Source: Candidatus Omnitrophota bacterium
GTDB lineage: Bacteria > Omnitrophota > Gorgyraeia > Zapsychrales > Zapsychraceae
Direction of reading: 5' to 3'
Assembly (NCBI GenBank): GCA_020053475.1
Contig: JAGVNC010000099.1
Span: 1-55,334, forward strand
Length of the DNA stretch: 55,334 nt
Shown here piece by piece: positions 1-55,334 of the stretch. Numbering within the stretch: the stretch's first letter is position 1; the number at the start of each line of letters is the position of its first letter. Made by a program: the position numbers and the translations under genes. The notes below the pieces were generated by a model. It had not been told where the DNA came from. It saw nothing but the letters and a program-made list of their open reading frames with translations, and ran no database searches.

Positions 1-1
1 C

Positions 2-973
2 CTGGAGCGCGAGCTTCTTTTGTCAGAATTGAAAAATGACCCTCGAGTGATTGAGGCATTTGTATTATCAACGTGTAATCGTACGGAAATTTATGCCCAT
101 TTGATCAGTGATGATCCTTCGGCTCTTTTTGATGTGCTTCGTCAAATTAAGAAAAATGTCTTGATCCCCGATTTAGGTGAATATTTTTATATCAAGAGGA
201 ACGAAGATGTTATTCGCCATTTCTTTGAAGTAACATGCGGCTTAGATTCGTTGGTCATTGGCGAGAAGCAAATCCTCGGCCAAGTCAAAAGTTCTGCTGA
301 ATTAGCCCGCCGGATGGGAGCCCTTGGCAAGGTTTTTAATATTTTGATCAATACGGCACTCCACGTTGGCAAGGCTGCACAAACGAAAACTCAAATAGGA
401 TGCGGCGGCTCATCAATAAGCTGGGCAGCCGTTGCCATGGCCCAAAGGATGTTAGGCTCTTTTGAGAGCAAAGTCATTCTTATTATAGGCGCAGGGAAGA
501 TGAGCCAATTAACAGCCGGGCAGCTCCTGCGGAAATCGGTCCAGGATATTTTTGTCATGAACCGGACATTTGAAAAAGCCCAGGAATTGGCCCAAAGGAT
601 CGGGGGACAGGCCGTTACATTTTTGGACCTTAAAAATATTTTAACCCGTATCGATGTTTGCATCTGCTCGGCCGGGGCCTCTTATTTCCTTATTGATTCG
701 GAAGCTGTTGATGAGGTCATGAAATTGCGCGGGGGAAGGCCGATATTATTTATTGATATTTCCACCCCGCGGAATATTAACCCTGATGTCGTGAAGATCC
801 CCAATGTGCAGCTTTTGTCCATCGATGACCTGCATAAAGTCATCGATGAGAATATCCAATCTCGTTATGAGGCAATTGTTATAGTAAAACAAATGATTGA
901 ACAAAGTGTCGCCCTCTTTCATAAAAAAATGATCAAAGGTAGATGCATGCCGTTGCCGGTTTGTGTCCGTTAA
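2..973 (+). CDS. hemA: Glutamyl-tRNA reductase (5'-partial)
   Basis: LSTCNRTEIY catalytic motif, LDSLVIGEKQILGQVK, GAGKM NADPH-binding motif, DISTPRNI. Frame is open from the window start. Confidence 0.95.
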   Translation: MERELLLSELKNDPRVIEAFVLSTCNRTEIYAHLISDDPSALFDVLRQIKKNVLIPDLGEYFYIKRNEDVIRHFFEVTCGLDSLVIGEKQILGQVKSSAELARRMGALGKVFNILINTALHVGKAAQTKTQIGCGGSSISWAAVAMAQRMLGSFESKVILIIGAGKMSQLTAGQLLRKSVQDIFVMNRTFEKAQELAQRIGGQAVTFLDLKNILTRIDVCICSAGASYFLIDSEAVDEVMKLRGGRPILFIDISTPRNINPDVVKIPNVQLLSIDDLHKVIDENIQSRYEAIVIVKQMIEQSVALFHKKMIKGRCMPLPVCVR

Positions 974-987
974 TGCAAGAAGAATCA

Positions 988-1110
988 ATGAAATCCAAGT
1001 TTGTATCCTTTATTTTATCTATGCCCTTCTTGACGATAACAACGTTGAGTTTCGCCAATGTTGATCAACTCAAAGTTTATCGGGAAGTTAACCCTGGAGA
1101 CAAGAAATGA
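988..1110 (+). CDS. 40-aa small ORF with signal peptide (possible truncated secreted protein)
   Basis: MKSKFVSFILSMPFLTITTLSFA|NVDQLKVYREVNPGDKK*. Its TGA overlaps the next ATG (ATGA), and it has an SFA cleavage site. Confidence 0.5.
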   Translation: MKSKFVSFILSMPFLTITTLSFANVDQLKVYREVNPGDKK

Positions 1111-1874
1111 AAAATTTTTTAAAAAGACAGATGGCTTCTTACGGTTTGTTATTCACTCTAAGTTTGATTGTCGTTAATGCTCAAGCCGCTACGGAGAAAC
1201 AAGGAAATTCTTCTATTAAAAGTGAGGCTACGTATGTGGGCGCAGAGACATGTGCTGTCTGCCATGAAGAAAAGAACCGGGAATATCAGCTCTCAACGCA
1301 TGCCCGGATAGCCACATCAAAGGAGAGCGAGTTTGTTGCGAATGGTTGCGAAATGTGCCACGGGCCGGGAAGCATCCATGTTGATGAGGGCGGCGGGAAA
1401 GGCACAATGATCAATCCTTCTAAGAACCCCAGTATTTGTTTTACATGCCATTTGGATAAAAAAGCGGAATTTTCTTTGCCTTATCACCATCCGGTGAATG
1501 AGGGAAAAATGAGCTGTTCCGACTGTCATAACCTGCATGGGACAGATCCCCGGCCATGGACATCAAGCTCTATGGATGATGTCAATGCTGTCTGTTTTAA
1601 ATGCCACAAAGAAATGCGAGGGCCTTTTGTTTTTGAACATGAGGCGATCAGTGAAGGTTGTACAACATGCCATAAAGTGCATGGTTCCATTCACGAAAAA
1701 ATGCTGTTTATCCGGGATATCAATTTGTGTTTGCGATGCCATACGCAAACAAATTACCCGACCATCGGTGATTTTAACCACGGGGTAACAAGATTTACTC
1801 AAGGCACCTGTTTTAGCGGTGGATGCCATACGGCAGTGCATGGCTCTAATTTTGATGACCATTTACGGTATTAG
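1107..1874 (+). CDS. Periplasmic multiheme cytochrome c, MtrA/DmsE-like (8 hemes)
   Basis: Signal peptide, YVGAETCAVCH start, 7 CxxCH plus CFSGGCH. HHPV-EGKMSCSDCHNLHG, RGPFVFEH and VHGSN motifs are typical of MtrA/DmsE. Confidence 0.85.
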   Translation: MKNFLKRQMASYGLLFTLSLIVVNAQAATEKQGNSSIKSEATYVGAETCAVCHEEKNREYQLSTHARIATSKESEFVANGCEMCHGPGSIHVDEGGGKGTMINPSKNPSICFTCHLDKKAEFSLPYHHPVNEGKMSCSDCHNLHGTDPRPWTSSSMDDVNAVCFKCHKEMRGPFVFEHEAISEGCTTCHKVHGSIHEKMLFIRDINLCLRCHTQTNYPTIGDFNHGVTRFTQGTCFSGGCHTAVHGSNFDDHLRY

Positions 1875-1893
1875 TCCAAAATAGGGGGGCGTT

Positions 1894-3951
1894 ATGAGAA
1901 TTGTTAGCGGCGTCATTTTTTTGACTTTAGGGATTGGCTTAATGACGATTGTCCTAAGAGCCGGACCTTCTTTTGCCGAGGATCCGAATACTTCTTTTAA
2001 GACAAGTGTCATGGGCAAGTGCACCCATGTTAAAGGAGATGTCGCAAAATTCCGTGCTCATACCTGGGCGAAAGATGGATGTGTGGATGGAGAAGGGATC
2101 TTCTTTGAAAAAGAGTCATCCGACGGCACAATAATGACTTTCGATGGAGATGTTGTCCCCCAGGAGAATGATCAGGACATTGATTTTACGTTGAGCAATG
2201 AGAATTGGGGGAATGTTAATCTTAGTTATGAGATGTTCAGAAAATACTACGATAATTCCGGAGGCTTCTATTATCCCTTTGCGACGTTAGAAAGTAACGA
2301 TGCCCAAGATGCCGACCTGGAATTGGACATCGGGAATTTTATGCTTGAATTTAATCCCAACTTTGAACATTTTCATGATATTAGTTTCATGTATGAACGT
2401 GAAACTAAGGATGGGCGCAAATCGCGTTTGACCTGGACCCCGGTCACTGAAGGGGCGCTCACGAAAAATATCGGCCCCGCCTGGCAAGACATTGATGAAA
2501 CAGCCAACATTTTTACGCTTAAAGGCGCCACAACATTGGCCGGATTCGACGTCCAGGGCCAGCAGCAATTCGAAATTGTTGACGCGAATCTGTCGCGGGA
2601 AGAAAAAAATCTTTCGACAAATTCTACCGCGTCCGAGAAGAAAATGAGGATCCAGGAACAAGAGCCTAAGACTAAACTGATGACAACCATTTTAAACGGA
2701 GAAAAATGGTATAACGATGATAAATCATTTCTTTCTTACGCGTACCGCTTTACTAAGCTCGAGAATGATGAACACGAAAAAATCACTGAAACAAATGAAT
2801 TTGGCGTGCCTACGACCTTTTCTAACCCTAAACAAATACTCCCGTCCGATGCCTCTAATTCAGTTCATTCTCATGCGTGGGTTGGGCATTATATGACTAA
2901 GCCGACACAAAAATTAAAATTAGCCGGGAAACTTAAAACAGAATACCTCAAAAAGGAAAGCCACTCACAATATAACCTTGATGCCTCACCCAGCAGTTCC
3001 GGGGGATCAACGCCAAACGGAGTGATTGATTCGCAGGATAATAACTATTCTACTAATGGGATATTTAACGTTGGGGAAAATCTATCGTTAGACTACAATA
3101 TTACTGATAAGGCAACGTTCTTTGGGGAGGCCGAGCTTGCTCAGTTAAGGAATCATATACGAGAAGAGCAGAAGAATATCAGCAATGTGTTGAGTTGGGA
3201 GAGGGAGACCATCGCCAAAACCACAAAAGGGATTGGAGTGTTGGGGGTCAGGTATGTTCCCGCCCGCCAGTTTAATATGACAACATATGTCCGTCATCGT
3301 CTTGAAAACAATGATTACGATGACAAAGTCGATACCCTTTTGGGTGTTAATTCAGCCTTTGTTGACAGTATGAAGCTCAACTCGGATGAACTTGCGACAA
3401 AATTTACCTGGAAACCATCTCAATGGTTTCAAGGAGGATTTCGGTATCAATATGTTCAGAATTTATATGATCTTCGAGTCGAAGAGCAAGAGAATGCCGT
3501 TTCAAAGATCAAATCACATACGTTTACTTATGATATCCTGGTTCAACCCATTGAAACGATTCTTACGAATCTTTCTTTTTCGAGACAGACATTCAATGCG
3601 ACGACACCAGCCGGGTCTAAAAGCACTGTTAAAATCCCGGGATTCAACGCCGATGTGAATAGCTGGATTCTGAGCAATAGTTATGTCCCTAATGAGGAAT
3701 TAACTTTCTCCAATGTCTTTTATTATTCCTTTGCCGATAATTTCAATGATTTTACTTCAAGCGCCTTACCATTAGCAATAAGTAATACGCGATATTCTAT
3801 TGATCTTAATGCTAATTGGGCCCCGGCTCATAAAGATTGGTCGGTCGAACCGCATTTTGCGTATTATAATTATAAAGGGACTTCAATTTCCGAATTTGGG
3901 GATTATACCGCTTCGGCCGTTTGGTTAACATTTAAATACGATTGGTTTTAA
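1894..3951 (+). CDS. Outer-membrane beta-barrel, MtrB/PioB-like porin
   Basis: Signal peptide, 685 aa with alternating amphipathic strands, C-terminal YDWF, located directly after an MtrA-like gene. Confidence 0.75.
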   Translation: MRIVSGVIFLTLGIGLMTIVLRAGPSFAEDPNTSFKTSVMGKCTHVKGDVAKFRAHTWAKDGCVDGEGIFFEKESSDGTIMTFDGDVVPQENDQDIDFTLSNENWGNVNLSYEMFRKYYDNSGGFYYPFATLESNDAQDADLELDIGNFMLEFNPNFEHFHDISFMYERETKDGRKSRLTWTPVTEGALTKNIGPAWQDIDETANIFTLKGATTLAGFDVQGQQQFEIVDANLSREEKNLSTNSTASEKKMRIQEQEPKTKLMTTILNGEKWYNDDKSFLSYAYRFTKLENDEHEKITETNEFGVPTTFSNPKQILPSDASNSVHSHAWVGHYMTKPTQKLKLAGKLKTEYLKKESHSQYNLDASPSSSGGSTPNGVIDSQDNNYSTNGIFNVGENLSLDYNITDKATFFGEAELAQLRNHIREEQKNISNVLSWERETIAKTTKGIGVLGVRYVPARQFNMTTYVRHRLENNDYDDKVDTLLGVNSAFVDSMKLNSDELATKFTWKPSQWFQGGFRYQYVQNLYDLRVEEQENAVSKIKSHTFTYDILVQPIETILTNLSFSRQTFNATTPAGSKSTVKIPGFNADVNSWILSNSYVPNEELTFSNVFYYSFADNFNDFTSSALPLAISNTRYSIDLNANWAPAHKDWSVEPHFAYYNYKGTSISEFGDYTASAVWLTFKYDWF

Positions 3952-4002
3952 CGTAATATTAGCTTCTTTCCCTTCCTTTAATAAAAACAATAAGGCGTTC
4001 CT

Positions 4003-5268
4003 TTGGCTCAAGATAAATTTAAAAATCAAAAATTTTCAGACTATTCTTATCATGTTATTTTTCTTCTAGGCGCAATCCTCGCCATTTTTTTTGTGGTGTT
4101 CCCTGCCTTCGCAGGGGCGCAGAAGATCGAAGGGAATGCCTGCATTGCCTGTCATGAAGATATTTGGCAAGAAGCTCAAGACAGTGTCCATTCACGTAAC
4201 GGAATTCTTTGTCAAGACTGCCATGGCGGAGATCCAACAAAATCAGATCCAGCCCTAGCAAAAAGCCCTGAGACGGGGTTTCGGGGGATTCCTGAAAAGA
4301 AGCAAATCGCCGAAATCTGCGGGAAATGCCATGCCGATGTAGAGTTTATGAATGCGTACGGCGTGCGCACTGACCAGCTTGAACGCTATAAGACAAGTGT
4401 CCATGGGAAAAAGCTTCTCATTGAGGGAGATCATAAAGTCGCTGTTTGCAGCGATTGTCATGGTTATCACGATGTCCTTCCCATCAGTGACGCCAATAGC
4501 CCGGTTTATCCTCTGAATATTCCCAAAACATGCAATCGTTGCCACGGCAATGATAAACTGATGTCAGGTTATGGACTCCCGACGGATATGTTTGAGAAAT
4601 ACAGCAAAAGTGTTCACGGGCAGGCCTTATTCGAGAAAAAAGATTTTTCTGTTGCCAATTGTGCCAGCTGTCATGGAAGTCATGGAGCTGTCCCCCCGGG
4701 GGTCAAGGAAATCAGCGCAACGTGCGGCAAATGCCATATTAATGAAAAAAAATATTTTCTAGAAAGCGTGCATGCCAAAGCGAATGAAGAGGGCAATTTT
4801 TCTGAATGTATCTCTTGCCACAGTAATCACGCGATTCAGAAACCAACCCCTGCGCTATACGAAACGGCGTGTGTTCAATGCCATGACGAGAAGAGTGATG
4901 CCGTTGAGCAAGGAAGAAAGATATCCGGGATGCTGTATCATGCAAATGAAAAATTTAAGTTGACGGAAATTTTGGTTAAAAAGGCGTCCATGGAAGGGAT
5001 TTTTGTTGAGGAAGAAACGGCGTCGCTGGAAGAGGCTAAATCGAATGTCACCGGCATGGCTCCTCTTCAACATACATTGTCCATTGAAAAAATAACGGAT
5101 TTGGATCAGCAGGCCAACCAGAGATTCGCCGAGATTGAAAAAAATATTAATCAAAAACGGCAAAATCTTAAAATGCGCAAAATTGCGCTTATTCCTATTT
5201 GGATATTTATCGCCGTCATGGCAATTGTTTTATGGATGAAATACAACCGCCTCAAATCAGGAAAATGA
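4003..5268 (+). CDS. Membrane-anchored nonaheme cytochrome c
   Basis: 9 CxxCH motifs, N-terminal signal, helical region, C-terminal TM helix (IALIPIWIFIAVMAIVLW). Confidence 0.9.
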   Translation: MAQDKFKNQKFSDYSYHVIFLLGAILAIFFVVFPAFAGAQKIEGNACIACHEDIWQEAQDSVHSRNGILCQDCHGGDPTKSDPALAKSPETGFRGIPEKKQIAEICGKCHADVEFMNAYGVRTDQLERYKTSVHGKKLLIEGDHKVAVCSDCHGYHDVLPISDANSPVYPLNIPKTCNRCHGNDKLMSGYGLPTDMFEKYSKSVHGQALFEKKDFSVANCASCHGSHGAVPPGVKEISATCGKCHINEKKYFLESVHAKANEEGNFSECISCHSNHAIQKPTPALYETACVQCHDEKSDAVEQGRKISGMLYHANEKFKLTEILVKKASMEGIFVEEETASLEEAKSNVTGMAPLQHTLSIEKITDLDQQANQRFAEIEKNINQKRQNLKMRKIALIPIWIFIAVMAIVLWMKYNRLKSGK

Positions 5269-5278
5269 AAGGGATTCC

Positions 5279-5749
5279 GTGGATCCATCGTTAAATGAAA
5301 AGACAGGGGAGACTCTTTTAGAGAAAAAATCGGTTTCCAGGCGAGATTTTCTTGATTATATTATTCAGGGAGGGTTGTTGGCGACGTTCATGGCAATGTT
5401 ATTACCGGCATTGTCCTATTTATGGCCGGTGACGCGAAGAGGCCCTGCCGGGGGGATGATGGATGTTGGCCTTCTGGATGAAATCCCGATTGGCGGGTCA
5501 AAAAAGGTTGTTGTGGAAGGAAGCGTCTTTTTGCTAGTACGGACAGATGATGGCGTTAAAGCCTTTTCTGCTATTTGCACGCATTTAGGTTGTGTGGTCG
5601 CCTGGGATGCGGCCAAAAAACAGATTGAATGCCCTTGTCATGCGGGAGTTTTTGATTTGGATGGGAGGGTGGTTTCCGGGCCGCCTCCCAGGCCATTGCC
5701 TATTCATCTAGCCAATATTGTCGATGGGAAAATCTATATTCAGGTATAA
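5279..5749 (+). CDS. Rieske 2Fe-2S protein of a Rieske/cytochrome b complex
   Basis: SRRDFL Tat motif with TM helix; CTHLGC and CPCH boxes; SGPPPRPL. Confidence 0.95.
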   Translation: MDPSLNEKTGETLLEKKSVSRRDFLDYIIQGGLLATFMAMLLPALSYLWPVTRRGPAGGMMDVGLLDEIPIGGSKKVVVEGSVFLLVRTDDGVKAFSAICTHLGCVVAWDAAKKQIECPCHAGVFDLDGRVVSGPPPRPLPIHLANIVDGKIYIQV

Positions 5750-5755
5750 CAATAT

Positions 5756-6916
5756 ATGTCGATGAAAAACATTATTAGTCACTGGATTAATGAGCGCTTT
5801 GAAGTTGAGAAAATCAAAGGGCCGTTAAAAAAGCAGCTTGAAAAGCCGTTGCCGGGCCATGTTAGTTGGTTTCATACTTTGGGGAGCATGTCGTTTTTTC
5901 TTTTTATCAGCCAGGTGTTAACGGGAATCCTCCTCCTTGTTTATTATCGGCCGACGGTGGATGAGGCTTTTCAAAGCGTTAAGTTTATTACAACACAAGC
6001 GTACATGGGATGGCTGTACAGGCAAATTCATGCCTGGGGCGCCAACCTGATGATTATTATTGTTTTTTTACATATGCTGCGGACGTTTGTTACCGGCTCT
6101 TTTAAAAAGCCAAGAGAAATTACCTGGATTATCGGGGTCTTTCTTTTTATTTTGACGTTAGTTTTCGGCTTTACGGGTTACCTCCTTCCGTGGAATCAAT
6201 TGGCTTATTGGGCGACAACGGTCGGGACGGAGATTGCGGGGGCCATCCCTTTTGTTGGAGAATGGATTAAGACCCTTTTGCGGGGAGGGCCCAATGTCGG
6301 GGGAGAAACGTTGTCGAGATTTTTTGTTGTGCACGTGATCATTCTTCCTTGGGCAGTATTTTTCTTAATCGCTATTCATCTTTTCTTTGTGCGTTGGCAA
6401 GGGATTGCGACGATGGATCCCGTTGATCAAGCAAAAGAGCCCAAGCCGGAGAAGAGCATCCCATTTTTCCCTCATCATGCGTTGAAAGAGGGAATTGTAT
6501 TTTTTATTTTATTAGGCTGGATGATTACATTATCGGTTCTGATGCCGTTTGAACTAGGGGAGGTCGCTAATCCTCTTGTGACACCGTTAGCGATCAAGCC
6601 TGAATGGTATTTTCTTCCAATGTATCAAGTGATTAAATATTTCTCCAAGCTGGCTGGTATTTTTGTCGTTTCCCTTGCTCCGCTCTTTCTTCTGGTTTGG
6701 CCTTTTCTCGACAAAAGTAAAGAACGTCATCCGCTCAAGAGGCCGGTATCCATGACGATAGGGGTATTAGTTGTTTTTTCTTTATTGTTTTTTGGATTTT
6801 TGGGACATTTTTCAGAGTCGAAACGACGGATTTTGGGGAAAGAATATGAATTTGACATTTACGGCAAGCCACATGTTGTTTCGGGAGACGGTATCCAGCA
6901 AGAAGGTAAAAAATAG
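5756..6916 (+). CDS. Cytochrome b (unsplit) of a Rieske/cytochrome b complex
   Basis: RQIHAWGAN and LHMLR heme ligands, GYLLPWNQLAYW, PEWY Qo motif. Confidence 0.95.
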   Translation: MSMKNIISHWINERFEVEKIKGPLKKQLEKPLPGHVSWFHTLGSMSFFLFISQVLTGILLLVYYRPTVDEAFQSVKFITTQAYMGWLYRQIHAWGANLMIIIVFLHMLRTFVTGSFKKPREITWIIGVFLFILTLVFGFTGYLLPWNQLAYWATTVGTEIAGAIPFVGEWIKTLLRGGPNVGGETLSRFFVVHVIILPWAVFFLIAIHLFFVRWQGIATMDPVDQAKEPKPEKSIPFFPHHALKEGIVFFILLGWMITLSVLMPFELGEVANPLVTPLAIKPEWYFLPMYQVIKYFSKLAGIFVVSLAPLFLLVWPFLDKSKERHPLKRPVSMTIGVLVVFSLLFFGFLGHFSESKRRILGKEYEFDIYGKPHVVSGDGIQQEGKK

Positions 6917-6956
6917 AAAATATTGAGTTCAAAGTATAACTTGAAAGGAGTGTCTT

Positions 6957-7511
6957 ATGATTAAACACAGTTCTTTTTTTGCCGCCATGGGGCTATTCAT
7001 CAGTTTGATCGCCTGCGATTCGGGTTCTTCCTGCCATGCGGCCACTGTCCCTGAGCATGAATTTGTCGGCGTAAGCAAATGTTCTCTTTGTCACAAGAAA
7101 CCAGAGAAGGGGGAACAATATCTGATTTGGCAGGAATCCAAACATTCTAAAGCATTCGAAGTTTTAGGGACTCCTGAAGCGAAAGAAATCGCTGCTCAAA
7201 GAGGAGTGGATGACCCGCAAACAAGCGGAAAATGCCTAAAATGTCATTCCACCGCTTATTGGTTTTCGGAAAATAAAGTTACCGAAAATATTCCCGTTGA
7301 GGAGGGCATTTCCTGCGAGACATGCCACGGCCCGGGGAAAGATTATATGAAGAAGAGCGTTATGGAAGATAAAGATGCAGCGATCGCCGCGGGGTTGGTC
7401 ATTGCAGATGAAAAAGTTTGTCTGCAGTGCCACAACGAAGACAGCCCTAACTATAAACCGTTTGATTTTAAAATAATGTGGGATAAAATTAAACATCCTA
7501 TTTTAAAATAA
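6957..7511 (+). CDS. Tetraheme cytochrome c (c554-like)
   Basis: 4 CxxCH motifs, FVGVSKCSLCH...SKHSKAF pattern, N-terminal signal with possible lipobox (LIAC). Confidence 0.85.
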   Translation: MIKHSSFFAAMGLFISLIACDSGSSCHAATVPEHEFVGVSKCSLCHKKPEKGEQYLIWQESKHSKAFEVLGTPEAKEIAAQRGVDDPQTSGKCLKCHSTAYWFSENKVTENIPVEEGISCETCHGPGKDYMKKSVMEDKDAAIAAGLVIADEKVCLQCHNEDSPNYKPFDFKIMWDKIKHPILK

Positions 7512-7529
7512 ACATATTTTTTAATTGAG

Positions 7530-7561
7530 ATAATGGGAGGTGATGAACCTCCCATTATTTT
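7530..7561 (+). terminator. Intra-operon stem-loop / intrinsic terminator-like
   Basis: ataatgggaggt-gatga-acctcccattat: perfect 12-bp stem followed by T residues. Confidence 0.6.
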
Positions 7562-7573
7562 AATGGTGGTTAA

Positions 7574-9067
7574 ATGCCCCCTGAAAATCAACAAAAACAA
7601 AGTTACTTTCACAACTGGATCAGTGTCCTTGGAATAATCTTTTCTGTCATCTGGTTTGTCATCATTTTGTTTTTGTGGATATTAGATTTTACCGCGAAAG
7701 AAAAAAATCCCTATCTCGGCGTTGTCATCTATTTTTTCCTTCCCATGTTGCTGACTTTCAGCTTGGTTGTTATCCCCTTAGGCGCCTGGCGGGAACGGAA
7801 GAAAAGATTAAGAGGGATTAAAGTCAGGCGATTTCCTATTATTGATTTTAACAACCCCCATCATCAGCAGTTGGCTTATACCATCTGGGGGATTGTGACT
7901 CTGTTTTTCCTTTTTACGTTAGTTGGCGTTTATCAAGGGTACCATTTTACAGAATCAAATGAATTCTGCGGGAAGCTTTGTCATGAGGTGATGAAGCCGG
8001 AATTTGTCGCGTACTCCCAATCCCCTCATGCCCGGGTGAAATGTGTGGAATGCCACATTGGTCCGGGGGTGAACTGGTTCGTCCGTTCTAAATTATCCGG
8101 GACATATCAGGTTTTTTCCGTTCTTGCTAAGAAATATCCGCGCCCCATTGAGACCCCGGTTAAGAATTTACGCCCTGCCCAGGAAACCTGTGAAGAATGT
8201 CATTGGCCTAGGCAGTTTTATGGGGCGGTTGAAAGAAACCATCAATATTATATGCCGGATGAAAAGAATTCTCCCTGGCAGACGCGATTGCTCATTAGAG
8301 TCGGCGGGGGCGTTCCTCCGTATGGGAAAGAAGAGGGCATCCACTGGCACATGAATATTAAGGATAAAGTTTACTATATTGCCAGTGATGATAAGCGCCA
8401 GGTGATTCCGTGGATAAAAACTGTGAGCCCGGATGGGAAAGAAAGAATTTTCGTCGATAAAACATCAAAATTTACAGCGGCCAATCCTCCTGACAAAGAA
8501 ATGCGTTTGATGGATTGTATGGATTGCCATAACCGGCCTAGCCATGTTTTCAAATCTCCTTCAGTCGCCATTGATGAAGCGATGGCGTACGGAGCTATTG
8601 ACCAGTCGCTTCCCTATATCAAACGAGAAGCGGTTAAGGCCCTTTTCGCAGATTATTCTTCCCAGCCAGAAGCGAAAATAAAAATTCAGCAGAACCTGGA
8701 AAATTTTTATCAAAAAAATTACCCGCAAGAATGGTCGGAGAAAAAGGAAAATATCAACAAGGCGGTTCAATCTATTATACAAATTTATGGAACTAATTTT
8801 TTCCCGGAAATGAAAGTTTCCTGGAAAGAGTATCCGAATAATATCGGGCATTGGATTTTCCCGGGATGTTTCCGCTGCCACGATGAGAATCATAAAACGG
8901 AAGACGGAACAACTCTTTCGAGAGAATGCAACACCTGCCACACCATTATTGAACAGGGCGCGCCGGACTCTTTAGAAAAGAATGCGGAGGGGCTCAGCTT
9001 TCGTCATCCGGAAGAAGATGAATCGTGGAAAGAAATGAGTTGTAGTGAATGTCATGAGGGGAAATAA
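7574..9067 (+). CDS. Inner-membrane NapC/NirT-type heptaheme cytochrome, ImcH-like
   Basis: Three N-terminal TM helices, TESNEFCGKLCH (CX3CH) plus 6 CxxCH. The 3 TM + NapC/NirT domain + 7 heme layout matches Geobacter ImcH. Confidence 0.8.
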   Translation: MPPENQQKQSYFHNWISVLGIIFSVIWFVIILFLWILDFTAKEKNPYLGVVIYFFLPMLLTFSLVVIPLGAWRERKKRLRGIKVRRFPIIDFNNPHHQQLAYTIWGIVTLFFLFTLVGVYQGYHFTESNEFCGKLCHEVMKPEFVAYSQSPHARVKCVECHIGPGVNWFVRSKLSGTYQVFSVLAKKYPRPIETPVKNLRPAQETCEECHWPRQFYGAVERNHQYYMPDEKNSPWQTRLLIRVGGGVPPYGKEEGIHWHMNIKDKVYYIASDDKRQVIPWIKTVSPDGKERIFVDKTSKFTAANPPDKEMRLMDCMDCHNRPSHVFKSPSVAIDEAMAYGAIDQSLPYIKREAVKALFADYSSQPEAKIKIQQNLENFYQKNYPQEWSEKKENINKAVQSIIQIYGTNFFPEMKVSWKEYPNNIGHWIFPGCFRCHDENHKTEDGTTLSRECNTCHTIIEQGAPDSLEKNAEGLSFRHPEEDESWKEMSCSECHEGK

Positions 9068-9130
9068 TTGACAGACCGGTGAGGAACTGAACCGGCATCG
9101 CTGTAGTAAAAAAAACTATAGGAGTTTGAA

Positions 9131-9877
9131 TTGAAACTGCCAAAAATCCCCCAACAAATTATCAGTTTATTCATCCTTCTCTTGGTGGTCTTAACCGGTT
9201 TTCTTTTCGCCCGTAAATATTTTACACCACCCAGTTTTGGTCTGTACGGACATTACCGTGCTAATGCCGTTGATGAAATAAAAGCAAGGGGAATGAAGTA
9301 CGCAGGTTCTGAGTCTTGTATTGAATGCCACGACGATATCTATAATCTTAAAGCCAAGGGATATCATAAAAACGTCGCTTGTGAGATTTGTCATGGGCCC
9401 GCTGGAAAGCATGCCGACGATCCATCGGAAACATCACCGGAAATCCCTCATGATCGCAGCAAGTGTACGATCTGTCATGATTACAACCTGGCACGGCCGA
9501 CGGGATTCCCTCAAATTATTGCCAACCAGCACAATCCCGGGAAATTTTGTACACAGTGCCATCAAGCTCATAATCCGACACTGCCCCACACACCAAATGA
9601 ATGCGGCGCCTGCCATCGTGAAATCGCCAGCCAAAAAATGGTTTCCCATCACGCCTCGTTAGAATGCACAACGTGTCATGAGGCTCCCCTTGAGCATTTG
9701 ACGGACCCCCGTTCTTTTGAGGTCAAGAAGCCTATGACGAAGGAATTTTGCGGCCAATGTCACGCCCGCGATGCAAATAGCCCGGTGGAAATCCCGAGAA
9801 TCGATCTACAGATACATGGGGGGCGTTATCTGTGCTGGGATTGTCATTATCCGCATAACCCGGAGGCGAATCGATGA
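9131..9877 (+). CDS. Membrane-anchored octaheme cytochrome c (CbcS-like)
   Basis: N-terminal TM helix, PPSFGLYGHYRA, 8 CxxCH; overlaps the NrfC-like gene that follows. Confidence 0.8.
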   Translation: MKLPKIPQQIISLFILLLVVLTGFLFARKYFTPPSFGLYGHYRANAVDEIKARGMKYAGSESCIECHDDIYNLKAKGYHKNVACEICHGPAGKHADDPSETSPEIPHDRSKCTICHDYNLARPTGFPQIIANQHNPGKFCTQCHQAHNPTLPHTPNECGACHREIASQKMVSHHASLECTTCHEAPLEHLTDPRSFEVKKPMTKEFCGQCHARDANSPVEIPRIDLQIHGGRYLCWDCHYPHNPEANR

Positions 9878-10641
9878 TCAAAGAAAGTACTTCAATGACC
9901 AGAAGGGAATTCTTAGAGATTTGCTTAAAAAGTTTCCCCTTGTTTGTATTTTTTCCTACTTTTTGGATTGATGAACTTTTGGCTTTCGATGCCGAGACCT
10001 ATGATCCAACCAAGCACAACTACGCCATGGGAATTGATATCGACAAGTGCATCGGCTGCGGACGATGCGTAGCCGCCTGCAAAATCGAAAATGATGTTCC
10101 CAAAGAACAGGAGTATTTCAGGACTTGGGTGGAACGTTATGTTGTTTCTACCGACGGAGAAACCCAAGTCGACAGCCCCAACGGAGGGATTGACGGCTTC
10201 CCAGTCTTAAATAGCGACGAAACTATTTTAAAATCATTTTTTGTCCCTAAATTATGTAACCACTGCTCGAATCCGCCTTGCGTTCAAGTGTGCCCTGTGG
10301 GGGCGACATTTAAAAGCCGGGACGGAGTTGTGCTGATTGATGAAAAATATTGTGTCGGTTGCCGCTACTGTATCCAGGCCTGTCCTTATGGGGCGCGGTA
10401 TATGCACCCGGAAAAACACGTCGCCGACAAATGCACGATGTGCTACCATCGGATTACCAAAGGAAAACTCCCGGCTTGTGTGGAGGTTTGTCCGACGAAA
10501 GCAAGAATTTTCGGGGAGTTAGGCCAGCAAAGCAGCCCGATCTTACGGTTCCTTCGTTTTAATGACACCAGGACATTAAAATCGGAACTGAATACCAAGC
10601 CAAAGATTTTCTATGCCGGTGCAGACGGCGAGGTGAGGTAA
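9874..10641 (+). CDS. 4Fe-4S ferredoxin subunit, NrfC/DmsB family (CbcT-like)
   Basis: TRREFL Tat motif; CIGCGRCVAAC, CNHCSNPPCVQVCP, CVGCRYCIQACP, CTMC...CVEVCP. Confidence 0.92.
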   Translation: MIKESTSMTRREFLEICLKSFPLFVFFPTFWIDELLAFDAETYDPTKHNYAMGIDIDKCIGCGRCVAACKIENDVPKEQEYFRTWVERYVVSTDGETQVDSPNGGIDGFPVLNSDETILKSFFVPKLCNHCSNPPCVQVCPVGATFKSRDGVVLIDEKYCVGCRYCIQACPYGARYMHPEKHVADKCTMCYHRITKGKLPACVEVCPTKARIFGELGQQSSPILRFLRFNDTRTLKSELNTKPKIFYAGADGEVR

Positions 10642-10644
10642 AAT

Positions 10645-11808
10645 ATGCATCCAGTTTTTAGCGGATATATTTATCCTAATGAATATGAGCTCCACTGGGG
10701 ATTGTTGATTGTCATCTATCCGTATTTGACCGGTCTTGTTGCTGGAGCTTTTATTCTCGCTTCATTGAATAGAACTTTCAACGTCAAAGTCTTAGAACCG
10801 GTTTACCGATTGGCGCTGTTAACGGCTCTGTCTTTTCTTATTGTTGCACCCTTACCGCTGTTTTCTCACTTAGGCCATCCGGAACGCGCCTTGGAAATGC
10901 TCTGGACTCCCCACATTGGATCAGCCATGGCGATGTTTGGTTTTGTGTATGCCTGGTATTTACTTATGGTTTTATTACTCGAGATTTGGTTTGATTACCG
11001 GAAAGACATCGTGATTTATTCTCAAGAAAAGAAGGGAGTCGCAAAATATTTCTACAGGATCCTGACATTGGGAGCAACTGACATTTCTGAAGAGGCCTTG
11101 CGTTTTGATGATCGGGCTGGAAAATTCATCACGATTATCGGAATCCCGTCGGCCTTTTTGCTTCACGGCTACGTTGGATTTATTTTTGGTTCGGTGAAAG
11201 CGAATCCGTGGTGGAGCTCGGTCTTGATGCCTATTGTTTTTCTTTTCTCCGCTATTGTTTCAGGGATCGCCATGGTATTTCTGCTTCATATGATTACGGA
11301 TATGTTCCGCTGGAAAACTCCGAATATGGCTTGTCTCAATAAACTCGCAGAATTTCTCCTTTATGCGATGCTGATCGATTTCTCGCTTGAGATGTTGGAT
11401 TTTATCCATCGGCTTTATGAATCAGAAGAATCAATCCATATCCTCGGTGATCTCATCCAAAACCGTCTTTTTTTAAGTTTGATCATTAGCCAAATCGTGG
11501 TCGGCACGTTAACCCCTATTTTGGGGATCATCGTTGCCAGGTTTGGCAATCTCCCCGATGAAATGCGAAGGATGATGTATTTTCTTTCAACCATTTTGGT
11601 CCAGGTCGGTATTTTCAGCACCCGTTGGAATGTTGTCGTTGGAGGGCAGCTCTTCTCAAAAAGTTTAAGAGGCCTCACAATGTATAAGGTCCAAGTGCTC
11701 GGGCTGGAAGGCATTTTGATGTGCATCTTTTTACTCGTATTGCCTTTTATCATTTTGTACACGTTCATCAAAATTCTCCCGCCTTGGCCGCATGCCGAAA
11801 CAAAATAG
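10645..11808 (+). CDS. NrfD/PsrC-family quinone-reactive membrane subunit (CbcU-like)
   Basis: WGLLIVIYPYLTGLVAGAF, HLGHPER, LHGYVGFIF, multiple TM helices. Confidence 0.9.
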   Translation: MHPVFSGYIYPNEYELHWGLLIVIYPYLTGLVAGAFILASLNRTFNVKVLEPVYRLALLTALSFLIVAPLPLFSHLGHPERALEMLWTPHIGSAMAMFGFVYAWYLLMVLLLEIWFDYRKDIVIYSQEKKGVAKYFYRILTLGATDISEEALRFDDRAGKFITIIGIPSAFLLHGYVGFIFGSVKANPWWSSVLMPIVFLFSAIVSGIAMVFLLHMITDMFRWKTPNMACLNKLAEFLLYAMLIDFSLEMLDFIHRLYESEESIHILGDLIQNRLFLSLIISQIVVGTLTPILGIIVARFGNLPDEMRRMMYFLSTILVQVGIFSTRWNVVVGGQLFSKSLRGLTMYKVQVLGLEGILMCIFLLVLPFIILYTFIKILPPWPHAETK

Positions 11809-11866
11809 TTCGTGAAATGAGACATCTTTTTATCTATTAATTCTCTTTTGGCTAAATTTTCACATC

Positions 11867-14621
11867 ATGTTCATTCCGAGTCTAAGATCCAGAATATTTT
11901 TCTTTCTTTTATCCCTCCTGTCATTTTCTCTGCCAACGTTATCCAGCGCTGATGATCTAGATAACGAAACTTGTTTGTCCTGCCATGAATCTGATAAACC
12001 AATTGTTGATCGTAAGATATTTGGGGCCTCGGTTCATCAAGGATTAAAATGCATCGATTGCCACACGTCCGTGGCTGAAATTCCTCACGCAGAGAAAATG
12101 CCTAAAGTCGAATGCTCCTCCTGCCATGAGGCTGAAAAAAAACAATTCGAGGATAGCCTTCATGGCAAGGCCTTAGCCCGGGGAGATGCCCTGGCTCCCC
12201 GCTGTCAGAATTGTCATGGGGATCACGGAATTCTTCCGGTAAAGAATCCGGACTCTAGAGTTGCCCCTTTACGTATCCTTTTTGTCTGCGGATCCTGCCA
12301 TCAGGAAGGGACCAAGGTGCAGGAACAGCGAAGCATCCATCAAGATCATATCCTTGAAAATTATTCTGAGAGTATTCACGCCGAGGGTCTTTTCAAAAAA
12401 GGGCTGAGCGTCAGTGCCACCTGTGTTTCCTGCCATCATGCCCACGACATTCTGCCTCCCGCAGATCCGCGTTCTTCCATTGCGAAAAGTAATATTGTCA
12501 ATACCTGTTTAAAATGCCATTCTGAAATTGAGAACGTCCATCAAAAAATTATTAATCATGAATTGTGGGAAAAAGAACCGCACCGCATTCCTGTTTGCGT
12601 CGATTGCCATCAGCCTCACACAGTGCGTAAAGTTTTTTACGATCAAGGGGTGGCTAACCGGGATTGCCTGGAGTGTCATGGGAGGGAAGACATCAAGTCT
12701 TCAGCCGATGGAGGGTCATTGTTTGTTAATCCAGAGGTACTTAAAAATTCAATTCACGCTAAGACCGCCTGCGCGCAGTGCCATTCAGAGGTTTCCCCAT
12801 CGAATGCCCGAGCCTGTGCCACGATTAAAAATAAAGTCAACTGTGGCGTCTGCCATAATAAAGAAGTTGAGATCTTCCAGGAAAGCATCCATGGAAAATT
12901 TTATGCCAAGAATGATCCCAACGCCCCGGGATGCACAGACTGCCACGGGACACATTCTGTTTTAGATAAGAAAAATATTTCGTCACCTACATATCCGACA
13001 AATGTCCCAACGCTGTGTGCTAGTTGCCATCAGGAAGGGGAAAAAGCTGCTGTACGCAGAAAGAATCAGGAACATGAAATTACCGTTCATTATTAGAGAA
13101 AGCATTCATGGGAAAGAACTATTAAAAGGAGGCCTGGTTGTAACCGCGACCTGCACCAGCTGCCATACCGCGCATAAAGAATTGCCTGCATCAGATCCGG
13201 AGTCCAGCGTTAACCGGAGTAAAGTTTCTGCCACTTGCGCTAGCTGTCATCAAGGGATTTATGAGAAATTTATCCGCAGTGTGCACGCCATAGGGAAGGG
13301 GAAGGATTCAGATAAGTTGCCTGTCTGCAATGATTGTCATTCCGCTCATACCATTAAACGGACCGACGCGGATAATTTCAAACTGGAAGTCATGGACCGT
13401 TGCGGGAAATGTCATAGGGATATTGCCATGACCTATTTTGATACTTTTCACGGGAAAGTTTCCAAGCTAGGTTACGGCAAAACAGCCAAATGCCATGACT
13501 GTCACGGATCCCACGAGATCTTGCCGATCGTGAATCCGCGCTCAACTTTGAGCCGGGAAAATATTGTGACGACCTGCATGAAATGTCATCCAGGTGCGAC
13601 CCGCCGGTTTTCGGGGTATTTGACGCACGCCACTCACCATGACCCCAAAAAATATCCATGGATATTCTGGACGTTTTGGTCAATGACAGGACTTCTCGTT
13701 GGGGTATTTTTTATGAGCGGCCTGCATACGCTTTTATGGCTGCCACAGTCTTTGGCCATGCGGAAAAAACATCCACCCCAAACCTACGATATCGATGAAA
13801 AACAATACGTCCGTTTTTCTCTGCGCTACCGCATCATGCACGCGATTATGATCGTAAGTTTCTTGACCCTGGCCATAACCGGCATGACATTGAAATTTTC
13901 CTATACGAAATGGGCTAATTTTATTTCGCATTTGCTTGGCGGGTTTGAAGTCTCCGGGTTCATCCATCGCACGGCGGCGGTCATTATGTTCGGGCTCTTT
14001 TTTGCGCATATCGGGGATCTCATCCGGTCAAGAAAAACACAATCCCTCACCTGGAAAGACATTCTGCTAGGCCCCAACACCATGCTCATTACCGGAAAAG
14101 ATATTAAGGAATTGATCGCCACGATCAAATGGTATATTGGCAAAGGGCCGCGGCCGGTTTATGGACGATGGACATATTGGGAAAAGTTTGATTATCTGGC
14201 GGTCTTTTGGGGGATTACGATTATCGGTTCCTCAGGGCTTATCTTATGGTTCCCGGAAGCCTTTACCCGTTTTTTGCCCGGATGGCTGGTGAATGTCGCA
14301 ACGATTATTCACAGCGACGAGGCATTGCTCGCGACAGGGTTTATCTTCACAATCCATTTTTTCAACACACATTTCCGGCCGGAAAAATTCCCGATGGACA
14401 AGGTGATTTTTACGGGAAGGACATCGATTGAGGAATTAAAACACGAGCGGCCGACTGAATATGAAGCCCTGATCGCTAAGCAGGAGCTCGAAAAGCATCT
14501 CGCCCCGCCGATGCTCCCGGAACAGGTCAAGGTAATTACAATTTTTGCCTGGATTGCGCTTATCATTGGAATAAGTTTAATCATCGGTATTATTTATTCC
14601 ATATTTTTTATCTACAAATAA
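11867..14621 (+). pseudogene. CbcL-like multiheme cytochrome c / cytochrome b fusion split by a 1-nt frameshift
   Basis: ORF 11867-13096 (13 CxxCH) joins ORF 13002-14621 (6 CxxCH plus a b-type membrane domain with YWEKFDYLAVFWG and IIHSDEALLA) if one T near 13094 is removed, giving HY-RESIHG. Confidence 0.85.
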
Positions 14622-14666
14622 CTCAAGCCGATTTTCAAACCCGGAACCCGGAATTCATAAAAATCG

Positions 14667-14695
14667 TTGTACTAATTTTATTTTTCTGCTAGGAT
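14667..14695 (+). promoter_or_regulatory. Putative sigma70 promoter for the maturation genes
   Basis: TTGTAC-17 bp-TAGGAT with TG extension, in an AT-rich spacer. Confidence 0.35.
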
Positions 14696-14752
14696 TATCT
14701 TCTTCAAAATTAATTAAAATTAATTTCAACCGAATTAAATAAGATAATTATT

Positions 14753-15445
14753 ATGAAACCAAAATCACCGTACATTCAGCTTTCCTCTTTTGTCGTTCTA
14801 CTCTTGATTAGTGGGATATCGGGGGGATGCGGGCAGCCGCCTTTAACCCGGAATTATGAAGAAATATTAATCGACTCTAAAGTAGAGAAACGTTCTGATG
14901 CAACTGAGATGGGGGAGATGCCTAATGACGATGTCCATGCGAAGCTTAAAATGGATCCGATGACTCTCTCCCAGCCAATCATGAATTCAGTCGCACCAAC
15001 ACCTTTAAGCTGGAGTACCCCTTCTGGTTGGAATGAGATCAAGGGAGATGGGATGAGACTGGTGACATTTACAACCCTTGATAAAGAATTTCCCATCGAA
15101 ACATCGATTGTCTCTTTGGCCGGGCCGGCCGGTGGGATTTCTGCCAACATTACCCGCTGGCTTAAACAATTGAATCTGCCTGATCCGTCGGGTCAAGAGT
15201 TAGATGATTTTATGAACCGACAAGAAAAGATTAAAATCTTATCAGGGTTGACGGCACAGCTCGTTGATTTTACTCAATGGCAGAAAGATGCGCCTCCCCA
15301 AACTTCGTCCATGATGGCGGCCATTATCGAGCAGGAAAATTCGAGAATTTTTGTGAAAATGACCGGGGCCAAATCAGGTATTCTTCAAAATACGGATTCC
15401 TTTAAATCACTTATTCAATCGCTGCATTTTACAGATACACAATGA
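14753..15445 (+). CDS. Hypothetical lipoprotein linked to cytochrome c maturation genes
   Basis: Lipobox-like SGGC; WSTPSGW and GGISANITRWLKQL motifs; overlaps the ResB start. Confidence 0.7.
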   Translation: MKPKSPYIQLSSFVVLLLISGISGGCGQPPLTRNYEEILIDSKVEKRSDATEMGEMPNDDVHAKLKMDPMTLSQPIMNSVAPTPLSWSTPSGWNEIKGDGMRLVTFTTLDKEFPIETSIVSLAGPAGGISANITRWLKQLNLPDPSGQELDDFMNRQEKIKILSGLTAQLVDFTQWQKDAPPQTSSMMAAIIEQENSRIFVKMTGAKSGILQNTDSFKSLIQSLHFTDTQ

Positions 15446-16584
15446 GCTTCAGGCAGGAATTAAATAAAATTAATTTTATCCGCTTTTTATCTTCCATCAA
15501 GCTGACGGTTGTCTGCCTCATTTTACTTTATATCTTAACTTTTGTCGGCACTGTCGCTCAAGTTCAATATGGCCTCTATCAAGCCAAAAGCCGGTTTTTC
15601 GAGTCGTTTTTCTTTTTGGCCTTTGGATTTCTGCCGTTTCCCGGCGGACAATTGGTGATGTGGATTTTATTCCTCAATCTGATGACGGTGGCCTTGACGA
15701 CGATTGACTACGCTTGGCGGAATATCGGCAGCATCATCACTCACTTCGGTCTGCTGCTTTTTCTGGTGTCAGGTTATATGATCATGCATGATGCTCATGA
15801 AAGTTTTCTTAATTTAAGAGAAGGCCAGGCCTCCAATGTCTCAAGCGCCTATCATGACTGGGAAGTCGCGGTTTGGGAAGCTGCCACTCACAAAGATCCT
15901 TTGACCACCAGCCGTCAAGTCACATCCATTGATACCCGTCAGATAAAACCGGGCCAGACTATCAATATAAGTGATCTGAATCTTCAGCTTACGGTAAAAG
16001 AATACTACAAGAATTGCGAGGCGTATTCTAGGCCGGTTAAAAATCATATCCTGAATGCCTCAGGGATTACGGAAATAGAAAAAGCCGATTTACTCAAAGA
16101 ACCTGAAAAAAACACACCCGGCGGTATTTTCCAAGTTGAGGCCAAAGACGGCAAGGCCGTTGATGTCCTTTTATTCGGAGGAGAAAACGGACCATTGACA
16201 TTGACGGCCGATAATAAAACTTATCACCTCAACTTGAGGCTAAAACATTATCCACTGCCCGTCACATTAAAATTGATTGATTTTAAAAAAGAAGAGTATC
16301 CCGGGACAGAAACGGCTCGCAAATACCAAAGTTTGGTTGAAATCAACGTTGATAAAATCAAGCGCGAGAAATTGATATCCATGAATGAGCCGTTGCGCTA
16401 TAAAGATTATACTTTTTACCAGTCTTCATTTTCCGTCGATAGATTTGGGAATGAATCGTCTGTTTTAGCGGTGGTTAAAAACAGCGGGTGGTTGATGCCT
16501 TATATTTCAACGTTTGTCACCTTTATGGGGCTGGTGATTCATTTTATCATGGTGGCTCTGCGCTTGAGAAAAAAAGTTTATTAA
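15442..16584 (+). CDS. resB: Cytochrome c biogenesis protein ResB/CcsB-like
   Basis: FLSSIKLTVV...GTVAQ, ITHFGLLL, ISMNEPLRYKDYTFYQSSF. Confidence 0.85.
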   Translation: MSFRQELNKINFIRFLSSIKLTVVCLILLYILTFVGTVAQVQYGLYQAKSRFFESFFFLAFGFLPFPGGQLVMWILFLNLMTVALTTIDYAWRNIGSIITHFGLLLFLVSGYMIMHDAHESFLNLREGQASNVSSAYHDWEVAVWEAATHKDPLTTSRQVTSIDTRQIKPGQTINISDLNLQLTVKEYYKNCEAYSRPVKNHILNASGITEIEKADLLKEPEKNTPGGIFQVEAKDGKAVDVLLFGGENGPLTLTADNKTYHLNLRLKHYPLPVTLKLIDFKKEEYPGTETARKYQSLVEINVDKIKREKLISMNEPLRYKDYTFYQSSFSVDRFGNESSVLAVVKNSGWLMPYISTFVTFMGLVIHFIMVALRLRKKVY

Positions 16585-16596
16585 AAAATTATCTTT

Positions 16597-18522
16597 ATGA
16601 ATAAATTTTCTAAAACTACGTTTATCTCAATAATAATATTTTTAGGTCTCATATTAAGCCCGCATGTTTTACATGCCCAAGCCATATGCCCTTTAGACAC
16701 GATTAAACCTAAAAAAGTCGAGTCCCTTGAAGCGTTCAAGAGAATCCCCATTTTAAATCAAGGGCGGATCAAGCCGTTAGAGTCTTACGCGCAAAGCCTC
16801 CTATTGCTATTTTCCGGGAAGACGCATTATAAAAAAGAAAGTGCTGATGAATGGCTGGCCCGTTTTCTTTTTGCCCCGCGGACAACATTTGACGATAAAA
16901 TCTTTCTGATCAACAGCCCCGAAATCGCGGAAGCATTAAAAATCGAGCCCGATAAACACCGCCGGTACAGTTACCATGATCTCGACCCGGGCTACGATAA
17001 ATTAAAAGAGCTGGCGGAAGCCAGTAATTCAATTGATGAAAAGAGCCGGTCTGTTGTCGATAGCGAAATCCTCCGCGTGTACAGCAATTTATTGTTATTT
17101 AGTCGTTTATCAGGGGCATTTAGTTTTGCCGTGCCGCATCCCGATTTTTATATTGAATCACCGGAAACCAAAAAGTTCCTTCATTGGGAGGGCGAACAAA
17201 CCAAGTTTAGTTTTTATGACATGCTTGAAAAATCAGAATCCTTAATGCAAGCCGCCAAGGATTTAGAGATCAAGGATCAGAAAGAATGGACTGACATCGA
17301 GAAAAATGTCGCCCGTATTCTGAGCGGCCTGGATTTTTGGGGGGAACATTATGCCAATTGTCCGATAGGATTGATCCCTACACAGAGCCATGATAATGAA
17401 GAGTGGATCAGCCCGATGGACACCATCCTTAGCGGGTTTTTTGATCCTGTTTACAAACAGGAAATAAAATATTTGCGGGAGATGGTTGTTTCTTATTGGA
17501 ACGGCTCACAGCTTGAGTTTGACATGAATGCCAAGTTGTTTAGCGGGTCGGTATTTGAGCGTTTATCCCCGAAGGAAAAGAAAATCGTACAGAAAATTCC
17601 CCTGGAACTCCTCTACAATAAATTCAATTTTTTGGCCTGGGCAAAATTGTTTTACGCACTTGGATTCTTTGTCTTTTTGCTGTCTTTAACCTTTAAACAG
17701 AAAAAATTGTATCAGGCCGCTGTTGGGGTGACCATTTTGGGGTTTATTCCGCACGCCTTCGCGTTGGTTTTACGAATATTAATTCTATCCCGGCCGCCTG
17801 TCAGCAATCTGTTTGAAACGTTTATTTTTGTCGGTTTGATCTGTGTTGTCCTGGGGGGCATCCTTGAACTAGTTAATAAAAACTGGCTGGGGCTTGTGGT
17901 GGCCAACACTTGCGGCGTTATCCTTTTAATGATCGCCGGGAAATACAGCGCTGAAGGGGACACCATGCAGATGTTGGTTGCCGTTTTAAACTCTAATTTC
18001 TGGCTCAGCACGCATGTTCTGGCGATCACCATTGGGTATGCGGGCTGCTGTGTTGCCGGGATCATCGGCCACATTTATATTCTACAGCTCTTAAACCGGA
18101 GATCTGATTCTAAAGGCCCTGAGATCACTTATAAATGCATGCTCGGCATCCTTGGGTTTGGGTTGACCATGACGTTTTTGGGAACAACCCTGGGAGGGAT
18201 TTGGGCCGATCAGTCTTGGGGGCGTTTCTGGGGCTGGGACCCCAAAGAAAACGGGGCATTAATGATTGTTTTATGGTGTTCGATTATTTTCCACAGCCGT
18301 ATCGCTAAAATGATTAATCCTCTGGGAGCCGCGGTCGGCTGTATTTTTGTGCTGATCAATGTCATGTGGGCATGGTTTGGCGTGAATTTACTCAGTGTCG
18401 GATTGCATTCCTACGGGTTTACTTCAGGGATCGCCAACACCCTGCTCGTCTATGTTCTTATTGAAATCCTCTTCGTTTCCATTACCGTTCCGATCCTCGG
18501 GAAAAGAAATATTAAATTTTAG
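16597..18522 (+). CDS. ccsA: Cytochrome c biogenesis protein CcsA/ResC with a large N-terminal periplasmic domain
   Basis: WADQSWGRFWGWDPKEN WWD motif, WLSTHV, GLHSYG. Confidence 0.93.
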   Translation: MNKFSKTTFISIIIFLGLILSPHVLHAQAICPLDTIKPKKVESLEAFKRIPILNQGRIKPLESYAQSLLLLFSGKTHYKKESADEWLARFLFAPRTTFDDKIFLINSPEIAEALKIEPDKHRRYSYHDLDPGYDKLKELAEASNSIDEKSRSVVDSEILRVYSNLLLFSRLSGAFSFAVPHPDFYIESPETKKFLHWEGEQTKFSFYDMLEKSESLMQAAKDLEIKDQKEWTDIEKNVARILSGLDFWGEHYANCPIGLIPTQSHDNEEWISPMDTILSGFFDPVYKQEIKYLREMVVSYWNGSQLEFDMNAKLFSGSVFERLSPKEKKIVQKIPLELLYNKFNFLAWAKLFYALGFFVFLLSLTFKQKKLYQAAVGVTILGFIPHAFALVLRILILSRPPVSNLFETFIFVGLICVVLGGILELVNKNWLGLVVANTCGVILLMIAGKYSAEGDTMQMLVAVLNSNFWLSTHVLAITIGYAGCCVAGIIGHIYILQLLNRRSDSKGPEITYKCMLGILGFGLTMTFLGTTLGGIWADQSWGRFWGWDPKENGALMIVLWCSIIFHSRIAKMINPLGAAVGCIFVLINVMWAWFGVNLLSVGLHSYGFTSGIANTLLVYVLIEILFVSITVPILGKRNIKF

Positions 18523-18537
18523 GTCGGAAAGGCCGCC

Positions 18538-19785
18538 ATGTTGACAACGATTCTTCTCCTGATTTTTTCATTGGGCTACCTTGCGATTATCCTGGAACAT
18601 AAAATCAACATCAATAAAACGGCCATCGCGCTTTTAACGGGCGTTTTATGCTGGGTGCTGAATTTTGTGCGTGCCTTTCCCAACGATCACCTGGTCATGC
18701 AGGAAATGAACGCCCACCTGGGAGATACAGCCCAGGTTCTTTTTTTCCTCCTGGCCGCGATGACGATCGTTGAGTTGATCGATGCCCATCAGGGGTTTAA
18801 GGCGATCGTCACAATAGTCAAGACCAAGAGCAAACGTTTATTGCTGTGGATTTTTTCATTGTTGACATTTTTTTTATCGTCCGTATTAGATAATGTGACG
18901 ACAACGATTGTCATGATCACTCTGTTGCGGCGGTTTTTAAAGGAAGACGATGGCCGCATCATTTTTGTCAGTATGATTATTATCGCGGCTAATTCCGGGG
19001 GGGCTTGGTCTCCGATAGGAGATGTGACCACAACCATGCTCTGGATTGGAAACCGTGTCAGCACGGGAGGGATTATGAAAGCCATTTTTATCCCGAGCCT
19101 TGTTTCAGTGCTGATCCCTCTTATCTTCTTTACTTTTAAAATTAAAGGAAAGATTGCCAGCGCCCTGCATGTAATTAATTCCGAAAGAATCATTGGAGAA
19201 CGAAGGATCCTGATTTTAGGGATAGGTTCGTTAATCTTGGTGCCGGTTTTGCGCAGCACGACGGGAGTGCCACCCTATCTGGCTAGTATGTTAGGCATGA
19301 GCATCATGTGGATCTTTACAGATCTTCTCCATAAAGAACGGCATCTTTTACGTGTCCCGCATATTCTCACCAAAATTGACATCTCGAGCCTGCTTTTTCT
19401 TTTGGGGATATTAATGGCGGTGGCTGCCCTTGAAACTTCTTCCATTCTCTCTCAAATAGCCCAATTGCTGGAGAAACATATCGGGAACCTGGACATGACA
19501 ATTGTATTGATGGGCCTGCTGTCCGCTGTCCTGGATAATATCCCGTTAACCGCCGCGGTGATGGGCATGTATCATTTGGCCCAATACCCTATTGATTCAA
19601 AATTATGGGAAATGACCGCTTATTGCGTCGGGACAGGGGGGAGCATCCTTATTATTGGTTCTGCAGCGGGCGTTGTTGCCATGGGGATGGAAAAAATTAG
19701 GTTTGGCTGGTATTTTAAAAATATCTCCTTCTTCGCACTGTTAGGTTATTTGGGGGGAGTTATTTTAATTTTTTTGACACAATAG
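18538..19785 (+). CDS. nhaD: Na+/H+ antiporter, NhaD family
   Basis: AMTIVELIDAHQGF, LDNVTTTIV, AANSGGAWSPIGDVTT, GTGGSILIIGSAAG. Confidence 0.9.
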   Translation: MLTTILLLIFSLGYLAIILEHKININKTAIALLTGVLCWVLNFVRAFPNDHLVMQEMNAHLGDTAQVLFFLLAAMTIVELIDAHQGFKAIVTIVKTKSKRLLLWIFSLLTFFLSSVLDNVTTTIVMITLLRRFLKEDDGRIIFVSMIIIAANSGGAWSPIGDVTTTMLWIGNRVSTGGIMKAIFIPSLVSVLIPLIFFTFKIKGKIASALHVINSERIIGERRILILGIGSLILVPVLRSTTGVPPYLASMLGMSIMWIFTDLLHKERHLLRVPHILTKIDISSLLFLLGILMAVAALETSSILSQIAQLLEKHIGNLDMTIVLMGLLSAVLDNIPLTAAVMGMYHLAQYPIDSKLWEMTAYCVGTGGSILIIGSAAGVVAMGMEKIRFGWYFKNISFFALLGYLGGVILIFLTQ

Positions 19786-19832
19786 ATCATTGGAACATCC
19801 TCATGCCGCCGCTTAAGCAGGGGGAATTTATT

Positions 19833-19870
19833 TCAAAGACGCGTACTTACACAATACGCGTCTTTGATTT
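19833..19870 (+). terminator. Stem-loop after nhaD
   Basis: tcaaagacgcgta / tacgcgtctttga 13-bp inverted repeat followed by ttt. Confidence 0.55.
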
Positions 19871-19939
19871 AAACGGCCGGGTTAACTTAATTTTTGGTTA
19901 AGGGCAATGATCCGTATGTTTAAATAGAGTGCAGCCACT

Positions 19940-20842
19940 ATGGGCATCAACTATAATCAAGTTTTTGTGAATGCCAATCGTGCCGGTAAAGGGATGAAAA
20001 TGGCGTTCATTAATATTTCCCTTAGCATGTTTCTTTCGGCGGTAAAAATTGTTACAGGATTCTTAGGCCACAGCTACGCTTTGATTACGGATGGGATTGA
20101 GTCTCTCGTGGATATTTTTTCATCAACAGTTGTGTGGGGCGGATTAAAGATTGGAGTTCGTCCGCCGGACAGTAATCACCCCTTTGGCTATGGCAAAGCC
20201 GAGTCCTTGGCTGCAATGATTGTTTCAGGGACATTGCTCGGCGTCGCTATTGGCATTGCGATTCAAAGCGTTAAAGAAATTTTGACTCCCCATCATACTC
20301 CAGCTTTATTCACTTTGTTTGTGTTAGTGGGTGTTATTTTAGTTAAAGAATTGATGTATCGATTTTTATTAAAGACTGGGGAAGAGATTGACAGTAATGC
20401 TCTCAAAGCGGATGCCTGGCATAGCCGATCAGATGCCCTGACCTCCTTAGCCGCATTTATTGGGATTTCGATTTCTTTGATAGGGGGGAAAGGGTATGAA
20501 AGTGCAGATGATTGGGCCGCGCTTTTTGCCAGCGGAGTGATTTTTTTCAATGGGTTTAGGCTCCTGAAATCAGCCGTTGCCGATATTATGGATGCCGCAG
20601 TATCTCTTGATTTTGAGGGCAAGGTTAAGAGCCTATCGAAAACAGTGCCGGGAGTGATCGATATTGAAAAATGCCGGATAAGAAAAAGCGGATTAGACTT
20701 TTTTATTGAAATACATATTATTGTTGATGGGAAGATTTCTGTCGCGGAAGGCCATCGCATTGGACATGAGGTTAAGCAGGCTTTATTTAATGCGGACTTG
20801 TGTATTATTGATGTTGTCACTCATGTTGAGCCTGTTGCTTGA
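19940..20842 (+). CDS. Cation diffusion facilitator (FieF-like) transporter
   Basis: ALITDGIESLVD, HPFGYGKAE, ADAWHSRSD, C-terminal HVEP. Confidence 0.92.
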   Translation: MGINYNQVFVNANRAGKGMKMAFINISLSMFLSAVKIVTGFLGHSYALITDGIESLVDIFSSTVVWGGLKIGVRPPDSNHPFGYGKAESLAAMIVSGTLLGVAIGIAIQSVKEILTPHHTPALFTLFVLVGVILVKELMYRFLLKTGEEIDSNALKADAWHSRSDALTSLAAFIGISISLIGGKGYESADDWAALFASGVIFFNGFRLLKSAVADIMDAAVSLDFEGKVKSLSKTVPGVIDIEKCRIRKSGLDFFIEIHIIVDGKISVAEGHRIGHEVKQALFNADLCIIDVVTHVEPVA

Positions 20843-20865
20843 TATTCAATAGGGGTTAACCTCGT

Positions 20866-21276
20866 TCCCGTGAAAGGCAAAGCCTTTCCGGGATTAAATC
20901 CCCGCCAGGGCGGGGCCAGCCCAGTTTGTCGCGTAGGCAGAACTTCGCTTGTTGACGTTCTGCCTTTTGTTTTTGTGGGCAGGGGAAGGTGCATCCGGTT
21001 GATGTCGTATTTAAAAGAAGAGATTTATCAGATAATGCTCGCATGCGAGCATGCTCGCAAATTTTTATAGTAAGCGACAATTTGTTGCATTATAATGATT
21101 TATAATTTTTTCGTAAATGGAATGGACTTAGCGTATAAAGCGTTTGTGATGTAATTCAATGCGCCGCCTTAAACGGTCCTTTATCCGCCTTCGCAGAATA
21201 CCACGGCTTTTAGTCCCGTGAAATGCGAAGCATTTCCGGGATTGAATCCCTGAAATCGCTGTGCGATTTCTAGGGA
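20866..21276. repeat. Three copies of a tcccgtgaaa...tttccggga REP-like hairpin
   Basis: Copies at 20866-20893, 21214-21241 and 21247-21276, with covarying inner stems (ggc/gcc, tgc/gca, tcgc/gcga). Confidence 0.7.
20935..20975 (+). terminator. Intrinsic terminator after the CDF gene
   Basis: aggcagaac...gttctgcct stem followed by a T-rich tract. Confidence 0.6.
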
Positions 21277-21311
21277 CCGTTTGATGGCGCCTTTTTAAAA
21301 AGAATATTACG

Positions 21312-21992
21312 ATGCCTTTATCTCTAGAGTTTAATGATATCGCCCTTTTCAAAAATCTTTCTTTAAAGGAATTGCGGTATTTACAAAAATGTCTGAAAGA
21401 AAGAATTTTAAAGAAGGGGGAAATCCTGTTTGAACAATCGCAGCCCTGCGAGAATATTATTATTGTGAAATCAGGGAGGGTAAAGATTTTCCGTTTGTCT
21501 TCGGGAGGACAAGAGCAAATCCTTGAAGTATTACTGCCAGGGGATACATGTGCCTGTAATCCCGGCAGAGTAGAGTGGGCCTGCTCTTCATGGGCAGAAG
21601 CCCTTAGCGACTGTACAGTGTGGACTCTGGGGCGAAGGCATTATGTTGACATGGTTAAAAATAATCCTAAATTAGCCCATGCTCTTTCCGATATTTTTGC
21701 TAAAAGATTATGTAAATTTTGTGCGCTCATTGAACAAGTTTCTTTAGAAACACCTCAGCGCCGGTTGGTTAAATTTTTGTTGGATATGCTTGATTCACCA
21801 GAATGCCGCGGTCAGAAAGAACTTTGTTTAAGCTTCCCCTTCACTCATGAGGAAATAGCCCAGCGTTTAGGGCTTGTCCGTGAAACTGTTTCCCGGCAGT
21901 TAATGCACCTCAAAAAGTTGAAATTAATTCAAATCGACCGCGATAAAATAACAATTTGTGATCAAAAAGCCCTAGAAAATATCCTCTCTTAA
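21312..21992 (+). CDS. Crp/Fnr family transcriptional regulator
   Basis: cNMP-type domain (VKSGRVKIFR...GQEQILEV) and C-terminal HTH THEEIAQRLGLVRETVSR. Confidence 0.93.
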   Translation: MPLSLEFNDIALFKNLSLKELRYLQKCLKERILKKGEILFEQSQPCENIIIVKSGRVKIFRLSSGGQEQILEVLLPGDTCACNPGRVEWACSSWAEALSDCTVWTLGRRHYVDMVKNNPKLAHALSDIFAKRLCKFCALIEQVSLETPQRRLVKFLLDMLDSPECRGQKELCLSFPFTHEEIAQRLGLVRETVSRQLMHLKKLKLIQIDRDKITICDQKALENILS

Positions 21993-22014
21993 TCATTTTA
22001 TCATTTTCCCCGGT

Positions 22015-22057
22015 TGTGACTGCAGTCACAGACAACTTCCTTTAAGTTTTATATAAT
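22015..22057 (+). promoter_or_regulatory. CRP-type box with class II promoter
   Basis: Perfect TGTGA-ctgcag-TCACA at 22015-22030 and TATAAT at 22052-22057. The box centre is at -41.5 if +1 is 22064. Confidence 0.8.
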
Positions 22058-22063
22058 CTAGCC

Positions 22064-22624
22064 GTGAAGATTAAAGCCGTCCAGAGAGGGCGAGATTATT
22101 TTTTCAAACATCTCGTTGATGAAGAGAAGGCTTCTGTCCTTTCCAAATTGGAACAGTTAGAGAAAGCGCTTTTGGGCCTGCAATATGAGGGGAAGGTATC
22201 TTCATCTAATCATATTAAAAAAATTGAAGAGATCGTGTGTTTCCTTAGAAAGAAGTACCAAGAGCATACCAAACTTGACGAGAAGATCATATTCCCGTTT
22301 TTATCAAAACATGTCCCCAGGCTTTACCCCACATTGCAATTTTTAAAAATGGAAAGCCAAGATTTTCAAGGCATCTTTGAAATATTTGACAAGGTTTTAT
22401 CAGAGTTTAAAGGAAAAAATAAGATACTTTTACGCAATAGCATTATTGAGCAAGTACGGGATAAAGGGATTTATTTGGTTTGTTTGATAAAAAACCACAT
22501 TCATTTGGAAGAAAAGAGTGTTTATCGGGCCATTTTTCAAGAGTTACATCAGGAAGAAAGAAATCTTCTGCAAGAAGAAATAAAGCTTTTTTTGCTGAAG
22601 GATGGTAAAAAACTAAAAAAATGA
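22064..22624 (+). CDS. Hemerythrin/HHE-domain-like protein (degenerate)
   Basis: EHTKLDEKIIFP and NHIHLEEKSVY HxxxE(E) motifs in a helical protein. Confidence 0.7.
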   Translation: MKIKAVQRGRDYFFKHLVDEEKASVLSKLEQLEKALLGLQYEGKVSSSNHIKKIEEIVCFLRKKYQEHTKLDEKIIFPFLSKHVPRLYPTLQFLKMESQDFQGIFEIFDKVLSEFKGKNKILLRNSIIEQVRDKGIYLVCLIKNHIHLEEKSVYRAIFQELHQEERNLLQEEIKLFLLKDGKKLKK

Positions 22625-22955
22625 TGTTTGGAACACAGTATTCTTTGTCTCGATCAATTTTTAAAATACGAATGCGAAGATTTTTGAATTAGATTTTCCT
22701 TTAAGTTCTCGTTTAGGAAGATTTAAGGTTGATTTTGGAGAAGAAACATTTTCCGACAATCCAGTCAAGGGTGTCTTAACCTCTAATTCCGCCGGCAAAG
22801 TTTCGGGGGTTGAACGAAAGTGAAAAAAAATAACTTCTAAGTAAAGTGAGGGCGTGTTCATGTGCTCGTAATTATCTGAATCGTATCTGAATCGTAGAGG
22901 GGGAAACCGAATTGGTAGGTTTTCTGATTATAAAATTTAATAAGGAGGGAAGGCA

Positions 22956-24191
22956 ATGACGAGATATTCTCAAAGAATTTTCCAAGCACTATTTTTTTCG
23001 CTGACGTTATTAGCGATAGCGACCTTTTCTTGCGAGGCCTCGGATGGGCCTACAGGGGGAGACTGGGAAGAGCGATTCAAAACCCTCGAGAGCCGTGTCG
23101 GAGAACTTGAGGCTGAAAATAGTGCACTTAAGGACGAGGTCAAAACGTTAAAAATTCAACGCCAGGCACAGGAAGCTCCCATTTCTGGTTCTTCGGATCA
23201 GATTACCACTCTTAAGGAGCGTGTGACCAAAGTTGAGAAAGGATTATCCAAACAAGTACAGGTGGGGACGGGAAGTTTAAAAATTACCGGGCTTCTGCAG
23301 GGATGGTATGTGGTCGATCAGGATGCCAACGACCGCTTTCGTTTGCGCCGTTCTGAAATTAAATTCGCAGGAAAAATCGCCGAAGAACAACCCATCGAGT
23401 ATACCGTTATGATTGATCCAGCCCAACTGACAGAAGATGCATCACGAAAGAGTCCCTTGCAAGATGCTTTCATTACCTTGGGGTACATTCCACATCATAC
23501 CATTGACATTGGTCAGTACAAGGTCGGCCTAGGGGAAGAGGGAACGCGTTCCTCTGCCAAGATTGATACCATCGAGAGAGCTTATATCTCAAGAACGTTT
23601 GGTGACCAGCGGGATATCGGGGTCCGCCTGTCCGGCAAATGGCCGTATGTGGATTATAACGTGGGTGTTTTTAATGGTTCGGGGATGAACCAAGCCGATG
23701 CAAATGATCAAAAAGATATTGCCGGGCGGATGGTTTTTAAACCTTTTAAAGATAGCGAAAAATTAAAAGGTTTGGAAATGGGCGTTTCCGGCTATCATCG
23801 TCCAGCCCATGGAAATACCTTTGCGAAAAAAAGACTTGGGTTTGAATCACGTTATGAATACAAGAAATTCTCCATTAAAGGCGAATACATGAGCGGACAG
23901 GGAACAGCCTCATCAAGCGCCACGACCGAGAACAGGACTTTAGCCAACGGCTGGTATAGCCAACTGGGGTATTATTTTGTTCCCAAACTGCAAGGGGTCT
24001 TAAAATATGAGCAATATGATCCTAATGAAGAGGCCGCGAATGATAGGGCTCAAGAGACCACAGCAGGTTTAAATTATTTTATCGAAAAATACAATGCCAA
24101 ATTGCAGCTCAATTACATTCATAAAGATGAACAAAAAGCAAGCGAAGTGAATAACGACCAGGTTATTGGTGCCATCCAGGTGGCCTTCTAA
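22956..24191 (+). CDS. Outer-membrane porin, OprO/OprP-like, with N-terminal coiled coil
   Basis: Signal peptide, coiled coil, FRLRRSEIKFAG, GQYK, RDIGV, GVFNGSG, terminal IQVAF; strong RBS aggagg. Confidence 0.8.
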   Translation: MTRYSQRIFQALFFSLTLLAIATFSCEASDGPTGGDWEERFKTLESRVGELEAENSALKDEVKTLKIQRQAQEAPISGSSDQITTLKERVTKVEKGLSKQVQVGTGSLKITGLLQGWYVVDQDANDRFRLRRSEIKFAGKIAEEQPIEYTVMIDPAQLTEDASRKSPLQDAFITLGYIPHHTIDIGQYKVGLGEEGTRSSAKIDTIERAYISRTFGDQRDIGVRLSGKWPYVDYNVGVFNGSGMNQADANDQKDIAGRMVFKPFKDSEKLKGLEMGVSGYHRPAHGNTFAKKRLGFESRYEYKKFSIKGEYMSGQGTASSSATTENRTLANGWYSQLGYYFVPKLQGVLKYEQYDPNEEAANDRAQETTAGLNYFIEKYNAKLQLNYIHKDEQKASEVNNDQVIGAIQVAF

Positions 24192-24202
24192 GGAGGTGAC
24201 GA

Positions 24203-25042
24203 ATGGCTACGCCGACTAAATCAGAAACGATGTTTGAGGAGGTTATTGATCAGCAATTGGGACGCCGGTCATTCTTAAAGTTAACAGCGCTGGGCATTGT
24301 CAGCGCCGCGGCAGCGACACTTCCGGCAGAAATAGCGGAAGCCGCTAAAGAAGCTGTGACAAAGCGGAAGTTCCGTTACGGAATGGTGATTGATCTAAGA
24401 CGATGCGTAAACTGCAAGGCCTGCACGATTGCCTGCAAGCTGGAGAATAAAACACCTCCCGGAGTTGAATATAATCCGGTCATTGAAGAGGAGATAGGGG
24501 AGTATCCGTATGTCAAGCGCAACTGGTTTCCCAAACCATGTTTTCATTGTGAGAATCCTCCTTGTACGAATGTCTGCCCTGTAAGCGCTACTTATAAAAG
24601 ACCGGAAGATGGGATTGTGGTTGTTGATTACAAAAAATGTATCGGGTGCCGTTATTGCATCACGGCCTGTCCTTACGGAGCGCGTTATTTTGATTTTGGC
24701 GAGAATTATCCGGCGCAAGAAACGGATTATGGAAAGATCCTTTCGCCGGAATTTAAAGGAGAATATGGTCTGCGCAAAGAAGGCAAGAGCCCTGATGGGA
24801 ATGTCCGTAAATGCACTTTTTGCTTACATCTTCAGGATGAAAAGGGGCATTATAGCCGCCCACCCGCATGTTCTGAAACGTGCATGGCTAAAGCGATTCA
24901 TTTTGGCGATTTCGGTGAGAATTCCGATGGTGGCTGTATTACTCATCAGGATTGTAATTTAAAACAGCTCTTGGTGGCAAGAAGATGGATTCGATTAAAA
25001 GAAGAATTAGGAACTGAACCCAATGTTTATTATCTAATGTGA
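24203..25042 (+). CDS. Tat-exported 4Fe-4S electron-transfer subunit (NrfC/PsrB/ArrB-like)
   Basis: GRRSFL Tat motif and four Cys groups (CVNCKACTIAC, CFHCENPPCTNVCP, CIGCRYCITACP, CTFC...CSETC). Confidence 0.92.
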   Translation: MATPTKSETMFEEVIDQQLGRRSFLKLTALGIVSAAAATLPAEIAEAAKEAVTKRKFRYGMVIDLRRCVNCKACTIACKLENKTPPGVEYNPVIEEEIGEYPYVKRNWFPKPCFHCENPPCTNVCPVSATYKRPEDGIVVVDYKKCIGCRYCITACPYGARYFDFGENYPAQETDYGKILSPEFKGEYGLRKEGKSPDGNVRKCTFCLHLQDEKGHYSRPPACSETCMAKAIHFGDFGENSDGGCITHQDCNLKQLLVARRWIRLKEELGTEPNVYYLM

Positions 25043-25050
25043 GGCGCCAT

Positions 25051-26181
25051 ATGATTAAAAAATTGTTGTGGGGTGTTTGGTTAGTCTTTTTTGGTATTGG
25101 GGCCGTAGGGGTCTGGCAAAGATTAGTCTATGGGCATCACTTCGCAAATTATGGATCGTTTGTGCCCTGGGGATTATGGGTTGCAGCTTATATTTACTTT
25201 GTAGGGCTATCAGCGGGATCATTTCTTCTCTCTTCTTTAATTTATGTGTTTAATGTGAAGCAATTGGAGCCCATAGGGCGATTATCACTTGTTACCGCGA
25301 CAATCACTTTATTTATGGCTTTGCTTTCCATCTGGTTTGATATTGGCCACATGGAACGCTTTTGGTATGTATTTGCCAGCCCCAATTTTCATTCGATGAT
25401 GGCCTGGATGATTTGGCTTTATACAGCGTATTTTATTTTATTGCTCGCAGAACTGTACACCGTCTTTCAAAACCATAGTGAGAAGCAGCAAAGAATTATG
25501 AAAATACTCGGCTCAATAGGAGTTCCTTTGGCTATTGCTTTTCACGGCGGGGTGGGCGCACTTTTTGGCGTTGTCGGTGCAAGAATATATTGGCATTCCT
25601 CGATGTTTCCAATTTTATTTTTAACCGGGGCGCTAACTTCCGGAGGGGCATTATTGTTGGCTATTGTTGCGTGGTTTTGGCCTCACAAAAATGTTCAGCA
25701 TCAACAGCTTGTTCGGTTCCTCGCCCAAATCACTCTAGGTTTATTGTTATTCGATTTACTTTTGGAATGGGCTGAAATTTCTATTCCGCTTTGGGGGGGC
25801 ATGACAGAGCATACAGCCAGCTTAAAACTTATCTTATTTGGCCCTTATTGGTGGGTCTTCTGGATTCTTCACTTATTCATGGGAACTCTAGTCCCGATTA
25901 TCCTTCTTCTTAAAGGACTTAAGAAACCCTATGTAGCAGGTTGGGGCGGGGCATTGATTGCAATCTTGTTTTTGACGGTACGTTTAAATTTGGTTATTCC
26001 GGGGCAAGCCGTTCCTATTCTTTCAGGGATCGAGGAGGCCATTAAAAATCATCGATTAACGACAGCCTACGTACCCAGTCTTCATGAATGGATGGTGTTA
26101 TCATTCATTGTTTGTTTAGGAATACTTGTCTTTAGCCTTGCAAAAAGAAAATTAAACATCTTCCATTTGGAAGCGAGGTGA
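25051..26181 (+). CDS. NrfD/PsrC-family membrane anchor
   Basis: VPWGLWVAAYIYFVGLSAG, DIGHMERF, FHGGVGALFG. Confidence 0.9.
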   Translation: MIKKLLWGVWLVFFGIGAVGVWQRLVYGHHFANYGSFVPWGLWVAAYIYFVGLSAGSFLLSSLIYVFNVKQLEPIGRLSLVTATITLFMALLSIWFDIGHMERFWYVFASPNFHSMMAWMIWLYTAYFILLLAELYTVFQNHSEKQQRIMKILGSIGVPLAIAFHGGVGALFGVVGARIYWHSSMFPILFLTGALTSGGALLLAIVAWFWPHKNVQHQQLVRFLAQITLGLLLFDLLLEWAEISIPLWGGMTEHTASLKLILFGPYWWVFWILHLFMGTLVPIILLLKGLKKPYVAGWGGALIAILFLTVRLNLVIPGQAVPILSGIEEAIKNHRLTTAYVPSLHEWMVLSFIVCLGILVFSLAKRKLNIFHLEAR

Positions 26182-26186
26182 TATCC

Positions 26187-28637
26187 ATGCATCCCATAAA
26201 TCGTCGAGAATTTCTGAAGTTAACTGGTGTTGTCGGAAGCGGTATTTTAGGGGCCGGGGCCTTAAGGCCTCTTAAGGCCATTGCAAAGGAAGAATTGGGG
26301 CGCGGGCCGTACGATAACGGCAAATGGATTCCTTCTTGCTGTCATATGTGCGGAGGAACGACCGGGATTATGTGCCAGGTCGTGGACGGGCGCCTTGTTC
26401 GCATTAAACCGAATAATCATAATCCGGTAGGTTTTACGAATATCTCTGATGATTTCTTCGCCAACGCTGACAAAGAAGGGGCCGTGATGTGTCCTAAGGG
26501 GAATGCGGGAATCATGGCGCTTTATGATCCGGACCGCGTTCGACAACCTTTGCGAAGGACCAATCCGCAGAAAGGGATCGGCATTGATCCTCAGTGGAAA
26601 GTTATTTCGTGGGAAGAGGCTTATTCAGAAATTGTGTCGAAACTTAAAAACCTCCGTGATGCCGGAGAGGCCCATCAGTTACTTTGGTTTTCCGAGGATC
26701 ATTGCTTTACCCATATTCAAGATGATTTCTGTAAATTGTTTGGAACGCCCAATTACAATATGCACTCAAATCTTTGCGATGTTGGGCGGAAGGCCTCTTT
26801 TAAAATTCTCATGGGCGATGAGCGGCCCCTCATCGACGCTATTAATTCTAAATATATGCTGATCTTTGGTTGGAATCCTTTGTCAGCCACCAAGTGGTCT
26901 CATTTACCCAGGATCATTACCAGAGGAGTGGAACGGGGAGCTAAGTTGGTCGTTGTGGATCCGCATCTTTCTTATACCGCATCGAAAGCCCATCAATGGG
27001 TTCCTCTTCGGCCAGGGACAGACGGAGCTCTGGCTTTAGCCATGGCCCATGTCATTCTTCGTGATAATCTTCAAGACCAGGCTTTCATCGATGAATGGGT
27101 GACGGGGTTTACTGAATTCCGCGAATATGTAAAAGATAAAACACCTCAATGGGCGGAAGGGATTACGACGGTCCCAGCCAAAACTATCGAGCAGGTTGCC
27201 CGTGAATTTGCTTCAACAAAACCGGCCTTGGTGGATGTTTGGTCAGGCACACATCATACCAATGGCGTTTATGCAGGCTGGGCCATCGGGAGTCTGGCCG
27301 TAATTACAGGCAATGTTGAAAAGCCAGGGACCCTTGTATTGCCGGATAAGAAAGGTAATAAACATATTGAAGTCGAAGCGGATGAAGCCGCTAAAGTAAC
27401 TTTAAAGCAGCCGCGTTTTGACGGCGGGAAAGACAAATATCCTTATTTCAACAAATCGGGAGTTTATGCCGAGATCATCAATCGTTTGAGCAAAGGGGGC
27501 GGTCCTTACCAGCCAAAGATGGGGATGATTGTTTTTCAAAATCTTCTTATGGCGGTTGTTGGCACAAAGAATGTTGAAACTGCGCTTCGGAAATTTGAGT
27601 TCCTTGTTGTGGTCGATACGATGTTGAGTGAGACAGCAGAATTTGCCGATATTGTGATCCCCGGCACAACTTATCTTGAGCGTTACGATTTGAATAATCA
27701 TTGGGTGACTTGGCCGATCCTTGGGTTACGTCAGCCCGTTGTGAAACCGCTTTTTGGCCAGCCGGCGGAATATGAATTTGTCTGTGAACTTGGCCGACGG
27801 CTTGGTCTGAAAGAAGGGAATGGAGGAGATTTCTTCTGGACAGGGCATATGTCTCATCAGAGGATCGAGGATAAGACAAAATGGTATGAAGAGCTTTTGA
27901 GTAAAGAATTAAAAGAAGGGGAGCCGAAGATCACACTTGAAGAGTTGAAAGCGCTCCCTGGCGCCACATGGGTCAGTAAAAATGGAACAAAATACAATAA
28001 GCATACGGGTGCCATTGCGCCTGAAAAAGTACAGGATGCCTTTACCGAAGGGGCTCTTCTTTTTTCAAAGAAAAAAGACGGATCCAAAGACAAACAGATT
28101 GGTATGCTTAAAGCAGATGGGACAGCTGTTCGCGGCTTCATGACACCTTCCGGCAAATTGGAGTTGTACGCCGCCAAACATACCGGTAAAAAAGATGCCA
28201 ATGGAAAAGAACTTTCTCCCTTGCCTGCCTATGAACCGCGGGAGTGGCAACCGGACGATAAATATCCATTGTATTTGATTAACTGGAAAGAGGCGTCCCA
28301 GACACACTCGCGCACGCAGAATAATGCGTTTTTAGCAGAGATTAAATCCACGGATGGATTGCGAATGAATAAAAAAACAGCCCAGCGACTTGGGATTAGC
28401 CAGCATGATGAAGTATGGGTTGAATCGCCTTACGGAAAAGTAAAAATGAAAATTGAATTAACTGAAGGGATCCATCCTGAAGTGGTCGGGACCCAGCATG
28501 GCTGGGGACACTGGGCCTTGGGGCGCATTGCCAAGGGCCGTGGGGCTCATACCGGGATTTTGGCACCGACAAAACCCTGTGCTCTGTCTGGTCAATCCCT
28601 TAACAAGGAGATTTGTGTGAATGTTACCAAAGCTTGA
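26187..28637 (+). CDS. Tat-exported DMSO-reductase-family molybdopterin oxidoreductase catalytic subunit (ArrA/PsrA-related)
   Basis: NRREFLK Tat motif, CCHMC...MCPKG FS0 region, LYDPDRV, HSNLCD (probable Mo-ligating Cys), RPGTDGALALA, SETAEFADIVIP, THSRTQNN. RBS gaggtg precedes ATG 26187. Confidence 0.9.
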   Translation: MHPINRREFLKLTGVVGSGILGAGALRPLKAIAKEELGRGPYDNGKWIPSCCHMCGGTTGIMCQVVDGRLVRIKPNNHNPVGFTNISDDFFANADKEGAVMCPKGNAGIMALYDPDRVRQPLRRTNPQKGIGIDPQWKVISWEEAYSEIVSKLKNLRDAGEAHQLLWFSEDHCFTHIQDDFCKLFGTPNYNMHSNLCDVGRKASFKILMGDERPLIDAINSKYMLIFGWNPLSATKWSHLPRIITRGVERGAKLVVVDPHLSYTASKAHQWVPLRPGTDGALALAMAHVILRDNLQDQAFIDEWVTGFTEFREYVKDKTPQWAEGITTVPAKTIEQVAREFASTKPALVDVWSGTHHTNGVYAGWAIGSLAVITGNVEKPGTLVLPDKKGNKHIEVEADEAAKVTLKQPRFDGGKDKYPYFNKSGVYAEIINRLSKGGGPYQPKMGMIVFQNLLMAVVGTKNVETALRKFEFLVVVDTMLSETAEFADIVIPGTTYLERYDLNNHWVTWPILGLRQPVVKPLFGQPAEYEFVCELGRRLGLKEGNGGDFFWTGHMSHQRIEDKTKWYEELLSKELKEGEPKITLEELKALPGATWVSKNGTKYNKHTGAIAPEKVQDAFTEGALLFSKKKDGSKDKQIGMLKADGTAVRGFMTPSGKLELYAAKHTGKKDANGKELSPLPAYEPREWQPDDKYPLYLINWKEASQTHSRTQNNAFLAEIKSTDGLRMNKKTAQRLGISQHDEVWVESPYGKVKMKIELTEGIHPEVVGTQHGWGHWALGRIAKGRGAHTGILAPTKPCALSGQSLNKEICVNVTKA

Positions 28638-29313
28638 AAATCAGGAGAATCAAGCACTGTTAAACCAGGAAATCGCCGGGGGGTATTTCTTGTTTGCCAG
28701 TCTTTTTTATCAGCCCCCCAGGCAGGATTTTTTAAAGATGATCATCGAGGCCCAACTTTTAACCCAAGCCAGGAATATTCATCATCAAGGTATTGAGCCA
28801 CTGGCTAAAAGTATTGAGGACCCCCGGTGGCTTCATCAAGAAGAAAAAATTGCGGTTGAATTCGCTTCTTTGTTTGTGGTCCCTGGGCAAGGCATGATAA
28901 CCCCTTACGAATCTTATTATTGCGATACACTCATCATTGATCATTCAACGGCGTGTTCTCCCTATTTTCAATCCCAAGAAGGGTCTGTGGGTTTAAAAGG
29001 GTTTTTGGGAGGAAATTCTAACCAGTCTGTTCAGGCCCTTTATAAAAAATTTGGATTTGAGATCAATCCCGCCTTTTTTGATTTACCCGATCATGTCTCC
29101 GCCGAGTTGGAATTTATTGGCAAACTTTACGAATCGGGATATTATGCGGAAGCAGAAAATTTCCATCAAAAACATTTGGGTAGATGGGTCGGATTGTTTT
29201 TAAATAAACTTTCTGGGCAGGCAAAGTCAAGTTTTTACAGAGCTGTCGCCGAAAGTCTCCAAGGATTTTTGTCGATGTATGATGGAAGGAGGGACGGAAA
29301 ATGTTTGGACTAG
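28621..29313 (+). CDS. TorD/DmsD family maturation chaperone
   Basis: PYESYY and PDHVSAELEFIG motifs, HLGRWV. Confidence 0.88.
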   Translation: MLPKLENQENQALLNQEIAGGYFLFASLFYQPPRQDFLKMIIEAQLLTQARNIHHQGIEPLAKSIEDPRWLHQEEKIAVEFASLFVVPGQGMITPYESYYCDTLIIDHSTACSPYFQSQEGSVGLKGFLGGNSNQSVQALYKKFGFEINPAFFDLPDHVSAELEFIGKLYESGYYAEAENFHQKHLGRWVGLFLNKLSGQAKSSFYRAVAESLQGFLSMYDGRRDGKCLD

Positions 29314-29465
29314 GAATGCCAGAGTTGATTGTTATATTTTTCATCATTTTGATTTTGTTTGGGGGTAGTCGAGTCGTAGATATTGCCAAGGGTTTGGGCA
29401 AGTCGATCAAGGAATTCAAGAATGCAGTATCCGACAAAGAAAACTCCTCTCAAACCAAGACATAA
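29301..29465 (+). CDS. tatA: Twin-arginine translocase TatA (54 aa, missed by the ORF track)
   Basis: MFGLGMPELIVIFFIILILFGGSRVVDIAKGLGKSIKEFK; RBS aggagg. Confidence 0.92.
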   Translation: MFGLGMPELIVIFFIILILFGGSRVVDIAKGLGKSIKEFKNAVSDKENSSQTKT

Positions 29466-29473
29466 CGTATAAC

Positions 29474-29624
29474 GCTCCGAGTCCTATGGCCTACGTTCGC
29501 TCGCGTCGTGAGTGAATATGGTTTATGGACCGATTCGGGGTATCTCGCGGGAAACCGAATACCCTCCTCGTAACTGCTGATAAAAGCAGGTTATCCGATT
29601 TACTCGGGTAGTTTGGAAAGGGGC
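29474..29624 (+). ncRNA. Moco (molybdenum cofactor) riboswitch-like leader
   Basis: gctccgag...ggcctacg...tatggtt...gggtat..cgg-gaaa-ccg..ccctcc...ttggaaaggggc follows the landmark order of the Moco RNA motif. The closing stem gctcc/ggggc overlaps the tatC RBS. Confidence 0.75.
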
Positions 29625-29626
29625 CT

Positions 29627-30343
29627 ATGGGAATAGACGATAAACAGATTTCAATTGGCGCGCATTTAGACGAATTCCGCCGAAGGATTATCGTTGTCGC
29701 TATTTTTTTTATAATTCTTGCCAGCATATCGTTTTATTTTATTGAAGATATTTTACGCCTTCTCAAGCTCCCTGCCGGTTCGCATCTGGGCACACTTTCC
29801 GTCTTCAGCCCGACAGCCGCTATCCTGGCTTTTATTAAAATTGGGTTCTTTGCCGGTTTCATCCTCACAACCCCCGTCCTTTTGTATGAAATTTGGATGT
29901 TTATCCTTCCGGCGCTTGAACGAAGGCACGCGCGTTACGGTCTATTATTTGTGTTATCGGGTGTCGTTTTGTTTATCGCCGGTATTTTATTCAGTTTTTA
30001 TTTTTTGGTCCCGGCATCCTTGAAATTTTTGTTAAATATCGGTAAAGGGGAATTGCAATTCATTATCTCTTTGGATTCGTATATCTCTTTTGTACTCCTT
30101 TTTTTGGTGGCCGGAGGGGTGGTATTTGAGATGCCGGCGATGGTCTTTATATTGGCCAAACTGGGAATTTTAACAGCACAAAAAATGATCCGCTCCTGGA
30201 AGCTGGCCATTGTCGTTATTGTCACCGTAGCCGCGCTTTTGACGCCGACACCCGATATTGTTAATATGGCCTTAATGTCTTTGCCGATGTTTCTGCTTTA
30301 TATTGTATCAATTGGAGTGGCGGGATTGGCACAAAGGCGGTGA
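29627..30343 (+). CDS. tatC: Twin-arginine translocase TatC
   Basis: HLDEFRRR, LYEIWMFILPAL, FEMP, LTPTPD. Confidence 0.95.
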   Translation: MGIDDKQISIGAHLDEFRRRIIVVAIFFIILASISFYFIEDILRLLKLPAGSHLGTLSVFSPTAAILAFIKIGFFAGFILTTPVLLYEIWMFILPALERRHARYGLLFVLSGVVLFIAGILFSFYFLVPASLKFLLNIGKGELQFIISLDSYISFVLLFLVAGGVVFEMPAMVFILAKLGILTAQKMIRSWKLAIVVIVTVAALLTPTPDIVNMALMSLPMFLLYIVSIGVAGLAQRR

Positions 30344-30397
30344 ATCGTTCGCTAATAAAAGCGATTTTATAATACATACTTAAAAATAGGAGGGAAC

Positions 30398-30724
30398 ATG
30401 GAATCGGTATCCGCACCACCGAAGATGTACGAAACGTTTAACAAGCGTTATCCCAAACTCAAACAGGCCTATGAATTAATTGCCCAAGCCGGGAAAGACG
30501 GCCCGTTGGATGAACGGACAGCAAGGCTCATTAAACTCGGGATAGTGCTGGGGGCCATGCGGGAAGGGGCCGTGCATGCGAATGTGCGTAAGGCCTTAAC
30601 CTTAGGGATCTCAAAAGAAGAAATTGAGCAGGTTGTATGTTTAGCGGCTCGAACACTGGGGCTCCCGTCAACGGTGGCTGTTTATTCGTGGATCCAAGAT
30701 GTCCTTAAGAAGGGACAAAAATAG
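30398..30724 (+). CDS. Carboxymuconolactone decarboxylase (CMD/AhpD-like) family protein
   Basis: GPLDERTARLIKLG...EGAVHANVRKAL.GISKEEI. Confidence 0.8.
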   Translation: MESVSAPPKMYETFNKRYPKLKQAYELIAQAGKDGPLDERTARLIKLGIVLGAMREGAVHANVRKALTLGISKEEIEQVVCLAARTLGLPSTVAVYSWIQDVLKKGQK

Positions 30725-30757
30725 GAATCACGCTATTCAATTTTTCAAGAAATCACG

Positions 30758-31717
30758 ATGAATAACAATTGTTCAACATCTTGTATAGTCGATAATAACG
30801 GGCGTGTCATGCATAAACTACGCGTCCAATTGACGGATGCCTGTAATTTCAGGTGTTTTTATTGCATGCCTCCTGACGCCCGCTTCCTTTCTTCGTTAGA
30901 GCGTCTTCGCGCCTCGGAATTAATTGGGATATGTTCGGCATTAGTGGATTTGGGGATTGATGAGATAAGGCTTTCCGGGGGTGAACCAACGATACGCAAA
31001 GACTTTGATGAAATCGTCCGTGGCTTGTCTGATCTGCCATTAAAGAAACTGGGAGTCACAACCAATGGATTTTGTCTCGAGGAGAAGCTGTCGGTTCTGA
31101 AGGATACGCGCTGTCAGCACATCAATGTGAGCCTTGACAGCTTAAAGGAAGAACGATTCCAGGCCATAACTAAGGCCAATCATTTTAAAAATGTTTACCG
31201 GGGGATTCTTTCAGCCCAAGCGATGGGATTTCATCTTAAAGTGAATGTTGTCCTCATGCGGGGAGTCAATGATGACGAAATTCTCGATTTCTTGGAATTC
31301 TCAAGGAGACATCATATTGAAGTGAGGTTTCTGGAATTGATGAAAATCGGCTGTGCCCGGCTGAACCATGAACGTCATTTTATCCCCGCAAAAGAAATCA
31401 TCGGAAAAATAGAAGAACGCCATTCATTGACCCCGCTTTCTGTGAACATTGATTCGACGGCGTTTAATTTTGTTACCGATCATGGTGCTAAAATCGGTTT
31501 CATTGCTTCAGAATCACAGCCGTTTTGCGGATTTTGTTCGCGGCTTCGTTTAACCGCAAGTGGGATTTTAAGATCCTGTTTGATGTCAGAAAGAGGGATT
31601 AGTTTGAGGGGAAAGGACAGGTCACAGTATCTCGAAATTTTAAAAACTGTAATAGCCATGAAGCCGATGGATCGCCTGGAAAAAATCGGCCAGCCTATGT
31701 ATCAAATTGGAGGATAA
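30758..31717 (+). CDS. moaA: GTP 3',8-cyclase
   Basis: CNFRCFYC radical SAM motif, SGGEP, FCGFCSRLRL...SCL, C-terminal IGG. Confidence 0.93.
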   Translation: MNNNCSTSCIVDNNGRVMHKLRVQLTDACNFRCFYCMPPDARFLSSLERLRASELIGICSALVDLGIDEIRLSGGEPTIRKDFDEIVRGLSDLPLKKLGVTTNGFCLEEKLSVLKDTRCQHINVSLDSLKEERFQAITKANHFKNVYRGILSAQAMGFHLKVNVVLMRGVNDDEILDFLEFSRRHHIEVRFLELMKIGCARLNHERHFIPAKEIIGKIEERHSLTPLSVNIDSTAFNFVTDHGAKIGFIASESQPFCGFCSRLRLTASGILRSCLMSERGISLRGKDRSQYLEILKTVIAMKPMDRLEKIGQPMYQIGG

Positions 31718-31990
31718 ATGGATAAACAATTAACTGATGATAAAATCAATGGGGCAGTGTTGGTGATATCAATTTCCGAAAGCCGGGGTATCAAAAAACG
31801 AAATGTCGAATTCGCAGAATTAAGGGAGGATTTTGGGATTGTCAATGACGCCCATGCAGGCAAATGGCACAGACAGATTAGTCTTCTTGCCATAGAGCCT
31901 ATGCAGAAGATTAAAGAGAAGGGCTTGAATGTCAAGTTCGGGGATTTTGCCGAGAATATTTTCCCGCGTATTAAAGGGTGGAACAATTAA
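31718..31990 (+). pseudogene. Truncated MOSC-domain protein (N-terminal half)
   Basis: ISESRGIKK, DAHAGKWHRQISLL, GDFAENI followed by an early stop. Confidence 0.7.
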
Positions 31991-32026
31991 ACCACTAAAT
32001 CAGCCGTAGTTTTTCAGGATCATAAA

Positions 32027-32524
32027 ATGTTGGATAAAAAGAATCTCCCCTATATAGTATCAATCAACATATCTTCGGGTGGAGTCCCCAAATTGCCCAT
32101 TGATTCTATTTATGTGTCATGTTCTGGCCTGAAAGGAGATGGACATAACCATGCCAAACATTATGATCCTATTCAGGCGGTTTGTCTTCAGGATGTCGAA
32201 CAACTGGAAGGGCTTAACCTTAAAGGGTATTCTCTTGTCCCCGGGGCAACGGGAGAAAATCTCACCGTAAAAAATCTTCATGTCAATAAACTTCCCTTAA
32301 AAGCGGTTCTGAAATTTTCCGGTGGCGTTGTTGTAGAGATATCAAAAGTTCGCAAGCCTTGTTACGTAATGGATGCTATTCATCCTCGGTTAAAAGAAGA
32401 CACCGTTGGCTGTCATGGGATGTATGCCAGGGTGATTCAGGAAGGCATGTTGACTTCCGGAGAAATGATTGACGTTATTCTTCCCTCGTTATCAAATGAG
32501 CTAATTAAATCGAGCGCATTATGA
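32027..32524 (+). CDS. MOSC-domain protein (YiiM-like)
   Basis: SINISSGGVPKLP, GLKGD, PGATGENLT, RKPC, GMYARVIQEG. Confidence 0.88.
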   Translation: MLDKKNLPYIVSINISSGGVPKLPIDSIYVSCSGLKGDGHNHAKHYDPIQAVCLQDVEQLEGLNLKGYSLVPGATGENLTVKNLHVNKLPLKAVLKFSGGVVVEISKVRKPCYVMDAIHPRLKEDTVGCHGMYARVIQEGMLTSGEMIDVILPSLSNELIKSSAL

Positions 32525-32609
32525 CACCCCACCGCTAACCATCACTGGTTATTTCTAAGTCGAAAAAATTTTTAATCGATGCCGTTTTATTTAACCCACA
32601 AATGGATTA

Positions 32610-32656
32610 TTGACAAAAAAATATACGTCTGTTAATCTATATAACAAATTTGTTAT
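32610..32656 (+). promoter_or_regulatory. ars promoter and ArsR operator
   Basis: TTGACA-17-TAATCT with TG extension, then the perfect palindrome ataacaaatttgttat at 32641-32656. Confidence 0.7.
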
Positions 32657-33001
32657 GTGAATATGCTTGATAAGACTGAAAAGTTATTTAAGATTTTTGC
32701 TGATAAGAATCGTTTGAGGATATTCAATCTCCTTCAACAGCGGAAAATGTGTGTCTGCGAAATCGCCTTTGTGTTGCAAGTGACTCAGCCCAGCATTTCA
32801 CGGCATTTAAGGAAGATGAAGGAATCTGGATTAGTCGGAGATGAGCAGGACGGTTTCTGGACAAACTATTTCTTAAAGAATTCTTCGGGAGAAAACAATA
32901 TTGTTTTTTGGATTAAATCCTTCTTGAAGGGCGACAATGTCCTCAAAGCGGATATGAATCGATTGAAAAAGGTGGATCGGACAAAACTATGTTGTAGGTA
33001 A
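32657..33001 (+). CDS. arsR: ArsR/SmtB metalloregulator
   Basis: ADKNRLRI, MCVCEI, QPSISRHL, C-terminal CC. Confidence 0.92.
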   Translation: MNMLDKTEKLFKIFADKNRLRIFNLLQQRKMCVCEIAFVLQVTQPSISRHLRKMKESGLVGDEQDGFWTNYFLKNSSGENNIVFWIKSFLKGDNVLKADMNRLKKVDRTKLCCR

Positions 33002-33016
33002 ATTTTTTTAACGAAA

Positions 33017-33040
33017 TTACATAACAAGGCAGTTATGTAA
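33017..33040. promoter_or_regulatory. Second ArsR-like operator downstream of arsR
   Basis: ttacataac-aaggca-gttatgtaa, with the same ataac/gttat half-sites as 32641-32656. Confidence 0.6.
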
Positions 33041-33056
33041 ATTAAGGAGGTTGAGC

Positions 33057-33209
33057 ATGGCTCAAAAAAATGGAGTAAAACAAGAAAAGAAGAGAGGATT
33101 CTTGAGTGGGTTGATGGAAAAGTTGGATAAAAAGATGGAGGAGAAGGCGCAAAAATCATCCTGCTGTGGCGGCGGCTCTGGCCAAAAGAAAGGTTCGTCA
33201 TGCTGTTAA
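33057..33209 (+). CDS. 50-aa Lys-rich protein with two CC pairs (missed by the ORF track)
   Basis: RBS aaggagg; [50 protein letters not shown]. Confidence 0.8.
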   Translation: MAQKNGVKQEKKRGFLSGLMEKLDKKMEEKAQKSSCCGGGSGQKKGSSCC

Positions 33210-34159
33210 AATTTGCGGACTGACTGACGTACGGGTTGTTTGGCTTATCGTCTGAAACAAGGTTTGGGGCATCTGTTAATTTTTTTGTCTATGATTCCAT
33301 CAAGATTCTTCTGCTTCTTTTTGTCCTGATTTTTGTTATTGGCGTATTAAGAACATTCCTGCCTCAACAAAAAATAAAACAGTGGATGGGCAAAAGAGGG
33401 GCGGCAGGGAACTTTTATGCCGCTCTTTTTGGAGCCGTCACGCCGTTTTGTTCGTGCTCTTCGATTCCGATCTTTCTTGGTTTCTTGGAGGCGGGTATTC
33501 CTTTGGGCGTAACATTTTCCTTCCTGATCACTTCCCCATTAATTAATGAGTATCTTGTCATTCTGATGTTGGGGTTCTTCGGTTGGAAGATTACACTTCT
33601 GTATGTTGTTAGCGGAGTATTAATTGGAGTTGTCTCGGGATTAATTCTCGGACGAATGAACTTGGATCAGTATCTTGTGGCTGATCTTATTGAGAAAAGA
33701 GGAAATGATATCAAGGAAGAGTTGTTTCCTGCATTTACCGGCCGTCTTAAATTCGGCTGGGATGAAGCCGTTTCAATAGCAAAGAAAATCTGGCTGTGGG
33801 TTTTAGTCGGTGTCGGAATCGGGGCGGCTATCCATAATTATATTCCGCAAGAAATGATTCAAAAAATCATCAGCAAGACTGGTATTTTTTCCGTTCCGAT
33901 AGCTACGATTTTGGGTGTGCCGATGTATGGAAGCTGTGCTGCCATTGTTCCTATTGCCGTAGTGTTGTTTCAAAAAGGGATTCCTCTCGGTACGGCGTTG
34001 GCTTTTATGATGGCCGTCGCGGCGTTAAGTCTGCCAGAAGCGATTATGCTTCGCCGGGCTATGCGCTTACAGTTAATTTTTATTTTCTTTGGCATCACAA
34101 CGTTGGCGATCATTGTGACGGGTTATTTATTTAATTTTCTTCAGAATATTCTTATTTAA
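33200..34159 (+). CDS. ArsP/DUF318-family permease with an in-frame TGA at codon 8
   Basis: [10 protein letters not shown] and ALSLPE motifs. ATG 33200 is in frame and reads MLLKFAD*LTYGLFG. Confidence 0.85.
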
Positions 34160-34209
34160 TGGAGGACGTAACCTCTATCTCTTCTTCAATCTCTAAAATA
34201 GGAGTGAGC

Positions 34210-35268
34210 ATGGCCGATTCTATTACAAAGAAATTATCTTTTCTGGACAGATTCCTGACGTTGTGGATTCTTTCGGCCATGGCCGTCGGAGTGGGGGCGG
34301 GATATTTTGTCCCTGGGATAACCCAGCTTTGGAATAAATTCCAAGTGGGCGCGACCAATATTCCGATTGCCATCGGGCTTATCCTGATGATGTATCCGCC
34401 GCTTGCCAAAGTAAAGTATGAAGAGATCGGCAAGATTTTTAAGAATAAAAAACTTCTCACGCTCTCTCTAGTGCAAAATTGGATCATTGGGCCGGTCGTT
34501 ATGACGGCACTGGCCATCATGTTTTTACGTGGATATCCGGAGTATATGATTGGTGTAATTTTGGTTGGTCTGGCGCGGTGCATTGCCATGGTCATTGTCT
34601 GGAACGATCTCTCAGATGGCGACCGGGAACTGGCGGCCGGACTTGTAGCGTTCAATGCGGTTTTTCAAGTTCTGTTTTATGCGCCGTATATTTACCTTTT
34701 CATCACGGTTCTTTTGAATATCTTAGGAATTGCGAAGGGACTTAACATTCACATTTCCATGGCGGAATCAGCAAAAACGGTTTTGATCTATCTCGGCATT
34801 CCATTCTTCGCAGGTGTTGTGAGTCGGTTCACGCTAATTAGAATGAAGGGGCGTGAGTGGTTTGACAATGTTTACATTCCACGGATTAGCCCAGTCACAT
34901 TGGTTGCGCTACTTTTTACGATATTCGTTATGTTTTCTCTTAAGGGCGAGGATATCGTCCGTTTACCATTGGATGTTGTTCGTATTGCGGTTCCCCTGAC
35001 GGTCTATTTTATCGTCATGTGGTTCGTGACCTATTGGTTCTCCAAGAAGCTTAAGTCAAATCACGCCGAGGCAACGGCGGTGTCGTTCACGGCGGCCAGC
35101 AATGATTTCGAGCTGGCGATTGCGGTGGCGGTTGCTATTTTTGGCATCAACTCCATGCAGGCTTTCGCAACCGTTATCGGGCCGCTGATTGAAGTGCCGG
35201 TGATGCTGTTGCTGGTCAATGTGGCCCGGATGTTTGAGAAAAAGGCTAACTTAAAGAAATGCTGTTAG
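34210..35268 (+). CDS. acr3: Acr3 arsenite/antimonite efflux transporter
   Basis: [47 protein letters not shown]; RBS ggag before ATG 34210. Confidence 0.95.
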
Positions 35269-35278
35269 GGGAAAGGGT

Positions 35279-35692
35279 ATGTTAAAGAAAAAAGTTTTGA
35301 TCCTTTGTACGGGAAATTCCTGCCGTTCGCAAATGGCCGAGGGTCTCTTGCGGCATTTCGGGGGGAAGCAGTTTGAAGTGTTCAGCGCCGGGACTAAACC
35401 ATCCCAGGTCAATCCGATCGCGATACGGGTGATGAAAGAAATCAGGATCGATATTTCCGGGCACCGCTCAAAACATGTAGATGAGTTTAAAGGACAGAAA
35501 TTCGATGATGTGATTACCGTATGCGATAACGCCAAAGAGTCCTGTCCAATCTTCCCGGGTGTGAAGCCGATGCACTGGCCTTTTCCTGATCCTCCTCATG
35601 GGCAGGGAGAGTCGGAAGTCATTCTCCATGAGTTTCGTACGGTCAGAGATATGATTTCTGAAAAGTTTAGAGATTTTGCCAAAAGTTATTAA
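35279..35692 (+). CDS. arsC: Arsenate reductase, LMW-PTP (thioredoxin-coupled) type
   Basis: CTGNSCRSQMAE, VITVCDNAKESCP, HWPFPDP. Confidence 0.92.
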   Translation: MLKKKVLILCTGNSCRSQMAEGLLRHFGGKQFEVFSAGTKPSQVNPIAIRVMKEIRIDISGHRSKHVDEFKGQKFDDVITVCDNAKESCPIFPGVKPMHWPFPDPPHGQGESEVILHEFRTVRDMISEKFRDFAKSY

Positions 35693-35707
35693 AATTCGAC
35701 TTTCCCA

Positions 35708-35911
35708 ATGACTCGTAAATTAAAATCAATCATTAAGTGTCCCTATTGTGGTTTTGAAAAAGAAGAGACCATACCCACTGATTCCTGCCAGTTTTTCTAT
35801 CGGTGCAGTCATTGCGGGGTAAGGTTGAGGCCCAAAGAAGGGGATTGTTGTGTTTTCTGCTCTTACGGCACGATTAAATGCCCTCCGAAACAAAATGAAA
35901 AGTGCTATTAA
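35708..35911 (+). CDS. GDCCVxC-domain small Cys-rich protein
   Basis: CPYCG...C...CSHCG...PKEGDCCVFCSYG..KCPP. Confidence 0.85.
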   Translation: MTRKLKSIIKCPYCGFEKEETIPTDSCQFFYRCSHCGVRLRPKEGDCCVFCSYGTIKCPPKQNEKCY

Positions 35912-36048
35912 CTCTTCATTTTTTAGAACCCCAGATTCAATTTTCAGGTTCGCGAAAGTAAGAAGGTCGATGGTTTTTATGTCCAGTTGGATATGGCCAA
36001 GAAAAAGTCCATTGCGCATGCCGGGCAGGCGATGCTGATCTAAAATAA

Positions 36049-37104
36049 CTATTCTTTCAATGATTTAATGTACAGCATTTTTCCATAATCGTCCAGCGCC
36101 TTAACGTAGTTTCCCCTCTCGAATAGCTCTGGATTCGGGCAAGATTTTTGGCTCATCGAGCCTTTCATTTGGCTGACCGATTGATATTCGTTTTCAATCA
36201 TCCAATCCTTCATTTTCTCTAAGATTTCGCTGATGCGGCTTATGCCGTTTTTCAAAAGGGTAGAGCAAAGCATCGTTGCATCCGCCCCCACCATCAACAA
36301 TTTTAGAACATCTTCATGGGTGTGAACGCCGCTGGTTGCAGATAAACTGCATTTGATACGGCCATGCAAAATCGCAATCCAGCGTAAGGGAAGGCGCATC
36401 GCTTGGGGCGTGCTTAAAAGAACGTTGGGAGTAACTTCTAGGTTGGCCAGATCGATGTCGGGTTGATAGAACCGGTTAAAGAGAACCAAGCCATCAGCTC
36501 CAGTTTCTTCTAGCCGTTTGGCCATATTCGCCATGTTGCTAAAGAAGGGAGACAGTTTGATCGCCACCGGAATCGATATACTGGACTTTACTGAATGCAA
36601 TATATCAATATACTTTTGTTCAACATCGCTACCGGGAACATGGGGATCCGTCGGGATAAAATAGATGTTGAGCTCAAGCGCATCGGCTCCGGCATTTTCA
36701 ATTTTTTTCGCATATTTGGTCCAGCCTCCTAAAGAGTACCCGTTGATACTTCCGATAATGGGCACCTTAATTTCTTTTTTAAGTTTTTCAATATGGTTGA
36801 GGTACTCATCCGGGCCAAGGATAAACTGCGATGGTTCCGGGAAATAGGTCAAAGCTTCCGGATAGCTATCGGTCCCGCGGGTAAGATGATCGTGCAGGGT
36901 ATGCGTTTCATGAATGATTTGTTCTTCAAAGAGTGAAAACAAAACAATCGCACTGATGCCGGCTTCTTCAAGTTTGCGGGCATTACTCAATGTGTAGGAA
37001 AGAGGGGAGGCGGAAGCGATCAGAGGATTTTTAAGAGTCATCCCTAAATATTCAGTGGTAAGATCGGGGGACGTTTTGCTATGGGGTGTTTTCTGTTTTG
37101 GCAT
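36049..37104 (-). CDS. Dihydroorotate dehydrogenase-like flavoprotein
   Basis: YLGMTLKNPLIASASP, SLFEEQI, ADALELN, KLSPFF, LFNRFYQPD; overlaps the end of PFOR. Confidence 0.88.
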   Translation of the reverse strand: MPKQKTPHSKTSPDLTTEYLGMTLKNPLIASASPLSYTLSNARKLEEAGISAIVLFSLFEEQIIHETHTLHDHLTRGTDSYPEALTYFPEPSQFILGPDEYLNHIEKLKKEIKVPIIGSINGYSLGGWTKYAKKIENAGADALELNIYFIPTDPHVPGSDVEQKYIDILHSVKSSISIPVAIKLSPFFSNMANMAKRLEETGADGLVLFNRFYQPDIDLANLEVTPNVLLSTPQAMRLPLRWIAILHGRIKCSLSATSGVHTHEDVLKLLMVGADATMLCSTLLKNGISRISEILEKMKDWMIENEYQSVSQMKGSMSQKSCPNPELFERGNYVKALDDYGKMLYIKSLKE

Positions 37105-40100
37105 TTTGATCTTTTCCCGGTTGATCAGCCATTTGTTTGTAAACAGCCCATCGCCGATCAACATCTTCTTGGGCTAATTTCATTAAGCGGTCAGCTTCGT
37201 CGGGATTTGTTTTTTTAAGTATTTGAAAACGATTTTGTCGATAGGTGTAATCCTTTAACTTTATTTTTGGATCTGAAGAATCGAGTTGTAAAGGGTTTTT
37301 TCCTTCCATCGCTAAAAGAGGATTGTAGCGAAAGAGCGGCCAATGACCAGAGAAAACAGCTGCCTTTTGGTCCTGCATCGCGGTTTTCATATCAATCCCG
37401 TGGGCAATGCAGTGAGAATAGGCAATGATCAAAGAAGGCCCATCGTAGGCCTCTGCTTCCAGAAAGACTTTTAATGTGTGTTCATCTTTCGCCCCCATCG
37501 CAATTGAGGCGACATAAACATGTTCATAGGTCATTGCGATACGCGCGAGGTCTTTTTTCGCATGAGTTTTCCCGCCAGCAGCAAATTTTGCAACTGCGGC
37601 ACGTGGGGTAGATTTGGAAGCTTGTCCGCCCGTGTTTGAATAAACTTCCGTGTCAAGAACCAGAATGTTAACGTTTTTCCCTGTGGCCATGACATGATCC
37701 AATCCGCCAAACCCGATATCATACGCCCATCCATCGCCGCCAATAATCCAAACACTTTTTTTGACCAGCGTATCAGCAAGGCTCAGGAGCTGTGCAGATT
37801 CCGAGGATTTTATTGCTTTTAATTTTTCTTTAAGTTGGGCAACGCGCTCGCGCTGTTCAAAGATTCCCGGTTCATCAGTTTGCCGTGCATGAATGATCGC
37901 GTCGCAGAGTTCTATCCCCAGGGACGAGGAGAGTTTTCGGAGAAGTTCAGCGGCAAATTGAGCCTGTTTGTCAATCGCTAGACGCATGCCGAGCCCAAAC
38001 TCCGCGTTATCTTCAAAGAGGGAATTGGCCCACGCGGGGCCTCTGCCTTGTTTATTTTTTGTCCAAGGGGTTGTCGGAAGATTTCCACCGTAAATTGAAG
38101 AGCATCCGGTTGCATTCGCCACAATCATCCGGTCACCAAAAAGCTGGGTGGCTAATTTTATATAAGGAGTTTCGCCGCATCCCGCGCAAGCACCGGAAAA
38201 TTCAAATAAGGGTTCGAGGATTTGCGAAGAACGGACGGTTGTCCGTTTAACCAAATTGCGATCGATTTCGGGGAGGTTGAGGAAGAATTCCCAATTCGCT
38301 TTTTCCTCTTCGCGAATCGGGGGTTGTGGCGTCATGTTGATGGCCTTGAAGCGGGTTTCTGTTTTATTTTTTACCGGGCAGACATCGACACAAATCCCGC
38401 AGCCGGTACAGTCTTCGGGAGCGACTTGCAGCGTATATTTAAGGTCTTTCCATCCGAGATCCCGGGCATCCGTTGACTTAAAGGTGGCAGGTGCGTTGGT
38501 CAATGCCTTTGGATCATAAACTTTAAAGCGAATCACGGCGTGGGGGCAGACCATGGAACATTTTCCGCATTGGATACAGATATTTTCATCCCAGGCAGGA
38601 ATTTCTTGGGCGATATTGCGCTTTTCCCATTTCGTCGTTCCGACGGGATACGTGCCGTCTGCCGGCAAACAACTCACCGGGATATCATCGCCTTGCCGCG
38701 CAATAATTTTAGCGGTGACATCCTGAACAAAATCCGGCGCTTCTTTGGCAACCGCGCGGAGTCGGTAGAATTTGCTGGTAGCTTTTTCAGGGACAATCAC
38801 CTCATGCAGATGCAACAGTGATTGCTCAACAGCTTTAAAATTCATTTCAACAATATGTTCACCTTTCTGGGAATATGTTTTTTGAATAAAGGCTTTAATC
38901 GCCGTGATCGCCTCATTGCGCGGCAAAATGCCAGAAATCGCAAAAAAGCAGGTCTGCATGATCGTGTTGATGTGCGAGCTCATGCCGTATTCCCGGGCGA
39001 CAGTATAAGCATCAATACTAAAAAGACGGAGATTTTTATCAATGATGCTCTGTTGAACTTCCCGCGGCAGATGGTCCCAGACTTGATTGGCTTCAAAGGG
39101 AGCGTTGATGAGAAAAGTCCCCCGGGGTTCGATTTCTTCTAAAACATCAAACTTTTCAAGGAATTCAAATTGATGGCATCCGACAAAGCTGGCTTGCGTT
39201 ATTAAGAAACTCGATAGAATAGGCTTGGGGCCGAAACGCAGATGGGATACGGTAATCGATCCAGCCTTTTTGGAATCATAGACAAAATATCCTTGGACAT
39301 AATTGGGTGTATTCTCACCGATGATTTTGATTGTGTTTTTGTTTGCCCCGACGGTTCCGTCTGAGCCTAATCCGTAAAAAATGGCCCGCACTCCGGAGCT
39401 GCTTTCAATAATAAAATTTTTATCATAATGAAGGCTCGTGTATGTGACGTCATCTTCAATGCCGATCGTGAAATGATTTTTAGGGTCCTCCTTTTTCATT
39501 TCATCAAAAATCGCTTTGACCATCGCCGGGGTAAATTCTTTGGAGGAAAGGCCGTAACGGCCGCCGATAATTCTCGGCAGCTGTGAAAAATATTTTTTAT
39601 GGCTGAATTCCATGACTGAGCTGACAACATCGAGGTAGAGCGGCTCTCCAACGCTCCCGGGTTCCTTGGTGCGGTCTAAGACGGCGATTGTTTTTGTTGT
39701 CTTTGGGAGGGCTTCAATAAAGGGGGGAATGGAAAAGGGGCGGAACAAGCGTACTCGTAAAACACCGACTTTTTCTCTGCTGTCATTGAGTTTGTGCACG
39801 GTATCGGCACAAGTATCTGCAGCCGAGCCCATGATCACAATCACGCGTTCAGCGTTCGGGTCGCCATCATAATCAAAAAGATGATATTCTCTCCCGGTTA
39901 ACTTGGAAAATTGATCCATTGTTTTTTGGACGATTGTCGAACAGTTGATATAGTAGGAATTGACGGTTTCGCGTGCCTGAAAATAAACGTCGGGATTTTG
40001 TGTGGTCCCGCGGATAACGGGATTATCCGGTGTCAATCCCCGCTTGCGATGCTCGAGAACTTTTTCTTCATTAATCATCTCCCGTATATGTTCAAGAGAA

Positions 40101-40726
40101 AGAGGCGTTATTTTTGAAATTTCATGGGAAGTCCTGAATCCATCAAAAAAATGGATAAAAGGGATCCGTGATTGCAGGGTTGCTGCATGGGCGATCAGGG
40201 CAAAATCCATTGATTCTTGGGCGTTCGAAGAACACAGAAAAGCAAATCCCGTTGCCCGGGCCGCCATAACATCGCTATGATCCCCAAAAATGGATAACGC
40301 TTGTGTGGCCAGTGATCGGGCTGCCACATGAAAGACCGTCGCGGTAAGCTCGCCGGCAATCTTGTACATATTGGGGATCATTAATAACAATCCCTGGGAG
40401 GCAGTGAACGTTGTGGCAAGGGCTCCGCACTGCAGGGCTCCGTGGATTGCTCCGGCTGATCCAGCCTCGCTCTGCATTTCTTGAATCAAGGGGACAGTTC
40501 CCCAAAGATTTTTTTCGCCCTTGGATGCCCATTCATCAGCTATTTCTCCCATCGTGGAAGCAGGGGTGATAGGATAAACGGCAATCACTTCATTGAGACG
40601 ATAAGCGATCAGGGCAGCAGCTTCATTGCCATCAATAACGATCTTTTTTTTCTTTGTTTCGGGATATTGATCTTTAGCTTGGTGGGGAGTCGATAAACCT
40701 TGTATTTTGGGTAAAATTTTACTCAT
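37079..40726 (-). CDS. nifJ: Pyruvate:ferredoxin (flavodoxin) oxidoreductase
   Basis: YPITPAS, GLGSDGTVGANKN, two ferredoxin motifs, ACAGCGETPY, GGDGWAYDIG. Confidence 0.96.
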   Translation of the reverse strand: MSKILPKIQGLSTPHQAKDQYPETKKKKIVIDGNEAAALIAYRLNEVIAVYPITPASTMGEIADEWASKGEKNLWGTVPLIQEMQSEAGSAGAIHGALQCGALATTFTASQGLLLMIPNMYKIAGELTATVFHVAARSLATQALSIFGDHSDVMAARATGFAFLCSSNAQESMDFALIAHAATLQSRIPFIHFFDGFRTSHEISKITPLSLEHIREMINEEKVLEHRKRGLTPDNPVIRGTTQNPDVYFQARETVNSYYINCSTIVQKTMDQFSKLTGREYHLFDYDGDPNAERVIVIMGSAADTCADTVHKLNDSREKVGVLRVRLFRPFSIPPFIEALPKTTKTIAVLDRTKEPGSVGEPLYLDVVSSVMEFSHKKYFSQLPRIIGGRYGLSSKEFTPAMVKAIFDEMKKEDPKNHFTIGIEDDVTYTSLHYDKNFIIESSSGVRAIFYGLGSDGTVGANKNTIKIIGENTPNYVQGYFVYDSKKAGSITVSHLRFGPKPILSSFLITQASFVGCHQFEFLEKFDVLEEIEPRGTFLINAPFEANQVWDHLPREVQQSIIDKNLRLFSIDAYTVAREYGMSSHINTIMQTCFFAISGILPRNEAITAIKAFIQKTYSQKGEHIVEMNFKAVEQSLLHLHEVIVPEKATSKFYRLRAVAKEAPDFVQDVTAKIIARQGDDIPVSCLPADGTYPVGTTKWEKRNIAQEIPAWDENICIQCGKCSMVCPHAVIRFKVYDPKALTNAPATFKSTDARDLGWKDLKYTLQVAPEDCTGCGICVDVCPVKNKTETRFKAINMTPQPPIREEEKANWEFFLNLPEIDRNLVKRTTVRSSQILEPLFEFSGACAGCGETPYIKLATQLFGDRMIVANATGCSSIYGGNLPTTPWTKNKQGRGPAWANSLFEDNAEFGLGMRLAIDKQAQFAAELLRKLSSSLGIELCDAIIHARQTDEPGIFEQRERVAQLKEKLKAIKSSESAQLLSLADTLVKKSVWIIGGDGWAYDIGFGGLDHVMATGKNVNILVLDTEVYSNTGGQASKSTPRAAVAKFAAGGKTHAKKDLARIAMTYEHVYVASIAMGAKDEHTLKVFLEAEAYDGPSLIIAYSHCIAHGIDMKTAMQDQKAAVFSGHWPLFRYNPLLAMEGKNPLQLDSSDPKIKLKDYTYRQNRFQILKKTNPDEADRLMKLAQEDVDRRWAVYKQMADQPGKDQNAKTENTP

Positions 40727-41049
40727 GGAGGAATCAATGCTTAAAAGATGGCGCTTTTTTTAAGATAAGTTTCAGCTTAACTATATAATTATTTAGATTA
40801 ATAATATAAGCAATATTTTACATGTTACGAGTATTTTGTAAAGATTATTTAATCTCTGGGGAGTGAAAAAGACTGATCAAATGTTAAAACTCAGCTTACC
40901 ACAATATTGCAGGTTATGGTATTTTTTATGTTTTGCGTCCCATCGCAGTGATGCTTCGTAAAAAGTTTAAGGAATCAGAAGAGGTGCTCAGCCCCTTGGG
41001 GAAAGACCAAACTTTCCTTAGGAAGCCTTGCGGCAATATTATTTTTGCT

Positions 41050-41111
41050 CCCATTTGACTCGTTCGCCGGCGCCCAAGCCCCGCCATTTATGGCGGGGAG
41101 AGTCGAATGGG
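41050..41111. repeat. Nested hairpin resembling an IS200/IS605-type end or REP remnant
   Basis: cccatttgactc...gagtcgaatggg outer stem enclosing ccccgcca-ttta-tggcgggg; no transposase nearby. Confidence 0.45.
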
Positions 41112-41135
41112 TTGATTTTTTAGATGTTCACTGTC

Positions 41136-41163
41136 TTGACATTCCGGGTGTTTTGAGTATGAT
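41136..41163 (+). promoter_or_regulatory. Putative sigma70 promoter for the malic enzyme-Ehr operon
   Basis: TTGACA-16-TATGAT. Confidence 0.5.
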
Positions 41164-41231
41164 ATTCATATACGCAAATATTTGAATATTGCTAAAAAAC
41201 ATCCGGTTGATTCGATATAAAATTTATTCGT

Positions 41232-41350
41232 TAAGCGCCTAATTTCTGGTTCTCCTGGAAAACGGGAAATTCCTCTTCGGTGAATCTCATTGTATTTGGT
41301 GAGAAGGGACCACCTGCTTCCCTAACCAATCACTAATCTCGTCGGCATAG
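41232..41350 (+). ncRNA. c-di-AMP (ydaO/yuaA)-like riboswitch, divergent
   Basis: Landmarks in ydaO order: cgcctaatt, acgggaaattcc, ggtgaatctc..gagaaggg, ccctaacc, ctaatctcgtcggc. Several positions deviate from consensus. Confidence 0.45.
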
Positions 41351-41440
41351 CAGATATTTCATGGGGGAAAACTGTAGCGATCAACGGGAAATTCATTGCT
41401 ATTTTAATTTGTTGCTATTTTATTGGATTGGAGGGAGCAG

Positions 41441-42865
41441 ATGGATCAATTAAATTCTTCATCAACAAATCGATTGACAGTCCGTCTTGAGCTGATGAAT
41501 AAGCCGGGAATTTTTGCTCAGGTTGTTAATGTTCTCGCCGATGAACATGCGAATCTGGGAGCGGTTGATATCGTCGAAGCCATGGCTGATAAGGTTATTC
41601 GGGATGTCACTTTTGATATCGCGAATGAAGAACACGGCCAGCGGATTATTGAGGCTTTTAATAAACTAGAGCATGTTCAGGTTGTTTCTTTCTCAGACCC
41701 GATCTTTCTTTTGCATTTAGGCGGGAAAATACATATTCAAAGCAAGGTCCCGTTAAAGACGAGAAATCAGCTTTCCATGGTTTATACTCCCGGAGTGGCT
41801 AAGATTTGCCGGGCCATCGCTGATGATCATAACAAAGTTAATATTCTGACCATTAAAAGTAATAGTGTCGCTGTTATCACCGATGGTTCAGCCATCTTAG
41901 GGCTTGGGAATCTTGGGCCGGAAGCGGCTTTACCCGTGATGGAAGGCAAGGCGATCATCTTTAAAGAATTTGCTGATATCGACGCTTGGCCGATTTGTTT
42001 AGCGACTCAAGATGTTGGCGAGATTGTCGAGACGATCAAGAATATCGCGCCGGTTTTTGGCGGGATTAATCTGGAAGATATTAGTGCCCCACGTTGCTTT
42101 GAAATTGAATCAACGCTTAAAAAAATATTGAATATCCCTGTGATGCATGATGACCAGCATGGGACAGCTGTGGTTTTATTAGCAGCTCTTAAAAATGCCC
42201 TAAAAATTGTAAAAAAGGATATTAAAAATATCCGGGTGGTGGTTAACGGGTTAGGGTCGGCCGGTTCTGCCTGTTGCAAAATTTTGCTCGCGGCAGGAGT
42301 CAATCATTTATTGGGATGTAATAGAAAAGGCGCCGTCTTAAGCGTTGATTCGGATAACGTCAATAAAGTTAAAGAAGACTTTTTCGCGCACATTGATAAC
42401 CAAAATCCGCTGATGACATTGCGTGAAGCTTTAAATGGAGCGGATGTGTTCATCGGAGTATCGGCGGGTAATCTTTTAACTCCTGAAGATTTAAAGAGAA
42501 TGAGCCAAGACAAGATCGTCTTCGCGATGGCTAATCCTGACCCGGAAGTTAATCCTCATGAAGCTTTTAAAATCTGCCGGGTCTTTGCAACAGGCCGTTC
42601 GGATTTCCCCAATCAGATCAATAATGCCCTAGCTTTTCCAGGGATTTTTCGAGGGGCGTTAAATGTCCGGGCTAGAGAGATTAATGAAGAAATGAAATTA
42701 GCCGCCAGCGATGCGTTAGCCAACCTTGTTTCACAGAGCCAGTTGAATGAGGAATATATCATCCCCAGTATTTTCGATAAAAGAGTTGTCCTTGCCGTCG
42801 CAACAGCCGTCCAAGAGGCGGCTTATAAAACAAAAGTTGCGCGTAAAAGGGCCTTCATTGCATGA
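41441..42865 (+). CDS. NAD(P)-dependent malic enzyme with N-terminal ACT domain
   Basis: YTPGVA, TDGSAILGLG, NLEDISAPRCF, HDDQHGTA, ATGRSDFPNQINN; RBS ggaggg. Confidence 0.93.
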   Translation: MDQLNSSSTNRLTVRLELMNKPGIFAQVVNVLADEHANLGAVDIVEAMADKVIRDVTFDIANEEHGQRIIEAFNKLEHVQVVSFSDPIFLLHLGGKIHIQSKVPLKTRNQLSMVYTPGVAKICRAIADDHNKVNILTIKSNSVAVITDGSAILGLGNLGPEAALPVMEGKAIIFKEFADIDAWPICLATQDVGEIVETIKNIAPVFGGINLEDISAPRCFEIESTLKKILNIPVMHDDQHGTAVVLLAALKNALKIVKKDIKNIRVVVNGLGSAGSACCKILLAAGVNHLLGCNRKGAVLSVDSDNVNKVKEDFFAHIDNQNPLMTLREALNGADVFIGVSAGNLLTPEDLKRMSQDKIVFAMANPDPEVNPHEAFKICRVFATGRSDFPNQINNALAFPGIFRGALNVRAREINEEMKLAASDALANLVSQSQLNEEYIIPSIFDKRVVLAVATAVQEAAYKTKVARKRAFIA

Positions 42866-42935
42866 GAAATATTCAGCCGATGATTGATCACGCGATTGAT
42901 CGTGCCCGGCAGTTACGTTGGGAGAAAAAGTAGGG

Positions 42936-43643
42936 ATGGAACTGACGATCAATGACATCGTTAAGATTTTTGCGGTCTCCGAGGAGAGGGTTAATCACTG
43001 GATTGAAAAAAAGAATATGCCTTGTATCAAGGCTAATGAGCAATATCGTTTTAACTATATTGAATTGCTTGACTGGGCCTTGCAGAAGAAAATTAACCTG
43101 ACTCCGGAAATTTTAACTTTAGGAGATCGGGAAAATTATAGTTCAGATAGTTTGTATCAATCCATCAAAAATGGCCATATTTATTATGATATTCCCGGCG
43201 ATAGCCGGGAAGAGGTTTTAAAGGCCATCGTTGACCTGTTGCCTCTCCCGCCGAAATTGAACAGAAAATCTCTCTGGCAAATGTTAGTCGCCAGAGAGGA
43301 AATGATGTCAACAGCTGTTGGCAATGGGATCGCCATCCCTCATGTCCGCAATCCTGTTATTTTGCAGATGGAGCACCCTTCCATCACTTTATGTTTTTTA
43401 AAGAAGCCCGTCGATTTTAAGGCCATTGATGGCAAACCTGTTTTTATTCTCTTCACCATCCTGAGCCCCTCTGTTAAAAAACATCTGGCCATTCTCAGCC
43501 GGTTAGCTTTTTGTCTGCAGAACGCAAAATTAAAGCAATATTTGCATGCGAAAGCAACTCAAGAACAAATTTTGGCCGAAATCAGGATTCTCGAGTCAAC
43601 ATTATCCTCCGTTCCCGATGAGAATGGGAAGGAGGGCAGATAA
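42936..43643 (+). CDS. HTH (excisionase-like) / PTS EIIA(Ntr/Fru) fusion
   Basis: N-terminal LTINDIVKIFAVSEERVNHWI...QYRFN; REEMMSTAVGNGIAIPH phosphorylation motif. Confidence 0.88.
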   Translation: MELTINDIVKIFAVSEERVNHWIEKKNMPCIKANEQYRFNYIELLDWALQKKINLTPEILTLGDRENYSSDSLYQSIKNGHIYYDIPGDSREEVLKAIVDLLPLPPKLNRKSLWQMLVAREEMMSTAVGNGIAIPHVRNPVILQMEHPSITLCFLKKPVDFKAIDGKPVFILFTILSPSVKKHLAILSRLAFCLQNAKLKQYLHAKATQEQILAEIRILESTLSSVPDENGKEGR

Positions 43644-45623
43644 ATGACGGATTATTTTTTATCCAGTTTGGTTCTTTTATCGATCTCCGCGGTGTTGATC
43701 GTATTGACATCACGATTTCAAAAAATCAGCGGAGGTATTTTTTTGTTTTCTCTGGGAACAGGATGTGTTTTGGGGTTAATCTCTGCCGTTAGTGTCCTCG
43801 TTCATCGGGTACCAATTGATTATCGGCTGGATTTTCGAATGCCTATCGGCGAGTTCTACGTGGGAGTGGATCTTTTAAGCGCTTTCTTCTTATTGACGAT
43901 TGTTATGTTATCCCTCTTCGCTGGTATATACGGATATGGTTACTTAAAAGATGATGAGAAAAAAAACTTAAGTGTCCATTACGCCTTATATCTTGTTTTG
44001 TTAATTTCTCTGATGCTTGTTGTCACTGCCAAGAATGCTGTTCTATTTTTGGTTGCATGGGAGACGATGGCCATATCCTCGTATTTTTTGATTACATTTG
44101 ATGATGAGAAGGAAGCCGTCAGAAAAGCCGGATACCTTTATTTAATCGCCACCCATACCGGGACGTTTTGCCTATGGGTCATGTTTCTTTTGATGGGACA
44201 ACAGGCTGGATCGATGAATTTCGATCAGATGACGCTGGCATCATTCCCTTTGCCGCTCGCGGGGGTGTTGTTTATTTTAGGGATCATCGGGTTTGGAGTT
44301 AAAGCAGGGTTTATCCCGTTTCATATATGGCTGCCTCACGCGCATCCGGCGGCTCCAAGTCATGTGTCCGCTGTTTTATCCGGGGTTATGATCAAGATGG
44401 GGATTTACGGTTTGATGAGGCTTATTTTGATTGTGAAGAATTTTCCTGAATGGTGCGCGATGGTGTTACTGATGATTGGCATGATTTCGGGAGTAGGAGG
44501 CGTTTTGTATGCTTTAGGCCAGCATGAAATCAAGAAATTACTCGCGTATCACAGCATTGAAAATATTGGGATTATCACGCTGGGGCTGGGAATCGGTTTA
44601 TGGGGGCAGATTGATCATAATGAAGCGGTGGCTCTTATTGGCTATGCCGGCGCGCTTTTGCACGTTTTTAATCACGCGATCTTTAAAGGGCTTTTATTTT
44701 TAAGCGCGGGATCGGTCATCCGCTCAACGCATACCGGGGAGATCGATCATTTGGGCGGGCTTTTAAAAAAGCTCCCATGGGCGGGACATTTATTTTTGAT
44801 CGGTTCTTTATCGATCTGCGGGTTGCCGCTGTTCAACGGTTTTATCAGCGAGTGGCTTGTTTTTCGGGCATTGTTCGATGGGGTATTTCATTTTGAAACG
44901 AACGCGCTTGTCTTTAGCAGTTTAGCCATTATTTCTTTGGCTTTAATCGGGGGGTTAGCTACGGCATGTTTTGCAAAAGCGTTTGGCGCGATATTTTTAG
45001 GGAACAGCCGTTCGATCGATAATACTCATTTGGAGGAAAATTCTTCGCTGATGCGCGCCCCCATGCTTGTGTTGGGAGGGCTTTGTTTATGGGTTGGATT
45101 TTTTCCAAGCACGATGGTGTCCTTTGCGTTGGGAGCTGCCTCAACAATTGCTTCGTTAAAGATTTCTCCAATGGCGGAAGAAGCCATTATTTCACCTCTT
45201 TTGACGGTTGTTTGGGTGTTGATGATTTTGGTGACAATCATTACCGTCCTGGTCTTATTTAAAAGGATTGCGATGAAATTCCTGCCTATTGAAAAAGCGC
45301 CGACGTGGGGTTGCGGGTATTCTATGCCGACGAACCGGATGCAATATACCGCTTCATCGTTCGCGGAGCCTATTTTGCGGATTTTTAGGAATGTTCTTGG
45401 GTTTAATGTTACGGGGAATAAACCGCAAGGATATTTCCCGAAGGAAGAAGCAATTTCCTCGCATGTTATCGATGCCTCGGAGGACTTCATTTTTCGTCCC
45501 ATATTCCAGTTCATTAAGTCTTTATCAGCAAAATTAAAAATTATTCAATTCGGGGTTACGCAGTTGTATTTGCTTTATATTTTTATATTTCTTTTGATAT
45601 TGCTCATTTGGAAGATGGTCTAG
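43644..45623 (+). CDS. hyfB: Ehr/hydrogenase-4 antiporter-like subunit (HyfB-like)
   Basis: WETMA, KAGFIPFHIWLPHAHPAAPSHVSA, LLAYHSIENIG, TWGCGY, RMQYTASSFA. Confidence 0.88.
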   Translation: MTDYFLSSLVLLSISAVLIVLTSRFQKISGGIFLFSLGTGCVLGLISAVSVLVHRVPIDYRLDFRMPIGEFYVGVDLLSAFFLLTIVMLSLFAGIYGYGYLKDDEKKNLSVHYALYLVLLISLMLVVTAKNAVLFLVAWETMAISSYFLITFDDEKEAVRKAGYLYLIATHTGTFCLWVMFLLMGQQAGSMNFDQMTLASFPLPLAGVLFILGIIGFGVKAGFIPFHIWLPHAHPAAPSHVSAVLSGVMIKMGIYGLMRLILIVKNFPEWCAMVLLMIGMISGVGGVLYALGQHEIKKLLAYHSIENIGIITLGLGIGLWGQIDHNEAVALIGYAGALLHVFNHAIFKGLLFLSAGSVIRSTHTGEIDHLGGLLKKLPWAGHLFLIGSLSICGLPLFNGFISEWLVFRALFDGVFHFETNALVFSSLAIISLALIGGLATACFAKAFGAIFLGNSRSIDNTHLEENSSLMRAPMLVLGGLCLWVGFFPSTMVSFALGAASTIASLKISPMAEEAIISPLLTVVWVLMILVTIITVLVLFKRIAMKFLPIEKAPTWGCGYSMPTNRMQYTASSFAEPILRIFRNVLGFNVTGNKPQGYFPKEEAISSHVIDASEDFIFRPIFQFIKSLSAKLKIIQFGVTQLYLLYIFIFLLILLIWKMV

Positions 45624-45637
45624 AAAAGAGAAAATCA

Positions 45638-46558
45638 ATGGGGATTCAGATTTTATTACACATCGGCATCGTGATGATTTTATCTCCCTTGCTGTTGGGG
45701 ATCATCGGAAAGACAAAGGCTTTTTTTGCCGGGCGCTGGGGCCCGCCATTGTTACAGCCTTATTATGATATTGGGAAATTATTTCAAAAGGGGAATGTTT
45801 ACAGCATCACAACAACGTGGATTTTTCAGGCCGCGCCGATTGTTTGCCTGGCAGTGGTCTTGGTTTCCTCTTTTTTTATTCCTTTGGGAGGATTGAAGGC
45901 TCCTATTCAATTTTGGGGAGATATTATCCTCTTTGCCTATCTTTACGGGTTAGCCAGGTTCTTGATGATGATCGCCGCGCTTGATACGGGATCAAGTTTC
46001 GAAGGCATGGGCGCAAGCCGGGAAGCGGCCTTTTCGTGCTTAGCGGAGGTTGTGTTATTTTTAGATTTTATTATCCTGGCGCTATTGTCTAAAAAGTTCG
46101 TTTTATCAGAAATCATCGAGGGGAATATCTTATCGTCGTGGCCGTTATTTGGGCCGGTGCTTCTTTTGGTCGGGGCAAGTTATTTCTTAGTTTTGTTAGT
46201 AGAGAATGCCCGGATTCCTATCGATGATCCGGCAATACATTTAGAGCTGACGATGATTCATGAGGTGATGGCCCTGGATCACAGCGGATGGGATTTGGCT
46301 TATATTTACTATGGGGGTGCGATTAAGTTATTTGTTTTGGGAGGGCTATTTGTCAATATTCTGATCCCGTACCACAGTTTATCTTCCGTCATGCAGACAG
46401 TGATGTTCTCCGGAGGAATGATTATGTTGGCGCTGACGATAGGGATTGTGGAATCTTGCATGGCACGATTGCGATTAAACCGGATTCCGCTGCTTTTGAT
46501 CAGCGCTTTTGTTTTGGCTTTGGTCGGAGGGATCGTTGTTTTAGTCAAAGGGGTGTAA
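45638..46558 (+). CDS. hyfC: Ehr/hydrogenase-4 NuoH-like subunit (HyfC-like)
   Basis: GPPLLQPYYD, DTGSSFEGMGASRE, ENARIPIDDP, HLELTMIHE. Confidence 0.88.
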   Translation: MGIQILLHIGIVMILSPLLLGIIGKTKAFFAGRWGPPLLQPYYDIGKLFQKGNVYSITTTWIFQAAPIVCLAVVLVSSFFIPLGGLKAPIQFWGDIILFAYLYGLARFLMMIAALDTGSSFEGMGASREAAFSCLAEVVLFLDFIILALLSKKFVLSEIIEGNILSSWPLFGPVLLLVGASYFLVLLVENARIPIDDPAIHLELTMIHEVMALDHSGWDLAYIYYGGAIKLFVLGGLFVNILIPYHSLSSVMQTVMFSGGMIMLALTIGIVESCMARLRLNRIPLLLISAFVLALVGGIVVLVKGV

Positions 46559-46563
46559 TCACC

Positions 46564-47193
46564 ATGTGGTTAGAACTGGCTTTAATTTTGATTATTTTCT
46601 TAGGGATCATTATTTTAGGAAATAACCGCCTGGGGACCATGATCCAGCTTTTTGCGTTGCAATCTTTTATTTTAAGCATGACGCCCTTATTGGTACATCC
46701 CGGGATCCACGCGGTTATCATGACGGCTGCGACGATCATCTTAAAAGTTTTGGTGATGCCGAGTTTACTTTTTTGGGCGATACGGCATGTATCAATCCGC
46801 CGGGAAGTCCAGCCTCTTATTGGTTACGGGAAGACATTAATTCTGGGGGGCTTTTTTATCGGCGCGGCTTTTTTCATCTCTTCAAAGATGGATTTGCCCG
46901 TCAAGGCAATATCGAATTTATTGGTCCCGTCAGCCTTTTCCATCGTGATGATCGGATTCTTGCTCTTAGTAAGCCGGTTTAAAGCGATCACCCAGGTGAT
47001 TGGTTATCTTGTTATGGAAAACGGTATTTTTCTTTTTGCTCTTTTATTGTTAGAGAAGACCCCGCTTTTAGTCGAGATGGGCGTATTGTTGGATATTTTT
47101 GTTGCTGTTCTTATCATGGGGATCGTGGTTAACCATATCAATGAAGAGTTCGAGAGCACCAATACTATTCATTTAACGGCGTTGAGGGATTGA
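46564..47193 (+). CDS. hyfE: Ehr/hydrogenase-4 membrane subunit (HyfE-like)
   Basis: QVIGYLVMENGI, LVEMGVLLD. Confidence 0.85.
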   Translation: MWLELALILIIFLGIIILGNNRLGTMIQLFALQSFILSMTPLLVHPGIHAVIMTAATIILKVLVMPSLLFWAIRHVSIRREVQPLIGYGKTLILGGFFIGAAFFISSKMDLPVKAISNLLVPSAFSIVMIGFLLLVSRFKAITQVIGYLVMENGIFLFALLLLEKTPLLVEMGVLLDIFVAVLIMGIVVNHINEEFESTNTIHLTALRD

Positions 47194-47197
47194 AGGA

Positions 47198-48640
47198 ATG
47201 CTACTTTTCTTAATTCTTTTACCTTTGTTCGGCGGGGCAATTGCTTTTGTTTTGCCCAAGAATCAACAACGAAGAACGATTCTTCCCTGGGTATCTTTGA
47301 TTCACCTGATCGGCGTAGGCAGTCTCTGGAAATTTTTGCCAGACACCCAGTTTAACGGATTTCTGGGATTAGATGTCCTGGGCCGGCTGATTTTAACGGT
47401 TGTTAGTCTCTTGTTTGTGGCGGTGTCTTTTTATTTATGGGGCTATCTGAACGATGAAGAAAAACATTCCGATAGAATTTTTATGAGCAGTCTGTTGTTT
47501 TTCTTGTCGGCGATGACGTTGGTGACAATGAGCCGGCATATGGGCTTGTTATGGATCGCGATTGAAGCAACGACGCTTTTTAGCGCCCCTTTGATTAATT
47601 TTCACCGCAGCCCACACAGTGTAGAGGCAACGTGGAAATATCTACTGATTTGTTCGGTGGGGATTGCCTTGGCGCTCTTGGGGACATTATTCTTGGCGGT
47701 TGCCGCCACCAGTGTTGGAACGGTCTTCTTAGGCGCCCTGTTGGAGAATGCCTCTTTGCTTTCCATCCCCTGGTTAAAGTTAAGCGTTATTTTTCTTTTT
47801 GTGGGGTATGGAACCAAGATGGGGCTTGCCCCCATGCATACCTGGCTTCCCGACGCGCATAGTGAAGCACCGTCCCCCGTTTCGGCCCTTTTGTCCGGGG
47901 TTTTGTTGAATTGTGCCTTCTTGGGCATTTTGAGGGTTTTTCAAATTTGTGTGGCCGCCGGCCAGACAGCTTTTGCGCAGGATTTATTCTTGATAATGGG
48001 TTTGTTGTCGCTTTTGGTTGCGGCCATTTTTGTTATCGGGCAGGCGGATTACAAAAGGTTGTTTGCTTATTCCAGCGTTGAGAACATGGGGATTTTAGCT
48101 CTCGGGATAGGGTTGGGGGGCGTCGGGTTATACGGCAGTTTGTTCCATATGATTAACAATGCCTTTGCCAAAGGGATGATATTTTTGGTGACGGGGAACA
48201 TTTATCAGGCTTACCAAAGCAAGAAGGTCAAGGACGTTAAAGGGCTGCTGGGTAGTTATCCGGTAACGGGAATATTTTTAGTAATGGGATTTCTGGCGGT
48301 GACAGGGGTCCCGCCCTTTGGGACATTTTACAGCGAATTGATGATCTTGAATGCGGCTATTCAATCAAGGCATTATTGGGTGGCCTTTTTTTATATATTA
48401 TTTCTGGCGGTGATATTTATGGGGATAGCGGAGAGTGTGCTCAGGATGCTGCACCGGGGCACAAAAGGACAGACAACGGGCCCGGCCCCGCCGATGGCGG
48501 GGCCAGCCCATAAAGAAGATTTAAGGCTAATCCTGCCGATCCTATTTTTAGGAGCGATTGTTTTAATCCTGGGTTTCTATATGCCTTCTTTCTTGGACGA
48601 TGCCTTAAAGGGGTCCAGCGCGCTTTTAGGAGGAAGATAA
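47198..48640 (+). CDS. hyfF: Ehr/hydrogenase-4 antiporter-like subunit (HyfF-like)
   Basis: EATWKYLLICSVGI, GYGTKMGLAPMHTWLPDAHSEAPSPVSALLSG. Confidence 0.88.
   Translation: MLLFLILLPLFGGAIAFVLPKNQQRRTILPWVSLIHLIGVGSLWKFLPDTQFNGFLGLDVLGRLILTVVSLLFVAVSFYLWGYLNDEEKHSDRIFMSSLLFFLSAMTLVTMSRHMGLLWIAIEATTLFSAPLINFHRSPHSVEATWKYLLICSVGIALALLGTLFLAVAATSVGTVFLGALLENASLLSIPWLKLSVIFLFVGYGTKMGLAPMHTWLPDAHSEAPSPVSALLSGVLLNCAFLGILRVFQICVAAGQTAFAQDLFLIMGLLSLLVAAIFVIGQADYKRLFAYSSVENMGILALGIGLGGVGLYGSLFHMINNAFAKGMIFLVTGNIYQAYQSKKVKDVKGLLGSYPVTGIFLVMGFLAVTGVPPFGTFYSELMILNAAIQSRHYWVAFFYILFLAVIFMGIAESVLRMLHRGTKGQTTGPAPPMAGPAHKEDLRLILPILFLGAIVLILGFYMPSFLDDALKGSSALLGGR
48479..48506. repeat. Palindromic element inside the hyfF coding sequence
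   Basis: ggcccgg-ccccgccgatggcgggg-ccag, read as PAPPMAGPA. Confidence 0.7.
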
Positions 48641-48641
48641 C

Positions 48642-50210
48642 GTGGACAGCCAAGAATTTGATGTGCGCAATGGGCAAAGCTGGGAATGGAGCGCCGTTCC
48701 CGTCTTGGGCGAAGATTCATTCCGTCAAAAAATCCTGGAGGAATGTTCTCAGTGGGCCAGCCCCGCCGGTGGCGGGGCCAGCCCCGCCGGTGGCGGGGCC
48801 AGGCTCGTTAATCTGTTTGCTCAATTGGAAGACAGCGGGAGTATCCGGATTTTTGTGATGCTCGGGAGGGATCAAGAAGGGAAATTGCCAGTTTTTTCCA
48901 TGCGGATATCACAGGATCAGGCGTCTTTCCAATCGCTAACGCCTGAATTGCCCCAAGCTCACATGTTCGAGCGGGAAATGGCTGAACAGTTTGCCATTAC
49001 ATCTATCGGGCATCCTTGGCTGAAACCGGTGCGTTATCATCAGAATTATCGAAATGTTCCTGATTTGTGGGCGGGAATTCCTTCACGCCCGATCCCGGGG
49101 GCGTATCCATTTTATCGCGTGGGGGGAGAAGAAGCGCATGAAGTTGCTGTCGGGCCCGTTCACGCGGGGATTATTGAACCGGGGCATTTTCGGTTCCAAT
49201 GTCACGGAGAAGAGATTTTAAACCTGGAAATACAGTTGGGCTATCAACACCGAGGCATCGAGAAGATGATGGAAGATGTTTCGGCAGAAAGAGCGGTGCT
49301 CTTGGCCGAGTCGATTGCCGGAGATACCGTCATAGGGCACGCGATGGCTTATTGTAATGCCATCGAATCATTAAGCGATTGTGAAATATCGCCACGGGCA
49401 GAAGCCATTAGAGCCATCGCCCTTGAACTCGAAAGGCTCTCCAATCACGTTGGAGATTTAGGCGCCTTAAGCACCGACATCGGATTTTTACCGCCAGCGG
49501 CCTATTTCGGCAGGCTCCGGGGAGAATTTTTAAATTTATTGATGGAGTTAAGCGGGAACCGTTACGGGAGAAGCCTGTGCCGGCCCGGCGGGGTTTTATT
49601 TGATTTGGATCAACCAATGATTGAAAATTTTCGAAAGCGCCTCCTGATTGCCCGGAAAGATTTAAAAGAAATTTCTGACCTTTTCTTCACCAAATCATCC
49701 GTTCTTTCGCGGCTGGAAGGAACGGGGATCGTTTCAACCAAGATCGCTCAGGAATTGGGTCTTGTTGGCCCGGCCGCTCGTGCTTGCGGGTGTGGGCTTG
49801 ATGTTCGCACCGATTATGCCTTTGGGATGTACCGTTTTCATCACATTCCAATTTCGACAGTCCTTTCCGGAGATGTTTATGCTCGTTCACTGATTCGTTG
49901 GCTTGAGTCTCAACGATCCATAGAATTTCTTTTAGACCTGTTGACCCAGATTCCCGAAGGGGATTTACAAATCAAGGGATCGGGATTGAAACCAAATCAC
50001 ATGGCCTTGGCCATGATTGAGGGATGGCGGGGAGAAATCGTTCATGTGGCGATGACGGATTCCAATTCCCGGATCGCGCGCTACAAAATTAAAGACCCTT
50101 CTTTCAATAATTGGATGGGCCTTTCCATGGCTGTGCGCGGCGCCCAAATTTCCGATTTCCCGGTTTGCAATAAAAGTTTTAATCTGTCTTATGCCGGGCA
50201 TGATTTATGA
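48642..50210 (+). CDS. Ehr large subunit (HyfG/NuoCD-like, no NiFe-binding cysteines)
   Basis: GPVHAGIIEPGHFRF, LGYQHRG, EGWRGE, DPSF. AESIAGD and NLSYAGHDL stand where hydrogenases have CxxC. Confidence 0.88.
   Translation: MDSQEFDVRNGQSWEWSAVPVLGEDSFRQKILEECSQWASPAGGGASPAGGGARLVNLFAQLEDSGSIRIFVMLGRDQEGKLPVFSMRISQDQASFQSLTPELPQAHMFEREMAEQFAITSIGHPWLKPVRYHQNYRNVPDLWAGIPSRPIPGAYPFYRVGGEEAHEVAVGPVHAGIIEPGHFRFQCHGEEILNLEIQLGYQHRGIEKMMEDVSAERAVLLAESIAGDTVIGHAMAYCNAIESLSDCEISPRAEAIRAIALELERLSNHVGDLGALSTDIGFLPPAAYFGRLRGEFLNLLMELSGNRYGRSLCRPGGVLFDLDQPMIENFRKRLLIARKDLKEISDLFFTKSSVLSRLEGTGIVSTKIAQELGLVGPAARACGCGLDVRTDYAFGMYRFHHIPISTVLSGDVYARSLIRWLESQRSIEFLLDLLTQIPEGDLQIKGSGLKPNHMALAMIEGWRGEIVHVAMTDSNSRIARYKIKDPSFNNWMGLSMAVRGAQISDFPVCNKSFNLSYAGHDL
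48754..48802. repeat. Two tandem 21-bp palindromic units inserted in frame
   Basis: (gggccagccccgccggtggcg)x2 + gggccag, read as ASPAGGG ASPAGGG. Confidence 0.9.
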
Positions 50211-50345
50211 GCGCATAAGTTACGCGACTGTTAAGGAGTGTAACTTAGCGCGCGAGTTAACCCCGCCTCTTGCATTCTGCAAGAATGCGGCGGGGTAAAT
50301 TCGCCCAGCAAATTTATGTCACTTCGTTCCATAAACCTGGGGGCT
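50211..50345. repeat. Cluster of three REP-like hairpins between the Ehr large and small subunit genes
   Basis: taagttac/gtaactta; ccccgcc...ggcgggg enclosing gcattct/agaatgc; ccag..tttatg/cataaa..ctgg. Confidence 0.6.
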
Positions 50346-50350
50346 CATTT

Positions 50351-51106
50351 ATGTGGGGTGTAATCGTTAACCGATTTAAACAAGGGTTTAGGACGCTGTC
50401 CTATCCCAAAGAAGTTCCTGTTTTTCCGAAACGTTTTCGCGGCCGTCTGATGATCTCAGCCGCAGAAACTCAATGTTCAATCGACAAAACGAAAGATCCC
50501 TTAGGCGCGGTCGTGCCCGGGAAGAAACCGGCAGTGGATCTTGGAAAATGTTTGTTTAATGAAGAGTTTAAGGCTGTTTGTCCAGAAGGGTTGACTTATT
50601 CGCAAGATCATCGCCTGGCTGTTTCAAAAAGGGAAGATTTAATCATTCGCGATAACGAAGTCAAGCTGGCCGCCGCGCTTAATGAAAAGACAAGAAGGAT
50701 TTTCGGGAGATCACTTAAGTTGAGAGAAGTCTGTGCAGGCAGTTGTAATGGCTGCGATGCCGAAATTCAGGCGATGGGCAATGTGGTGTTTGATTTATCC
50801 CGGTTTGGGATTCAATTTGTCGCGTCTCCCCGGCATGCGGACGGGTTGATGATTACCGGCCCGGTGACAAAAAATATGGAATTGGCGTTAAAGAAAACTT
50901 ATGAGGCTGTGCCTTCTCCTAAAATTGTCATCGCGGTCGGGGCCTGTGCCATCAGCGGCGGTCCTTTCGCAGGGGGGAAGGAAGTCCATAATGGAGTTGA
51001 TGGTTTGATCCCCGTCGATTTGTACATCCCCGGTTGCCCGCCGCATCCTTTAACAATTCTTGATGGGCTGTTAAGGATATTAGATAAGTTGGAAAAAGAA
51101 AGGTGA
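50351..51106 (+). CDS. Ehr small subunit (NuoB/HyfI-like) with a degenerate N-terminal ferredoxin domain
   Basis: GSCNGCDAE, SPRHADG, AVGACAISGG, IPGCPPHP; N-terminal DLGKCLFNEEFKAVCP. Confidence 0.88.
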   Translation: MWGVIVNRFKQGFRTLSYPKEVPVFPKRFRGRLMISAAETQCSIDKTKDPLGAVVPGKKPAVDLGKCLFNEEFKAVCPEGLTYSQDHRLAVSKREDLIIRDNEVKLAAALNEKTRRIFGRSLKLREVCAGSCNGCDAEIQAMGNVVFDLSRFGIQFVASPRHADGLMITGPVTKNMELALKKTYEAVPSPKIVIAVGACAISGGPFAGGKEVHNGVDGLIPVDLYIPGCPPHPLTILDGLLRILDKLEKER

Positions 51107-51440
51107 TCATTAAGGAAAGGCTTCGCTCGTCCTCGCCAATGACACCCCCGTTTGCCTGCCGCACAATCCTTCCTTGCCAATTTTTTCGTTTTATTTTAAA
51201 ATGCCATTTCCATGAAAAGTACAGACTTTCAAAAACTTGACTTTTCCCGGTCTTCGGATTAAATTTCTATTGGTTCATCATAATGAACTTGAGTTCAAAT
51301 ATTTGAATGATCTCGATAACGCAGGCCGACGTTTTATTCCCAGTTCCTTGACGTCCACACGAGCGTGTGGTAGTATGGTGTTGCTTAAATATCCATCCCC
51401 TGGACCGCAGATTCCCCCAAACACAAGAAAGGGGAAAAGT

Positions 51441-52274
51441 ATGAATGAAATGATCCAAACCAAAATCGCAATTTTTAAGGAAAAGAAGATCCGCCGTGCT
51501 TGGGATGAAGAAAAAGAAAAATGGTTTTTCTCCATCGTCGATGTTGTTGAAGCACTGACTAGTAGCCCGAATGCAAGGAGCTACTGGAAAGTATTAAAGA
51601 ATAGGCTTAAAAAAGAAGGCAGTGAGGTGGTTACAAAATGTAACCACCTGAAGATGCAGGCAGCGGACGGTAAGTATTACCTTACAGACGCCGCTGACAC
51701 TGAAGCAATGTTCAGGATTATTCAATCGATTCCTTCCCCCAACGCTGAACCCTTTAAGCTCTGGTTGGCGCGCGTGGGTTATGAGCGGGTGGAAGAGACG
51801 ATTGATCCGGAATTAGCCATTGCGCGGGCCATGCAGACGTATTTGAAGAAGGGGTATTCACCTGATTGGGTGAATATGCGGCTTAAAAGCATTGAAATCC
51901 GTAAACTGCTTACGGATGAATGGGTCAAACGTGGAGTTAAAACCAACGATGAATTTGCCGTGCTAACGGACGAAATCTCGCTGGCCTGGGCGGGAATGAA
52001 GACCAAGGATTACAAGAAATATAAAGAATTGAAGAAAGAAAACCTGCGGGATAATATGACTAATCTCGAGCTGGTGCTTAACATGCTGGCTGAGGCCAGT
52101 ACCACGGAAATTTCGCAGGTCAAAGAGCCTAAGACATTCCCGGAGAACAAAAAGATCGCCCGGCAAGGTGGGTCCGTGGCCGGTAAAGCGAAGAAAGCGA
52201 TTGAGGCCAAAACCGGCAGAAGCGTGATTGGCAAAGAGAATCATTTGAAGAGGATACAGAATAAAAATACTTGA
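51441..52274 (+). CDS. Bro-N / phage antirepressor-like domain protein
   Basis: KIRRAWDEEKEKWFFSIVDVV, YWKVLKNRL, IQSIPSPNAEPFKLWLA, NLRDNMT; RBS aagggg. Confidence 0.8.
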   Translation: MNEMIQTKIAIFKEKKIRRAWDEEKEKWFFSIVDVVEALTSSPNARSYWKVLKNRLKKEGSEVVTKCNHLKMQAADGKYYLTDAADTEAMFRIIQSIPSPNAEPFKLWLARVGYERVEETIDPELAIARAMQTYLKKGYSPDWVNMRLKSIEIRKLLTDEWVKRGVKTNDEFAVLTDEISLAWAGMKTKDYKKYKELKKENLRDNMTNLELVLNMLAEASTTEISQVKEPKTFPENKKIARQGGSVAGKAKKAIEAKTGRSVIGKENHLKRIQNKNT

Positions 52275-52356
52275 GGGGCGCGGATTGAACTCCGTCCCTG
52301 CCTGCCCCATAATCCCTCCTTGCCAATTTTTTAGTTTTTGTTTAAAATACTGTTCC

Positions 52357-52644
52357 ATGAAAAAGCGCGGCGCAAACTATTACTGGAATGCTCGGGATAA
52401 AATCTACGCCCGACTCTCCCAATTGCCCCAAGGCACGATCAAAGAGCGCCGCATCTCTGGCCACACGTATTTTTACCTCCAACATCGGGAAGGGAAAAAG
52501 GTTGTCCACACCTACATCGGCAAAGAGCTTCCCGACAATTTAAAAAAGCAAATGCTCGAACGCCAAGCCCTGCGCGCCCAATTACAAAAAATCCAGGATG
52601 CCATGCTCAAGATCGTTGCGGAAAAAATAAAGGGCTTGGGGTAA
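52357..52644 (+). CDS. Small basic hypothetical protein
   Basis: LPQGTIKERRISGHTYFYLQHREGKKVVHTYIG plus coiled coil; TTGCCA-17-TAAAAT immediately upstream. Confidence 0.7.
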   Translation: MKKRGANYYWNARDKIYARLSQLPQGTIKERRISGHTYFYLQHREGKKVVHTYIGKELPDNLKKQMLERQALRAQLQKIQDAMLKIVAEKIKGLG

Positions 52645-52659
52645 GTAGGGAAACAGGGG

Positions 52660-52714
52660 TTTTACACTACAATTGTCGCCGCGCGGCGCGAATTGGCCTT
52701 TTACACTACAATTG
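52660..52714. repeat. 16-bp direct repeat (two copies)
   Basis: ttttacactacaattg at 52660-52675 and 52699-52714. Confidence 0.8.
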
Positions 52715-52731
52715 GGAAAAAAGCTCCAATC

Positions 52732-52760
52732 TTGACAAATGGTCAATATTGTTGTATATT
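52732..52760 (+). promoter_or_regulatory. sigma70 promoter
   Basis: TTGACA-17-TATATT. Confidence 0.65.
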
Positions 52761-52903
52761 TAAGTACAATATATTGAGTAATAACATACAACTAATTGTA
52801 TTAATTTGTACAATATTATGGAATACAGGATCAATCAAGAGGCACTGTTAACCCATTTGGCGCTTTGGGACGGCTTTTTAAAGCGCAAAGGGGGCTAAGT
52901 TAT

Positions 52904-53581
52904 ATGGCCAATCAAAAATTACTAGACAATGTCAGCAAACTGGGAGTGCCGATGATGGCCCCCGACGAACCGCTCGACGTCAACAAGACCCTGGCGGACG
53001 TGGTCAAAAGCCATGACACAAGGTTGTGGGAAAATTTTCCTGTGCTGTTGGCCAGCGCCGCCCAAAAGCAGCCTCTGGATCTTAAGAAAGTAAGCGAGCA
53101 ATTAAAGAAATCGGTCGATAAAAAGGCCCTGGGGGATCTCGTCGCGTTATCAAAAGCTGTTCATGATTATTATCATCTTCCCTGGACGGAGCTTAATAAA
53201 AGTCTGGATACATTTAAGAAATCGGCTTCGGATTTAGAGAAATCCTTCAAGCCGCTGCGCAATGCCTTGGCCCACGCGACGAATGTTCACGTTGCCCTGG
53301 TTTCCTTGTCCACCGACCGATTGAAGCGTTCCTTTGAAGATTACTTAACCCGCGTCAAGCAAGATGAGCAAAAAGAACAGGTTAAATACAAAGGGCTTTC
53401 GTTGGACTACGCCCTCTCCCAGGTGTTTTCGCCCAAGCAAAAGGAATTATTTCAAAAGAAATTAAAAGGCGAGCCGTTGACCAAGACCGAGCGCGAATAT
53501 TTCTCCCGGGCCGTGAAAAAGAAGGCCCAAGCGCTGGCCAACGACGAACTTCACGCCCTGGCAAGACAGGTAGTGGGGTAG
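52904..53581 (+). CDS. Hypothetical protein with a C-terminal HTH-like segment
   Basis: Long ORF with RBS aggggg; FSPKQKELFQKKLKGEPLTKTEREYFSR. No family assigned. Confidence 0.7.
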   Translation: MANQKLLDNVSKLGVPMMAPDEPLDVNKTLADVVKSHDTRLWENFPVLLASAAQKQPLDLKKVSEQLKKSVDKKALGDLVALSKAVHDYYHLPWTELNKSLDTFKKSASDLEKSFKPLRNALAHATNVHVALVSLSTDRLKRSFEDYLTRVKQDEQKEQVKYKGLSLDYALSQVFSPKQKELFQKKLKGEPLTKTEREYFSRAVKKKAQALANDELHALARQVVG

Positions 53582-53669
53582 GGCGGCAGGGGATTAGGTA
53601 CGTGTCCCTGGGGATACTTAATTACTTATTTATTACTTATTTCTAATATTTCGGTAATTAATAAATAAT

Positions 53670-53714
53670 TTGACAATTTTTAATTACCAATTTATACTTA
53701 ATTGGTAATTAAAA
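53670..53714 (+). promoter_or_regulatory. sigma70 promoter with a 15-bp inverted-repeat operator
   Basis: TTGACA-17-TATACT; ttttaattaccaatt / aattggtaattaaaa flank the -10 box. Confidence 0.8.
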
Positions 53715-53727
53715 GGAGCCTTTAAAG

Positions 53728-55077
53728 ATGACAATCATTGAACCGCCGCCAAATCTTAAAGATATCTGGAGCAAAGAAAATACTTTGAATCAAATTTTTA
53801 AAGTCCCCCAGATTAAGGAATTGCGGGAATTAATTCACAGGGCAAATGACAAGTACTATTATTGGTCTGAGATCAAGCACAGGATTCCCGGGGAAGTTGG
53901 GGTGAGCGCTGAAGAAGTTTGGGCCTATATTCGAATGGGCAGAAATTCTAACTCCAAAATCACTCCCCTTACAGATATAAAGGGCAAATCGTTTCAATAC
54001 TGGATCCCGGATTGTTTACATAAGGTGATCAGCGAAGTGGATAAATGGTCGGGAGGCATTATCACCACCGATCAGCCCGGCTTTCCATCCAAAGAAAAAT
54101 ACATTATCAGTTCACTCATGGATGAGGCCATTGCTTCAAGCCAATTGGAGGGAGCTTCGACGGAATATAAGGTGGCCAAGGAGCTTTTAAGGACCGGCCG
54201 AAAACCTCTTGATAAAAATGAAAAAATGATCGTCAACAACTGGGAAGCCATGCGGTTTATCCGGGACAATGCTGATCAGCATTTTTCTTTATCTAGGATC
54301 CGGGAATTGCATTCCATTCTTACGCAAGGGACATTAGAGCACCCTGAAGAATCAGGCAATTTAAGAAAAAATGATGATATCGAGGTCCGTTATCGCGGAG
54401 AAGTTGTTTTTATTCCACCCAAAGCTGATGAGGTGGAGAGCAGGCTGGTCAAGTTATTAGAGTTTGCGAATATTGATGATGAGGATAATTGGATTCATCC
54501 TGTCATCAAGGGCGCCATGATTCATTTTTGGCTGGCATATATCCATCCCTTTGCTGATGGCAATGGCCGGACGGCCCGGGCGCTTATGTATTGGTATCTG
54601 CTTAGCCGTAATTACACGCTTTTTCAATATTTATCAATTTCAAAACATTTTTTGGTTGCTCCCGGGCAGTATGTTAAAGCGTACCTTTATACAGAACACG
54701 ATGATAACGATTTGACATATTTTCTGGTATACAACTTGAATTCTATCCGGGATGCTTTAATTGAGCTTAGGAAATATCTCAAGAAAAAACAGAATGAAAT
54801 GTCCAGCGCGAATCAATTGTTGACTAACTATAGAGGCTTGAATTCTCGGCAGAAAAGCCTCGTCTATCATTCGATTCAACATCCGGATCATGTTTATACC
54901 GTTGAAGCGCATAAAAACACTCATGGGGTCGCGTATGATACAGCCAGAAAGGATTTAATGGCATTGGCCTCTAAAGGTTTTTTGAGAAAGGAAAGGGAAG
55001 GAAAGAAGCTGTTCTTGTTTTTCCCATCAGGCCGGGCCATTGAGAAATTGAGAGAAACAAAGATTCTCAATAATTAG
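53728..55077 (+). CDS. Fic family protein with C-terminal winged HTH
   Basis: HPFADGNGRTAR catalytic motif, SSQLEG inhibitory helix, C-terminal YDTARKDLMAL. Confidence 0.93.
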   Translation: MTIIEPPPNLKDIWSKENTLNQIFKVPQIKELRELIHRANDKYYYWSEIKHRIPGEVGVSAEEVWAYIRMGRNSNSKITPLTDIKGKSFQYWIPDCLHKVISEVDKWSGGIITTDQPGFPSKEKYIISSLMDEAIASSQLEGASTEYKVAKELLRTGRKPLDKNEKMIVNNWEAMRFIRDNADQHFSLSRIRELHSILTQGTLEHPEESGNLRKNDDIEVRYRGEVVFIPPKADEVESRLVKLLEFANIDDEDNWIHPVIKGAMIHFWLAYIHPFADGNGRTARALMYWYLLSRNYTLFQYLSISKHFLVAPGQYVKAYLYTEHDDNDLTYFLVYNLNSIRDALIELRKYLKKKQNEMSSANQLLTNYRGLNSRQKSLVYHSIQHPDHVYTVEAHKNTHGVAYDTARKDLMALASKGFLRKEREGKKLFLFFPSGRAIEKLRETKILNN

Positions 55078-55112
55078 GTGCAGGAGGTTCCAGTGCCCCC
55101 GGAATTACCCGA

Positions 55113-55235
55113 AGGGGCATCGACGCGCCGGAGATGGACACCCCCGAAGGGAAGAGGGCGAAGGAGTTTGTGGCGCACGAACTCGCCAAAGTCCCGTACA
55201 TTATCCTCACCAGCTTCTGGTCCGATAAATACGAC
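55113..55235 (+). pseudogene. Thermonuclease (SNase)-like gene fragment cut by an IS
   Basis: A frame not in the ORF track reads RGIDAPEMDTPEGKRAKEFV...SDKYD and ends exactly at the IS boundary. Confidence 0.65.
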
Positions 55236-55334
55236 TGATCTTCCCCCGAAAAAGTGGACACTTTGAAGAGTTGGTATTAGCATAATACCGGCTCAGAAGG
55301 AGGTGTCCGATGGTGGGAGAAAATGGCAAGAAGA
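55236..55334 (+). mobile_element. Left end of an IS3-family insertion sequence
   Basis: TGATCTTCCCCCGAAAAAGTGGACAC resembles the IS3 left inverted repeat; aggagg RBS and ATG at 55310 start a probable orfA that runs off the window. Confidence 0.75.

Follow-up and report, generated by a model that had tools for sequence, protein, structure and literature searches.

A cluster of genes in the genome of an uncultured Omnitrophota bacterium is predicted to encode a three-subunit, periplasm-facing, quinone-linked molybdoenzyme of the Psr/Phs/Ttr/Arr/Arx superclade, in which it belongs to a discrete, uncharacterised family. We know of no characterised member. The best reading of its function, put forward tentatively from sequence and gene context, is the reduction of an As(V)/Sb(V)-type oxyanion in the periplasm with electrons from quinol. 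The widespread family to which its catalytic subunit (P0001) belongs may thus carry out an overlooked respiration of arsenic- or antimony-type oxyanions. Gene content, family placement, conserved residues and context statistics are established.

Gene content of the locus

The cluster lies in a window of 55,334 nucleotides (the whole stretch of DNA analysed) and comprises the following genes, listed with an upstream regulator.

21312-21992, plus strand: Crp/FNR-family regulator, upstream of the porin gene
22956-24191, plus strand: porin (107 of the 120 homologues listed have PF07396, Porin_O_P)
24203-25042, plus strand: B subunit, NrfC-like FeS protein (Pfam Fer4_11, 8e-20)
25039-26181, plus strand: C subunit, NrfD (PF03916, 3.6e-38)
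26178-28637, plus strand: A subunit, Mo subunit (P0001, 819 aa; PF00384, 3e-34; PF01568; PF04879)
28621-29313, plus strand: TorD/NarJ-family maturation chaperone (PF02613, 7.6e-19)
29301-29465, plus strand: TatA (PF02416, 1.9e-17)
29627-30343, plus strand: TatC (PF00902, 2.9e-56)
30398-30724, plus strand: small CMD/AhpD-like protein (PF02627, 2.6e-7)
30758-31717, plus strand: MoaA (Radical_SAM and Mob_synth_C)
31718-31990, plus strand: truncated MOSC-like ORF, 90 aa (NF011069, first half of the MOSC part only)
32027-32524, plus strand: full MOSC-domain protein (PF03473, 6.8e-11)
32657-33001, plus strand: ArsR-family repressor (PF01022, 1.9e-17)
33236-34159, plus strand: ArsP_1-family permease (PF03773, 1.9e-69)
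34159-35268, plus strand: Acr3-type arsenite/antimonite efflux carrier, SBF family (PF01758, 3.1e-58)
35279-35692, plus strand: ArsC, thioredoxin-type (LMW-PTP) cytoplasmic arsenate reductase (PF01451, 3.9e-21)

Every gene named in the initial annotation is present on the plus strand between 22956 and 35692, as judged from the ORFs and their sequences. The span proposed there, 22956-35911, is right in gene content but not in its end, which falls about 220 bases beyond arsC in an unrelated minus-strand ORF. The porin, Tat and Moco genes that it had assigned to the system are real and are found again near the operon at related Omnitrophota loci.

In the porin, a signal peptide and an N-terminal coiled coil are recognisable and the last residue is Phe; it has no Pfam match of its own at E<=0.001. 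From its homologues, several of which bear the JGI name ‘phosphate-selective porin’, it is predicted to be an outer-membrane protein of the OprO/OprP kind (phosphate-selective, PF07396). Porin homologues adjoin the operon in eight loci (L003, L006, L029, L030, L031, L054, L080 and L081), and the TorD gene follows the A gene in 17. The tatC and moaA of the operon are extra copies, the second ones lying on contigs C15 and C19, respectively. The CMD/AhpD-like protein is without CxxC, and homologues adjoin A/TorD in L029, L035 and L040. The full MOSC-domain protein and its MOSC counterpart in L029 share 61% identity; the 90-aa ORF matches the MOSC genes in L003, L004 and L039 over their N-terminal half, at 56% identity, and is probably a remnant. 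Homologues of the Crp/FNR-type regulator are neighbours of the operon in L001 and L014 too, and this regulator possibly controls the operon; a search for an FNR-box upstream of the porin gene gave no match.

The host genome is 96%-complete, and the A subunit is its sole PF00384 protein. PFOR, a complex-I-like module, a Rieske/cytochrome b complex and many multihaem cytochromes are encoded within the window and could feed the quinone pool. A COX1-type haem-copper oxidase is encoded in the genome; MqnA/D were looked for and not found.

An enzyme family apart from Arr and Arx

The A subunit, with its Tat motif RREFLK and Cys200 as Mo ligand, is predicted to be a Tat-exported Mo/W-bisPGD catalytic subunit. 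Its FS0 motif is C55-x2-C58-x3-T62...C105, with Thr at the third Cys position, and the third Cys of this N-terminal FeS motif is missing throughout the family. The motif FGTPNYNMHSNLCD at residues 188-201 had been likened to a segment of ArrA, and HMMER alignment to the Shewanella ANA-3 enzyme (6cz7) bears this out, setting H-S-x-x-C...K over H-S-x-x-C...K. His196, Ser197, Cys200 and Lys205 align with ArrA residues 189, 190, 193 and 198, and these ArrA-type residues are kept family-wide. At the site of ArrA RGRY stands W170-F-S-E-D-H175, as was also first noted, with S-E over R-Y in the same alignment; W-F-S-E-D-H is conserved in the family in place of RGRY. Both RGRY and the ArxA GRGWG loop are absent, being replaced by a shorter, acidic S-E-D-H. 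A Glu occupies the position aligned with PsrA His145. Arg204 and Arg216 are extra basic residues conserved in the family, and Arg216 aligns with ArrA Tyr210. Of the ArrA positions, 189, 193, 198 and 210 are given in PMC13685797 as conserved in the Arr/Arx active site.

P0001 falls under every NCBIfam cut-off: its best match is PhsA (380 bits, cut-off 694), and it scores 268 bits to ArrA (cut-off 1600) and 104 to TtrA (cut-off 1750). Amongst solved structures, Thermus PsrA scores best (246 bits) and ArrA reaches 216 bits. In a search of representative proteins, the full-length ones score from 1048 down to 493 bits (to 42% identity), the next sequence scoring 367. The family forms a clade with 100% support in a FastTree tree (39/171 rows) and in two IQ-TREE trees (22 of 58 and 59 rows), in the latter of which Arr/Arx is not its sister; Salmonella PhsA and Proteus TtrA were amongst the tree sequences, Thermus PsrA was not. 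The initial annotation had proposed an enzyme that is neither ArrA nor ArxA, and NCBIfam scores, motif and tree all agree with this; its clade is separate and uncharacterised. Assignment of the A subunit to ArrA, ArxA, PhsA or TtrA was rejected, as it lies under their cut-offs and outside their clades. The members seen come from MAGs across many phyla, the one isolate being a Carboxydocella.

The B subunit (Tat motif RRSFLK; four Cys groups with 16 Cys at 68-78, 113-125, 146-156 and 204-227) is predicted to be a Tat-exported NrfC/PsrB-type ferredoxin. Its top NCBIfam scores, all under cut-off, are to DsrO (176 bits), TtrB (154), NrfC (152) and ArrB (134), and it is 39.5% identical to Sulfuricella ArxB vs 34% to PhsB. 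The C subunit, with about 10 hydrophobic segments in a hydropathy scan, is predicted to be an NrfD-type integral membrane anchor with the quinone site; it is 27.7% identical to ArxC across 358 aa, and BLAST comparison with PhsC gave no match. Both partners are closer to ArxB/ArxC than to PhsB.

The ars genes and X sensors

The arsR gene begins 132 bp after the MOSC gene, and a separate ars operon probably starts with it. Acr3 shares 31% identity across 350 aa with the protein annotated as ACR3 in RefSeq for Azoarcus KH32C and has a paralogue (82% identity) on contig C40; ArsC scores 132.8 bits against TIGR02691, under the cut-off of 174.3. The host genome contains a second ars cluster elsewhere, and an X sensor, related to AioX/ArxX, was looked for in this genome without success. 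Taken together, these observations suggest that the ars adjacency at this locus may be recent or coincidental. The initial annotation had named two findings that would tell against it, nesting within PsrA/PhsA and unconserved ars linkage. The A subunit does not nest with characterised PhsA, but ars genes occur in 0/7 loci of its nearest relatives (>=77% identity, >=4 kb beyond the A gene).

Further afield, ars genes are found in 5/45 other family loci (L009, L012, L015, L036 and L050, in at least three other arrangements) and are absent at 40/45, an X sensor is present in 12/45, and one or both lie in the flanks of 15/45, vs 0/18 control loci; the family loci are kin, so that these counts overstate independence, and the controls are by-catch from other taxa and thus imperfect. 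The X gene is accompanied by a histidine kinase and by a regulator of the sigma-54 or LuxR type. X proteins are up to 41% identical to ArxX, 38.7% to an annotated AioX and 28% to a transporter PhnD, a Bacillus sensor-type protein being nearly as close (37.8%). In a tree, 10/11 family X proteins share a clade (94/97 support) with AioX and ArxX, from which the ABC-transporter binding proteins stand apart; the family X proteins group by themselves rather than inside AioX/ArxX. Weak matches to TtrS and to a ‘putative selenate binding protein’ (TIGR04553) were also seen. Tetrathionate is also sensed by binding proteins of the X fold.

Substrate, direction and known systems

From these data we infer the substrate, the direction and the functional tie to the ars genes. 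A phosphate-like oxyanion, likeliest As(V) and possibly Sb(V), would enter through the OprO/P-type porin. Quinol would be oxidised at the NrfD subunit, and the electrons would travel by way of the four NrfC-like clusters and then the unusual FS0 to the Mo-bisPGD held by Cys200, where the oxyanion would be reduced. Toxic trivalent product leaking into the cell would be detected by ArsR and pumped out by Acr3 and ArsP, and any As(V) taken up would be handled by ArsC. With the extra TatA/TatC, TorD, MoaA and MOSC genes, the module would cover its own needs for export and cofactors.

The ArrA-type residues, the kinship of B and C with ArxB/ArxC, the phosphate-selective porin family and the enrichment of ars genes and X sensors argue for As(V)/Sb(V) reduction. 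Against it stand the absence of both substrate loops, the lack of a sister relationship to Arr/Arx and of ars genes in the nearest relatives, and the separate grouping of the X proteins with their weak TtrS match. Moreover, the best HMM and best structural matches are sulfur enzymes, which invites the doubtful alternative of a reductase for polysulfide, thiosulfate, tetrathionate or elemental sulfur, like PsrABC/PhsABC/TtrBCA/SreABC, with ars neighbours acquired by chance or island assembly. Relatives of the A subunit are labelled ‘thiosulfate/polysulfide reductase chain A’ by JGI, a second subclade is found in Nitrospirota/Dissulfurispiraceae MAGs, and L007, L013 and L039 carry a TtrSR-like binding-protein sensor with a LuxR-type regulator; the B-C-A order is that of ttr (PMC2500031), and superclade relatives in Methanoperedens have been annotated SreABC (PMC7327174). 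The missing ars linkage in the nearest relatives also speaks for this alternative. A sulfur substrate is, however, at odds with the sub-threshold PhsA and TtrA scores, the position outside the Salmonella PhsA and Proteus TtrA clades, the Glu in place of PsrA His145 and the phosphate-type porin. It would also leave the ars and sensor enrichment unexplained, and no sulfurtransferase/rhodanese family with 2 members is amongst the 25 commonest families listed for 148 neighbouring proteins.

Selenite, tellurite, tellurate or an oxyanion or hydroxo-species not yet considered, with ars genes as a general metalloid-stress companion, is an unlikely substrate. The unique pocket signature, the sensor proteins' own clade, the TIGR04553 match and the want of a known characterised family member are compatible with it, but nothing points positively to Se or Te, and no Se- or Te-specific genes were seen in the flanks. 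The oxidising direction is improbable. The enzyme would then oxidise As(III)/Sb(III) anaerobically or microaerobically, much as Arx does, and its electrons would reach the haem-copper oxidase or the cytochrome network by way of the quinone pool. The COX1-type oxidase, Rieske/cytochrome b complex and many cytochromes c would allow this, and E173, D174 and H175 would suit neutral As(OH)3 or Sb(OH)3; AioA uses Glu and His too, and the loss of the third FS0 Cys resembles its non-standard cluster. B and C are closest to DsrO/DsrP and QrcC/D (NCBIfam) and ArxB/ArxC (BLAST), and the X proteins are as close to the arsenite sensors ArxX/AioX as to anything else. Nevertheless, the GRGWG loop is missing, many hosts are anaerobes, PFOR lies adjacent, as does a complex-I-like donor module, the neighbouring regulator is of the Crp/FNR type rather than an arsenite sensor, and Arx is reported to accompany ubiquinone (PMC13685797).

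ArrAB(C) of Shewanella sp. ANA-3 shares with the present system the Tat-exported, Cys-ligated Mo-bisPGD subunit with FS0 cluster, the 4x[4Fe-4S] partner and the four aligned residues, and X-S-R-type sensors and ars genes occur near family relatives. An NrfD anchor and a TorD chaperone are likewise part of some Arr systems. Arr differs in its (C)AB order, vs B-C-A here, and P0001 departs from it in the Thr of FS0, the shorter W-F-S-E-D-H and its clade. ArxB2ABCD with ArxXSR (Sulfuricella denitrificans pSCD, L066; Alkalilimnicola ehrlichii) shares the NrfD anchor, TorD and an adjacent moaA, and family regulators are up to 42% identical to ArxR; however, the A subunits are only ~28-34% identical, in pieces, and the operon here lacks ArxB2. 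PsrABC (Thermus, 2vpw) and PhsABC (Salmonella, L061) follow the same subunit logic, but identity to PhsA is ~28%, their order is A-B-C and PhsC is an anchor of another kind. TtrA of Proteus mirabilis (L068) is ~200 aa longer and branches elsewhere.

The antimonate reductase AnrA (Desulfuribacillus stibiiarsenatis; Geobacter sp. SVR), to whose clade the initial annotation had tentatively linked the A subunit, is described as a respiratory Sb(V) reductase that belongs to the DMSO reductase family but differs from ArrA (PMC12183865, PMC13284237). Melioribacter roseus respires arsenate without Arr and induces two non-Arr CISM enzymes on arsenate, ‘TtrA’ MROS_1076, beside an ‘ArrTSR’ sensor and arsRPCB, and ‘PsrA/PhsA’ MROS_1774 (PMC5492636). 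MROS_1076 resembles the family in its gene neighbourhood, a non-Arr molybdoenzyme next to a binding-protein/kinase/regulator sensor and arsR-arsP-arsC-arsB; the evidence given there for its arsenate role is transcriptional. A plasmid operon of Azoarcus sp. KH32C (L089), also uncharacterised, has the order B-C-A-TorD, next to which lie an ars operon and, divergently oriented, an X-S-R sensor. It is of the ‘Unk’ type of Duval et al. 2008. Its A subunit, ~31% identical to P0001, has Asp at the third FS0 Cys and belongs to another clade, with P0166, P0165, P0174 and P0142 (100% support).

Gene cluster and genomic setting

The cluster lies at 22956-35692 of the window, which sits on contig C35 of a genome of 2.03 Mb that is 96% complete and is assigned to Omnitrophota from its relatives. 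ORF calls and scans with Pfam and NCBIfam place all of its genes on the forward strand. The initial annotation had described a metalloid respiratory island in which a molybdoenzyme is accompanied by a porin, by export and cofactor genes and by an ars operon; every gene it named was found here, and both motifs that it quoted are present in the catalytic subunit, P0001.

Genes of the cluster at 22956-35692
First gene, + strand: outer-membrane protein (probable porin), 411 aa
+ strand: B subunit, NrfC-like ferredoxin with a Tat signal and four groups of four Cys
+ strand: C subunit, NrfD membrane protein with about 10 hydrophobic segments
26178-28637, + strand: A subunit (P0001), Mo-bisPGD subunit, 819 aa, with a Tat signal
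After A, + strand: TorD-like chaperone, TatA and TatC
Downstream of the Tat genes, + strand: small CMD protein, then MoaA
31718-31990, + strand: probable MOSC remnant, 90 aa, N-terminal half only, sharing 56% identity with MOSC genes at the related loci L003, L004 and L039
32027-32524, + strand: full MOSC gene, 61% identical to the MOSC gene of the related locus L029
From 132 bp past MOSC, + strand: ArsR, ArsP_1 permease, Acr3 and thioredoxin-type ArsC

The operon encodes the components of a three-subunit Mo/W-bisPGD enzyme (DMSO reductase/CISM type), namely an A subunit that has a Tat signal and the domains Molybdopterin, Molydop_binding and Fe4S4, a four-cluster ferredoxin and an NrfD-type anchor. 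It would work like PsrABC, ArrABC or ArxABC, with a wire of four clusters between a quinone site in the anchor and a Mo site in the periplasm. P0001 is the sole PF00384 protein of the genome. The porin has no Pfam match of its own at E<=0.001; PF07396, the family of OprO/OprP phosphate-selective porins, is found in 107 of the at least 120 homologues listed, including some that are 89-91% identical to the window porin. The two MOSC genes (31718-31990 and 32027-32524) stem from different lineages.

The downstream genes, with an ArsR repressor, an As(III) efflux carrier and a cytoplasmic ArsC, form an ars resistance operon, in which ArsC scores 132.8 bits against TIGR02691, under the cut-off of 174.3. 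A second ars cluster is found on contig C40, and its Acr3 is 82% identical. Between arsR and arsP there is a 52-aa ORF (33051-33209, + strand) whose C-terminal end carries two vicinal Cys pairs. Neither the fetched loci nor the genome contain a homologue of it; it could encode a small peptide that binds As(III)/Sb(III), or have arisen as an ORF by chance.

Upstream of the operon are genes for a Crp/FNR-type regulator and a hemerythrin. The regulator (21312-21992, + strand) has a Cys triad, C79-x-C81...C91, inside its nucleotide-binding domain, and its homologues adjoin the operon in the related loci L001 and L014, so that a role in sensing redox state or metalloids is conceivable. No FNR box was found upstream of the operon, and one-mismatch sites number 9 across the window vs 4.8 expected. 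The island does not stand out in its GC profile, the window holds no tRNA genes, and a scan for promoters and terminators gave counts no higher than in shuffled sequence. A protein atlas lookup returned generic molybdopterin clusters only, and among sequencing runs no RNA run was listed as a holder, while six DNA runs had word shares of at most 0.10.

A dense respiratory block occupies 4003-14621 (+ strand) and may form a conduit for electrons from quinone to the periplasm or the cell exterior.

Genes of the respiratory block at 4003-14621
Within the block, + strand: multihaem cytochrome, 421 aa
5279-5749, + strand: Rieske
5756-6916, + strand: cytochrome b
Within the block, + strand: cytochrome c554-like and NapC/NirT-like proteins
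9874-10641, + strand: second NrfC, paired with the next gene, no Mo subunit with the pair
10645-11808, + strand: second NrfD, partner of the preceding gene
Within the block, + strand: another two multihaem cytochromes; a b561-like domain is fused to one of them

At least six multihaem cytochromes are encoded in the window, together with cytochrome c biogenesis genes, PFOR and a complex-I-like module. Module and PFOR adjoin each other in the stretches 43644-51106 (+ strand) and 37079-40726 (- strand); the module comprises NuoL/H/M-like proteins, a fused NuoC-D and NuoB, and NuoEFG were not seen in the window. Together they suggest either a quinone reductase driven by ferredoxin or a complex of the Mbh/Ech type. 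Elsewhere in the genome a haem-copper oxidase gene (COX1) is split over contig ends (C8 54172-54837 and C103 32-715), which argues that this Omnitrophota bacterium is not a strict fermenter. Neither cytochrome bd nor MqnA/D was found in the genome. At the end of the window (51237-55077, + strand) are genes with Bro-N and Fic/DOC domains, which may be of mobile-element or phage origin.

The catalytic subunit and its clade

The view that the enzyme is neither ArrA nor ArxA is upheld by NCBIfam scores, by the loop motif and by phylogeny. P0001 scores 379.9 bits against the PhsA model (cut-off 694), 267.9 bits against the ArrA model NF041714 (cut-off 1600) and 103.9 bits against the TtrA model (cut-off 1750), and the ArrA or PhsA cut-off is reached by none of 20 scanned representatives. 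A whole-genome search with NF041714 had the P0001 gene as its sole match, at 155 bits. Among solved structures, P0001 matches Thermus PsrA best (246 bits), followed by Shewanella ArrA (216 bits).

In the accessible text of PMC13685797, ArrA is described as carrying the loop (R/K)GRY at positions 163-166 and ArxA the loop GRGWG, with active-site positions 189, 193, 198 and 210 shared. His196, Cys200 and Lys205 of P0001 align with the conserved ArrA positions 189, 193 and 198, ArrA Ser190 is also matched, and position 210 aligns with an Arg (Arg216) that is conserved in the family, the discrete clade of P0001 relatives. The family motif H-S/A-N-L-C-D-x-x-R-K retains the Mo ligand, Cys200. In place of (R/K)GRY, P0001 has W-F-S-E-D-H (residues 170-175) in a loop that is two residues shorter, and it lacks the XGRGWG motif, present as YGRGWG in Sulfuricella ArxA. 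W-F-S-E-D-H is kept in both subclades of the family, apart from a small number of T/A/G/C and H-to-A variants. The S-E-D-H loop and the Mo-ligand Cys are both missing from two divergent representatives, P0124 and P0125, which may be non-catalytic, as QrcB is; P0125 comes from Methanosarcinaceae MAGs.

The N-terminal FeS cluster, FS0 (residues 55-105 of P0001), is a further distinguishing feature. Its motif is C-x2-C-x3-(T/S/C) in the family, whereas every other clade aligned has C-x2-C-x3-C, and 20-30 residues are inserted ahead of the fourth Cys. The third ligand position is Thr62 in P0001, and Asp in both the sister representative P0267 and an enzyme of Azoarcus KH32C. This pattern suggests that FS0 of the family would be a [3Fe-4S] or O-ligated cluster.

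In phylogenies the family forms a clade with 100% support, both by FastTree (39 rows among 171 sequences, stem 0.51) and by IQ-TREE (22 rows, with 58 and 59 sequences), and its sister is the single representative P0267 (91-97% support). By IQ-TREE it is excluded from an Arr/Arx group (13 rows, 100%) that includes Sulfuricella ArxA and RGRY-bearing representatives, the highest ArrA-model score among representatives being 787 bits and no NCBIfam-certified ArrA being in the tree. The Salmonella PhsA group is separate from the family in both trees (group support 100% in IQ-TREE), and Proteus TtrA, which scores 2039 bits on the TtrA model, branches elsewhere. The certified references were limited to this PhsA (plasmid, RefSeq annotation), this TtrA (HMM-found) and ArxA (the plasmid cluster described in PMC6549141); AnrA, SreA, Thermus and Wolinella PsrA, SrrA, certified ArrA and the Melioribacter enzymes were not among the sequences. 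In gene order, B-C-A is common to the ttr operon and to this one, and differs from the A-B-C of PhsA/PsrA and from arxB2ABCD.

The family is sharply bounded, since in an exhaustive search of representatives full-length scores fall from 1048 to 493 bits (42% identity) and the next score is 367 bits. A search of 5.8 billion proteins listed at least 120 relatives at 57-90% identity, all from metagenomes or MAGs (Omnitrophota, Elusimicrobia, Planctomycetes, Latescibacteria, NC10, Nitrospira and others) and all named only "molybdopterin-dependent oxidoreductase" or, by JGI, "thiosulfate/polysulfide reductase chain A". A profile search with divergent members gave MAG proteins almost exclusively, the sole cultured holder seen being Carboxydocella sp. 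JDF658 (P0431). Members of subclade 1 are at least 52% identical to P0001 and have the order B-C-A-TorD, with the porin added in Omnitrophota loci and with C absent from some (L031, L035, L080 and L081). Subclade 2 (42-44% identical to P0001) is mainly from Nitrospirota, and has the order small multihaem cytochrome, A, B, TorD and FmdE/ModE-type regulator. In an even sample of the phylum, matches at E<=1e-80 occur in 10 of 400 other genomes, nine of the ten being family members, and none comes from the 14 genomes that share the taxonomic family of this one; such scatter marks the module as an accessory trait of patchy occurrence.

No published description of the family was found in the literature. 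The papers that came up instead describe, in their accessible portions, "Unk" (Duval 2008), "SreABC" (Leu 2020, PMC7327174), the Melioribacter enzymes (PMC5492636) and, in 2026, Methanoperedens; the Methanoperedens "SreABC" clusters with Aquifex aeolicus SreA, according to the available sections of PMC7327174. For AnrA, the papers that cite it give no sequence, clade or motif, and the Geobacter SVR genome note gives a chromosome accession only; neither D. stibiiarsenatis nor Geobacter sp. SVR is among the named matches listed for the family. The Sb(III) oxidase NaoABC was considered and set aside, as it is NapA-like and unrelated to the P0001 family.

Linkage to ars genes and putative oxyanion sensors

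The association with ars genes proposed in the initial annotation is present in the window and recurs in other family loci (L009, L012, L015, L036 and L050), but ars genes are found in none of the seven relatives that share at least 77% identity and have 4 kb or more of sequence beyond A (L001, L002, L003, L029, L030, L080 and L081). In L001 the flanking PFOR is common with the window, and other genes fill the space of the Tat, Moco and ars genes. The ars adjacency in the window appears to be recent. It had been set beforehand that the metalloid reading would fall if the enzyme nested within characterised PsrA/PhsA and its ars linkage was not conserved; P0001 lies outside the Salmonella PhsA clade, while the linkage is indeed absent in its nearest relatives.

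A PF12974-type periplasmic binding protein, X, is encoded in 12 family loci, usually accompanied by a histidine kinase and a sigma-54 or LuxR-type regulator. Taken together, ars genes and/or X occur in 15 of 45 family loci vs 0 of 18 loci of unrelated Mo enzymes, the by-catch of the same scans; the loci are kin, so that these counts are not independent, and L034 duplicates L004. Related loci were fetched by peptide patterns that included the signature loop, which may bias which relatives came back. X is at most 41% identical to ArxX, 38.7% to an annotated AioX and 28-32% to transporter-type PhnD. In a tree, 10 of 11 family X proteins fall in a clade with AioX and ArxX (94/97 support), where they form their own group with a Bacillus sensor-type protein. 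These identities and this placement point to a sensor of oxyanions that is akin to the arsenic sensors, and not to a specific ligand (PMC5908839, in its accessible part). This genome has no X-type sensor.

Substrate and implications

Our preferred reading, held tentatively, is that the operon would encode an As(V)/Sb(V) reductase. It is suggested by the porin, probably of phosphate type, by the ArrA-type residues that are retained, by B and C subunits that resemble those of Arx, and by the enrichment, seen across the family, of ars genes and AioX/ArxX-related sensors. There is also a precedent in Melioribacter roseus, an arsenate respirer without Arr in which, as far as the available text of PMC5492636 describes, non-Arr CISM enzymes are induced by arsenate, one of them adjoining an ArrTSR sensor and arsRPCB. 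The reading is weakened by the acidic substrate loop, unlike that of Arr or Arx, by the apparently recent local ars adjacency and by the fact that the nearest characterised sequences are sulfur enzymes. Reduction of a sulfur compound would fit these last sequences and the JGI label, and would have to accommodate the low PhsA score and the separate PhsA branch; we consider it unlikely, though worth keeping in view. Another substrate altogether is less likely again. Oxidation of As(III) or Sb(III) is improbable; the Arx-like subunits would suit it, but the XGRGWG loop is missing.

More broadly, the family might be a third, unrecognised type of respiratory As/Sb oxidoreductase, a proposal that we regard as possible but doubtful. 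Such a type would be defined by the W-F-S-E-D-H loop, an additional Arg at ArrA position 210 and an FS0 without the third Cys; it would occur in B-C-A, cytochrome-A-B and anchor-less forms, with its own phosphate-type porin in Omnitrophota loci, and would have spread by gene transfer through many uncultured phyla of groundwater and sediment.

Microbes that reduce As(V) drive the release of arsenic into groundwater, and field surveys count arrA, arxA and aioA. Were the family a third As/Sb type, it would be invisible to such surveys, the organisms responsible would have to be re-assigned to include Omnitrophota, Nitrospirota, Planctomycetota, Chloroflexota and others, and arsenate respirers without Arr would be accounted for. 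Should the substrate be a sulfur compound, a common database label would be corrected and a new clade, unusual in its FeS motif, would be defined. The question is testable, as probes can draw on a clear sequence signature, the operon to be expressed is compact and the relatives have a sensor with a measurable ligand.

A different, uncharacterised B-C-A-TorD molybdoenzyme is encoded in a cultured bacterium, on plasmid pAZKH of Azoarcus sp. KH32C (L089, 1-16700). Its neighbours are a divergent set of binding protein, kinase and sigma-54 regulator and a full ars operon (ACR3, arsA, arsD, arsC and arsR), making this strain a tractable organism for "arsenic-linked Unk enzymes".
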